A DNA stretch of 63,217 nucleotides, counting the filler, from Trichodelitschia bisporula (Eukaryota), in NCBI GenBank assembly GCA_010356995.1. It is 13 parts of 11 records of this genome, joined end to end, with 100 filler letters (N's around TTAATTAATTAA, not from the genome) between each part and the next. Parts side by side here need not be neighbours in the genome. Positions count along the whole stretch, not along the records: positions 32,030 to 47,621 come from ML996699.1; 12 more parts are not named here. One strand, written 5' to 3'. The translations under genes were made by a program, and so were the position numbers. The notes below the pieces were generated by a model. It worked only from the letters and a program-made list of their open reading frames with translations, had not been told where the DNA came from and ran no database searches. This document shows, piece by piece, positions 1 to 63,217 of the stretch; the first letter of the stretch is position 1; each line of letters starts with the position of its first letter.

Positions 1-1210
1 CCCCACTCATCTTCCACATCCTAACCCGATCCTAGCTCCCCCCTCCCCGACCACACCAGCTATTCAAGCCAACAATCCCCCAGACCACGGCCCCGAAGCG
101 CCGGAACCGGACCTCGAAGCGCCACCACCCTCCCAGCCCGCCCCACCGCCCGAAGGACTGTCCGCAGCGCACGTCGAAACGCAGAGTAGCATCCCTCTTC
201 TGGCGTAAGAGTGAGTTCTGAGTTGGGAGGTTGGGGGGATGCGGAGGTGCTGGGCTAGGCCTTTTGGTTATGCTGGGCTTGGATTGGAGGCGGAGGTTGG
301 GCTTTTGCTTGATTGATGGTTTTTGTCGTTGAATGCTGGCTTTGTCGTTGTCTGTTGGTTTTATCATTGTCTATTGGTCTTTTCGTCGAATGCAGGTCTT
401 TTCGTTGAACACTCATCTTTTCTCGCATGAAAAGGCTGACTTGTCTGGAGCGTGGAGCGAGGACCTTCCTCGAACATGGCGGGTGATCTTTCCTCGAATA
501 TTCGTCTTTCCCTGCATGCGGGAGGTTGATTTTTTCGGAACACTCGTCTTCCCATGAACACGGCCGTTGCTCTTTCCTTGAATGCGGAGATGGGGGGCTT
601 TTCCTGAATGCTAGTCCTAGTTATTCCATGAATACGCCCGCCGGTCTTCTATGAATGCCCGTCCTCCCCCCCAAACCATCACACCCCATACCACTCACAG
701 GAAGCCCCACGCCGGCCGAAACCCTACATATTATAAACTGTGTCCACCGGGAGTAGAAGAGCTTCGGAGGATACCAGGCACGCACAAAATTTACTCTCGA
801 AACTTTGACTCTCTCCTCTCCGATCTTTGTACAATCTTTCACTTCACATCATGGCTACTGCATGTGGCAAGTCCATGCCCCCGTTGAAACAATGCAGACA
901 TGCATCTAGTCGAATTCCCGTCTATCTACCCACGCCACCCATCCCATACACTCGCGCATACCCTCCCAGCGGCCCGGCCCGACCCAACTGCATATCCCAT
1001 CCCTTTCCCATCCCCATCCCCAACCCAAAAAATAACGAAAGCCGTATACACCACACAAAGCCAGCGCAACAAACACTCCTTTTAACTCTCCAAGTCCCGC
1101 TACCATAAACGCCTTTCCATTTCCCGTTTCCTTGCGTTCGTCCAGTCCAATCAAATCCAAATAATACCCGCAGCCCGTAGCCCGCCGTCCAGCCCCTCCA
1201 ATCCCTCCAA
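1..1210. repeat. Non-coding segment, inverted copy of ~18010-18752; contains a degenerate ~19-20 bp minisatellite (GCATTCAAGGAAAGAC-like on - strand, ~350-610)
   Basis: 1-92 is the reverse complement of 18661-18752; ~890-1100 matches rc of ~18120-18330; ~350-610 matches rc of ~18370-18620; indels between copies. Confidence 0.85.
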
Positions 1211-1461
1211 TCCGCGTCGTCCCCATAGTAGGACCAAAAACGCACTCCCCATGTGTGCTCCTCCATGATACTCTTACTCTAGTGCTAACTGCTTAGTGAG
1301 AGTAGGGGACAGGTCTGTCGGCCCACCAGCTATCGTGTATATAGCATCGGCACATCACCAAGCGCGCTCAACCATCAGCATCAGACATAAACCACTTAAG
1401 CACACATCATCTACGAAACGCCAAACGCGACCCTCATCTACCCATACAGCCCAACACCCCA

Positions 1462-2994
1462 TCAGCCACTATACCTTACATGCCCATTCGTGCCATTCTC
1501 CTTAACCCCATTCACCTTCACCTCCTCCTCCCTCTCCGGTACCCACTCCAATCCACTAACAACATCCCCATACTTCGCCTGCCACATATCCCCAAAATAA
1601 TTCCCCCTCGGCCTCCATTGGCCCACCGTTCCCGCCTTCGGCATCCGGTCCTTCGCAACCTCGAGATACGTCGAGCTGAGATTCAGCATCGCCGACGGCT
1701 GCATCCCCTCCACATCCAGACGAGGCACAACCGCCGCAGCCCCCTTCTCCTTCATCATCCTCAACAGCCTCGTAGTCATCTGCGCCGTCGCATCCGCGCC
1801 CAGCGTCCAGGACGCATTCGGATACCCAATCACAAACGACGCATTCGGCACATCCTGCATCATAACCCCTTTCCACATAAACTTCTCCCCCGGCTCCAAT
1901 CTCTCCCCATCAGCCCTCAACTCCACGCCCCCCGCAAACAGAATCTTTAGTCCCGTCGCCGTAACCAGCACATCAGCGGGCAGGAACGTCCCATCCATCA
2001 GCTCCACGCCCCCCTCCTTAACCTCCCTAATAACCCCAGTGGCAACATCCGCCTTCCCCGCCCTCAGCGCCTGGAAAAAGTCCCCATCAGGACAAAGACA
2101 CAACCGCTGCTCCCACGGATTATACCGCGGCTCGAAATGTGGCTTCACCGGCAGGCCCGGCGGCAATTGCGCAGCCGTAGCCTTGGCCAGCACCGCCTTC
2201 GCGAGCCCAGGCCACGCGCGGCAGAAGTAGTAGAACGAGTAGGCCACCAGCATGAACCGCATGCGATCGATCCAGCTCGCGACGCGTTGCGGGAGGATGG
2301 CGTGGAGGAGTTTCCCGACCGGATCGGCCTGGGGGAGCGCGAGGATGTATCCCGGACTGCGCTGCAGCATGGTGACTCGCGCCGCCGTCTCAGCGAGGAC
2401 GGGGAGCAGCGTCACGGCCGTGGCGCCGGACCCGATGATCACAACCCGCTTGCCCGCGTAGTCGAGGTTCGTGGGCCAGAACTGCGGGTGTACGATCGTG
2501 CCCTTGAAGTTCTGCAGGCCCGGGATGACCGCCTCAAGCGGTTTGTCGTAATCATAATACCCCGTCCCAACCACCAACCACCTCGCCTCAAACACCCTCT
2601 CCCCCTCCGGCGTGCCCGCCGTAACACGCCACCTCCTTGTCCCCGAGTCCCACTCCGTTTTCGTCGCGCGGTGCCGGAAGCGGATCTGCTTGTCCAATCC
2701 GTATTTCGCAGCCGCCTCGCGCAGATACGTGCAGATGCTGTCCCCGTCGGCGATGGGGATGCGCGCGGTCCACGGGTGCCACGCGAAGCCGAAGGTGTGC
2801 AGGTCAGAATCGGAGCGCAGGCCGGGGTATTTGAAGAAGTCCCATGTGCCGCCAAGCTGGTCGCGCGCTTCGAGGATGGTGTATGTTGTGCCCTTGGGGG
2901 CTTGGGTTTGGATCCGGTAGGCGCTGTTCAGGCCGCTGATGCCCGCGCCGAGGATGAGGACGTCGACGCTTGTCGTGGAGGTGGTGGGGGACAT
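1462..2994 (-). CDS. FAD-dependent Baeyer-Villiger monooxygenase, EthA-like (intronless, ~510 aa)
   Basis: GAGISG Rossmann motif, GGTWDFFKYPGLRSDSD, BVMO fingerprint FKGTIVHPQFWP, second Rossmann GSGATA; likely ATG at 2994 (MSPTTST). Confidence 0.92.
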   Translation of the reverse strand: MSPTTSTTSVDVLILGAGISGLNSAYRIQTQAPKGTTYTILEARDQLGGTWDFFKYPGLRSDSDLHTFGFAWHPWTARIPIADGDSICTYLREAAAKYGLDKQIRFRHRATKTEWDSGTRRWRVTAGTPEGERVFEARWLVVGTGYYDYDKPLEAVIPGLQNFKGTIVHPQFWPTNLDYAGKRVVIIGSGATAVTLLPVLAETAARVTMLQRSPGYILALPQADPVGKLLHAILPQRVASWIDRMRFMLVAYSFYYFCRAWPGLAKAVLAKATAAQLPPGLPVKPHFEPRYNPWEQRLCLCPDGDFFQALRAGKADVATGVIREVKEGGVELMDGTFLPADVLVTATGLKILFAGGVELRADGERLEPGEKFMWKGVMMQDVPNASFVIGYPNASWTLGADATAQMTTRLLRMMKEKGAAAVVPRLDVEGMQPSAMLNLSSTYLEVAKDRMPKAGTVGQWRPRGNYFGDMWQAKYGDVVSGLEWVPEREEEVKVNGVKENGTNGHVRYSG

Positions 2995-3980
2995 CGTGGC
3001 GGTGCTCGCGGGCGCGATTGTGGCGCGAGCTGGGGAAGAGAAAAGAGAAGCGCAAAGGGAAGCGCGAAGCGGAGTGTACGGTAGCAGAGTTGGAAATCCG
3101 CGCAATCCAACAGCAAACCCAATATTCAGCGCAGACCACTCGTCAAGTACTCGTCCCAGAGAGGCCAAATATCTCGCAACCTAGAACGAACCAACACATC
3201 CAACATCCAACAACGAACGCCACCAACCCGCCTTAAAATCAGCCCGCAGCCGCGCACGTGCAGAGCCGAGGTCCTGGTCCCTGCGTCTGAGCGCGGGCAA
3301 CTAGGACAGAATATAGGGCGGGCGCGCGAATTGCTCGTGATTTTAGAATCGATATTATTTCGGGGTTGGAAGTATGCATAGCGCGTGCTTTATCTCGTGC
3401 TAGTTTCGCGAGGAGGTGTGGCGAGCCGAGGCTCGGGGTGGCACATCCGGACGCGCGATCTGCCGTCGGGGATCGGAATCGGGTCCCGTACACCGAAGAG
3501 CTACGTCCTGAGCCGGAGTTGCATATCCCCCGCGGGGACGACAAACTAGCTTCCCAAGAGCGTTGTCCAAAAGCAACGCACTGCGCAGGTGGCATGAACG
3601 CCCATCGCGCGTGACGTATCCTACCGGCCGTAACCCTAGCGCCAACACGCCGAGCCGCAGGGCAGGGGCCTTAGTCGAAACCTGGATGTCGATGATGCGA
3701 GCCACGGCTTGGGTAGCGGATTGCATATTAATGCACGTGGACCTGATATGTAGGGGTCCCGTGGGATGGGGAAAATGGTGGGGGTTTGAAGTTGAGTGAC
3801 TGTTTGGGGAAGGCCGAGCGAGGCCAGATGCACCACATGCCACACACGCTACGGACTACAGCACCGCTTTCCACAATATTCGCAATAAAGGGTATCTACA
3901 GTACAGAAACGAAACGCCGCGCAGGCAATGCAAGTGCAAATATTTTCACTTCTCCCCCCCCCCCCGGGCCCCCCAAATCC

Positions 3981-5850
3981 TTACTCCAACTCATGAAACT
4001 CCCCCTCACGCCTCTGCTTCGCCGGCGCCGCGCCCGCATACACCACCCCATCCCCAGGCATCTCGTACTTCGCGCTCTCACCCGGCGCCTCCACCACGCC
4101 CTGATACGCGGGGCCCCCATCAGGCGCCGCCGCACCCGCCCCCGCGACACGGCGTGCGCGCCTCCGCCGGATCATCATGAAGGCGAGAGCGGCGAGGAGA
4201 ATCAGCCCGAGCACGACGCCGACGACGATGCCTGCGATCGCGCCGGGGGAGAGGCCGCTGGAGCTGCTAGACTCGCTGATGCCCCCGTTTGAATTACTGG
4301 AGCTGCCGCTGCCGCCTTTGGACCCGGACGAGCCGGTGCCGGGGCCGGTGCCTGAGCTTGTGGCGTTGGTGGCGCTGGAGAAGCGCTTGATGCCGAAGAG
4401 GGTCTTGAGGTCTTGGCTTAGAGCTTTGGGGATCGGGCCACTGCGCCAATTAGCCCTATCCATACCAAGCAGCAAGGGGGGACTCACTTATCAGAGTAAA
4501 AGTTCTGCACCACATCCGGCGACGCGTACTCCCCGCCATCGGCCTTGTATCCCGATTGCCACGACATGGTCTTCATGTCGAACACGCCCAGGCCCTGAGC
4601 GAAGTTGTCCTGCAGGTTGAACGGCTCCCAGTACGGATAGAGCTTCACCTCAACCGCAGTATTCAGGCCGCCGATCGTGAGCACCTGCCCACCACCGACA
4701 TGATGGCACGTCAGCGCGTGGCGCGGGTTGGAGGCTGGGTACGGCGCCTTGAACCAGTTGAACCCCGGCAGGGAAAGCACGTACGCTTCGTCGTAGGGAA
4801 TGGCGCGGGCGCCTAGATTCCCGCCCCAGCCGCCGTAGACCAAGATCTCGTACGTCTCGTTCGTGGACGCGACGCCGGCTATGCAGAACTCCTTGCGGTT
4901 CGAGGGCATGTTGCCCGTCGTGGACTGCGTGTACCAGCTGTCCGAGGCGGGGTCGTAGACTTGTACTTGTCCGATATCGGGGAATTGGCTTTTGGCGCCG
5001 ACTTGCTCGCCGCCGATTTGCACGAGCAGACCGCGGGGACCGAAGTTGGGCACGAAGTGCAGCGCGCCGCCTTGGATGGTGCCCGAGCTGAGTACGGAGG
5101 GCGTGACGGTCTTATTAGCCAGGTCGTGCGTCGTCATGTTATACACCAGCAGGCCCGGGGCGGGGATCTTGAACGCGTCGCCGTTGTTGCTGCCATCCAC
5201 GGCGCCGAAGCCGCCCAGCGCGTAGCCCATGCCGTCGCCGCTGGTGACGGCTGGGTTCCACGGCCGATTTTGCGACTGGAAGACCGTGGCGGTGTCGTTC
5301 ATGTTTGTCCACGTGCCGCTGCCGCTGTTGTCCGGCTTGAAGGACCAGAGGCCGTGCCATTGGGGCTTTGCGTCGCCGAAGGCGGAGCCGCGCCCGCCGA
5401 AGCCGGTGTATAGGGTTGTTTGCTCGGCGTCAGTCCAGAGGCCGCCTTGGGAGACGAGGTTGGGGACGCCGGAGGGCTTGGAGATGGATTGGAGTGTGAC
5501 GGTGGAGTTGGTCCAGTCTTTGGAGAGGTCGATTGCGATCAGTGTGTTGGCTGTGGGTGTCAGTTCGAGGTCAAGGAGAGGCGAGAGGGCGACGCACAGT
5601 ACTGGGTGGTCACGTTGGCGTCGATGTTCTTGTAGGAGAACTCGCCGCCGTCAATATAGACGAACTTGCCGAGGACGGTCGCTGCGACTGTTAGGAAGGG
5701 GCGTGGAACCGCTGTTCGAAACATACATGAGTGGCCTCCTCGTCGCCTGAAGGCTGTCGCGCCTATTGCACTATTTGCCTGACGCCTCTCCAGAGGCCAC
5801 GGCCATGCCGACACCATCGCTATGCACAAGGAAAGGGAAAGGACCTTCAT
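3981..5850 (-). CDS. Secreted, single-pass Kelch/galactose-oxidase-like beta-propeller membrane protein (4 exons)
   Basis: Signal peptide MKVLSLSLCIAMVSA; introns 5726-5682, 5597-5551, 4487-4441 with GT/branch/AG; Kelch-like YIDGG, YALGG, VYGG, TIGG motifs; Ser/Gly stalk; TM GAIAGIVVGVVLGLILLAALAF followed by RRRR. Confidence 0.8.
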
Positions 5851-6899
5851 CGTCACCTGGAAAACATTAAAGGCACAAATTAAGAGGCCGGCACTGCGAT
5901 CAGGTCCCGAGAACAGCGCGTCCTGGGCATATTAATGCTCGGGATGGAGCGGCGAAACACTCCCTCTAGTTAGGAGCAGTACGAGATTAGCAAGGACAAG
6001 AGCAAGTAGACGCCGACGATCGTTGGACGCCTTAGCCACGCTTGAACGTCTTGGAAGCCCATTATGGGCAAGGCTGAGCCCCCATATTTATAGTTTGACC
6101 AATTAAATATACGGATATCCCGGCGTCTGGGCGGGCGACAACAGGCAAGCGGGTCTTGGTTTGTGGCGGGGGCTGAAACGGTGGTAAATGCACTTGTTCA
6201 GGAAAGGCATTATGGAGAGATATTGCTCCGAGAAGTGCATATCCAGGATTTTAGGGGCTTACGGTCGAGACGTCACTGGTGGTGTCGCGTGCGTAGACAT
6301 TGAACAGCTTCCTCTTCGACAAGATCCAACGTTTTCGAGCATCCTGATACTGCCCCTTGAATTGACTAGTTGCACGCTTGCTTTTACGCGCCCAGGTCTA
6401 GAGACCTGTCAGTGAGAACTAGTAGCATTCGGTCCGACTCGACGCTCTGCTCGGATGGGAAAATGCCCGAGATGAGGCCCTCTATGTCAAAAAGATACCA
6501 CAGTTCTTCGTACGCAGTAGTTCACGTCAGGTGTCGATTCAGCTTCGAAGTTTGTGGCAAGTTTGGGAGGCCTTGAAGTCGAAGTCGAGGTAGTCATCGG
6601 ATGGCGAAGAAAGGGAAGTGCCAATTTCGGGTCACGTGATGCGGCGCAGTCCCGCGGCGCAGCACGCACAAGCCACGCGAAGCTCTCACCTCCCGAACTC
6701 GCTCTTACGACTCACGTCACGACATCCATCACCACTTTCCATCGCACACCTCCACCACCGAACGCTCAAGCTCTCACGCGGCTCTTCATCAGCCAATTGC
6801 ACAGTCATACCCCATCTGCACGCAACAGTCCCCTCATCTGCGCACAATCAACCCTCCCATTCTCCCACCACCACCCCCCAACGCGTCCCTCCCGTCACA

Positions 6900-7739
6900 A
6901 TGCCTCCCCGCAAACGCGCCCGCGTCACCCCCCTCACCGACACCCACAAAACCACCAGCAACACCACCACCGCCGCCCCCGCCGCCCCAACCCCCACCAC
7001 CCAGGCAACAGCCGACATCCTAACCGACCCCTGGACCGACGACGAAGAAATCCTCCTCTTCAAATCCATGATCCGGTGGAAGCCCACGGGCGTCCACAAA
7101 CACTTCCGCATGCTCGCGATCTCCAACGCGCTCTCCAGCCACGGCTACACCGCCGCCAGCTCGCCGCACACCCGCATTCCGGGTATTTGGGCCAAGTTAA
7201 GGAGCTTGTACGATCTGGATGCGTTGGATGAGAGAGAGAATCGGCATGCGGGGATGGAAACGCCGCGGGGTGGATCGCCAACGGGAGAGACCAGCGCCGC
7301 GCCGGGTTTCTTCACGCTCAAGCGTGCGGCCGACGAGGATCCGGATGCGCCGCCGCGGTCACCCCCGCCCTTCGCACTGCCAAACGACGAATTCGCGGAC
7401 GTACTCTGGGCGCGCCGGTTCAAGTCCCGGAGCCGCAGTCCGCCGGCTATCGAGGGACTAAACACTACTCAGCCGGAGCCGGGTGTTGTGCTGAAGGGGG
7501 CAGAGGAGGAGAAGAGTACGCCTGCGCCGGCGCCGCCGGTGGTAGTTGCGACGCGCGGGCGGGGACGGGGTAGAGCAGGCAAGGCGAGGGGGCGCGGAGG
7601 ACGGAGTACGAGGTCTACGCCGGCGGAGGAGGAGGCTAGTGCTGAGAGTGAGGAGGAGGGGACTGCGAGTCCGGCGCCGAAGGCTGTGAGGGGGCGGAAG
7701 CCGGCGAGGGGGGGGAGGCGGGGACGGAAGAGGGGATGA
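6900..7739 (+). CDS. EAF7: NuA4 histone acetyltransferase subunit Eaf7 (CT20/MRGBP family)
   Basis: WTDDEEILLFKSMIRWKPTGVHKHFRM...PGIWAKLRSLYDLDALDERE matches the CT20 signature; ATG at 6900 (MPPRKRAR). Confidence 0.88.
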   Translation: MPPRKRARVTPLTDTHKTTSNTTTAAPAAPTPTTQATADILTDPWTDDEEILLFKSMIRWKPTGVHKHFRMLAISNALSSHGYTAASSPHTRIPGIWAKLRSLYDLDALDERENRHAGMETPRGGSPTGETSAAPGFFTLKRAADEDPDAPPRSPPPFALPNDEFADVLWARRFKSRSRSPPAIEGLNTTQPEPGVVLKGAEEEKSTPAPAPPVVVATRGRGRGRAGKARGRGGRSTRSTPAEEEASAESEEEGTASPAPKAVRGRKPARGGRRGRKRG

Positions 7740-7932
7740 GGTGGGAGGAAACAGGAGAAGCACAGTCATGAGCATGATACCCCGGAACAAAAGCAGCAGC
7801 ATAGATGATATGCATGGATCAAAACTACTTTACACGCATGTAAGCAAAGATATCGCTGTACGCCTCCAACGCCGTGCCTCGTTTTCCCGCCCCGTGCTCC
7901 GGTCTTACTGTCTGCTTGAATATGGTACAGGA

Positions 7933-9238
7933 CTAGTCGTCTTCGGCTTCTTCGATGCTTGGCTGCATGTGACGCTGGACGACGCCACCCGGCTGCGAGT
8001 CCATACCGGTCGTCATGGTGTCGTGGCTGTGGTTGTGGTGAGTGTGGTCATGGCCGTCGTGGGAGTGATCATTGCCGTCGTGAGAGTGATCATGGCCATG
8101 GTGGTCGTGGTCGTGATGGGCATGATCGTGGTCGCCGTGCGAGTGCGAGTGGGCATCGCCATTGGCCGTCTTGGCCGCCCGCTTGGCTGCCTTCTCAGCC
8201 TTCTTCTGCTTCTTGAGCGCCTTGTCGGCCTTCTTGTCCTGCACCATATTAGCATTGCAACCTTACGACATTAGACGTCTGGACGACTTACCACTTGCCA
8301 GCCCCACAACGGGATGAAGGATTCCACGAAACCTACGTCCTCGAACAAGTTCGGGAAAAGCCAAAGTCCAGGGGGATGTGTAAAGAGGGTGATGCAAAAC
8401 AGGATCAAGCGGAAGATGGCCATGACGAAGAATGCGGCAACCAATCCCAACATTCCCATGCTCAGATACCAAACACCAATGCGGAGTTTCAGCGGCCAAA
8501 GCGGGAACATGACGACGACGAATACGAGCAGCAGCGCGCCCAGTGCGTACGCCTTCTGCTTCCACTGCGGGCCCTCGTACAGCCACATGTAGTGCATCTC
8601 ATCCTCGGCATCCTGTTGCTGCTCGATGCGCACAGTCCACAGGCCCTTGGCCCGCTTCTTCTTGCCGTGGTTGTGCCCCTCGTGGCCCTCTTCCTCGTCG
8701 TCCATTTTGCTCACCCGCAGTGCGAGGAGTGACAACGGCAACAGCTTGAAGACATTCTCAGCGGTGACCCGGTCCGTAACTGGTGGAAGGATGGGGTTCT
8801 TCTTGCGAGCCTTCTCGTACGCGGGGGACTGGAGAGCGCGCATCGCACGCTTGACTGCGGAAATTAGCCGCCATATAAAAACTCCACAGTCGACTAACCA
8901 CGAAACATATCCTTGCGCTTCTCCTGGAAGATACATGTTCGGGGCTTGAGGTCCTGCCCACGCAGCCAGTTCGCCACGGCGAGGGCCTCTGGCTTCGGCG
9001 CACCAGGCTGAACAGGCTCTTGTTGCTGCTGTTCATGTTGCTGCTGGGCCTGCTGTGCCTGGGCTTCCATTTGCGCGCGGTGTTGCGCGGCGGCTTGCGC
9101 CTTGAGCTGCTCGACGTACTGCTCCATAGACAGCCCCAAACGCTCGGCCTCGGAGCGCATGTGTGCTTGGATTTGGGCGATTTGCTCAGGTGTAGGGGCC
9201 TGGCCCGGCTGCAGATTAAATTGCGGAGGCGCAGACAT
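7933..9238 (-). CDS. SEC62: ER translocation protein Sec62 (3 exons; His-rich C-tail)
   Basis: Exons 9238-8899, 8854-8292, 8238-7933; MFRVKRAMRAL, two TM helices with MFPLWP, PPGLWLFPNLFEDVGFVESFIPLWGW. Confidence 0.93.
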
Positions 9239-9635
9239 GGCTGCGGTGGAAGTGGGGAAAAGAATGTCGTGAAGAGAAGGGCGGAATGTTCAAACGTCGA
9301 CAATATGTTGCCAGCTCAAAGAGGCCACCTTGGGAAGTGGCAGCGGGCTGAGCTAATCAGGGTTTCGGGGCCGATGCCAAGCCGAACAACCATTCACCAG
9401 GGGTTGTCACGTGTAGCTTGGCGTGGGTAGTGCGCGGCCGGAAAAACCTTTAGCGAGACGAGCACAAGTAGTTTTTTCGCGCGCGTTCTCCTTCTTGCGA
9501 ACATCGTCAATTCCGTCCACGACCGCCTCAAGAGACTGACTACCTCCCGCTCTAGCCAAGCGTGAGTATCTCTCTTGTGTGCTATTTGGCTCTCCACCAG
9601 AACTGATTGTTTAGTTCACACTCAGATCTCTCGCA

Positions 9636-10278
9636 ATGGGTAAGTTGACATTAGATGCTTGCCGAACTAAGCTAATTGTGCAGCGCCCAAGTTCGATCCC
9701 AGTGAGGTCAAGGTCATCCACCTCCGTGCCACCGGTGGTGAGGTGGGTGCCTCGTCCGCGCTGGCCCCGAAGATCGGTCCTCTCGGTCTCTCGCCCAAGA
9801 AGGTCGGCGAAGACATCGCCAAGGCGACGGGTGACTGGGTGCGTTCTTCCTCCGAAAGGTAGACTGCAGAAGAAAGACGGACTAACATCTTACAGAAAGG
9901 TCTCCGCGTCACGGTGAAGCTCACGATCCAGAACCGTCAGGCGGCGGTGTCGGTTGTTCCCTCGGCCTCTTCCCTGGTCATCAAGGCGCTCAAGGAGCCG
10001 CCCCGCGACCGCAAGAAGGAGAAGAACATCAAGCACACCAAGTCGATTCCCCTGGACGACATCATCGAGATCGCGCGCACCATGCGTTTCAAGTCGATGG
10101 CCAAGGACCTCAAGGGTACCGTCAAGGAGATTCTCGGTACTGCGTTCTCCGTTGGTTGCCAGGTTGATGGGCGTAGCCCCAAGGACATCCAGGCCGACAT
10201 TGACTCGGGCGAGATCGAGAGTGAGTCTTTTCGTCTTCATTTGTGATCACGCTAACGGTTGCAGTTCCTGAGGAGTAA
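9636..10278 (+). CDS. RPL12: 60S ribosomal protein L12 (uL11), 4 coding exons
   Basis: Exons 9636-9639, 9684-9838, 9896-10220, 10265-10278 splice to [11 protein letters not shown]...[35 protein letters not shown]...EIEIPEE*. Confidence 0.97.
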
Positions 10279-13256
10279 ACGACTGGGCGTCATGAAAAGT
10301 ATCATGAGTAATGAAGCCTAACGTGAACTGATTGATGTGACGTGACTGTGCAAGACATGCGACCCCGTTGCCAACACTCTGGCCCTGACCGCTCTCTTCG
10401 GATTGCCACCTATGGTCATGGCCTATTTTGGTGCAACGGAGAGGAACTGGCCCGTTACTCACCGCGGCGGCCTTGCCAATGGCCGTCGTGGTCCTTTTTT
10501 TGAGGTCTACATATCTTTGCTTGGGTTAATGATTAATTTGCCTTAACCTTTTTCGCCGTCCCTTACCGCAATGCTAGTTGTTTGCATGGACCATACGGAA
10601 CGGCGGGGAAGGTTAAGGCGAATTTATTATCATTCTGAGCGCTCGAGGATGAGCATTAGGTGGAGCATTTCTAGATGAATGCAATCAATTGTGACTTGTA
10701 TTCTGGTCGACGTGGCTTTTATATTTCAGTGATATTTCAGTGATGCGCGCGGCTCGATAGGCATTCATGGCCGGCCCTACACAGTATGCAGGCAACCTCG
10801 CCTCATCGCCCGATCACCGGTATGCCGTGCCGATCGCACGCCGAGTGGTTTCTGTGGGGTCACGGCTTACAGGCGGCAGATGGGGCGCATAAAGTGTCTG
10901 ATATCAGACTCTGTTGCCTAGCTGCGTCTTGTGGAGAGTAAGGTGGGGTAGCGTTGAGGTTCTTGATCTGTGTTCATCAAATTTGATATGGGGAACTGTA
11001 GATCTGGTCTCGGGACTTGTTATTAAGGTTTGGCAAGTGTATTTTCCGCACCGCTGGCAGGGATGGGGAAGGTGTATGCGTACGTTCCGCGGGCGGTGAT
11101 GGGGTGGGGTGTGTTCTGGCGGGCAAGAGTGCGGTGCTAAGCAAAAGACGACGCTTCGTGTGCTGGAAGGATGCGGGTACGTCATCTCCGCCTTACAGGA
11201 CCGGTAAGCAGCCTTCCGCTTTATCAGTCTTCATCGTGGCCTTTCGCCCTACAGCCTCGAACCCGAAGCTTAGCGTTACGGGTACCTAGCACGTGATTAT
11301 TGTGGCCCGCTGGACGGCTGGGCCAACGGCTACTGGAAAAGTTGTGACCGCTTCGATTTACAAAGACGATTAAGCGAGCAGCCATAACTTTTTTCAAAGG
11401 ACAGCGCTACGGGCGCAGGGTGGGCCCCGGTCAGCCCTGCACCTCCCACCGCATCTGCGCGGCTGCAGCTACGGGCGCCTATCACAGCGGGCATGGGGGG
11501 TGCTGACGAGGCGGTGCGGTGCTGGGCGACGCTGTGCTGCCAGTTACGAGGTGTGATGGGGAGCCTGGACAGGTACGGGCCTGGATACGGACTTGCGGAG
11601 GTGATAGAGATGGAGTGTTTGCATGGCCCTGTGTGGACGACGGGATTTCCGATACTGGGCTTTTTGATGCAGGCTAGTGGAGAGGTCGGTGGAGGTTGTG
11701 GCTGTGGGCGGGCGAATGAGGCGCCTTGGGTTGATCAAGCGTGGGAGTGGGGGAAGTGGTGACGGCGGATGGGCGGGCTTGGCGGCGGAGGGGCGGCGGC
11801 GTGGTGATGCGGGTTTGAGCTGGTGGGCGGGGAGCGGCTGGTGGGTGGGTGGGAGGTTGGAGGGGGGGTTTGGGAGGGAGATGATGGTGATGGGGAAGGG
11901 GAGATGATGGTGATGGGGAAGGGGAGATGATGGGATGGAGAGGGAGATGGAGGTGGGGGAGGGCAGACGCGGCTGTGATGGGAAGGTGGTGGTGGGGATG
12001 GGTGTGGGCGTTTTTGAAGGCTTGTATGCCGTTGCCTTGACGGTAGGGTTCGGGCTGGGCTTGCCCTGTGAAAAGGCGTTGAGGCGATGGTGATGGGGTG
12101 GAGGGTGTGGAGGTGTCTTGATTGAGGCTGGGGGTGAGGTGGCCTTGTGGGACGGAGAGAAGGCGAGGAAAAGATGAAGACGTTGATAATGTCGGCATCG
12201 GGATCGGAGAGATGTCAAAGGCCTTTTGCCGCCAGACAGTTGTCGTTGCATCGGCTGCGCCATCAGCGGCATAAGCATCACTAGCCTCAATCCATCATCA
12301 TCACAACATCACGCTTGTGTCAAGGCACAGCGCTGATCATCGCCAGTCCACAGAAAAATCCTATTCTCATATTCAAAGTCGGCGTAACACCTGTATCCAA
12401 TCCCTTGATCGAATTCCCCCTCCATTAATGTTCCTAAAAGCCGCCTCCATCCATCCACCACTCCCATTACGCCGTCTAGGGCCAGCCCAACACAAGCCGC
12501 GAACAAGCCAACCGCCTCTCTTGTTCTCCGTACTCTTTCCCTGTCCTCTCTGCAGCCATAAGTGCGGCTGTGCTTGTAGTGTGGTTGTGCGTGTACGTGC
12601 GTGCTCTATCTCTCTCCGTGGAGCGTGGGAGTTGCGCCAAAAGGTAAAAGGTCGGAGACTCCTCCTTTGGGTGTGTGTGCCAGCAAAAGAGTGCTCCTGC
12701 ACGAGTACCTGGTCTCTCGCGAGGTCTCCAATCTGCCCTGTCGAACCTGTCTGTCAAGTCAAGGCTGTTGGACAGGCAGAGAAGGCGTTCTGGGGTTGTG
12801 GTGTTGTGCTTGGGTCCGTTGCTTCAAGCTGCTCCCCTTCAAACTTACAACCTTCAAACTTCAACGTCCATCTTCCCGTCTCATCTCAACCACCACCATC
12901 GCTATCATCAACAACCAACATCCAACACTTTCCAACTCAACATCTCCAAACCCGCATGTGTAGCAGACATATTGATCGGCCGGGGCGCAATTTGCAATCC
13001 TAGTCTCCACCCCCTCCCGAACACTACACCCCCCCTCCACCCCCCCACTCCGCGCCAATCTCGAAAGCATCGCGAAAAACATCGTGTGTTTGTCCCGTCG
13101 CCGATTAGAAAAAGAAATCGCCTCCCCGCAGCTCGTAGTCAACCCATGGAAACACGCAACTAACAGCTCCTCCCTCCAAACAGTCGACCACGCCGCACCG
13201 GGCATCCTCACTCCCCGAAATGCTCAAAGCCCACGGGCCATCCCGCGAAGCTCACC

Positions 13257-16200
13257 ATGTTGCGGCGCGAACCCCCGCGGATGCCAGGCATGCCATACGC
13301 GCCCTCAGCGCAGCAAATGCCCCCGCAGTTGCCATCCCAGCAGCATCAACAACCACATCCCCAGCAACTGCCGCAAACCCATCAAGACCTCTCGTTTCTC
13401 CCCCCACCGCCCTTCGCACACCCCGCCTCCGACGCCTCTAACGGCAGCAAAATCCCCTCATCCATCACCAGCAACGCCGCTGCCCTCCAAATGACGCCGC
13501 GCTACGCTCTCCCCGTTCGCCGCGCAGACACCAATCCTTACACCCCGCACCCGCGCCCCGATAACCCCCGCGAACATATGCTTCGGCGTAAGACGCCGAA
13601 TGGTTACGCGCCCTACGACGCGACGTCGGCTGAGCGCCCGCACGCTGCAAAGCACATCCTCCTCGGCGCAGAGCGTGAACTGCCGCTGCGGCCACAGCAG
13701 CAGACGCTCGACTACGCCGCACAGCAGGCGCACCAGGCACAGCAGGCACAGGCCCAAGCCCAGGCACAGGCCCATGCTCAGGCCCAGGCCCAGGCCCAGG
13801 CCCAGGCACAGCAGGTCCAGCAAGCGGCGCTCCAGTCCCAGCAGTCCCTCCAGAACATCCAGAACCTCCAGTCCCACCACTGGGGCCCCGTCCCCCGTGT
13901 CGACGGCGCCCTCGGTCACCTCCCCCACCCGCCGCACTTCCAATACGCCCCCGCTTACCCCTTCGGCCCGCAGCCGTCCTACAATCCGACTGCGGGCAAC
14001 ATCGCCGGTCCGCCAGGACCGTACACGCCGAATGGCCATTTCGTGCCGTATCGGCCGGCTGCGGTGCGCGATCCGCAGTTCTACTCGTGGCCGCACGTCT
14101 CGCGCCTCCCGCCTGTAAATGGCTTCGATATGGGCCCGCCGAAGTACATGCTCCCTGGCGACGGGTTTGCATACAAGAACCCGTTGGATGCGTTCGGTGG
14201 CTTCCGCCTGCCGCTCCCGGAACCGCTGCCTCCGCCGGAGACTCATCCCGACCGTCGAGAGAGGCTGTTCGCGCACGCTTATGACGTCTATGTCAAGCTG
14301 CAGAAGACGGGGCAGTCGAAACGTGGGAGCGTCAACCGTGCACCAAATATCTACCCCAAGGCGCCGAGGCAGCCTGGTTTTGCGGCGCCGTATCGGATGC
14401 ATACGCGGGCGAATTCTATTACGCAGACGCCGTCGGAGCGGCCGAGGTTAAGACGCACAAGTAATATCCAGTTTCCGTCGTATTCGCTCCCGGATGAGGA
14501 TGTGGAGGAGACGGCCAAATGCGCGCTGCGGAATCTCGAGCAATTATGTAAAGAGGGCGGGTGGACGTGGATCGATGGGATTCTGCTTGGGGGCTGTCTT
14601 GCGTATGCACTCAAGCAGTATCATGTTGCGTCGGAGTGGTATGGGAAGATTTTGGCCGTGGATCCGAGGTTTGTATTTTCTGATTTCGTATGTCCCGTTA
14701 CTAATGGGCCCAGGCACGTTGAAGCCATGTCCAATATGGCCGCCACGCTCCTCGCCACCGGCAAGAAAAAGGACGCCGAAGCCCTCTGGACAGAGGCCGT
14801 GCGGGCGCGGCCCAGCTATTTTGAAGCGGTCGAGCACCTCATAGGACTGTTGTGCGGCGAACACCGTGGCAAAGAGGCTGTCCAGCTCATCGACGACGTC
14901 CAGCGTAGTCTTCGGCACGCACGCCCGCAGAACGATCGATCATCCGTTAGCCAGAGTCCGAGTTCGGCATCTAGTGCCTCGCAGTCGTCCGACCGTCCGC
15001 TCTTTGAGTATGAGCCGGAGCGCGACCGCGAGACGTCCAGTTCTACCCAGCGTGGCTTCGGGAGCAGCGGATATGCCATCCCTGGCAGCGAAAACGGCCG
15101 TATGCTGCAGCTCATCCATGCAAAGGGTAATATGCTCTACTCAATGGGCGACAACCCGGCCGCTGCCAGCGCCTTCGAGGAAGCTGTTCTGGTTGGCATC
15201 GGTGGTCTCGGCGGCGACATCCACGCCGTCATAAAGCGCATCCTGGCAGCTATTCGCCGCGCGCACATCGAGGCCTTTGGTACGCGCGACCTTGTTGATC
15301 CGATATTACTGCGCCCCGAGGAAGCTCTCGAAACGGCCAAGGCGTGCTTCCCGCCGTCGGGCGAGTTGCCTGGCCTCAAGCATCTCGTCAGCGACTCGGC
15401 GCGCAAAGCGGCTACCGCGACAACGAGCAATGCGCTGCTATCCCTAGCCAAGATTTTCCAGGACGGCATGGCGTCGAATTCGATGAAATCAGGCGCGTTT
15501 CGCAAGTGCGGCGTGGGCGACATTCTGGCGCTGTACTACCTCTCATTCTCGCTGCAACAGAGCCCGTCGACGGCTAATAATGTTGGCATTCTCCTCGCAA
15601 GCGTACAGCAGGCCGCCCCGGGCCGCATGACACTCTTGTCGGTTGCGCCGCTGCACCCGCAGCTTCATGGCGTTGTACCCGGTAGCGGCGTGTCACTTGC
15701 GCTGCAGTACTACAACTACGGGCTCACGTTGGACAGCCAGCATGCGCACTTGTACACCAACCTCGGCAGCCTGCTTAAGGACATAGGGCAGCTGCCTGCG
15801 GCGATCAAGATGTACGAGCGGGCCGTGGAGTGCGACCCGAAATTCGATATTGCGCTCGCGAACCTGGCCAACGCTGTTAAGGACACGGGCCGCATCGTTG
15901 ACGCGATCAATTACTACCGCAGGGCCGTGGAGGCCAGTCCTGACTTCGCAGAGGCGGTGTGCGGGCTCGCCAACGCGCTCAACAGCGTGTGCAACTGGAA
16001 AGGGCGCGGCGGCATCGCCACACCCGACGGCAAGCGCGACCGCTGGCACGTCGACGAAGACGGCGGTCTAGTCGACAGCCTGCAACCCGGCGCGCAGTCC
16101 AGCGGGTGGATCAAGCGCGTCGTCGATCTGGTCCGGAAGCAGCTCGCCGACGGCGAGGAGTGGGGGATCGGCTGCATCAACTCTGCGCTGGTGGAGCAGA

Positions 16201-17775
16201 TTGCGCGCACCCTGCCCGTTATCGCCGAGGACGGCGAAAGGAAGGGCCTGGAGAAGTTTGTGGTTGATACGCTGCGCACCTGGGCGGGGCGCAAGTGGGA
16301 GGGCGCGCGCGTGGTAAGGTTGGTGGAGCGCATCGTTAAGCGCCTCGTCTGGCAGTGGTATCAGGACTTGTACGTGCGGCCGCGCCAGCGCCCGGTGTCC
16401 GCGTATACGCGCCCCCAGCTACCGGCTAGCCTCGCCGTCCCGCCCGCACCCACCGTGTTGCCATTTCACACCTTTACGGCGCCCATGTCCGCCGCCCAAG
16501 TCCGGTCCATATCGCAGCGCAACGGCCTGCGCATCTCAACCTCAACCCTCAAATCCCTCTGGCTGCCGCCCACCGTGCACCGCCCCCCACCGCCGCCCGC
16601 CCCGCATCTCAACGTCGGCTACGTCAGCTCGGACTTCAACAACCATCCGTTAGCGCATTTGATGCAGTCTGTCTTCGGACTGCACGACCCGACCCGCGTG
16701 CGCGCGTTCTGTTATGCGACGACCGCGAGCGACGGCTCCGTGCACCGGGCGCAGATCGAGCGCGAGGCGCCCGTGTTCCGCGACGCGACGCTTTGGCCCG
16801 TCGAGCAGCTCGTCGCCCAAATAGTCGCCGACGGTATCCACATCCTCGTCAACCTAAACGGATACACGCGGGGCGCGCGCAACGAAGTCTTCGCCGCGCG
16901 GCCCGCGCCGATTCAAATGTCCTTCATGGGCTTCGCGGGGACGTTGGGCGCGGAGTGGTGCGATTACCTGCTGGCTGATGAAACGGCGGTTCCCCCATCT
17001 ATGCTGCGGCCGTGGAGGGGGAATGTGGGTGTTAGGGATCTTGCGGAGGATGGGCATTTTGGGGGGGGCGGGGAGTGGGTGTATGGGGAGAATGTGGTTT
17101 ATTGCAAGGAGACGTTTTTTTGCTGCGATCATGCGCAGAGTGCGCCTGATGCTGGGGGGCAGCAGGTGGGGTGGGAGGAGGAGAGGGAGAGGAGGGGGCG
17201 GATGAGGAGGGAGCTTTTTCCGGATTTGGCCGAGGAGGTGGTGATTTTTGGGAATTTTAATCAGTTGTATAAGGTTGGTTTCCCCCCTCCTCTCTCTTTC
17301 TTAACTCCGCTTTTGGGCTAAGGGCGATGCTGACATGGCCTCTAGATCGACCCAACAACCTTCCGCACCTGGCTCCGCATCCTCGCCTCCGTTCCGTCGT
17401 CCATCCTCTGGCTCCTCCGCTTCCCGGACCTAGGCGAAGAGAACCTACTCGCCACCGCCCGCCGCTGGGCGGGGCCAGACGTCGCCGCGCGTATCCGCTT
17501 CACCGACGTCGCGCCCAAGGCAACACACATAGCCCGGGCCCGCATCTGCGATCTGTTTCTCGACACGCCGGAGTGCAACGCGCACACCACGGCCGCAGAC
17601 GTGCTCTGGAGCGGCACGCCGGTGGTCACGCTCGCGCGCCACGAGCACAAGATGTGTTCGCGGATGGCGGCGAGTATTCTACAGGGGGCGTGTCCGAGGG
17701 GGAGCGAGGGGGAAAGGATGGTGAGGGAATTGGTGGCGGGGACGGAGGAGGAGTATGAGGTTTTTGCGGTTAGGT
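13257..17775 (+). CDS. OGT: O-GlcNAc transferase (GT41, TPR + SPINDLY/OGT catalytic domains); 3' end lost in N gap
   Basis: Q/A-rich N-terminus, TPRs (HLYTNLGSLLKD...IALANLANAVKD), GYVSSDFNNHPLAHLM, HILVNLNGYTRGARNEVFAARPAPIQ, FGNFNQLYK|IDP, DLFLDTPECNAHTT; introns 14669-14713 and 17274-17345. Confidence 0.93.
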
Positions 17776-18009
17776 NNNNNNNNNNNNNNNNNNNNNNNNN
17801 NNNNNNNNNNNNNNNNNNNNNNNNNNNNNNNNNNNNNNNNNNNNNNNNNNNNNNNNNNNNNNNNNNNNNNNNNNNNNNNNNNNNNNNNNNNNNNNNNNNN
17901 NNNNNNNNNNNNNNNNNNNNNNNNNNNNNNNNNNNNNNNNNNNNNNNNNNNNNNNNNNNGGGGGGTGAAGTAGGCGTGTTCTTCCGCTCGCTTGGTGGGT
18001 AAAGGGATT

Positions 18010-18752
18010 GTGAGGATTGGAGGGGCTGGACTTGACCGCGGGATGCGGGTATTATTTGCAACGGACTGGAGGGAATGGGGAATGGGGAATGGGAAAGGGG
18101 AAAGGCGTTTATGGTCGCGGGACTTGGAGAGTTAAAATGAGCGTTCGTTGCGCTGGCTTGTGTGGTGGTGTATACGGCTTTCTTTTTTTTTTAGGTTGGG
18201 GATGGGAACTGGGAATGGGATGGGTCGGGCCGGGCCGCTGGGAGGGTATACGCGTGAGTGTATGGGATGGGATGGGATGGGATGGGTGGGTAGATAGACG
18301 GGAATTCGACTAGACATGCACATCTGCATTACTTCAACTGGAGTATGGAATTGACTGGCGGGTGTATTTCATGCAAAGACTCGCATTCAAGCAAAGACCC
18401 CATCTCGACATTCAAGGAAAGAGCAACGGGCGTGTTACAAGAAAAGACCAGCATCACCAAAAATCAAGCTCCGCGTGCAAGGAAAGACACAAAGGCAAGA
18501 CCTGCATTCGCCTGAAGGCCAACCACCGCATCCAAGAAACGACGAGTACTCATCGAAAAGACCGGCATTCAAAGAAACACCCAAACTCCGCCTCCAAAAG
18601 AAAAGACGAGCATTGAACGACCTCTGCATTACGCTTCCTGAGCAGGTTCCGGCGCTCCGGGGCCGTGGTCTGGGGGATTGTTGGCTTGAATAGCTGGTGT
18701 GGTCGGGGAGGGGGGAGCTAGGATCGGGTTAGGATGTGGAAGATGAGTGGGG
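18010..18752. repeat. Second, inverted copy of the 1-1210 non-coding segment
   Basis: Direct reverse-complement matches listed for 1-1210. Confidence 0.85.
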
Positions 18753-18830
18753 ATGGGGAATGTACCTTCGTCAAGGCGGAGAGGCGATGGGGAATGTACC
18801 TTCGTCAAGGCGGAGAGGGGGCGGAGAGGG

Positions 18831-19013
18831 CGGGGACGCGGGAGACGGCGACGGCGACGGCGAGAACGTGATCAGGGACGAGGACGAAGACGACATCTCA
18901 TCGTGTCTGCTGCGGATTAGCTGATGGTGTAGCGTTGCGCAGTAGCTACGTACCATGGAGGCTTTGTAGTGATGTCGGCTCCTGAGCGCATATGGGCGAG
19001 CCACGCTTCTGAC
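18831..19013 (-). repeat. Duplicate of the C-terminal tail and 3' flank of the TPR-NLR at 28399-28586 (coding 18917-19013, truncated by spacer)
   Basis: Near-identical to 28399-28586; encodes ...AWLAHMRSGADITTKPPWYVATAQRYTIS*. Confidence 0.85.
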
Positions 19014-19113
19014 NNNNNNNNNNNNNNNNNNNNNNNNNNNNNNNNNNNNNNNNNNNNTTAATTAATTAANNNNNNNNNNNNNNNNNNNNNNNNNNNNNNN
19101 NNNNNNNNNNNNN
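19014..19113. other. Artificial contig spacer N44-TTAATTAATTAA-N44 (also centred at ~22243, 24251, 28343, 30644, 31974, 47666, 48905, 51292, 59005, 60465, 61839)
   Basis: Identical 12-mer with stops in all six frames, flanked by fixed-length N runs, occurring 12 times. Confidence 0.97.
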
Positions 19114-19259
19114 GGCTTCAACCAGCCAAGCTTGCCTCAAAGTACGTTGTCACTTGTCAGCGGGGCAATCACCCTTAGACACAACGCGGAGTCTTCGATT
19201 GCCGTTTCGACTGTTACATACGAGACGCCCCAAAGACCTCAGCCTCCCAACGACCGCAG

Positions 19260-20323
19260 CTAAAGCCCCTTCACAACCGCTCCCGGCGGCACCGAGCCCG
19301 GCGGGAGACCCGTCATATTTGGGTTCGGCCCCCACCCCAAACGCTGCTTATTCACCCGGAGCGCGAACACGTCATGCGCGAGGATATCCTCCATCATCGC
19401 CTCGAGGTACTTCAGATCCAGCGCCGCTTCGCCCGTCGGACTCTGCAGCCCGCTCCCCGGCTGCGGCGGCAGCACCGGCCCCGCGCCCTGCGGCACGTAC
19501 ACCGCCGGCCCCGAGATCGGGTACGGCGACACGTTGCGCCACATGTCAAAGTACAGCCCCGGCTCCTGCTTGAAGGGCCGGTAGGCGCCGGGGAAGCGGA
19601 CCCCGGGCGGCGACGCAGCCCCGCTGCCCGAGATGCGCAGGTTGAAGCATTGGATGTAGTGCTGAGTTGTCAGCGACGTCCTCAAGGCTAGAGCCGTACC
19701 TGTGGCCCCAGGATCTTGTCCTCATTCATGTGCTATAGGCTATCCTCAGTCACGTAGTGCAGCGCGATGAGCTCGTAGCGGAGGATGTAGGTCACCGGCG
19801 CAATGTCATGCGGAGTTACCGTGGCGGTGACGTTCCCGTCGTCCATCATCTCGTCTACGGCCCACCGCCATCCGCCGCCAGCCCCCGCTCCGAGATCTTG
19901 AACCACGACAGCGCGTTGAGGCCCACCTTCTCGACCGGCCCCGTGTATCGCGCCAGGTAGTTCACGATGGGGCCTTGTGGCGCGTGAATTAGGGACTCCA
20001 CGGGAAGTGCACCGTGCTGCCCGCGCGGGCGGGGGCGATCAGCGCCGGGGCGCGCGGGTCGGCGTTGCAGGCCATCGCCGGGGAGGTCTGGGTCGACGAC
20101 GGCGAAGCGCCGCGAGGTGCGCTGGTTGTAGGCAAAGGCGATGAGCGGGCTGGGGAAGCGGTCGTCGCGCTCACTGGAGGGTTAGATGGGAGGCGGTATT
20201 GCGGGCGGCTTATGGTGAGTAGCCCCAGTACCTGGGTCGTTAGCGATGCGGCGTGGGCGGGGAGACGTACAGTTGACCGTCGACGGCGACATGGCGCACA
20301 GAGCCGTGCGTAAAGGCGCTCAT
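19260..20323 (-). pseudogene. AA9 (GH61) lytic polysaccharide monooxygenase, degenerate
   Basis: N-terminal HGSVRHVAVDGQLY (His-brace type), MACNA, HKGPIVNYLA, WFKI, HYIQCFNLRISGSG...PGAY...GPAVY; frames broken by stops/shifts; signal-peptide region out of frame next to an 18-bp tandem duplication (20356-20391). Confidence 0.75.
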
Positions 20324-20993
20324 TGCGAGGCCGACAGATAATGTCAGGGCCCAGCTAGGTTCACGGGTGGAATTAGGTTCACGGGTGGAATTCAATTGGC
20401 ATGGTCAAACAAACAATACTTCTATGAAGAATCTATGTAAAGTGGAGGAGGAGCAAACCTAAGTGATGGGTGGTGGTCTGGGCGTCGAGACCCTTAGTCA
20501 CGTGACCAGGAATGGTCTGTGGTTCTTGGAGGACGAGTGACCAGTGTTGGCAAGCATTAGTCTTACCTCCTTGTTATGGGAGTTGTCCCAACTAGGTTGG
20601 GCTCGTCCCATGACAGATAACTAAATTGGGAGCAGCATTTTGCCGTGGGAATGGGTGAGTGCGGAAGGCATTGCTTTGGCGGGTGCGACTTGGTCCAATA
20701 AACTGAGCGGTGCTGTCGCGTCGACGGATGGCATCGAGCTGAACGATCGATCTAGATTAGAACGAGAATGAGCAAGTCCAAACGAGGGTTGCCGAGCCTA
20801 CAGCGATGGCGCAGCGATGGCCCGTGAGCTATATGGATCAACTAATTCACGAGCTTGGGTTCGTCGGGCCCGCCGTCGCCGCCGGCATATAGAGCCGCAG
20901 CCACGGGACATTTCTTCGGGGCGTGCCGCCGCCGACACGCAGAGCAGTACGGGCGGCGGAGAGCCTAACCGAATGCCGCCGCAAGAAGCGCGG

Positions 20994-22198
20994 CTAGGGC
21001 GGCGAGGATAGCCAGAGCACAATGAGCGCAATGTCCCAGGAGCCGTGGCACGCCGGGATGGCGTTGGTGACCATCGGCCGGAAATCGAAGAGAGGGGCCG
21101 TGGCGGACGAAAAGTCGTAGAGGGTCAGGGTGTGGCTGATGGTGACGGTGGTCGTGCCGGCGAAGCTGGTGGTGGTGGTGGTGGTGTTGGCCACGGTGAC
21201 GTTGCTCGTCTTGCCAGCGTCGGTAATGGTCGTCGTGAGGCCGGTGACGGCGGTGGTCTTGCCGGCATCAGTCACGGTGGACGTTTGGCCCGCATCAGTA
21301 GTTGTTTGGCCGGCGTCTGTGACTGTGGTGGTCTAGCCAGCGACGGTGGTGGTTTGGCCAGCGACGGTGGTGGTTTGGCCAGCGTCCGTGACTGTCGTGG
21401 GCTGGCCAGCAACGGTGGTCGTCTGGCAGGCGTTGGTAGCGGTCTTGCCCGCATCGGTGACCGTGGTTGTCTGGCCGGCGTTGATGACGATTGTAGTTTG
21501 TCCGGCATTCGTTACGACCGACGCAGAAGCCGACGCGGAGATCAACGTCACTGTCGAGGTACTCCCAGAATTTGTGACGGTCGTCGTCAGCCCAGCGTTG
21601 GTGACGGTCGTTATGGCCCCGGCATTTGTCACGACTGACGTGGAAACGGACGTCACGGTCGTGGTCGTGCCAAATTCGGTCACCGTAGTCGTAGTCGTGC
21701 CCGTGGTGGTCAAGACGATGAAGGCGGGGATAGTGCTTGTTGCCCCGGTGACGGTAGTCGTCTGGCCTTTAGCGACGACAGGTGGTCGTCTTGCCCACAT
21801 CAACGGTGACCGTCGAAGTCCTGCCCGCATCCACCACAATCACTGTCTTCCCCGCGGCGGTGACCATCATCGTCTGCCCGGCGTCGATGACAGTTTGCGT
21901 CTTGCCTGCGGCGGTGACGGCTGTCGTGACGTTGGGCGGCAGCACACATCCGGTGAAGATGGTCTGGTGGACGCTCGTGATGTTCTCATATGTCGACCCA
22001 CCACCGCAGACGGGCTCTTTGATGGTCCCTGTGTGCAGCTGAGCCACGAACGAGGTGCGCGGGAGACATGTCGTCGATGGACACGAGAGCGGAGAGCACA
22101 ACTGGGTGACGATGGTCGTCGTGGGCAAGCATGAGCTCTCAGGATATGTTGGAGCTTGTGTTGTCGACGTTGTCCAGGACTGACGTCGAGATAAGCAT
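20994..22198 (-). pseudogene. Thr/Val-rich repeat cell-surface (adhesin/flocculin-like) protein, disrupted; 5' end in spacer
   Basis: Many (D/N)AG(Q/K)TTTVT units; one frameshift near 21780 and an in-frame TAG at 21333-21335 at a CAG position. Confidence 0.6.
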
Positions 22199-22298
22199 NN
22201 NNNNNNNNNNNNNNNNNNNNNNNNNNNNNNNNNNNNNNNNNNTTAATTAATTAANNNNNNNNNNNNNNNNNNNNNNNNNNNNNNNNNNNNNNNNNNNN

Positions 22299-24206
22299 CT
22301 TTCCCGAGCCGGCGTCCCACAGCCTGACCGTGCTGTCATACGATGCCGACGCCAGCTGCTTGCCGTCCGGCGAGAAGGCCACGGCGTTGACCGCACGCGA
22401 ATGGCCCACGAGCGTATGCAGCAAGGCATCCCAGTTGTCCCTAACCTGCGGTAGTCCGGGCATCCACAGAGGCATTTGGCTTTGAAACCGCCTTTTTACA
22501 ACACTTGCTGTCGGGGAAAATACCAGCGCGCTGCAATATGTCTGCAAGGGAGCTAGTTCGATGGCTGACCGGTTGTAGAGGACAAATCGTTTCATATCAT
22601 GAACGAACTCCGATAGTCGGGGACACTTCTGCGCCTAAGCCAAGTATCAGCCAAGTATCCCCACTCTGCTTTACGACCAGCTTACCGATATCAAGGACTC
22701 CAAAGACACGATGGCATGGAACCCTTCGGAAACCTTTTGCATCCATCCAAGCGCCTCAAGCCAATGAAGGAGATGCTCCTTCAGGAACTGATGAACTTCA
22801 CCGTCATCGTTGAGCTGAGATCCACTCTTATGAAGATGCTGTATCCAGTAGAGGCATGCATACTGCTTCTCAGGATGGAGGGAGCCTTCAACCTCATGAC
22901 TGTCGACCTCGGTCTTGAGTACTCCAGGCCGACCTATTCTAAGCATGTCCTGCGTGAGGAAGTCAGACATGGCCTGTATGCATTTCGCGGCAAGGGCTCG
23001 ATGGGCCTCCTCTTCATCAACCCAGAGACCTGTTTTCCCGCTTCTCCCTGGGTTGAGAAGGAAGTCACGAAACGAAGGGTGATGTAAACGGAGTGCGTCA
23101 CCTGGTTCCTTTCGAATGTCCTTTGGAATGTCCAAAATGGCGTGAAGATCATCCAGTGCCTGACCCACATTCTGGCCGAGTAGCCTGCTCAAGGACGGGA
23201 TGGAAAGTGAATTGAACAGGATCACGATGCCTCCAAGCAATTCCTTCAATATGGATCGCACCTCCTCTGCATCATCGCCTTCATAGTTGGTAAGGGATTG
23301 GCGAAGAACAGTCGCGTAGATCTCGTCGAGATGCTGCTCTGGCCCTTTCACAGCACCATAGCTTTGGTCGAGGATCATGCGCAGTCTCTTGGGTGCCAGT
23401 ATTCTTCCTCGTTGAACAAAGCGGCATGCGGTTTCAGCCCAGATGAACAGGCCACTGGCATTCCGGACAAGAGAGTCGATGACTTGCTCGCCTGGCCAAT
23501 CTTTGTCAAAAGAGCGTCCCCGGGCTAGCCGTTCGAGCTCGTGTCGTAGAAAGAAGCGGATATCATTGTCAACAGTCGACTTCTCAATGCTGTGAAGCAC
23601 AAAGTCCAGGTGCTCGCTTATCGGAATTTCAGATAACGGAGACCGGATTGGCACTTCAGGTCTACTCGTTAAAAACAGCCGGAGCCGGGTTTTCTTCAGC
23701 AACCGAAAGAGATCCAGAATTTCCCCTATGTCGTCCTCGCCCTCGCATTCGTCCAGAGCATCGACCACCAGGATGTACGGAGCAGAGGAGGTGTCACCTT
23801 CCAGCTTCGACATGGGACCGAGGATGAGATGGTGCCACTGACTGCGGATAGGCTCTTTAGTGATGGTATCCCGCTCCTTCAGAGACTTGTGGAGAGACCA
23901 CTTTGCCCCCGGCACATTGTCTGCAAGTTGCGCTGCGATGCTTGCCACGAACTTGCCGGCATGCCGGACATCTGCGCCACTTCGCGAGAAGAAGAAGCTG
24001 GCTCCAAGCCTTCCCCTCTGAAAACATTCGGCGGCCACAGTTTGAGCCACGGTGGACTTGCCGGTGCCAGCTAAACCACTCAACCAGAAAATATTTGGCG
24101 AGTTCTCCCCGTAAGCCCAGGCGTAGATCTCTTCGAGAAGTTCGACCCGGGTACCAATCAGGCAAGGCGCTTTTTTCCGCTCGTATGGGTTGGATGGTGT
24201 GTCTGC
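22299..24206 (-). CDS. NACHT-WD40 NLR (HET-E/NWD-like), partial at both ends
   Basis: P-loop [12 protein letters not shown], Walker [35 protein letters not shown]; intron 22685-22635; [10 protein letters not shown] linker and WD repeat [31 protein letters not shown]. Confidence 0.92.
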
Positions 24207-24491
24207 NNNNNNNNNNNNNNNNNNNNNNNNNNNNNNNNNNNNNNNNNNNNTTAATTAATTAANNNNNNNNNNNNNNNNNNNNNNNNNNNNNNNNNNNNNN
24301 NNNNNNATACGATGAAACAAGACAACTGAAGTAAGCAATCCCGAGCGCTAACAGATACCGGCAACAAAGATACTGAGCGCGAAGTGATACAGGAACTTAC
24401 AATTGATGGCGGTGGCATACGACAACCTCGCCACATCATTGCGCGATCAACAGTGGCGTCGGCAAGCAGAAGCCGACTGTGGCTCTTGATT

Positions 24492-25072
24492 TGTAATAAA
24501 TGGCAAAAGGGAACAGGCTGGAAGATTCCAAAGGACAATCACTTGGATATACAATCACAGTCTCTCTCGTAGATAGAAAATCAATCAAGTCAATCCTTTC
24601 TCATACAAGTCTCTTGGATACCTTCCGCCAACAACAATATCAGAAGGCTGTAACAAATGGGAATCCGTCTAACACACCCTCCCAGCCTGAAGGTATTGAG
24701 CTTCAATGTCAACAAGGCCAATTCGCTGGACAAATGTCTCATGGCGTTGATGGGGAAGAACTTTGGTCAATCCGTCTGCCTCCATCTCCTTGGTGGGTGT
24801 CCATTTCAGTCGGATCCTTCCGGCTTGAACTTCCTGGCGCAACCAGTGGTTGTGGATGCTGACATGCTTGAGCTTGGTGTTGAGCAAAGGTGCCTCCTTT
24901 GTCAAGAGCCCAAGTGTCTGTCTGTTGTCGTTTGCAATTTCGATGTCATAGCCTAAACTGAGACCGATGTTTGCAAAGAGTCGTTTCCACCAGAGAACTT
25001 CCTTCGATGCATGCGTAAGAGCAAGAAGTTCTGCTTCGGTGCTTGAGGTTGTGACGGTTTTCTGCTTGGTAG
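24492..25072 (-). mobile_element. 3' fragment of a Ty1/copia element: RNase H end, PPT and probable ~183-bp 3' LTR (24492-24674)
   Basis: KQKTVTTSSTEAEL...DNRQ...TKLKHVSIHNHWLRQ...MEADGLTK; GGGAGGGTG purine tract followed by TGTTAG...ATTACA; truncated at 25073 by an LTR-A copy. Confidence 0.8.
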
Positions 25073-25247
25073 TGTTAAAAGGTGATGTGTGGTAAACGGA
25101 AACATCACAGCATCATAAGTTGGACCAAAGGTCTGTACATGAACAAGTTGCTTGTATTGTCAAAGAGGTGGGGACCCCGAGTCTACTTATACTCACGCCC
25201 TGTGGCTGAAACTGGGTGAGGCTGAACACAGCCACCGCATTCCAACA
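25073..25247 (-). mobile_element. LTR family A copy (no TSD)
   Basis: TGTTAAAAGG...TTCCAACA, reverse complement of the other A copies; flanks GGTAG/ATCGC. Confidence 0.9.
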
Positions 25248-25438
25248 ATCGCACACACTAGCGATGCTTAGATAGCTTGAGGAGTGATAGGCGAGAGCTC
25301 GAAGAGCAGTAGCATGAGAACCCGAGGAGCAATGGCATGACGACGAGATGCGTATAGCGACGAGATGGGTAAAACGATGAGCAATGGGCATGAGGGCTCA
25401 CTTAACGATGCGTATCGCTCAATTGTAGTATCCCTCCC

Positions 25439-27055
25439 TGTTGGAATTCGGTGGCTATGTTCAGCCTTACCCAGGTTCAGCCACAGGGCTCGAGTACAAG
25501 TAGACTCGGGATCCCCACCTCTTTGACAATTAAGCAACTTGTTCATGGACAGACCTTCGGTCCAACTTGTGATGCAGTGACGTTCCTGTTGATCACGCAT
25601 CACCTTTCAACAGGTTATGAGCCCGGAATGCTTAATCTACACAACCAGCTATGTATTCCTACAAAATGAACAAAGACCTCGGGTTCGCTCCCCTTCCTCT
25701 GACCTCGGCATCTTCGTGAAGGACAACGTGTACATTGCCGTGTACGTCGACGACCTGTTGATTGCCGGTGCCAGCTCGGAAAACATCGGAAAGCTGAAGG
25801 AGGCTCTGAACAGCCGCTTTGAGATGTCGGACCTTGGACCCTGCTCATACTACCTGGGCATGTCTATCAGGCGGGACAGGAGCAAGCGCGCCATCCACCT
25901 TTCCCAGCACGGCTATCTGGAAAAGGTCCTGAAGGATTTGGGATGTGGGAGTCAAAGCCAGTCCTGACGCCGATGCAAGAGAAAATGGAACCAGCACCGG
26001 AAGCCTTTCAGTCTACGGAGGTTGCGAAAACCGGGTACGCCAAAGCCATCGGCTCGCTGATGTACGCCATGCTCGGCACCAGACCCGACATCGCCTTTGC
26101 TGTGTCCGCGTGTAGCCGGGACGCGTCAAACCCAACCAAGGCACACATCTAGGCTGTGAAGCGGATCATGCGATACCCCAGAGGCCCCATCGACTTGGCT
26201 CTCGTGTACAAGGGAAGCCTCAAACCCCTTGTCGGCTACACGGACAACGACTGGGCCGGGGACTTGGGGACTCGGCGTTCAACGGGAGGCTACGTCTTCA
26301 ACATCGGAAGCGGAGCAATCAGCTGGTCTTCGAAGCGACAGGCCACCGTTGCACTTTCATCCTGCGAAGCTGAGTGCATGGGGCAAACTCAGGCCACAAA
26401 GGAAGCAATCTGGCTCCAGGCACTCCTCGGCGAACTCCAAGCAAGGGAGGACCTCACCACCACGGTCATCTACGGCGACAACCAAGGAGCAATCGCCCTG
26501 GCCAAGAACCCGCAGTTTCACCCGAGAACAAAGCACATTGGCATTCAGCACCACTACGTCAGGGAGAAGCAGGCATCTGGAGAGATTGACCTCCAGTACA
26601 TCCCGACAGAGAAGCAGGTTGCTGGTGGCCTTACAAAAGCCTTGCCGAAGCATCGCTTCGAACAGATCAGGGAGGCATTGGGTCTTGAATGGGCTTGCAC
26701 CAGGTGAGGGGGAGAAGGGAACCATGAGGATCGATCTGTCTGCCGCCCCTCCTTGTGTAAGTCCAGGCACTCTATCCCTCACAGAGGGTTTTAACGAGGC
26801 CTGGCCGTCTGTCCATGTGGGAGCTTCGTGTCTTTGTGAGCGTACCCCTCGCATTTTCACTGGGTTTCGTCTGAGGGGGAGTGTTGGAAAGCGGTGGCTC
26901 TGTTCAGCCTTACCCAGTTTCAGCCACAGGGCTCGAGTATAAGTAGACTCGGGGTCCCCACCTCTTTGACAATTAAGCAACTAGTTCATGGACAGACCTT
27001 CGGTCTAACTTGTGATGCTGTGATGTTTCCATTGACCACACATCTCCTTTTATCA
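25439..27055 (+). mobile_element. Internally deleted Ty1/copia retrotransposon with family A LTRs (25439-25612, 26882-27055)
   Basis: 5' LTR, then PBS GGTTATGAGCCC; RT YVDDLL, FEMSDLG, GSLMYAMLGTRPDIAF; RNase [11 protein letters not shown]...[25 protein letters not shown]; frameshift and stop; gag/PR/IN absent; flanks CTCCC/GCGGG do not form a TSD. Confidence 0.92.
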
Positions 27056-28298
27056 GCGGGCTCGTCAACGCGCGCAACAGCGTGTGTAACTGGAAGGGCA
27101 GAGGCGGCATTGCGACCCCCGACGGCAAGCGCGACCGCTGGCACGTCGACGAAGCCGGCGGACTAGTCGACAGCCTGCAGCCCGGCGCGCAGAGCAGCGG
27201 GTGGATCAAGCGCGTCGTCGACCTCGTCCGGAAGCAGCTGGCCGACGGCGAGGAGTGGGGGATCGAATGCATCAACTCCGCGCTGGTGGAGCAGATCGCG
27301 CGCACGCTACCCGTTATCGCTGAGGACGGCGAAAGGAAGGGCCTGGAGAAGTTCGTGGTTGATACGCTGCGCACCTAGGCGGGGCGCAAGTGGGGGGGCG
27401 CGCGTGTGGTAAGGCTGGTGGAGCGCATCGTTAAGCGCCTCGTCTGGCAGTGGTATCAGGACTTGTGCGTGCGGCCCCGTCAGCGCCCGCTGCCTGCGTA
27501 CACGCGCCCCCAACTGCCGACTAGCCTTGCTGCTCCGCCCGCGCCTACCGTGCTGCCGTTCCACACCTTCACCGCCCCAATGTCCGCCGCGCAAGTCCGG
27601 TCTATCTCGCGGCGCAAGTCCGGTCTTTCTCGCAGCGCAACGGTCTGCGCATCTCAACCTCCACGCTCAGATCCCTCTGGCTCCCACCGACCGTGCACCG
27701 CCCGCCCCCGCCCCCCGCCCCACACCTCAACGTCGGCTACATGAGCAGCGATTTCAATAACCACCCGTTAGCGCACCTCATGCAATCTGACTTCGGCCTG
27801 CACGACCCGACCCGCGTACGCGCGTTCTGCTATGCGACGACCGCGAGCGACGGCTCCGTGCACCGCGCGCGGATCGAGCGCGAGGCGCCCGTATTCCGCG
27901 ACGCGACGCTCTGGTCCGTCGAGCAGCTCGTCGCGCAGATCGTGGCCGACGGTATCCACATCCTCGTCAACCTAGACAGATACAGGCGGGTCGCGCGCAA
28001 CGAAGTCTTCGCGGCGCGCCCGGCGCCGACTCAAATGTCCTTCATGGGCTTCGCCGGCACGCTAGGGGCGGAGTGGTGCGATTACCTGCTGGCTAATGAA
28101 ACGGCGGTTCCGCCCTCCATGCTGCAGCCGTAGCGAGAGAATGTAGGTGTTAGAGATCTTGCGGAGGATGGGTATTTTGGGGGGGTGGGGAGTGGGTGTA
28201 TGGGGAGAACGTGGTTTATTGCAAGGAGACGTTTTTTTGTCGTGATCATGCGCAGAGTGCGCCGGATGCGGGGGGGCAGCAGGTGGGGTGGGAGGAGG
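27056..28298 (+). pseudogene. Partial second copy of OGT (corresponds to ~15961-17178)
   Basis: Collinear with the OGT gene; TGG>TAG at 27376 and 28131; ~23-bp tandem duplication at ~27590-27635 shifts frame; starts exactly at the LTR end. Confidence 0.93.
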
Positions 28299-28489
28299 NN
28301 NNNNNNNNNNNNNNNNNNNNNNNNNNNNNNNNNNNNNNNNNNTTAATTAATTAANNNNNNNNNNNNNNNNNNNNNNNNNNNNNNNNNNNNNNNNNNNNGG
28401 GGACGCGGGAGACGGCGACGGCGACGGCGACGGCGAGAACGTGATCAGGGACGAGGACGAAAACGACATCTCATCGTGCCTGCTGCGGA

Positions 28490-30599
28490 TTAGCTGATGG
28501 TGTAACGTTGCGGAGTAGCTACGTACCATGGAGGCTCTGTAGTGATGTCGGCTCCTGAGCGCATATGGGCGAGCCACCCTTCTGACCCCTCTCGATCATG
28601 GTGACCGCTTGGAAGGGACGTTCGTCGTATCGAGACAACGTGCTCCATCAATTCGATCGCTTCGTCAACCCGGCCGTCCTTGAAGTATGCAGTGGCGAGT
28701 ACGTGCTGCGATGCAAGACGGCTTGGATCATCTTCCCGTAGCACTTTCGATTCGATTGATCAATGAAGACATCACAGCATCATAAGTTGGACCGAGGGTC
28801 TGTCCATGAACAAGTTGCTTTATTGTCAAAGAGATGGGGATCCCGAGTCTACTTGTACTCGAGCTCTGTGGCTGAACCTGGGTAAGGCTGAACACAGCCA
28901 CCGCTTTCCAACAAGATGATCCAAGCCGTTTATTATCGCAGCACGAACTCGCGAGTGCATACCTTGAAGATGGGCGAATAGGCGAGGCGATCGATCTATT
29001 TGAGCGCATCGTTGCAATCGAATCGAAAGTGCTATGCGAAGATCATTCAGACCGTCTATCATCGCAGCACTCACTCGCGAGGGCATATCTTGCAGACGGG
29101 CGAATAGGCGAGGCGATCAAGCTTTTCGCGCAAGTCGTTGCACTCATCCCCTTTCAACACATCTTCCCGTAGCACTTTCGATTCAATTGCAACGACTTGC
29201 GCGAAAAGCTTGATCGCCTCGCCTATTCGCCCGTCTGCAAGGTATGCGCTCACAAGTGCGTGCTCCGATACTAGACGGTCTGAATGATCTTCCCGTAGCA
29301 CTTTCGATCGGATTGCAGCAACGCGCTCGAATAGCTCGATCGCCTCGCCTATTCGCCCGTCTTCAAGGTATGCGCTCGCAAGTGCGTGCTGCGATGATAG
29401 ACGGTTTGAATGATCTTCCCGCAGCACTTTCGATTCAATTGCAACGACGCGCTCGAAAACCTCGATCGCCTCGCCTATTCGCCCGTCTGCAAGGTATGCC
29501 CTCGCGAGTTCGTGCTGCGATGCTAAACGGCTTCGATCATCTTCCCGTAGCACTTTCGATCGGATCGCATCGACTTGCGCGAGAAGCTTGATCGCCTCGC
29601 CTATTCGCCCGTCTTCAAGGTATGCACTCGCGAGTTGGTGCTGCGATCCTAGACGGCTTGGATCATCTTCCCGTAGCACTTTCGATTCGATTGCAACGAC
29701 GCGCTCGAATAGCTCGATCGCCTCGGCTATTCGCCCGTCGCGAGTGTATGCGCAGGCCAGGACATACTCCGAAGTAAGAGTTGCTGCATCATCTTCTCCG
29801 AAAATTTGCTTTCTTCATTTGAAAACTTGCTCAAGCCAGTATATACACTCCCGGAATCTCCCATCCCACATAAAGAAGTGCCCAAGCAGCTGGCATTGGG
29901 TGTAATGGCTGGCCAAGTCTTCGCCCTGAGCAGATTGAGCAACTTTTAACGCGTGGGGCAGGTATTCTCGACACATCGGCATGTTGTCGTAGTTGATTGC
30001 AGCATCTGGAAATACCCCCGCAAGGTGCTCCACCGCCTTCTTCCGCGCCTCCTCTTTCTCAAGGGGATGCTTGTCAAGCCAAATCTTGGTCGCCTTTTGC
30101 ACGAGTCTGTGCATATCGTACGTGTCCTCACTCCGTTCAATGAAGAAAGCGTATCCAAGAAGGGTACCAATAGCCCTCACCAGTTGTTCTTCGGGCGGCA
30201 CTAGGGGCAAGATCGACCGAGGTATTGCCTTTGGCTCGATGTAAGACACGAAGGCAAGGAGGTCGACAGCTGTTTGATCCGTCAGGCGAATTTGATCGAA
30301 CGACACAATCCATGTGTTTGCAATGGCGTTTGGAGCGCCCCGGGGTCGTGTGAGGTCGAGGAACTCGGCGCTCATGAGATTGGACAGATCTTGGTCGGTA
30401 TTCCTCAGGAGGTGCAAATATCTGGAGATCGACAGCTTGTTTCTGCTGAGGTAGGCTGCTGCTTGTGCGATCGCCAAAGGGAGGAATGCCAGTTCAGTCA
30501 AGAGCTCGTCCGTGATCGAAGGGTTGGAAAGCAAGGTTTTGTCAAGCAAGGAATTTGCCAAAAAGTCAAGCGAGTCTCTCTTGCTCATTTCACCCAGTG
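28490..30599 (-). pseudogene. NB-ARC-TPR NLR with ~8 conserved 42-aa (126-bp) TPRs; disrupted by nonsense codon, solo LTR and inversion; 5' end in spacer
   Basis: LAFLPLAIAQAAAYL and YDMHRLVQ motifs; repeats EDxxxRLxSxHxLAxAYLxDGRIGEAI...KVLR; in-frame TGA at 29815-29817. Confidence 0.9.
28757..29159. mobile_element. Solo LTR-A split by a 386-bp inversion (28757-29142); reconstructed TSD CATCT
   Basis: LTR body reversed at 28757-28913, ~1.8 TPR units reversed at 28914-29142, missing LTR tail CTCATCCCCTTTCAACA at 29143-29159 followed by CATCT; AGATG (rc of CATCT) at 28914. Confidence 0.9.
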
Positions 30600-30699
30600 N
30601 NNNNNNNNNNNNNNNNNNNNNNNNNNNNNNNNNNNNNNNNNNNTTAATTAATTAANNNNNNNNNNNNNNNNNNNNNNNNNNNNNNNNNNNNNNNNNNNN

Positions 30700-30975
30700 A
30701 ATCACATCGAACGGCATCGAATGCCAATTGTCCATCGTATGCCGTGACACTCTCCCCCAGGACGCGGCCGATCCCAATAGCTACACGCTCGGCCGCGTTG
30801 GCGAACACAATACGGTCATCATGGTCTTGGGGCTGACGGGCACAAACTCGGCGGCCTCGGCGGTTGCTCAAATGAAGCCAGCTTTCACTTCGGTTCAATT
30901 CGGCGTCTTGGTCGGCATCGGAGGCGGTGTGCCGAGCGCAAAAGCCGACATCCGGCTTGGGGACGTTGTTGTTTG
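30700..30975 (+). pseudogene. PNP_UDP_1 (nucleoside phosphorylase-like) NLR effector domain fragment, truncated by LTR-A
   Basis: DPNSYTLGRVGEHNTVI...GTNSAASAVAQM...GVLVGIGGGVPSAKADIRLGDVVV. Confidence 0.88.
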
Positions 30976-31149
30976 TGTTGGAAAGCGGTGGCTGTGTTCA
31001 GCCTTACCCAGGTTCAGCCACAGAGCTCGAGTACAAGTAGACTCGGGATCCCTATCTCTTTGACAATTAAGCAACTTGTTCATGGACAGACCCTTGGTCC
31101 AACTTATGATGCTGTGATGTTTCCATTGATCACACATCCCCTCTTAACA
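30976..31149 (+). mobile_element. LTR family A copy (no TSD: GTTTG/CATAC)
   Basis: TGTTGGAAAG...CTTAACA, 174 bp. Confidence 0.92.
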
Positions 31150-31929
31150 CATACCTGCAGCGCCTCGGCGAGCATGGGCGGGTCGCCCTCGTCACCCGGG
31201 CCCTGGCTGAAGTACGCGGGGTCGTCGCGCTCCGCAGCGTCGGCCTTCTCACGCTGATCGATGCTCAGCTCCAGCGCGTCGTGGCGTGGGCGTTTGCGCG
31301 CCTCTTCCACCACTCGCGCGTCAACGTCGGGGAATTCCTGGCACTCATCGCGGCCATGCTGACGCGGCTCGTGGAGTTGTCCCCGGCGGCGGCGTCATTG
31401 AACGTGCGGGTCTGCATTTGCGGTGGGGCTTGACATATATTGTTGGCTCATCGTCTGACTGGACGGGTGGCTGGACGGTCTGGTGAACAGTGGGCTGGAC
31501 ATTTTGGACCACGGTTAGCTGGACCTGGGTAGCTTGAACCTGAGCGGCTGACCCGATCTGAACGGTTGGCTGAACCACGGGCTGCTGGACCGTGACTGCT
31601 GGTCGAACCTGAGCAGGCTGGACCGAGCGGTTGGCCGAGTCTGAACAGGCTGCTGGACCTGGATGACAGGCCGGACCGGCTTCCGAGCCGTCACTTGGAT
31701 GCTGCCTAGTATGTCCGGCGCTGGCGTCATCTGGGGCTTCGGCTCCACCTGAATCGTCTCGCCCTGGGGCGGACCTTTGCCATGTGGCGTAGACACACGC
31801 CGCACCGGCGGCATCACGACATGGGCCGTCTTCCGCGGCTTCTCGGCCACAGCGGGATAGTGGTGCGCAACATGGGCCTTGTCGGAGACCAGCCTTGTCG
31901 AACAGGCTCAACCGGAGCGGCTCGCGGGC
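31150..31929 (-). other. Fragment of an unidentified Q/V/P-rich gene; its 31150-31420 part is duplicated (inverted) at 60521-60795 with the same LTR junction
   Basis: Both copies encode VEEARKRPRHDxLELSIDQREKADAAERDDPAYFSQGPGDEGDPPMLAEALQ ending in CAG|GT immediately before LTR-A. Confidence 0.6.
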
Positions 31930-32029
31930 NNNNNNNNNNNNNNNNNNNNNNNNNNNNNNNNNNNNNNNNNNNNTTAATTAATTAANNNNNNNNNNNNNNN
32001 NNNNNNNNNNNNNNNNNNNNNNNNNNNNN

Positions 32030-32984
32030 GTATTCTTGCTATGGCCTGGCCCGTACAGACTTTCCGTGCCATGTGGATGCCGCCCCACTTAATCAAAGAG
32101 CCTGGGTACTGCAAGAAAGAGTGTTATCTCGCCGAACTCTTTATTTTACTGGCAACTGCACGTACTTTGAGTGTGGCGTTGGCGTATATTGCGAAGACCT
32201 TACCAAACACACAAAGTGAGGTTCCATTTGACACTTTTTTGGGGGTTTTTTTCCCTTGCAAGTTTGACTAATTAATTTTAGTGTTTTTGTCAGGTCGTTC
32301 TTTCTTGCGGACCCAGAATTCCCCCGACGGCTCCGTGTCTCGGGCTACGGTCGCAGCCTTGACTTCCTTCAGTACCTTTTTAAGAAATATGCACAGTCCG
32401 AACTCACCAAGGAATCGGATAGGAACATGGCAATTCGGAGCTTGATGGATCGAATGGGACGTGTCTTCGTCACTGAGCATAGATACGGTATCTTCGCATC
32501 GTTCCGATTTCGGCTCCTTCTCTGGCGACCTGACCCCGGAAACGACAATGGGCGACATGTTGTGGATAATCAGGAGTTGCCCTCGTGGTCTTGGATGACA
32601 TATTCCCGAATCCGTTTCTTCGACACCACATCTCCGGTTCTCCATGTTCCAACGGACGCGGCCCTTACATTTTCTCAGAATCCATGTGTATTGTTCATCC
32701 GGGTTAGAAGGCTCAAAGACTGCACAACGGAACACGAAGGACGAGAATGTTCTATTCTGGATGCGAAAGAGGAGCCTGTCGGGGTTGTGTGGTTTGATAC
32801 TATGACCAGGAGCAACATTTCTTTGCAGGAATGTGTCGTTGTTGGGAGGGAAGCCGGTGATTCTGAGATGACTTACATTTTGCTCGTGGAAGTTTTCTCG
32901 AAGAATTCATATAAAAGGGTTGGGGTCGGGAAGATCAAGGCGCGCTGTATATCCGAAAGATATTGGAACGGAGAGCTTTCCTGA
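32030..32984 (+). CDS. HET-domain (PF06985-type) protein, 3' portion
   Basis: PLNQRAWVLQERVLSRRTLYFTGNCTYFECG (HET C-terminal motif); intron ~32216-32293; KYAQSELTKESDRNMAIRSL, RLLLW, LPSWSW, YKRVGVG. Confidence 0.85.
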
Positions 32985-33018
32985 GCTGTCATGGTTGAGA
33001 TAATCTGAAGTGCGACAT

Positions 33019-33450
33019 TGTCACGGCTCACGGCCAAGCAATTTAGCTCCAGGCTGTCAGGGTACACTTGTCTGGTCACGCGGGCTCAATCCAAGTTGTG
33101 GGGAAACATGAAGTTATTGCTACAAGGAATGAAAGTCTATGTGGGCGCGCGCTTAATGTTGGCGTCGCGGTATCGTGAGTTCTTGGCGCCGGTTCGGACT
33201 CAGCCCGGACCGGGCCCGGATCCCCGTCGGCGCCTCTAGTCCATGTACTTACTGTCAAGGTTCTGGCACCTGCCCGGGCCCACGGGCCGCGGGAGTCCCG
33301 GCGGCCTAGCCCGGGCAGAAGGCTGGGGGTACGCAAAACCCATATGGTCGCGCGCGCCGGCGAAGCGAATTCCTCCTCCTTAAGTTTAGGAAACAACGTT
33401 TGCCTTGAGGCTACCGTTCACTTGCCTTGTGCACTCTGCCTACCGTGACA
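33019..33450. mobile_element. Probable LTR (432 bp), no TSD
   Basis: Perfect 8-bp terminal inverted repeat TGTCACGG...CCGTGACA; flanks GACAT/TTAGG; single copy in window. Confidence 0.5.
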
Positions 33451-33992
33451 TTAGGACCGGCTTAGAGCGCCGCTCCTTGGAGTGAACCGAGAGCCTTCAA
33501 CTCCACTTTCATATCACACTGTCAGATGTGGGACTGCAAGAGTTCAATGGTCTGAAACAACTTAGATTACTCGGTTGAGGAGAGTAAGTCCTCCGGAGGG
33601 CTTCCGGACTATCTACTCGAGGTGGGAGGTGCGGTGGCCCAAGCTCCCTTGCCAAGCGCGCGCGTGGGAGCCGCGTCCACATGCGCGGTGCACCACGTGC
33701 CAGGTGTCTTACCCTGACCGGATGTGAAGAGGTTCGCTGCTGCCTGGATATCGGGGTATAGAGGTGTTTTTGGCTGCCAGTGGTTGGGAGGATTCCCAGC
33801 AATTTGTCTTCGAATCTCCTCGTTTGCTGCATTTTTGAAGACGTGCTCTCGCAGTTGTGCTTTTTTTCTCCTCCTCTCAGCTTTGAGGGCGCTTTGATAT
33901 GCAAGATCGGCAAGGTTGTACTGCCGGTGAAGATTAGGGAAATCCTAGGCCGCACGCTTGATGATTAACCCAGCCTTGTAAATGGCGTCTTT

Positions 33993-34231
33993 TGTCATGA
34001 GCTAGCCCATCAGGGCCCGTAGGGGTGGCGTCCCTGGCGTGCCAAACGGACACGCGGGAAAGGACCCTGACAGGGTCCTGTTGCCTTGATGGATGTCTGG
34101 CTTGCAAACCTTTCGCGCGCGGCTGCAACCTATAAGCGCAGCCTCGCCGCTCTGTAGTCTTCTCTCTTCAATCGACCTCTCGGTTTCCCATACCGCGCTG
34201 TATTCATGATTCTCGTCGTTACCCCGTGACA
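33993..34231. mobile_element. Solo LTR (family D, 239 bp) inside the Captain, TSD TCTTT
   Basis: TGTCA...TGACA; removal restores the frame KARNVAKDAIYKAG. Confidence 0.85.
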
Positions 34232-34496
34232 TCTTTGGCGACATTCCTTGCCTTCAGGAGTGGAGCAAGAGAAGGTAGAGCCTGAACACTGGGCCCTAGA
34301 TGCCGTAGGACGAGATTGGATGCTTGGGCACGCGGGTTCCGGCTCGCGGTTTGGTGTGACAACAGCTCGATGGTCTCATCCTGCGGTTCATCGCCGGCAA
34401 AGCACGCCTGTATATCCGACTGGATGAAAGTATTGATATAGGCTTGAAATGCATGCGTTTGGCGGTGTCCCATAAGCTGGGAGAGCTGTTGCTCAG

Positions 34497-34637
34497 TGTT
34501 GAAATGAAGTGTGAACTTGACTGAGTTGCTTAATTGACTAGCAGTGGGAAGTGAGCTGGCTATATATGTCGCCAGGAGACGACTCTTGTCTCCTGGCTCC
34601 ACTCCAGCCACCCCAGGTTGCCGCCACAAATTCAACA
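34497..34637. mobile_element. Solo LTR (family B, 141 bp) inside the Captain, TSD CTCAG
   Basis: TGTTGAA...TTCAACA; second copy at 61704-61794; removal restores IGTEQQLSQLMGH. Confidence 0.9.
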
Positions 34638-34931
34638 CTCAGTTCCGATTTCTAGATATTATTAACGCGAATCATCACTTGTGAGGGTAGATACTAACTT
34701 TCAACCATCTCTCCTACACCGCGCCGAATCATGTAGGGTGTCGGAGTGACCCCGAAACCAGCCTCTGCCCCAAGACGTTGCATGTAGTGAAGAAATGAGG
34801 GCTATGAGAAGGGTTTCCTGCTCTCCATGTCCTTGCTGCCATTTTTAGCTTGCCGGAAGATTGGAATGCCATTCATTTCCTGCCGCCAGGGGAGGTCTAG
34901 CTTCGCAAGGTGATTTGGGATTGTAAGGTTT

Positions 34932-35139
34932 TGTCATGGTTGGCTCTTGACACCTACGTGAAGCCGCGCTAGGCAAGCGCGGCCCAAGAAGATGGAGCTG
35001 GAACAACATTGTCCCGCGACCCTCGTGCACATACAACCTGAGACTGCAAGCCCACACACACCTTCTCTCTTCATCGAAGTATTGTAGTTCATAGGCAATG
35101 CAAATAGGCAATTCACGTGCACTCGCTGGCCCAGTGACA
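34932..35139. mobile_element. Solo LTR (family C, 208 bp) inside the Captain, TSD GGTTT
   Basis: TGTCA...TGACA; removal restores IQNLTIPNHLAKLDLPW. Confidence 0.85.
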
Positions 35140-36685
35140 GGTTTTGAATGTCTTCATATGACTTGATCCCCGCTCCAAAGGCATCATTCCTTGAATGCTA
35201 GAACCAGCATGAGTATGACCGGGTCGAAGAGCAACTCTTTTGTCTCTGAGAGGATAAAGGTGAGGCTTGTACCATCGTTAGCAAGAGGCCATGTATTCGA
35301 CGGGTTCGATGACTTACGGCTTAGGTCTGTTCCTGTACCCTTAACGTACACAAGTTTGACCTTAAGGACCAGTTTCGGCCTTGTCTGTGACGCATCTCGG
35401 ATCAAAGAGATTTTGACATGCTCGTAGCATATCACTGGAGGCTGTTTGCGATCCTCTTCCTCAGGTCCACATCATGGTTCGCTTTCAGAAAAAGCCGGTG
35501 CCACCAATGCTGCCGGTCTTGTCCCCGTACCCATCGTTACCAGCAGCACTAAGGCGAGCTGAACTCGTATTCTCTCGTTGGTGTACGGCAGCCTGTCGAT
35601 CTTCCAAAGATGGTGGATGAGGACCGCCATATCAGCAAAGTTCAGGACGGGCTTAGGCTCCTGCATCTTGGAGAGTGAACCCTGAGCCTTCAAGTTCACT
35701 TTTATGTACTATGACTTATTAGTTCTAATCTTCTAAGGTGGATTCCTTACTGATGTCACTTGCCGATGGTCGGCGGGCCCCCAGATATTGCGGTGTTCCA
35801 ATTGTCTCTGGGCGCTCTTCCACCATGCGAGGTAGCTCATGAGGGATCTAACTTTTTTGATCTTTGGATGCGTGTCTAGCATCCATTGAAAAAAAATTAT
35901 AACCATTTCAGGACCAGCCTTCGCCATAGCTTCAGTTGGATCACTCAAGTCGCCAACGTGCCAGTTTTGCGCGGTTGCACAGAACTTCTTCTAAATGCAC
36001 GAGATGCGAAAGAGGTTTTGCTGTACGGACCTTGCGAAATCCGTTGTTGTGCTGTGGCGCCCAGCTTTCAAGTCGGAGAGAAGCCGACTGTAGTCCGTTG
36101 CCGTCGTCTTTTCGATTGATGGGACAAAAAAGCTGGCTTCGATCTACCGAGCGGTCCCCAGAGAAGACACATGTGTGAGGAAAACTTAGACGATGGCACG
36201 GTTGGAGGCTAAGATGCGCAGATTTGCAAAAACTCGAAACTTGTAGTTGGGATTCATTGAGCGGTTAACATTGCGAAATGTATTGGAGGAGACTCCGTGG
36301 CCGGGGTTGTGTAGAAATGCGCTAATCCAAATACGGCCATTTCTCAACTCTTCTCAACACGGCCGTAGGTGAAAGTCGACAACCTGTGACCGTATGTACC
36401 TTACTATGGTCCTTCTAGACTTATATTGTTGGTCACTTTTGCGTCGATTGGGACAATTGTTTCCTTGAATGGGTTTCAGAAGGAGAAACGGCCATATCCA
36501 AAGCCTTTGACGAACCGGGTTGTGGCGCGCTTGCCCGACGTTGCAAAATGTTGGGCGGGAAAGGAGCGTTGGCGAGGCTGAGTGCGTTGGGCGGGGAAGG
36601 TGTATAAATCTATCTCATCACCACCTCACATCTGCAGCACCAAGGGCTATCCGTAGCCCATTACGAACGCATTACAATTATCACC

Positions 36686-37107
36686 ATGTTCCACAGCTGG
36701 TCCGTCCTCGCCCTGTGGGCACTCCAGCTCGCACCCACCACCGCGGTGCTCGCAACAGGCGACATCGCCAACCTGGACAACGGCATTGCCTCCACCCTCC
36801 CCTCCACCCCTCACCTCGAGCCCGGCATCCATTCCTTCGATCCCGTAAGCTGAGCACGGCTATTGTCTCAACTACTAACACTCGCCAGCCCATCCTCAGC
36901 CGCCCAACCTCCACCACCACCACCCCTCCCTCACGCGTCATGCCCCGCCCCAAGCAGTCCCTTCATCTACATCGGCGCAAAAAGTACATCTCCTCCGGCT
37001 TGACCCGAAACGTTCTCATCGTCCTCGGCGTACTCTTCCTACTAGCCGTGATCGCAAAACTCATCCGCGGACGAAACAAACTCCTCACAAACCCGTTCGG
37101 GGACTAG
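36686..37107 (+). CDS. Small signal-peptide plus C-terminal TM protein (~125 aa, 2 exons)
   Basis: TATAAA at 36603; MFHSWSVLALWALQLA; intron 36845-36888 keeps frame; TM VLIVLGVLFLLAVIA. Confidence 0.6.
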
Positions 37108-37189
37108 GACGGGGGCGGTGTGGTGCACGGGTAGCAAACCATGTACATATCATTCATTCCTAATGAATTCACGACCCTTATTCTCCATT

Positions 37190-37971
37190 TTACACCTTTG
37201 GCTTCGCAGCCAAAATCCTGCCCGCCGTCCCCAGCAACCCACTACTCGTAATCGCCTTGACGGGCCTCGTATACCCCTCAGGCAGTCTCTCCTCCCCCAC
37301 CCAAGCCCTAACATCCGCCGGCGCCGCCGCAACCACGCCACTCGCGCCTTCCTTCCCCATTGCGAGCAGCAATAGCGCCGCTTCGCCGTATGCCAGCGTA
37401 GTCGCTTGCACGCCCAGCGCCTTCTGCCCCGCAGCCTTGGACTCCGCTTCGCGGCGCGCGCGACTGCGGCCCAGGGATTCGATGGTGATGGACCCGTTGG
37501 CGGCGTCCGCGATGAGCGCGTCCACGAGCTTAGGCTGGACGTTATGATTATCGCCCTGTGCGAAGTCGAGACGCGTGAGGCTGGCGTCGTGCTCGATCTT
37601 GTCGTGCGTGTTCAGGTCGGCGAGGTCGATGGCGCTGGCGCCGGGGGGTGCGACTTGGGATACGCCTGCGGAGAGGGTGCTGGCTAGGGTGGGGTCAATG
37701 TTGTAGACGGATTGGATGGCGGTGCTGAAGGTGGCGGCGGTTATGTTTTTGCCATCATGGGGCCTGGGGGGTTAGGTGGGTTGTAGGGGGAGGGGGGGTT
37801 GACGTACAGGTAGCCGTGGTTGGCGAGGGCGTTGAGGGCGGGGCACGGGCTGCGGGAGTCGCTAGTGGGGTTGGCGCGGATGAAGGGGTGGTCTGCTGGA
37901 GGGACGACTGGCGAGGCGAGGGTGCTTGCCAGGAGGCTGGCGGCTAGGCTGAGGCGTGTGGAGATATGCAT
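37190..37971 (-). CDS. Short-type unspecific peroxygenase / chloroperoxidase-like heme-thiolate peroxidase
   Basis: Signal peptide; RSPCPALNALANHGYL|PHDG (intron 37807-37764); IEHDASLTR. Confidence 0.93.
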
Positions 37972-40900
37972 TGTTGGGGCTGGCGATCGTGGGCGTGATG
38001 CTCATTCTCGAAAGCCATTACTGCAGGATATATAGCCAGCGACGGTCTGGACCGCGACTTGCTGACCAAAACGTCATCGTCGCAATGTCCAAGCTTTCCG
38101 TAATGTGGTGCTATTGTAAACGCAGGCCAGATTGGGGGATCGGCGGAGATAGAGTGCTCGTCTCGGCCCGCCCAATGTCCAACCCCGGAGACGGGCCCGA
38201 AGGGGAAGTGAGCCGCTTTTGGAAATTTGAAAGTGATCTGAGCGATGAGACTGACGTCAATGACTTTTTGGAATTCAGATCAAGTGGTCCATTGTGAGTT
38301 GGAGGCCTGGGTGGTTATTCCGATTTTCTGGCTTCCACGGATATTGGATCCTGGTCGACCACGGTTGTGTTTCCCGCATTGTGGGAGTGTGGGGAAATGA
38401 GAGGATTAATAGAATAATGTACCTGACAAATGATTAGGACCAGAACCATTGTGCTTACTTACCCGCCGGACATGAGTCCCTCGTTAATCGGCCACCCGAC
38501 CAGCTCCGCGTCGGTCGGGTACAGTGGGGGCTAGATATGTGGCACCTACGCTCACGGCCACCGCAGTATTACCATTTTACTCACATCGTCGCTTGCCTCC
38601 AGCCTCATGTCTTCTTCAACCCATCATTACAGCTCCATCCGCACGTGCTACTGTGGGTTAGTGGCACAACATGCAGAAGAATTTTCCGATTGATTCGTGT
38701 AAGGAGAATGCGCAAGGCTGAAACTGCGAGAATCATGTGCTATATCTTCGCGAAGGAAGAATTATAATTCATATGGCGCAAAAGCAGGGGACCATAGTTC
38801 AACTGACTGCCTGATAGATGCGCGTTTCGATGCCAAAATGCCTTGTAGATAATCGAACTCAAAATGGCCAGGTGGGATGCCAGTCTAGAGACCACAATCT
38901 CTGTGGATTGAGTTTTCAGCCCCGGGGCGCTCCTTGACAGCAATTCAAATCCTAGGTCAGTGACGTCGAATGCAGGTTCGTCAAATTCCAGTCAAGGCTA
39001 AGGGCTTCCTGGAGTCGAGACTGGGCTCTGACATTGGGTAACTGATGCGATTGTCATGCTCCAAGCACCGTCTACCGGATGGGGAATCCTCACGGCATGC
39101 GGGTTGATTGATATCGGATGAGCCGATTTTCCACAGGGAACCATTTTAGCCACGGACGGTCCGTCAAGTCTTCGGAGGTGCAACCGTTTACAGTCGGTCC
39201 TCTGGTGGGAATCCGATGCTGCTATCGGAGGGCATTTTTGCATCCGGAGAGCCGACATGGTTCTCCCCCTGTGCAATGTGCGGTATCCGGATGTGTATGT
39301 TGCCGACATTTTCTCAGCCGCATCGGCAGGGTCGACATCCCGACAACGATCGGAGTCATCCTAGATCTGAACTAAATTATCAGCACAGAACCACAAACAG
39401 CAACCGCCCAGTTCAGCTTTCATCCCTCTCACCTCCAGAAACGCCAATTCCAGAACATCGCCATTACCGGCGATTCCGGATAACTAGCTTATTCTAGTCC
39501 GAAGACTCAGCGCCAGAAGAACATAACGCTCAGTGTCTATCGCCAAATCCCGTCGTCAAACTGTCTTCAGCACTCGCCCCGTAGGAGGTTCAGCACATAT
39601 CGTGACCTTAGTGGCGCATCCAGACCATTTTCGACGTCGCTGGACGTTGTCGGGGCCTAACCCACCCCAGCCTCATGCCCCGCCCTGCGGCAGTGCAAGC
39701 GCCACAACCACACGCGCCACATCTTCGTCCCATCAGCTGCCCCTCACCACCGCTAACTGGACCTCCTGTATCCGGCCCTTCAGCCCCACTTGCTCGAACC
39801 CCCAATCCCACGTCCGGCGTCCCTCGCATTCTCTCATGGCATTCCATTAGCGTGTCACTGAGATGCCCTGCCCCGCATCGCGCCTCCGGAGCGTGGTACG
39901 TCATTGGCCGGCGCGAAATCACGAACTGTGTCTGAGAGGGTCTGGTTGGGGGATATTTTGGGCGTGCACGTTGGCGCAGGGACAGAGACATGCGTGGGCT
40001 TTACGGTAGAGGGGGTGAGGAGAAGTGGTGCCATGACGTCGGTTGCTTGGGCCGGTGCTGGGACGGAGGATTGGATCGCGTTGAATCTTGGACGGGTACG
40101 GCTGAGGATCGGAATGGGCTTGGGAGCTGATGGGTCAAGGGGTTGGAGGCCTGTTGCAGCTGGGCGGAGGATTTGTGCGGGGGACTAGGCTGATGATCTG
40201 GTGCACTGCCGCGTTTAGGAAAGCGGGTAGGGCAGTTGTACCTCGGATGACATACGCTACTTATGGTGATCACGTAGGGTAGACGAGAGATAAGTTTTCG
40301 CATCTCCAATTTTAGACGCTCAATTGACCAATACTAGTATACAAAATACCAGAAACTTTGCAGCGTACGAAAGCAGTGAAACCACATCCCTGGCAGTAGA
40401 GCATCAGGGGTATCCCGAGAACCGACTGCATCTCTCTAGAACGAAAGAACAATCCCAACGCCATCGCTATGCATGGAAGCATAATAAACCAGGAACGAGA
40501 AAGCAGAAGTGACAAGGACCGCGGCAGCATAGTGATACAGAGAAACGGAATGACAGAAACAGAAAACAGAAAACAGAAAACAACCCCCAAAGCCTGCAGT
40601 GAAGCAACGCCATGCCAAAGCTCAATGATTGAAACCACGAGGGAAAGGACAGTGCGGAGGAGGAACCGAAGCGTCGCGAGGTTTGTCGGCTCATGCTGAA
40701 TGTTGGCGCGGCTCCGATTGCCGAAGGAGTAGGATGCCGGTGTCGATCTCGAAAGTGTGGCGCAAGAGCCAAGTTGGTAGAAGAACTGATGATCGATGAT
40801 CGACAACAGGTTCGCGGCTTAATTGTATCCACCACGGCCAGCATCGTCCTCCTCCTCTTCGTCTTGGAATAGTCGGAAGGACATGATGATCTTGGAGGTG

Positions 40901-43042
40901 AAGGACATGAACGAGAACATTTTGAAGGGCTGAATTTGTGTTGATAGGGAGTGATCGGTAATAGTTATGGGGAGATTGTGATCGATGGTGATTGAGAGAT
41001 GGAATTGCTTTCTCGAAGGGACTGGAGAACTGATGCTTCTTGCAAGAGGAGTCGAAGAAGAATTGAGATTTTATATAGAAGAAGAGACTGAAGGAAAGGT
41101 TGGAATGGGGAACTAGGCTGAAGTGATGATCTGGGTATTGAGGGACAGCCAGTAGAACTGCGGCCTCCTTATATGCCGACTTGCCAAAACTGGAGATGCA
41201 TACAGACTACTCTTCTACCGTTAACCCAAGAGCGTGAGTTCGGTGAGCATCGACAACGCAAATACTGCGCCACGCCTGGCAGGGCAGCTCCTCTGGCATA
41301 CCATAAGTTGAGGCTGGCCGACGATGAGGACGATGAGTGGCAGGCACGCAGGCAACAGGCGGCCGCAGGGGTGGGTCGTTGCGGCTCCAAACATCGCGAC
41401 AAGCACGACCAGGCCGGCGGTGCAGCATATGACGAAAAGGGTGTAAGCCAGTGAACGGGGTTGCCGAAGAGATCGGTATTTTAGCATGGGCTAAGGGTTA
41501 CGACGGTTGAAGGCCGGGGATCTGGTTGCGGGAGCGGTGGCTGTAGCCGTATGCGCCCCACCCGCCCCACGCGCGAGGATCTCCCACGCTTGCATACGAC
41601 CAGCGATAGGGACGCTATGAACCTACGCAGGCTGACGCCTCGTAAGGCTGCTGCTGCGCGGGGGCATGAGGCAGTAAACCGGATCCGCGAAAAGTTCGCT
41701 CGGGGGTCGTGACGAGTGAGCATGGCGGGAGTACTAGGTCAGATTGCCGACCGCTGCTCACAAACCCTTTCCGAGATGCGGCTGTACGGTAGCAACCATA
41801 TTTCTGGAACGTCTCACGAACACTGTATTGCAAGGAGCCAGAGCAAGGACAGAATGAGGTGAGAGGCCAAGCTCCGTAAGGGGAATGACCTGTGGCTTGC
41901 TGGTTGCTATTCTTAGGGAGGGGTTGAAGAGATACCGTAGAGCGCAAGCAAATGGCATTTGCGAGTAGCGCGCTTTGCGGTATTCTCCGAGCTTCCAGTA
42001 GCAAGTGAAGGACAGGCAAAGCCAATGAGGGGTTACCATATGCGGACATCCCTAGTGGTTAATGGGTTTGGAGTCAATGCCAAACAAGTGTTCGAAGTAG
42101 ATGGGGCGAAAAGTCGCGATGCACCGTCAACCGTCATGAGCCCACTCCGACGGCCTCATGAGTCAATGGCAAGGCAGTTCTGACAGGGAGCCAATTGAAG
42201 CCTTGATTATGTACGTCAAAAACTTAGCAGGACAATTAGCGACGCGTTATAAACGATGAGTGGGGGTTCGCGATGCGATGGTATCATGGAGATGTTGGAC
42301 GTTGTCGAGTGAGGTTTCTCACCATCTGGCGGTCACAAAAGCCACCCGTAAGCCACATGTGGCTGATCACGTTGTGGCTGTTTTTACAAAGCCATCTCAA
42401 AGAGGATAAATTGATGAGAATAGATGTGCCCCACTTTCCCAGAAGAGGTGGAATATTGATTCATTTTCCGCTTGAACCTCGTGAAACGCACCAAAATTGC
42501 CTTGATATGTCCAAGGGTTCACGACCAAGTGCCACCTAGTGCCCCAGCTTGCAGACGCCAGACGCGACCCCAGTCGTGCCCAGTCTCCTTCTCACCGCAA
42601 AATCAACCCCGCCCGCGAATCACTTCTCACAATTCATCCCTGGCATGCGGAAAGCAGTCGCTCCATGCACCTCTCCCCCCCCCCCTCCCCCCTTCCCCCG
42701 CCGGACCGTTCGCTTCATCGCTTGTGCCAGCCCGCACATGCCCTCTCCCGTTTCTTCTCATCCCGCTACTCTCTTCCTTTCTCACCCGATTCTCAGACCG
42801 AGGGGGCAGTGCTTCCCGCTGTTTCCTCATTCTTCCAACACTCCGACAAGTTGTCATTCGACAAACTCACATCACCACCAACCCCGCCTACTCCGATCCA
42901 CCGTCTCCCCTTCGAGTCAATGCAGATGTTCGAACCTGCATCTCAATGTCACTTTCGCCGTCAGCGCGTCTGAAGACAGGCTCGCTGAGACGAATCCCCA
43001 GAGTCAAGCGTGTGCCAGCTGCGGCCAGCGGCGGTCGGCAAC

Positions 43043-43707
43043 ATGGATAGCATTCAGACCTGGCTTAGCCTCCGCCAGTGCAAATTCTGCGAAGCCATTG
43101 ACTTCAACGCGCTGAACGTCTCTTCCAACTGTACGTGTGCCACTATCTTTTTACTTTCCCCATTCTTTCCCCTTACCCACCTCCATCTCACCTCCCCCCA
43201 AAACGGGTCACCGTTTTCTTGGCCCTTTTTGCTCAACATATTCCACCTTTAGACGAGAAGCAAGCCACCGTCGGGAGCCTCAGCGAAATACGACGCCTTT
43301 CTCCGTATTGTTCCTTCTGCTGCCTCATCGCAAGCCTTACCGGCGCCGCCTTCGTCCATTCACGGACATGGCAATTCGCCTCGCCGGACGACCCAGACGA
43401 GCTTTACGACTGCGCTGTCTTTGGCCTCTTTGAAGATGCCGAGCTTCCTTTGCGCCATGAGAAGCGTGTCGACCTCCATCCGCTGACCCTTGGCCTCCGT
43501 ACCGGCAAAGTGTTATGGCTGCATACCTTCAGCCCGTCCGCCTTCACCCTCTTCATGGTCGGCAAGGGCTTCTGGGTGAAGGCTAGTGCCGATGGCTCCG
43601 AATTCCAAACCGGCCGCATCGATCCCGAGTTCCTGCGCCAGTTCTCTTACGACAGCTCCGATGACGAGGACGTAGCGTTCCTTGAGCAGAAATGGCACCG
43701 ACCTTGA
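43043..43707 (+). pseudogene. Possible truncated N-terminal (pre-HET, Cys-motif) region of a HET-type protein
   Basis: CKFCEAIDFNAL; putative intron 43131-43252; GSLSEIRRLSPYCSFCCLI; GRIDPEFLRQ; no recognisable HET core follows. Confidence 0.35.
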
Positions 43708-45300
43708 CCGCTTGACAGTGATACGACGCCGCCATCACGAGCCGACGATTTACTGCAAATAGTATGTCCTCAGAAACCATCTCCGCTCTGGACAGTCACG
43801 CCATGCGCCAGGAGCTGCGTCTGTCACCACACTGCTCTGGCTAACGAAGTTTCGACAGTCAATTTATTTAGACCTTTCAACGGGACAGCGTCCCATTCTA
43901 TCGGCTGAGCCGAGGAAACAGGTGTTTCCCGAGACCCCGCCACAACTCCTCTTAATCGATCTTGTTTCGATCTGCACCTCAGGTTCGATGGATCTGCGAT
44001 TGCGCCAGGCCGACCATCAACGGCGACTATGGCCCTCACGAAATTCATGACACATGCGACACGATGACGACAATTATGCGCTATGCTCCGATGAATCTCC
44101 CCTCACCAATATCGCGCAATCTGATATGCGAAATGTCGCTCTCGTCTCATTGGAATTGATAGACCGATAGCCGTCTCATGGACGAAAATCGCACCTCAAC
44201 ATCACTTCGCGAAGCATGCCCAAGCTCTATACATCGACATGGATGGTTATCTGCTGCAGCCACATCGGTTTCTTGTCGGCTGGCACGCTACTATGAGCAT
44301 GATGTTACGATGGCGCATTGCTCTTCTTTTGTACTTGCCGCCTTGGAGAGTGGCTCCCGACTTAGCAGAGGAGGAGCATGTTGGAGGTTCGAGAAGAAAA
44401 AAATGGTCTTGGGTCTCGTTATTCTTATAGCTTTAATGCATATCTGTTCTGAATGACCCCCAAGGCTTTCGGCATGACCAGGAACTCTGTGAAAATTTGC
44501 TGCGCCCAACAGAGAGTCGAGACTGGAGAGGCGAGACGTCCTCGCTTACCTACGCCTTAGACCAATCACGTAGCTGGAAAGAGTTCAGCCTGGATGACGC
44601 AAGCCCAGAGGGCAAATGAAGAGGCGGGGAGGCGGGGAGGTGTACCAACGTAGAGGTCAGCGTTGCTTTGCTTCTACAACGTACGTTCACCATTTGGTGC
44701 TCTTTGTCCGTAAAGCTTCCTCCAATGCAGTAAATCCTCGAAGAAGTTCAGGATGTGTGCAGCTTTCCTGTGTTCACCGCAACCCTATTCCATCTTGATT
44801 GCGCTCAGATGGTTAAGCGTTTCCATGCCTGGCCGTCGGGGCATTCGAGTTCAATGCTCCAACGATGGTAATTTCGCTGCCTGTTAGGCGACGATAAAAT
44901 AGGCGCTTCCAAGGCCAGTATCCTGCAGAGAGGCTAGATCTAGATCCGCCGGCCGCCAATCATTACTGCGACAAAGGTTGAGATGACGACGCAGCGCGTT
45001 TTGAACACGCACGCTGTACTCTTGTGGCCTTCTGGACCTTCTTCACACGGCTTTGTGATACGCAAGCCATGATATTTGCTATGATCAGGGGAAGGAAACC
45101 TTCACATGCAATTATTTGAGCTCTCTCACTGGTCCGGTGCTTTGCGGAAGTGGCTGTGCACATCAAAGTGGCGAGAGTGGCTGAGTCTTGAGCCGACCCA
45201 GTCCCAGCCTTAAGTCGACGTCAATCGCCGCGGCTTCGTCTCAGCTGAACTTTCACCAGCTGCCCCCATTCTTCCACCGCCAACAAAGCCTTCTCCGTGA

Positions 45301-47621
45301 ATGGAGACCCAACAGTACGTTCCGGATCGCAAACCTGTGGGACGCAACGCAAGTCAAGATCCGCGCACCGCTTCGTCCGCCCGCAACACCCTAGACTCGC
45401 AGACAGCTTCCTCAGCTAGCAGCTTCGCCTACATGCCTACTCCGGACGCGTCGCCGAAGGCGGCGCTCACCAACATCGTTGACAATATCGACTTCGGAGA
45501 TGAGCAGAAGACGCTGTTGGATGAGTTGGACAAATTGCGCGAGTTTGGCGTCGATCGGTACATTCAGCTGCCGCAGCTATGCGTCGTGGGCGATCAGAGC
45601 TCCGGGAAGAGCAGCGTGCTCGAAGCTCTGAGCGAGCTGCCTTTCCCTAGGAGCTCCATCAGATGCACGCGCTTCGCGACTCAGATCAAGCTCCGGCACT
45701 CGCCCGAGACGAGCATGTCGGTCAAGATCATCCCGGGACCGGACAGAGACTCTCGCGAGCGTGCGAGACTGGCAGCCTTCCCCTCGAAGTTCGCGGATTC
45801 GGTCTCTTTCCAGGAAATCATGAACATGGCGACACAGGCTATCTGCGGCGACAACCCGCGTTTCTGCTATCGCGACATTTTCAGCATCGAAATGAGTGGC
45901 CCGTCGAAGCCGCATCTGACCATCGTCGATCTCCCCGGCCTCATCCAAGCTGCCAATATCCACCAGTCCCAGGCGGATGTGGACGCTATTCAGGAGCTGG
46001 CTTACGATTACATGCGCAACGAGCGCACTATTGTTCTTGCAATCGTTTCCGCCGCCACCGATCTGGAGCTCCAACCCGTGCTCTCACAACGCGCCCGCCA
46101 GTTCGACCCGACAGGTGCGCGCACGCTGGGTATCATTACCAAGCCCGACAAGACCGAGACACCGGAGCGCGAGGCTCTGTTTCTGGAGCTGGCGCGCAAC
46201 CACAATGTCCGCTTCAAGCTGGGGTGGCATGTGCTGCGTAATCGCGCGCCGGACGAAATGCACTTCACCGCCGAGGAGCGCAAGCGACAAGAGATGCAGT
46301 TCTTCTCGCCACCGTCGAACTGGGCCTCTGTGGGAGCTGAGAACCTTGGTGTAGAGACGCTGAGACAGAAACTCAGCCGTGAGCTCATCAAGCACGTTCT
46401 CCATGAAATGCCGGCGGTACAGCGCGAGATCCGTGAGCAGCTGGATGAGACGAGGCGCCAGTTGGAACGCCTTGGTGACCGCAAGGATACTCCGGAAGAG
46501 ATGCGGGACCAACTGCGCGAGCTGTGCGAGAAGTCTCAGGCGCTTACCCGGACTGCTATGGAGGGACAGTATGTCGATTTATACGGGCCCACATTCTTCA
46601 ACCCTCCGTCAGAGAGCTTTGCTGAGCCGATGCGCAAGCTACGCGCGCGGATCGTGACCCAGAACGAGAAGTTTGCGGAGGAGATGGCTGTTTTTGGACA
46701 CTTGGTGGAGATCATCGAGGAGGCTCCCATGCCGACTACTCCCGGAGCGAACGGGCAGCAGCACTTGCCGCCGCCGACACCTGTGGTTAACTCCCGGCAC
46801 CCAATGAAGCTGTCGCGCGCTGACTTCATCCGCCACCACGTAGAGCCGCTGCTGAACGCCAGCCCCGGTCTCGAACTGATGATGGATCGCAACCCTCTGC
46901 TCGTCTACACTCTCTTCCGCAACTACTCCGAGAATTGGCCCACTATTGCGAAGCGGCATCTTGAGGAAGTGCAAGCAATTTGCTCCGACTTCTTGCAGGA
47001 AGTCATCGACTTCATCTGGCCCGAGGACATGCGCGCCCGCGCCTGGATGGCCTTCGTCGAAGAGAAAATGGAAGAACGCCTCAAAGAAGCTACCAAAGAA
47101 GCCGACAAGCTCTTCAAAGACCGAACCCGCGCCTCCAAGCCCTACGACCCAGAACACACCAAGCGCGTCGCCGAATGGATCGCAGCACGCAACAAATCCA
47201 AGCCCAACGGCGCAGCCTGGCTCTCCGAATTCGCACCCGACGTCTTCCTTCAGAAAATGCTGGTCTACTACGATCTCACCCAGCGCACGTTCGTCAGTAA
47301 CATCATCGTCCAGGTCGTCGAGCGCCACCTCGTCGACGACCTAGACCGCATCTTCAACATCACGCGCGTCGTCGAGCTGGACGACGAGACCGTCATCGAA
47401 ATCGCGGCTGAGGACGACGCCCTCCGCCACCACCGCCTGGAGCTGCGCAACACGCGCCGCGTCCTTGAGGCCGGTGAGCGTATTTGTCGCCGTTACATGT
47501 CGAAGCGGGACATGTCCCTCGTAAGCGCCTTTCCCCCTTTCATCCCTCCCCATTAAACCCACCCACTAACCCCCCTAGGACGAGATCTCCAAACCCGTCC
47601 GCAAGCCCCTCACCTCCGCCG
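45301..47621 (+). CDS. Mx/dynamin-family GTPase with GED region; 3' end in spacer
   Basis: LPQLCVVGDQSSGKSSVLE, CTRFATQI, LTIVDLPGLI, GIITKPD, GWHVLRNR, NIIVQVVERHL; intron 47521-47578. Confidence 0.92.
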
Positions 47622-47817
47622 NNNNNNNNNNNNNNNNNNNNNNNNNNNNNNNNNNNNNNNNNNNNTTAATTAATTAANNNNNNNNNNNNNNNNNNNNNNN
47701 NNNNNNNNNNNNNNNNNNNNNGAGGTTAAGGCCCGGCATTGGTCTCCCACGACAGCTTTCAATGAATATTATTCCACAACCAATGCTGTGCAACCAGTAA
47801 TTTGTGCGCCCCTGACA

Positions 47818-48204
47818 GCCATGCACGTTGGAGGGTTCGCTCACAACAACATCTCCGAGCCGAATATCGACTTTTCTGCTCGGCACACCGCCTCCGATGC
47901 CCACCATCAGGCCAAACCGAATTGAACTGAAGGTTGATTGCATTCGGGCAACAACTGAGGCTGCTGGAGTCGTTCCCATTTGGCCAGCCGGGAGAGACAC
48001 CAAAACGATATTGTGTTCACCGATATTGCCAAGCACATAGATGTTGGAATCAGGCACATGCCGGGGGAGACTCTGATGCTCCTCGTCTAGCATCTCTCGA
48101 GCAGCGGCGAGTTCGATGGGGAGTGCGCATACCCATCCTATTGTGTATTCCTGGGCCTGCAGTTGGCGTTTCCTCCGAGCCGAAGTCGTGTGCGTATGAG
48201 ACAG
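47818..48204 (-). pseudogene. PNP_UDP_1 NLR effector domain exon, truncated by a repeat end at 47817; upstream exon(s) to ~48750 likely
   Basis: EYTIGWVCALPIELAAAREMLDEEH...YVLGNIGEHNIVLVSLPAGQMG...GLMVGIGGGVPS..DIRLGDVVVS; homology stops at TGTCAGGGGCG, which also begins at 48820 on + strand. Confidence 0.85.
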
Positions 48205-48960
48205 CTGGACAGTATCAGTCGATTTGGATTCGATGTCTGTGGAGCTTTGGACGGGCCACGCGAACCGAACCTACCTTCTCGGCCAGTTACTGTTTGTCGC
48301 TCGGCAAGTCGACATTCTCGAGCGTAACATCCTCGCTGGAAGACGAGGCTCTGTCCCCGGATGACGAGATCTTCAGCCTCTTCGACAGCTGGATCAAATC
48401 GTCCGGCCCGAGCCTGTTTGACGCCATCCGCAGGGCTGTACAACTTTTGACGGAGCCGGCAATGCCGTCTTGAGTAAGGTGGTGATGGTGGAGCAACGGC
48501 TTTTGAGAAAGCTGCTAGCGAGGAGGGCTCCTGATTTTGCTCAGCCTCACTAGCTTCGCACTGTACGCGAATTGCGAGAGGCGGATCATAAAAAGGCATA
48601 CGTACTGGTGATGCAACTGCCTGATCCGATGATAGTAGGAGATGCTCTGTCCAAACAGCCAGGGAGGAAGGCCAGACGATGAGTGAAGCGTGCGTACCGG
48701 AATCGAGGGAGCGGAACATGAACCGGAGGGACATGAGAGCTTTACCCATCCTTATCGAAGGCCCTGCTTACATACCCATGCGCCTCTGCAGCCTACATAC
48801 ATAATGTATGGGGCCCTCCTGTCAGGGGCGTGCAAAAGTGTGGAAGTCACGATGGGTATGNNNNNNNNNNNNNNNNNNNNNNNNNNNNNNNNNNNNNNNN
48901 NNNNTTAATTAATTAANNNNNNNNNNNNNNNNNNNNNNNNNNNNNNNNNNNNNNNNNNNN

Positions 48961-51247
48961 CGAAAACGTTGTTGTCTGCTGTCAATGGTTGAAATCCAAT
49001 TTGGGCCAGGAAGCCGGTGAGTCGTTTTGCCCACTCGCGGGCTGATTGCTTGAGTCCGTACAGGCCTTTCTTGACTTTGCAGACAAGGTGCTCTAGGCCC
49101 TTCTGTTCGTAGCCAGTGGGTTGCTTCATGTAAATCTCGTCACTGATGTGCGAGTTCAGGAAAGCTGTGACGAAGTCGAGTTGAACGATGTCCAGGTCGT
49201 AAAATGCTGCGATGGCAAATATCGCCCGTACCGAACTTGCTCTGACAACTCCTGCATACGTCTGGTCGAAATCGATACCAAAATGTTGCATGAAGCCTTT
49301 CGCCACCCATCGTGCCTTGTACTTGAGGATCTCATTGTTGGCTCCGCGTTTGACTTTAAAAACCCATTTGCCGTCTAGGGTCGTGCGCCCTGGTGGCAGT
49401 TCGACGAATTCGAATGTCCCGTTCTTGACGTGGTGCTCGATTTCTTCGTCTGTCGCTCTTCTCCATTTCTTTGCGTCTGGCCTTTGCATTGCTTCGGCAT
49501 ATGTCTTCGGCTCTGCGTCGTTCATCCCTGGCTCGTCTTGAATGGCGTTGGACACGAGCGATGCGTGCTCCATGGCTTCATCGAGATGGGAATAGAAACT
49601 TGGGAAGGCGTGGCTGATCTCTTCGAGAATCGCTGTGTATAGCGTGTGGAAGTGCTCTTCAGGGGCTCCGGAAAGTGCGGTTGCTTTGCGTAAGCTGGCT
49701 GTGGCCTCCATGTTCTCGGGATCAGTTGAGGTTGCCAGTCCATACTCGTCTTCAAATCTGCGAGCTGGCTGCCCCCTGGTGTTGCGTGTTGACCGTCGTG
49801 GTTTCGAGGCTTGCGACTCCTGGATCTCTGTCTCTGGGTCTTGCGCTTCGTTTTCGATCATCGGCGGTGCAACGTGGATTACACTCAAGGTGCGGTCCCT
49901 GGTGTGTCGAGGTCTGCTTTCATCCTCCGTGGGGCCAGGCTCGTGCGGCTCATTTGGCTGATCTGGCTCGGTTGGCATATATGGCTCGGTTGGCTCGCGC
50001 AGCTCAATTGGCTCGTCGTTATGCTCTGATGCAGAACTCGGCTCGTGCGGTTCGTCCAACTCCCTCTCACGGGGTGAGTCTTGCTCGGTGACTGGAGTTT
50101 CGACTGGGGGTTCGGGTGCCTCGTGTCGCTCCGTCCTTCGGTCTCGTTGACCGGTTGCTGGTGGGGAATGCAGGTATGTGGGCTTGTGGATTTCCATCGA
50201 TGGCCATTCGCCTTGACCAAATTCGAGCTGATCATCATCGAATTGATGTCCGCTGTATGGAGCACAGCTCTCGTCGACTTCGAAGTTTCGTTCTTCGGTC
50301 ACCTGTCTTGTCCCTTCCTTCCAGACTTTGATGATGGATCCATTTGATCCATCTGCGAATCCTACGAATCTCCCTCTTAATCCGCGTGGTGTGACTTTCT
50401 CAGACTGGGCTCGATGGTCGTTCTGATAGTACACAACACTTCCGAAGATGAGAATTCTCGAGAGGTCCGGTTTTGTGCCGTAAATGACTTCGTAGGGCGT
50501 TTTGCCGTCGAGTCGTCGCGCCGGGCTTCGTTTCTTCAGTTCGGCTGCATATTGGATTGCAAGCGGCCAAAGGAATTGTGGAATGTTCTGGTCAGACAAC
50601 ATTGCAGTTGCCTTCATGTGAAGGTGGAATTGTGTTACCTCCGCGAGGCCATTCTGTTGTGGCGTGTCGCGGACCGTTGGGCGATGGGTAATTCCTTCTT
50701 CGCTCATCCAGCTTTGAAAATCGGTACTCATGAAGACGCCATCTCTGTCGGAGAAGATGTAGGCGATGGGACTTTTGCCCTGAGCTTTCCGACGTGCTTG
50801 GAGGAGTTTGACGTGGTGTCGTGCTTGGTCCTTTGTGCGGAAGAGCCCTACACTTGCGTCGGTGGTGTAGTCATCGGTCATCGATATGTATCCGCGACTG
50901 TGGACGAATCCTTCTGGCTTGATCTGCGGCACGAGGTCCAAATAAATGATTTCTCCCTCTCTTTCTGCGCGCTGTCTTTCGCCGAAGGGTCGTTTGCGAA
51001 GTTTGGAGCTTAGGCAGCACGTGCAGGTGGCGTAGTGGTAGCTGTCCAACTTCAATCCGGTGGTGTTCTGCATGAGCTGCTTTAGATGGGAGTATCCGAT
51101 GTGTCCCATTTTTCGATGTAGCTGCTCCGCTGACACTACCTTGGGCGACGATGGCTTGGTGGCCAATGTCATGTGCGGCACGATTGCCGTCTTGGGAGTT
51201 GCCATGCGAATGAGGATCATTCCGTCTTCTTCGAATGCCATAGCAAT
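48961..51247 (-). mobile_element. Ty1/copia pol (pre-integrase HHCC-type region, integrase, RT), uninterrupted ORF truncated by spacers
   Basis: LHRKMGH...CTCCL, YLDLV, SDRDGVF, PQQNGLAE, EPKTYAEAM, KWVFKVK, KARWVAKGF, QLDFVTAFLN, LYGLKQSAREW. Confidence 0.95.
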
Positions 51248-51347
51248 NNNNNNNNNNNNNNNNNNNNNNNNNNNNNNNNNNNNNNNNNNNNTTAATTAAT
51301 TAANNNNNNNNNNNNNNNNNNNNNNNNNNNNNNNNNNNNNNNNNNNN

Positions 51348-54300
51348 CCAAGGCAAGCTGGCCGAGGCGGAGGAGATGTACAGGCGGGCTCTGCAAGCCG
51401 TGGCCTTCTCGCCGGACTGCAAGCAGCCGGCATCGGCATCGCACGACCGGACGGTCAGGCTGTGGGACGCCGGCTCGGGAAGGGTGCTGCAGATGCTCGA
51501 GGGCCATTCGAGTTCGGTCAACCCCGTAGCCTTCTCGAGGGACGAAAATACAGTATTGCCTCAGAGTTTTCAAGTTGGTCCTTCCGACTCTGGCTACGGG
51601 TCAAGAACCCATGGAGCGTCAACGCAAGCGAAAGTCTTATCAAAGGCAGCTCTTGGAAGTGTAACTGAAACAAAAGAAGTGCCCCACGAATTCGGCAACT
51701 CTGAGTCGCAGTCCGACGAACTGGACAAGACGAGCGAGCCTACGCCGGGGTTAAATGAAGCAGAGACGGTTTACGACGCTGCATCACAATCTTCAACTTT
51801 GCCACCAGCGCAACATCAGGAATATGTCGACACAGCCAAAAGACTTGCTCGACAGTTTTTTCAACCGTTGATTTTGAAGCACTCCGATAGGCAGACTTCG
51901 AAGCGCGCCTTGGACATCTTTACGGAATTGCTTGAGCCCTTCGCACTGAAAGTTGGGTACAAGGCTCAATCCCAAATGCACCGCAACATCTCATTCTTTC
52001 TTCATCAATGTCGCCGGTGAGTCTACCAGGCAATAAGCCACCCACCCAAAGCTGAGCTACATTACAGGGATATCCGGATGAAATTGGAGGAGGAGTTTGA
52101 CATTCCGGACGAGGATGACACTTTACGGGATGATGGGTTTGTTGACCAAGAGGCGTTGGTAAAGCATTGGATTGATCGAGCACCCGACTGTACAGCTGCG
52201 CCTCCTGATACAGCTGAGCCGCCTCCTGAGGATCACTTCGACGGATTTTCTGAGGATCCTAACGACGAGTTTTCTGTCACTTTCCTCGATGGGCTGCCTG
52301 AAGACGAGGACGTCCACAGGCGCGAAATCAATGCCAGGCCAAATTCTGAAGATCTTGACAGTAAAATTCATGATCTCATCATGGCAACTCCAGCATACCA
52401 GTGGCTCATGGCAAGCCTGCGCAGAGAGTTAACCTTGACCCGATCTGATCCTGACATCATGGAGAGCATCAAGAAGTCCATCTTCGGCCGCTTCCCTTCC
52501 TCACGTACAGTCCGCAGAAAAGATCCTTCACAAGAGTATAAGGCTACTTTTGAGTTGGAATGGGACCCATTGCTCTTTGTCAGAGAACAGGGATACGCTG
52601 AAGGCCCCAGAGAAGCTATGAGGAGAGCCATAACTCTAACTGGTCGATCTGATGACGCTCAGGCTTTGACTACAGAGCGGTATCTTAGCCAGACGTGGCC
52701 AAACAACGGAGAAAAAGTTATGCAGCTAGTAGCGAATGTCGTGGAAAGTTCACCTGGTCAGATTATTACCGGTCAGTGGAAGTTATGTCATAGACGTGAT
52801 GTCATTGATTACTGAACATCTAGATACTCTGCCTGACGGGACAACGCTCTGTGCCCACATCGCCAACAATGAGACCTCAAGAGGCAAGTTTGTAGTGGCC
52901 GTCACCGGCACTGCCTACACTGTTGCGGAGATTGGACAGCAGTTTGCATGGATCGGCGCTGCTCTCCGTTCCTCGCCGTCTGGGTTAGGGATTTCGGTCT
53001 GCAGACCATTCATTCGAGCTTCCCTTCCCAATGACGCGTCCAGTCCGCTCCAGCCGTCCTCTCTGGAAATCACCTGTGTCATGGCTTTTGAGGTCGAGAA
53101 GCCGACCCAGGATGAATCACCTGGGCATTGCTGGCATGCCATGTTTCGAAACCCAGTCATGGTCGAAGGCTACCCAACATTGTCCAAGCACGAGAACAAG
53201 TTAGGCATTGAGATGCCTCTCGATATGATTGCAAAGATGACGGATGCGGACCGAGCGACGGAGTTCGAGTCGAAAACTTTTATCAAAGGCTTTTCAGCAA
53301 TGCTCATTGCAACAAGGATTACTAAAGACTTGATGCTTTGGCATTATCTGTACAACCGTACCGGGGAGCGGATCTCGTATCTTGACCATTCAATCAAGGT
53401 ATCCGACGAAATCAATTTGCACCAGCTGGATTCCATGCGACACGTGGTAGGGTGGTGCTCGGATTGTATGTACTATGCTGGTAAGTACAGTTTGGTAACT
53501 TGTAAGCCACATTCTAAGCGCCACATAGGAGCAGAAGACGCAGACTATGATACAGAGGCATCCGAACTTCCCCCTACCTCAGCCGGATGTGTGCTGGACA
53601 AGGTGACAATATCCGGAGGGAAGTTGTTTACCGCAGGTGCGACATTTTCGATCGGGGTGAAGGATCGCCCGCCTCACATTCCTCGCAACGGTCACGAATT
53701 GATCAACAATCTTCAATCGCTGGATACGAAGCACTTTGTTTTTTGGGATGATTCGACCAAGAGAGGCTGGCTTGTCAATGGCACCAGCGCGCTTCTTCAT
53801 CTGGTGCGTGCCCGGTTGAAACATATCAGCGAGGGCAAGTTTGCTCGTTCCTTGCTTTTTCGCCCAGAGAATATGGTCAATGCCGTTGACCCCCACAAGC
53901 ACAAGCCGCATTCTGCTATCGAAGTCCTCAGTAATAGGAAAAACATGCAACTGCGCATTTTTGTCGGAGATCATGAAGAAACTCAAGAGGAGGAATGGAA
54001 ATTGAAAGAGCCTGGGTCTGGGTCTGAGCCTGAACACTTTCGCACTGAGAAGAAGAAGATGACCTATTTCTCATTCGGCGATCTTGTGAAGCAACAGATC
54101 AGCATTCTTCATCAAATCATTGACCACCAAAAACGCCGGGCAGGAGAGAATGGGTGGAAGATCAAGATGCAACGGAGGGCTCGGCTCGAAGGCTGGGACT
54201 TCATCGATCTGACCAGCAACCGCGATCCGCGCCCACGAGTTGCCACTCTCGACGGCATGGTAGCTGGCTGGCCGGAACTCATTCGTTCTATCGGGGCAGT

Positions 54301-55126
54301 GGTGATTCTTGGTCGTGGATTTGGCAACTTGATTCGACCGGTACGGTCGCCCCGAATGTGTCCCCAATGGAGCTGTCTTCCGCCGGATCAGTACTACCTG
54401 GCTGTGAGTGTGCACGACCTGAGAAACATCATGAGCGATTTTGGTACTGGCCGAACAGATCCTCCTCAACCGGTTCATGGCCTTATTTGGCATTGCCCTT
54501 ACGATCTTATGACAGATTGTCAGGGTCAATGTCAAAGCCACGGCTCGCGGCGGCTAAAGGACAGGCCTTGCCAGTTCGTACAATATCTGTACCCCAATAG
54601 ATTCGATAAACGTGCGACTAATCGAGGACCGAAACAGGAAGAATTTGATGAAATTCAAGAGGGTGCTATCTTTTTTGGACGCACTACGTGGAAATGGCCA
54701 TCAAAGGAGGACGGAAAAGATGGCGTTACAATTGACGACGAAGCCCCGGCCATTGCCAGCCCGAGCTCAGAGTCATCAGCTGCTGGAGACTACCTTGCAG
54801 TCAATAGCCAAAGGTCTCGGAGCAGGCAAAGCACAGCGATGACATATCCTTCCGCGGGCTCAGAGGCCGATATTCCGCAGCCTCCGGAATCAACACGCTA
54901 CCTTGCAGTCGATAGCCAAAGATCTCGGAGCAGGCAAAGCACAGCGATAACATATCCTTCCGCGGGCTCAGAGGCCGATGTTCCGCAGCCTCCGGAATCA
55001 ACACACGTTGCATCAACCAATTTGAGCACTGGTCAGGCAGCTTCAGAGGAACTGGACAGACGTAAGAAGAGACTACTTAAGCAGGAAAAAAGGCGTTTGC
55101 CGAGGAGGTCGAAGGATGGGGTTTGA
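51348..55126 (+). CDS. Chimeric protein: TPR end, ~1.3 WD40 repeats, then ~1100-aa uncharacterised fungal region; 5' end in spacer
   Basis: QGKLAEAEEMYRRALQ|AVAFSPDCKQPASASHDRTVRLWD...GHSSSVNPVAFS; introns 52017-52067, 52772-52823, 53481-53528 all splice in frame; motifs PSDSGYGS, EIGQQFAWIGAALRSS, CWHAMFRNP, RGWLVNGTSALLHL, LEGWDF. Confidence 0.8.
54791..55006 (+). repeat. 108-bp (36-aa) tandem duplication in the C-terminus of the chimeric gene
   Basis: YLAVxSQRSRSRQSTAxTYPSAGSEADxPQPPEST twice. Confidence 0.93.
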
Positions 55127-56190
55127 GGCATTGACGCCAGGCTTGTTGGCGGAAGTGCACAATTTTTTTGTGAGAAAAGATTGATTGCTCTGCTTGTTGC
55201 CTTCTCTAGTTTACAGAATGAACAGTATATATGTCCGTGATGGTCTTCAAGGATTTTCCCGATTTGCATCGGACTTCGGCGTCGCCCATCTTTGCCGCTT
55301 CGGTGTTCGCCGTGCCAAGCCTGCCTTTTGGGTATGCTGGCACGCATTCATAGATCAGTTCTGTTCTAGATAATAGGAGACTAGATAGGAGACTGGATGA
55401 TAGACGACTACGGTATATCACCTGAGACCCTGCACATAGAGCCTGATTCTTGAGAGCCACCTCCACCCGCGCCACCTGTGCCACCTGCGTCATCCCCGCC
55501 ACCGCTTCAACTAGTCTTCCATTCTCCCACCACGGTTTCAAAACAACCCCACACTTAGTCCGCTAGCCGCCCCCACTCGGAGAATCGGAGTGCGGGGTAG
55601 CGCTTCCTGAGTCCCTGCAGACGCCCCCGCTAGATTAGGATACAACCCACCCAATACTCATGATACTTCACTTGCAGCCGGGCCAAACCGGGCCAGTTCT
55701 GGAGGGGAACCGGCAACAGGCCGAAGACGGGGCGATTTGAGGGAGGCGTGGTGGTTTAATGCGGAGGCAGGACGAGCACACGTTACTACCCATCCGAAAT
55801 CTCTCAGCGCGTCAGTAATTTACATTCCAATTGAATGAAATCTGGCCCTGGATCTGGCGGGAAGACGGAGAAAGGTATTAGCTTCCATTGATCACACATC
55901 ACCTTTCAACGGTCTGGACACCCATCCCTCGTATTCGTGTATTGACTTTGGCTTGATTAGAAAAGACTTTGGCATGGAAGAATGAGCATGTTCGCTAGAA
56001 TGACAAGAGCTTTCGAACCATTAGAGTCAAAACGGACAAAATAAAATTGAAAATAATAGCCTCCTGCTGAAGCCCGTGACGTAAGTTTGTCGACCAGGAA
56101 ACCCTCCTGCGCTATCAAGACGACCCCCCACCCGAGTCACCAAAGAAACGCGCATAACTCGAACAGGAGCCGGATTGCCCTGTCCACCGC

Positions 56191-57125
56191 CTATGACGAA
56201 TTGAATTTCCATCGCGAGTTAGCGTCACTGCGTTGGGGACAACTGCGCTTGTAGATGGCGAGATTCCCACGTTGGGAAATTTCTGGCCACATTCACAGGC
56301 AAACGGCTTTTCCCCGGTATGGGTGCGCTGGTGGTCAATCAAGGTGTCCGGCCGTGAAAAGGCCATGCCGCAGTTGGCAACGCTGCAAGGGTATGGCCTC
56401 TCCCCGGTGTGAGTGCGCTGATGCCGGGTCAAGCTTTTCGACCATGAATAATCACTCCCGCAGCCGGGAAACTGGCAAATGTACAGCGCCTCGGGGTAAG
56501 AAACGTCAACCATCTCGTCCGTCTCGGGATGGATATAGATGTCATGATGGCCAACAGCCTCGTCCGGGACGCAAAGCACCACCCTGAACGTATGCTTCTT
56601 CGCCCGTGAAGTCCGGCACTTTGTGCTCTGCGTCTGAGCTGCCTGGGCTTTGGCCGCTCGAGTTGTTGCTGATGTCGTGGTCGTTGCCGCTGCTGTCACC
56701 GCCCGAGCCCTTGCCGTTGCTGCCGACCGCCGCGCCTTTTCTCTGTGGGTGTCCCGAGGGCGTACACACTTATGCGCTGCGTCCACATGCCGAGCAAGTT
56801 GATCCCGCCGGCCGTATTTTTTGTTGCATCCTTCGTGCGTGCAAGGGTGGGCGAAGTTTCCCCGATGAGTCACTTCGTAGTCGCGGGCGTTCCACGGACG
56901 CGTATACGTCCTGGGGCATTACGAGCATTTGTATATCCCGGTCGACATGGCATCACAGTCTTTGGCCAGAGTATTAGCGGAGAGGATGAAAACCTGGGGG
57001 GGGGTATCAGATCCTGCCACGCTCTGCAAATATCTCCTTCGTGCAGCTTTTTCAAGGTAGGTCGCGTCGTGCTTTGGATCTTTGTGGGCTCTGGCTAGTT
57101 TTGATATGGGGGCTGATTCCAACAC
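56191..57125 (-). pseudogene. C2H2 zinc-finger transcription factor, disrupted
   Basis: Fingers with HTGERPY/HTGEKPF linkers; first finger YKCS*CPRTY...RDYEVTH (TAA, His>Tyr); last finger frameshifted (~56280) with His>Tyr. Confidence 0.8.
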
Positions 57126-57934
57126 CTACAATCCCCGAGCGGTGAGGTGTCACGGGACGGATGAAGGGAGGAGCGGCTGCTGGGGCGCCGTTCATCCATC
57201 ACGTCGACGCCTCCCCGCGCAAGCGAAGGGGTGCACTCGCATCATCAGGCGGGTACCCATTTCGATAACGGGGGAGCGCCGCCGCTCAAAGCACCCCTCG
57301 ACGGCGGATGAAGGGGGGAGCGGTTGCTGAGCGCGGTTCATCCATCACCCCCCACGCAAGCGAAGGGACGCATTCGCATTGCCGGGGTGGCGAACTCATT
57401 TTGTCAGACGAGGCGAGGCGTGTGCATCACCTTCATCTTCGGGTCTCCTATTATGGTCAACGTCAATGCAAATCCACCTTCAAGGTCAGCGTGGCGTTAT
57501 CCTGACAGAGGAATTGGGTGTGGGTCGCCGCTCAAACCATCTGATCAACACGGATGCGTCGGTTTATGCGCATTGCGGCACAGTCGGCACATGGAAGCAG
57601 GCGGCGATGTGTGCGTCCCATGAGGGAAGCGAGAGAGCAAGAGCCGGAGGAAGGAGTACGTCGCTGCGGAGCTAAGCTGTTGCGGCGGGCGGGGAAGGGA
57701 TGCGAAGGGAGAGGTGTGATAGGATAGGACTGAAAGTAAGGGGTAGGGAGGCGGGCGCGGCGTTGAAATTGAATGGCGGCGCAGGATGGGAGGCGATGTG
57801 AAGGGGAACCGGCGGCAGGTCGAAGACAGGAAGCAGGCCGGTGGTGATTTTATACGGAGGCAGGACGAGCACAAATTACTGGGGCCGCGGATATATGTTG
57901 GCGCGTCAGTAATGTACATTTCAATTGAAGGAAA

Positions 57935-58242
57935 TGTAGTGTGGTAATTTCCCTTGGTCAATTAATTGTGGGCGCAGCAACAAGCTGGAGAGAGAATCGT
58001 GAGTTGGATTGTATATAGATGATCTAGCTAGGTTATATTTCCCACCCTGAAGGGTGGGCGTTTGGCTGCCAAGCCGCTAAGCCTAAAGGGAAACTTCGAC
58101 CCATGGGCTGGACTTTGCCCAGCCAATCAGAGGCCAGACACGAAGTACCACCCGCGGGCGGTACCTCGTGTCTGCCTGAGAAACAAGGCACCACAATGAT
58201 TGGGGACTAATCCCAGGTCAGCTAGGCCAGCTTACAGCAACA
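57935..58242. mobile_element. Probable solo LTR (~308 bp) with an internal hairpin
   Basis: TGTAGTG...CAGCAACA with AAATG on both sides (overlapping the TG); homologous empty site at ~55750-55880; hairpin CAGACACGAAGTACC/GGTACCTCGTGTCTG at 58135-58174. Confidence 0.6.
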
Positions 58243-59060
58243 AAATGTGGCGCTGGATTCGGCGGCAAGACGGAGGAAAGTATTGGCTAGCAAGGATGAC
58301 AATGCATAAGCTAGTCCAGATTGAGCACTATCCTCACTGAGCTAAGGATATGGACCCAGGTCAGAGATAAGACGTTTTCGAATTCAAATCTAGCCGGCCA
58401 AGCATAGTGCAGTATTTTTGCGAGGATGATATGATGAGGTAATCCGTATTAAAGTTCTGCCGATGTCGGTGTCCTAATCGGGACCAACTTGGACATAGGT
58501 CTGAAAATACACCAGTCCCCGTCTGCTCACTGAAGTTAAGCTCCGAACCAGTTGACTAGTAGTTGCGTGGGTGGCCAGCAGCGAATCCCAACTGCTGTAT
58601 GTTTTTACCTTTTGCCTTTTTGCATCGTGAATGGGCGTTAGCGGCTATCCGAGGGACCGACGAAGAGGCCATCTAGACTCATCGTGGCCCTTTTGCCTGG
58701 GCGTCCTACGAACAGAGTCAGCCGGGACCTTTGTGGGTGGCCCTTGAGCATCAAGCAAGGCAAGACCTTTTTATCATTATTCAGATTACATTTCATTCCG
58801 TTGCCTAGGTATCAAAGCAAATACGACTCCCAACCCCTGAAAGAAACCGTTCTCTATGCTCGAAATGTTGGCGGAAGTGCTCAAAGAATTGTGTGAGAAA
58901 AGATTGATTGCCCAGCTTGTTGCCTTCTCTAGTTTACAGAATGAACAGTATATATCCGTGNNNNNNNNNNNNNNNNNNNNNNNNNNNNNNNNNNNNNNNN
59001 NNNNTTAATTAATTAANNNNNNNNNNNNNNNNNNNNNNNNNNNNNNNNNNNNNNNNNNNN

Positions 59061-60420
59061 GGGCATCCACAGAGGCTTTTGGCTTTGAAACTGCCTTTTT
59101 ACAAGACTTGCTGCCGGGGAAAATACCAGCGCACTGCAATATGTCTGTAAGGGGGCTAGTTCGATGGCTGACCGGTGATAGAGGACAAATCGTTTCATGT
59201 CATGAACAAACGCCGATAGTCGCGGACACCTCTGCGCCTAAACCAAGTATCAGCCAAGTATCCCCACTCTGCTTTACGTCCAGCTTACAGATATCATGGA
59301 CTCCAAAGACACGATGGCATGAAACCCTTCGGAAACCTTCTGCATCCATCCAAGCGCCTCAAGCCAATGAAGAAGATGCTCCTTCAGAAACTGATGAACT
59401 TCACCATCATCATTGAGCTGAGATCCACTCTTATGAAGATGCTGTATCCAGTAGAGGCATGCATACTGCTTCTCAGGATGGAGGGAGCCTTCAACCTTAT
59501 GACTGTCGACCTCGGTCTTGAGTACTCCAGGCCGACCTATTCCGAGCATGTCCTGCGTAAGGAACTCAGACATGACCTGTATGCATTTCGTGGCAAGGGC
59601 TTGATGCGCTTGCTTTTCATCGACCCAGAAACCTGTATCTCCGCTTCTCTTCGAGTCGAGGAGGAAGTCACGGAATGAAGGGTGGTGTAAACGGAGTGCG
59701 TCACCTCGTTCCTTTCGAATGTCCTTTGGAATATCCAAAATGGCGTGAAGATCACCCAATACCTGTCCCACATTCTGGCCGAGTAGCCTCCTCAAGGACG
59801 GGACGGAAAGTGAGTTGAACAGGATTACGATGCCTCCAAGCACTTCCTTCAATGTAGATCGCAGCTTTTCTGCATCATTGTCTTCATAGTCGGTAAGGGA
59901 TTGGCGAAGAACAGTCGCGTAGATGTCGTCGAGATGCTTCTCTGGCGCCTTCACACTACTATGGCTTTGGTCGAGGATCAAGCTTAGTCTCTCGAGAGCC
60001 AATGCTTTTCCCTGTCGAATAAAGCGGCATGCGGTTTCGGCCCAGATAAACAGGCCACTGGCATTCCGGACAAGAGAGTCGATGTCTTGCTCGCCTGGCC
60101 AATCTTTGTCAAAAGAGCGTCCCCGGGCTAGACGTTTGAGCTCGTGCCGTAGGAAGAAGCGGATATCATTGTCAACAGTCGATTTCTCAATTCTGTGGAG
60201 CACAAAGTCTAGGTGCTCGCTTGTTGGTATTTCGGATAACGGAGACCGGATTGACACTTCAGGTCTACTCGTTAAAAATAGCCGGAGCCGGGTTTTCTTC
60301 AGCGAGAGAAAGAGATCCAGAATTTCCCCTATGTCGTCCTCGCCCTCGCATTCGTCCAGGGCATCGACCACCAGGATATGCGGAGTAGGGGAGGCGTCAC
60401 CTTCGAGCTTCGACATGGGA
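59061..60420 (-). CDS. Second NACHT-WD40 NLR, close paralog/allele of 22299-24206, partial
   Basis: Collinear protein ([22 protein letters not shown]...[18 protein letters not shown]); same 51-nt intron (59288-59238). Confidence 0.92.
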
Positions 60421-60795
60421 NNNNNNNNNNNNNNNNNNNNNNNNNNNNNNNNNNNNNNNNNNNNTTAATTAATTAANNNNNNNNNNNNNNNNNNNNNNNN
60501 NNNNNNNNNNNNNNNNNNNNAAAGCAAATGCAGACCCGTACGCTCAATGCCGCCGCCGCCGGGGACAACTCCACGATCCGCGTCAGCATGGCCGCGATGA
60601 GTACCAGGAATTCCCTGACGTCGACGCGCGGGTGGTGGAAGAGGCGCGCAAACGCCCACGCCACGACGTGCTGGAGCTGAGCATCGATCAGCGTGAAAAG
60701 GCCGACGCTGCGGAGCGCGACGACCCCGCGTACTTCAGCCAGGGCCCGGGTGACGAGGGCGACCCGCCCATGCTCGCCGAGGCGCTGCAGGTACG

Positions 60796-60954
60796 TGTTA
60801 AGAGGGGATGTGTGATCAATGGAAATATCTCAGCATCATAAGTTGGATCAAAGGTCTGTCCATGAACAAAGTTGCTTAATTGTCAAAAAGATGGGGATCC
60901 CGAGTCTACTTATACTCGAGCCCTGTGGCTGAACACAGCCACCGCTTTCCAACA
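60796..60954 (-). mobile_element. LTR family A copy with short internal deletion (no TSD)
   Basis: TGTTAAGAGG...TTCCAACA; deletion between GGCTGAAC direct repeats; flanks GTACG/CCCAG. Confidence 0.9.
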
Positions 60955-61159
60955 CCCAGTCCAGTTTGTCCACGGTTTAGTCCATCAGCCAGTACACTCT
61001 CATCCGAAAACGAGGTACTGTTCCCATTCCAGTCCACCCACCATGTCGTAATCGCCGCTCCATCCTGTCCCCTCAACCCCGTTTCCCAAGCCAGACGCCT
61101 TCGCAGCGCGCCACGACCTTACGCGGCAGCACCTTCCAACGATCAAGCCCCTGCCGTTC

Positions 61160-61703
61160 CCGCTCGCCGGTTTCAAACCGTTGCAAGCGTCAGACAGCGA
61201 ACTCGTCCGCGCGGGCTTCCCCCGCCGCCCTGCGGCGACCCAACCTCAGCTCCTTAATCAATGGGAAATGGCGCTCTATCCCACCCTAGCGCCAACATTC
61301 CGATCTACCGCCCGATCAAAACGCCCCGCAACTCGCTGCTGCGCCAGCTCCAGGCCGGGACCGCCAGCACTAACAGCACCAGCTCCCACTGGTCCGGTGT
61401 GGCGCTATTCGGGCTTGGCGCGGACGAGACGTACAACACGGTCCATGGGTCGTTGTTGGAAAGCGGTGGCTGTGTTCAGCCTTACCCAGGTTCAGCCACA
61501 GAGCTCGAGTACAAGTAGACTCGGGATCCCTATCTCTTTGACAATCAAGCAACTTGTTCATGGACAGACCCTCGGTCCAACTTATGATGCTGTGATGTCT
61601 TCATTGATCACTCATCCCCTTTCAACAGTCGTAGACCGTGCTTAGAGCCAACCCGCCCGATTCCGCGAAAAAGGCGATTGGTTGGAAGGACGGGACTTAC
61701 ATC
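61160..61703 (+). pseudogene. Probable glutamic peptidase (family G1/A4, eqolisin-like) relic
   Basis: GFKPLQASDSELVRAGFPRRP...NQWEMAL propeptide-like segment, frameshift, then TSSHWSGVAL...YNTVHGS*TV across the LTR (cf. SSNWAGAVL...VTGxFTVP). Confidence 0.5.
61454..61627 (+). mobile_element. Intact solo LTR-A (174 bp), TSD GTCGT
   Basis: GTCGT-TGTTGGAAAG...TTTCAACA-GTCGT. Confidence 0.95.
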
Positions 61704-61794
61704 TGTTGAATTTGTGGTGGCAACCTGGGGTGGCTGGAGTGGAGCCAGGAGACAGGGGTCGTCTCCCGGCGATGTATATAGTCAGCTCACTTCC
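61704..61794. mobile_element. LTR family B copy, truncated by spacer
   Basis: Matches the reverse complement of 34547-34637. Confidence 0.88.
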
Positions 61795-63217
61795 NNNNNN
61801 NNNNNNNNNNNNNNNNNNNNNNNNNNNNNNNNNNNNNNTTAATTAATTAANNNNNNNNNNNNNNNNNNNNNNNNNNNNNNNNNNNNNNNNNNNNACGGTC
61901 AGCAATCATCGCATCTTGTCCATATCAAGTAGGTCCACTTACCTCCTACATCGGCACTCAAGATTAGCTAGTCAGCCTGACCTGAATTATCTTTATGCAT
62001 ACCCACTAAATTTGCATTACATCTGGGACTTCATCTTCGACTTGCGCTTCATACGTACTGTGAAACTTCCATGTGGGCCTTTATCAATATAAAGGCGATC
62101 CCGGAGTACCTTCAACCTTTCTTTCAAAATATTGGGCATCCTAGTACCGTTTCAGAAATCGAACTATGTTACGTCATAAGGCTACGAATTTGAGCGTTGG
62201 GAGGACGCGCGGTAGGGGACGGCACTGGGGCTCTATTTGACTTAGCCGGGAACGACGCCAAGATAGGCACAGCTGAACACTTCAATTCTTTTGAGCGAGG
62301 TGCAGCGGAGGGACAAGGTATCCTGGTAGAGCAACCTGTTAGCAACACCTGCGCGGAGGCTATGTCCTCAGGCTGGGGCTTATAACGGGCTAGCCCTTTA
62401 GAGCTGAAGCGCAAGCGGCCAGCCACTCTACGTGTCATACCTGAAAGCTTCCTTTCAGAAACGCTATTTAACCTCTTTTACGTCCCAAAGCGGATGCAGC
62501 CTGCGTCTAGCTTCACCTCATAACAGTCAAAAAATCTGATAAACTTATCATCCTATCTAGATGGTATTCATAATTAAGATTGCGAGTAGATTCAGACGAA
62601 GACTGCGAGTAACGACGGCGCCTAGTAGCCGTTCGACCCCCCTTACAGCCCGCGTGAAGTTCCTCTTAGCTCCTAAGTGTACTACCCGTGGATTTGCTCA
62701 GTTTATAAACCAGTGTAAGGCGTTGAACGTCACGATCGCAGCACGGCTGCTCTGTATTCGGGCTAGCCGAAAAAGTCTTAGGCTGCCCCCTGGACCGAAT
62801 TTACGGAGAGTGGGGGGCATAACTTTCGGCCTGCCGTAAGACTTACACGCCGCGAGGCAGCGCGAACCGCAAACCGCAATCATTAGACTCCGAATAAGCG
62901 ACTTAAATATTAACAGCCCTCTCCCTCTCTCCATACCTGTCGTGGGAGACCAATGCCGGGCCTTAACCTCATTGGCTCCCCACGATCTTCCCCCGCGGCT
63001 GCTGCCACGTCACGCCAGCCTTCCCGCACCCCGCCATGCCTTAAGCAGACGGCAGCGCGATCTGCTCAAAAGTCTGGCGGCTCGCCCTTCAGATAGATCT
63101 TTGTGGAAGTAACTTGTTCATGCCTGCATCATACCCATCGTGACTTCCACACTTTTGCACGCCCCTGACACGTTACTTCCACCAACTGCCTGTGGTTGGA
63201 ACCCGGAAAGTCCCCCA

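Follow-up and report, generated by a model that had tools for sequence, protein, structure and literature searches.

A degraded, still transcribed DUF3435 tyrosine recombinase pseudogene in Trichodelitschia bisporula

Results

A captain-type recombinase remnant with its catalytic motifs in order

We analyzed a stretch of 63,217 nucleotides from the Trichodelitschia bisporula assembly GCA_010356995.1 (the window), which consists of 14 contigs chained by N44 + 12 nt + N44 linkers. As this chaining is artificial, adjacency between contigs is without genomic meaning, and linked sequence is limited to the 15.6-kb contig that carries the gene described here. The gene and its active-site motifs are located as follows.

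33747..36172, minus strand: DUF3435 (captain-type) tyrosine recombinase pseudogene, a homology-supported coding remnant on contig 32030-47621
35514..35528, minus strand: TGTRP motif with the first catalytic Arg, placed by homologue alignment
34718..34735, minus strand: YMIRRG motif, the YxxR form of the HxxR box, with the second Arg, placed by homologue alignment
34435..34476, minus strand: LMGH...FQAYI, with the His and the nucleophile Tyr, placed by homologue alignment

After excision of three insertions and three introns, the coding remnant of this pseudogene amounts to approximately 597 codons in a single frame, and the conceptual 597-codon frame aligns to homologues without gaps at any of the six junctions. 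Five minus-strand pieces match the Pfam DUF3435 profile (PF11917) in collinear order, at profile positions 3-47, 48-114, 131-163, 215-272 and 319-366. The piece at 34219-34638 reaches 30.0 bits, above the PF11917 gathering score of 25.8; the remaining four of the five score 16-21 bits each, singly below the gathering score, and keep the order of the profile. A word-indexed protein search for longer targets, using a 175-aa read-through piece, returned 0 matches, and an exhaustive phmmer search against 1.84 billion representatives then found relatives, with 91 matches for the remnant. PF11917 was found in 14 of the 16 phmmer matches scanned, and among these 14 are all 12 scanned homologues of at least 591 aa (131-366 bits); the 1738-aa protein P0004 has no PF11917. 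Using tblastn, the homologue P0013 matched the insertion-excised locus as one collinear set covering residues 64-553 (E 3.8e-47); comparison before and after excision showed that it is the removal of the insertions that improves the match into this single set. The nearest full-length relatives are no more than 22-28% identical to the remnant.

The TGTRP motif, the VKG lysine, YMIRRG, LMGH and QAY fall in the same columns as in 10 homologues, in the order expected of a tyrosine recombinase. In other words, the catalytic set that marks a Starship tyrosine recombinase, namely R, K, H/Y-x-x-R, H and Y in order (motif definition taken from PMC11162782), is present throughout. According to PMC11162782, the YxxR variant typifies clades 1 and 3 of the Starship recombinases; the motif hints that the remnant may belong to one of these clades. 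Together, profile matches, homologues and motif order support the reading of the gene as a degraded DUF3435 tyrosine recombinase, from the family that supplies the captains of Starships. The first-pass annotation, which had called this identity and the motif order, and had proposed the PF11917 profile check that we ran, is borne out on these points.

Three introns are still spliced

Contigs from four public sequencing runs of one organism were compared to the locus: two of DNA (X1 and X2) and two of RNA from a second sample (X3 and X4). X3 and X4 were taken as RNA because only their contigs carry GT..AG joints. These joints define three introns, while only two had been annotated before.

35709..35750, minus strand: intron 1, 42 nt, GTAAGG..CATAG; 42-nt joint, CT..AC ends, confined to X3 and X4
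35266..35317, minus strand: intron 2, 52 nt, GTAAGT..GCTAAC..AG; 52-nt joint in X3 and X4 only, absent from the first-pass annotation
34652..34698, minus strand: intron 3, 47 nt, GTTAGT..TCTAG; 47-nt joint in X3 and X4 only, with gap-free alignment to homologues
36264..36368, unstranded: stretch of approximately 105 bp between the transcripts of the pseudogene and its divergent neighbour, without RNA contigs; DNA contigs are continuous

Intron 3 lies 3' of "RRGVGEMVE" and not directly 3' of RRG. The RNA contigs include insertions 1 and 3 described below. They stop at 36263 and 36253 and resume at 36369 and 36375, a weak hint, from contigs of one study, of how closely the two transcripts approach each other. 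The depth of the RNA contigs was 140 and 13.5 for the pseudogene versus 172 and 21.3 for the divergent neighbour, a measure that is unfit for ranking expression. The pseudogene and its right flank lie together on one single-copy contig (34611-38500, depth 215.5); the genes of the right flank encode a small membrane protein and a Peroxidase_2 protein. Throughout the locus, the X1 and X2 DNA contigs and the spliced X3 and X4 contigs show 0 differing letters, where the DNA runs may stem from the sample behind the assembly and are thus not independent proof of the stops.

The reference annotation of T. bisporula holds a 110-aa "hypothetical protein" (KAF2398696.1) that is fully tiled by exact matches to the locus, two pieces of which lie inside insertion 3. 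KAF2398696.1 is a chimeric gene model of the pseudogene locus.

Three TG..CA insertions interrupt the gene

Three inserted blocks were identified within the coding remnant, each with TG..CA ends, an exact 5-bp target duplication and terminal inverted repeats of 5-7 nt.

33993-34231, unstranded: insertion 1, 239 bp, TGTCATG..GTGACA, solo-LTR-like; duplication TCTTT at 33988-33992 and 34232-34236
34497-34637, unstranded: insertion 2, 141 bp, TGTTGAA..TTCAACA, high-copy; duplication CTCAG at 34492-34496 and 34638-34642
34932-35139, unstranded: insertion 3, 208 bp, TGTCATG..GTGACA, solo-LTR-like; duplication GGTTT at 34927-34931 and 35140-35144

TG..CA ends with a 5-bp duplication are not rare by themselves. 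A scan of 33400-36200 yielded six such pairs, so that three extra pairs arose by chance within 2.8 kb; these three cut conserved coding sequence. The three insertions stand out from the chance pairs because of their inverted repeats, because their excision restores a gap-free alignment to 10 full-length homologues at every junction and, for the 141-bp element, because of the ends of its other copies. Indeed, many other genomic copies of insertion 2 end exactly at 34497 and 34637, as seen from loose contig ends; its summed depth is 95,763 versus 215.5 for the single-copy contig, and a second copy in the window (61794..61704) is 92% identical and shares an end. This element could equally be a solo LTR or a MITE. 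For insertions 1 and 3, no further copy of at least 90% identity was found in the contigs of the sequencing runs, and their LTR label is therefore drawn from the ends and duplications only. The two have a 17-nt stretch in common, a length reached in 1 of 200 shuffles; other pairs of inserted blocks are at chance level. Solo LTRs of fungal LTR retrotransposons and MITEs likewise have TG..CA ends, short inverted repeats and 5-bp duplications, but here the window yielded no full-length parent element whose LTRs match, and many copies are seen for the 141-bp element only. What had been described as three LTRs flanked by target site duplications stands as three TG..CA insertions with 5-bp duplications that may be solo LTRs. 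A Copia-type reverse transcriptase occurs elsewhere in the window, at 48962-51247.

Lesions remain after all insertions and introns are removed

35991..35993, minus strand: premature TAG at a Trp column conserved in the homologues (frame and alignment)
35472..35474, minus strand: premature TGA in the DUF3435 domain, falling between positions 47 and 48 of the profile (Pfam and frame)
34802..34804, minus strand: premature TAG (frame after removals)
33945..33947, minus strand: premature TAG (frame after removals)
35190..35265, minus strand: out-of-frame stretch of approximately 75 nt in which the homologous frame differs from the spliced frame (alignment)

A 1-nt indel at the intron-2 junction and a second, compensating one near 35190 bound the out-of-frame stretch, and the spliced frame meets a stop inside this stretch. 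No in-frame ATG is present for the recombinase frame; an ATG at 36170-36172 lies in another frame, so it can be put forward only as a putative ancestral start. The uninterrupted open reading frame that characterizes an active captain is therefore lacking. The earlier proposal that six fragments join into one protein does not survive these lesions: four stops, the frameshift pair, the lack of an in-frame ATG and a 3' end replaced by repeat DNA all remain.

The remnant tests negative for RIP (TpA/ApT 0.64, substrate index 1.42, composite -0.78, GC 0.50), with values the same as those of flanking genes. In later usage, "derelict" denotes RIP-inactivated copies of Starships. The gene is degraded, but the word, which the first-pass annotation had applied to the element, does not hold in the RIP-inactivated sense.

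The low-coordinate end is built of repeats and a second-copy fragment

33516..33718, unstranded: repeat-derived block replacing the natural 3' end of the gene; variant contig depth 688, loose end at 33516
33451..33512, minus strand: 63-nt paralogous piece of the exon-2 start, with 79% identity to 35644-35705
33019..33450, unstranded: 432-bp TG..CA block without target duplication (GACAT versus TTAGG); an X2 contig covers 32928-33422

Homology to full-length relatives stops near 33747-33765 in tblastn. The gene had been thought to reach down to 33462; instead, 33462-33735 is non-coding, consisting of repeat DNA and the second-copy fragment. Two candidates in this region were rejected: 33462-33512 as a C-terminal exon of the gene, as it duplicates the start of exon 2, and the 432-bp block as a fourth insertion into the gene, as it has no duplication and travels with a paralogue of the neighbouring HET gene. 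This block was assigned to a duplicated HET unit because in a paralogous copy it directly adjoins the HET 3' end.

A separately duplicated unit holds the adjacent HET gene

32031..32984, plus strand: HET-domain gene of which the contig end leaves only the 3' part; intron 32216-32281, multi-copy family

Downstream of the recombinase remnant only 1.7 kb of contig follow, and the contig stops within this HET gene. A direct Pfam test of the fragment gave no HET match even at E 5, and its identity comes from full-length homologues, which carry PF06985; the best of these, from T. bisporula, is 89% identical, and tblastn with this paralogue against the fragment gave 83% over 318 aa. The gene encodes a HET-only protein, and contigs of the runs show its intron joint and a raised depth, which when summed is approximately 8-19 times that of the single-copy pseudogene. 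HET-paralogous contigs end at 33097 or 33422 and do not reach the recombinase. Given the raised depth and these contig ends, the HET gene was placed in a separately duplicated unit, and rearranged repeats lie between it and the recombinase remnant. T. bisporula contains several other degraded DUF3435 fragments; a look-up of 10 more phmmer matches gave no additional members from this species. The scaffold lengths of the three closest T. bisporula HET paralogues differ from those of all five DUF3435 fragment models of the species.

Among Starship-associated gene types, the HET-only gene is the only one on the 15.6 kb of linked sequence. No DUF3723, ferric reductase (FRE) or patatin (PLP) gene was found in ORFs of at least 90 aa at 36.3-47.6 kb or of at least 130 aa elsewhere, and the NACHT and TPR pieces of the window sit on other, unlinked contigs. 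There are no tRNA genes on the recombinase contig, Rfam matches over the window are limited to 5S rRNA and snR80, both on other contigs, and no conspicuous repeats were found upstream of the gene at 36100-36700.

Discussion

The locus is very probably a single-copy pseudogene, inactivated by several lesions, that derives from a DUF3435 tyrosine recombinase. To this enzyme family belong the captains, which carry out excision and integration of the giant transposons called Starships. The ancestral protein would have been approximately 570-600 aa long, with a core-binding region followed by the catalytic R-K-Y(H)xxR-H-Y set and, by analogy with its family, would have used the conserved tyrosine to cut and rejoin DNA. 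Once it had lost its function, the gene very probably took up three TG..CA insertions, each with a 5-bp duplication, accumulated four premature stops and a compensating pair of 1-nt indels, lost its in-frame start and had its 3' end replaced by repeat DNA. This decay proceeded by ordinary mutation and transposon insertion rather than by RIP. The promoter and the three introns still work, yielding a spliced transcript that is non-coding, contains two of the insertions and probably misled gene prediction into the 110-aa chimeric "hypothetical protein".

Among known systems, the nearest are the Starship captains, tyrosine recombinases of Pezizomycotina with DUF3435 (PF11917), of which HhpA of Hephaestus is the one with functional validation (PMC11162782). 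The locus resembles Starship captains in Pfam family, domain order, active-site positions, the YxxR variant and a length of approximately 600 aa, but differs from them in its four stops, indels, three insertions and truncated 3' end, and in its identity of 22-28%. The tree of Starship recombinases has 11 families. According to the starfish survey, 559 elements with boundaries stand against 10,212 solo Starship recombinases, many of which may be pseudogenes in the view of its authors (PMC11162782). As a recombinase without a definable element, the locus fits the class of solo or pseudogenized recombinases that this survey describes, with the difference that here the decay is resolved to single bases and both the transcript and its splicing are seen. 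The degraded or "Derelict" regions of Macrophomina phaseolina (PMC9156397) share the idea that Starships decay in place, leaving remnants. As described there, those regions hold at least three conserved cargo genes (DUF3723, FRE, PLP, NLR) without DUF3435, and our locus is the reverse, a DUF3435 remnant without that cargo set. A full-text literature search found no paper mentioning Trichodelitschia together with Starship.

The main alternative takes the gene for a captain whose derelict Starship starts near 36.2-36.5 kb and runs to lower coordinates, with the HET gene, and possibly genes on other contigs of the window, as its cargo. A Starship is defined with the captain as its first gene, within approximately 2 kb (up to 7 kb) of the upstream boundary, with direct or terminal inverted repeats at its flanks and an empty site in another genome, and in known Starships this boundary is usually at most 2 kb from the start of captain transcription (PMC11162782). 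Consistent with this, the captain-type gene is oriented towards lower coordinates, there is room for an upstream boundary between approximately 36264 and 36685, and other degraded DUF3435 fragments occur in the species. The next gene downstream is the HET-domain gene, and PMC9156397 lists HET, and the NACHT domains of NLRs, among conserved Starship-associated genes; it defines Starship-like regions by DUF3435 co-localized with DUF3723, FRE, PLP and/or NLR genes. However, the HET gene here is HET-only and multi-copy, in a duplicated unit that ends before the recombinase, and the scaffolds of its paralogues do not pair with the DUF3435 fragment models, which argues against its being cargo; for the NLR, OGT-copy, LPMO and adhesin contigs, which had also been proposed as cargo, linkage is baseless in an artificially chained window. 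The characteristic DUF3723, FRE and patatin genes were not among the ORFs scanned, neither a tRNA nor a 5S target adjoins the gene, and the transcripts of the pseudogene and its divergent neighbour are only approximately 105 bp apart. Most Starship recombinases, moreover, lack a definable element in the survey cited above. We therefore consider this alternative unlikely, and the inference of a Starship with cargo is not supported for this locus.

A bolder variant, for which we see very little chance, would see in the locus what decay has left of the 5' end of an old Starship, whose captain, dead for long enough to have gathered three transposon insertions, is kept as a spliced non-coding RNA, sharing a bidirectional promoter of approximately 105 bp with a host gene; if true, a promoter of a mobile element would have been absorbed into host gene regulation. 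It is likewise highly improbable that the transcript has been kept for a role at the RNA level, as a regulatory non-coding RNA or a source of small RNAs against related elements, or for a promoter shared with the neighbour. The three introns are still spliced, contig depths are of the same order as those of the neighbour, and the transcripts start approximately 105 bp apart, but contig depth cannot rank expression, and residual transcription is common in young or promoter-sharing pseudogenes. That the gene is intact and functional, its lesions being assembly or sequencing artefacts, can practically be dismissed even though it keeps all catalytic motifs and gives rise to a correctly spliced transcript, as contigs from two DNA and two RNA runs cover every lesion without a differing letter and the reference annotation also runs through insertion 3.

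Returning to the pseudogene reading, the locus is most likely either what is left of an old insertion of Starship type or a solo recombinase copy. It is an ordinary relic, with neither an element boundary nor cargo demonstrable on its 15.6-kb contig. Its value is mostly that of a correction and a calibration point, and it opens no long-standing question. A DUF3435 match alone is insufficient to establish a Starship, and neighbouring contigs of a chained window should not be read as cargo. An annotated "hypothetical protein" of T. bisporula is exposed as a chimera of a transcribed recombinase pseudogene and an inserted repeat, and the locus documents the decay of a captain-type gene without RIP.

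Identity of the decayed gene

The locus is a new, dead member of the well-known DUF3435 recombinase family. The window consists of 14 contigs chained by linkers of N44, 12 A/T bases and N44, plus one N184 gap, and the recombinase lies on the 15.6-kb contig 32030-47621. When the 12 minus-strand, stop-to-stop ORFs at 33.5-36.3 kb were scanned with Pfam, 5 matched DUF3435 (PF11917) and none convincingly matched any other family. The matched profile positions (3-47, 48-114, 131-163, 215-272 and 319-366) are collinear with the DNA, and one piece exceeds the gathering score (30.0 versus 25.8 bits); the family named in the first-pass annotation, which had proposed this profile check, is thus right. 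A phmmer search of 1.84 billion representative proteins with a 320-aa read-through of 35184-36143 (stops as X) gave 91 matches at E <= 0.001, 8 of them at <= 1e-10. PF11917 was present in 14 of the 16 matches scanned, including all 12 proteins of at least 591 aa; the exceptions were P0003 (110 aa) and P0004 (1738 aa). In an alignment with 10 homologues, to which the pseudogene is 22.3-28.4% identical across 456-569 positions, TGTRP, VKG, YMIRRG, LMGH and QAY fall on catalytic columns, so that the recombinase motifs reported earlier hold despite the decay. At the sequence level, the initial observation was good and mostly stands, subject to the corrections given below.

Three insertions interrupt the gene

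Against the unmodified window, tblastn with the homologues gave collinear matches that were broken into pieces. Three insertions lie within the gene, each bounded by TG..CA and flanked by an exact 5-bp duplication:

33993-34231: insertion 1, 239 bp, TGTCATG..GTGACA, duplication TCTTT
34497-34637: insertion 2, 141 bp, TGTTGAA..TTCAACA, duplication CTCAG
34932-35139: insertion 3, 208 bp, TGTCATG..GTGACA, duplication GGTTT

The pattern itself is not rare: a control scan of 33400-36200, looking for TG..CA pairs spaced 100-500 bp and flanked by identical 5-mers, found 6, the other 3 of which would remove conserved coding sequence. We excised each insertion together with one copy of its duplication, upon which residues 64-553 of the homologue P0013 formed one collinear set (E 3.8e-47, tblastn) and residues 52-556 of P0018 a single segment. 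Aligned by MAFFT to 10 full-length homologues, the sequence showed no gap at any of the three junctions. The 141-bp element also occurs a second time in the window (61794..61704, 92% identical, same ...TTCAACA end). Because the homologue matches fuse on excision, the junctions are gap-free and the 141-bp element has further copies, we consider the insertions real.

The 141-bp element clearly belongs to a high-copy family. The 216-nt bin holding most of it has a summed depth, which does not equal copy number, of 95,763 (X1) and 152,689 (X2), about 350-440 times the single-copy level; the flanking single-copy contig has a depth of 215.5 and 434.3, respectively. Assembly contigs break at the element, with heterogeneous loose ends exactly at 34497 and 34637. 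It is also abundant among RNA contigs and contains an internal GGAGAC..GTCTCC hairpin. Insertions 1 and 3 are covered by single-copy contigs only, hence no other copy at least 90% identical exists in the contigs, and beyond their termini they share just a 17-nt stretch. Most likely, insertions 1 and 3 are solo LTRs, and the 141-bp element a solo LTR or MITE. In the initial reading as three LTRs with target-site duplications, the insertions and their duplications stand, and the LTR label is a probable one for insertions 1 and 3. A Copia-type polyprotein fragment (RVT_2 and retroviral SH3-like domain; 48962-51247, minus strand) fills an entire small contig, and its family is a possible source of the solo-LTR-like insertions.

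Introns and transcription

The stretch is covered by four public runs, all from one organism. X1 and X2 look like DNA runs. X3 and X4 derive from a second sample and were guessed by the tool to be RNA; canonical splice joints occur in these two only. Such joints define three minus-strand introns:

34652-34698, minus strand: intron, 47 nt
35266-35317, minus strand: intron, 52 nt, GTAAGT..GCTAAC..AG
35709-35750, minus strand: intron, 42 nt

The first-pass annotation had two introns and overlooked the 52-nt one; the 47-nt intron begins past ...RRGVGEMVE rather than straight after RRG. Joints in X3 and X4 also mark an intron of the neighbouring HET gene (32216-32281) and those of two right-hand genes. 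RNA contigs pass unspliced through insertion 3 (X3 record 19) and insertion 1 (X3 record 18), and agree with the window at every letter of the four stop codons listed below. Those of the pseudogene end at 36263 and 36253 and those of its right neighbour start at 36369 and 36375, a weak hint, from contigs of one study, that the two transcripts diverge with about 105 bp between them; 36264-36368 may be a compact bidirectional promoter. The neighbour (36686-37107, intron 36845-36888) is predicted to encode a small protein, either membrane-bound or bearing a signal peptide.

Remaining lesions and mode of decay

Removal of the three insertions and three introns leaves a single frame of 597 codons, from 36143 to 33611, with four premature stops:

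35991-35993, minus strand: TAG, aligned with a conserved Trp
35472-35474, minus strand: TGA
34802-34804, minus strand: TAG
33945-33947, minus strand: TAG

From the intron-2 junction to about 35190, the homologous residues (...LTFILSETKELLFDPVILMLVLAFK) lie off the spliced frame, which runs into a stop, implying two compensating 1-nt indels. The frame has no in-frame ATG, and the ATG at 36170-36172, in another frame, could be the start only on the assumption of a third indel. Contrary to what had been proposed, the fragments thus do not join into one open protein. Homology to full-length relatives fades out near 33747-33765. Past that point come a repeat (33516-33718; a variant contig has depth 688, and a loose end lies at 33516), 63 nt that duplicate the beginning of exon 2 (33451-33512, 79% identical to 35644-35705) and a 432-bp TG..CA block without flanking duplication, so the lowest 270 bp, previously taken as coding, are not. 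The duplicate is direct and lies 2.19 kb downstream of the original between two repeat blocks; it may be left over from a second copy, tandem or nested, or be filler DNA.

In the pseudogene the RIP indices come out negative (TpA/ApT 0.64, substrate index 1.42, composite -0.78, GC 0.50) and cannot be told apart from those of flanking genes. The gene decayed by ordinary mutation together with transposon insertion.

Starship context

The locus had been read as the captain of a giant transposon with HET cargo. By published criteria (PMC11162782, the starfish survey of Starships, and PMC9156397, on Macrophomina phaseolina), the captain comes first among the genes of an element, its start usually lying no more than 2 kb from the upstream boundary. 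Boundaries are called by comparison with an empty site, and repeats, direct or inverted, accompany them. 'Starship-like' regions, as defined in PMC9156397, require co-localised DUF3723, FRE, PLP or NLR genes. The survey counts 559 elements with boundaries versus 10,212 solo recombinases, and many pseudogenes are to be expected according to its authors.

Among 27 long ORFs picked on contig 32030-47621 and 87 ORFs of other contigs, neither DUF3723 nor a ferric reductase or patatin was found; the locus has no tRNA or 5S gene beside it, and nothing is conspicuously repeated upstream. On the right, the gene for the small predicted membrane protein is followed by a Peroxidase_2 gene, and a dynamin-family GTPase lies farther along. 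The Peroxidase_2 gene (heme-thiolate peroxidase or peroxygenase family; 37190-38001, minus strand) has a 44-nt intron (37763-37806) confirmed by RNA contigs.

On its left, the recombinase adjoins the 3' portion of a HET-only gene. Pfam found no match in the fragment itself; its homologues carry PF06985, the closest being a T. bisporula paralogue (89% identical). Summed depth in the HET region is 1,765-4,118 versus 215.5 for the pseudogene (X1), with many short variant contigs. As depth is raised and contigs of HET paralogues end at 33097 or 33422, the HET unit has been duplicated independently of the recombinase. Scaffolds of three HET paralogues (1,403,583, 219,148 and 321,643 bp) and those of DUF3435 fragments (943,630, 1,579,935, 1,003,334, 118,086 and 1,060,084 bp) have none in common. 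The HET gene (32030-33100; the contig ends inside it) belongs to a multi-copy family with paralogues of at least 90% nucleotide identity, and has very high RNA contig depth.

The NLR, OGT-copy, LPMO and adhesin contigs were also proposed as cargo, for which there is no basis: these contigs are artificially chained, and the NACHT, TPR, GT41 and AA9 pieces are unlinked to the recombinase. The results favour neither a definable element nor the proposed cargo, and the giant transposon is unsupported. Features on the other contigs are:

13164-17774, plus strand: long TPR and GT41 (O-GlcNAc-transferase-like) gene, first contig
27525-28130, plus strand: partial second GT41 copy, separate small contig
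22674-24206, 59277-60419 and 29074-29814, all minus strand: pieces of NLR-type genes with NACHT/NPHP3_N and TPR domains, each on its own small contig, typical for multi-copy families fragmenting short-read assemblies
58487-58603, plus strand: 5S rRNA gene (Rfam gathering-level match), contig unlinked to the recombinase
10362-10512, plus strand: snR80-like H/ACA snoRNA (Rfam gathering-level match), contig unlinked to the recombinase

Annotation and other DUF3435 copies in T. bisporula

The best phmmer match, P0003, is KAF2398696.1, a 110-aa hypothetical protein of Trichodelitschia bisporula. All 110 residues are covered by exact matches to the locus, including two pieces within insertion 3. The window therefore belongs to that species or to a nearly identical genome, and the annotated protein is a chimera modelled on the transcript of the pseudogene; the model spans 34805-35666 (minus strand), combining pseudogene exons with two pieces of the 208-bp insertion. 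KAF2398696.1 should be re-annotated as a pseudogene. Looking up 18 matches by cluster turned up 4 more clusters of T. bisporula proteins; these are uniformly short (79-126 aa) and lie on four or five other scaffolds. These sequences suggest that T. bisporula harbors several degraded DUF3435 copies, and an intact copy may also be present.
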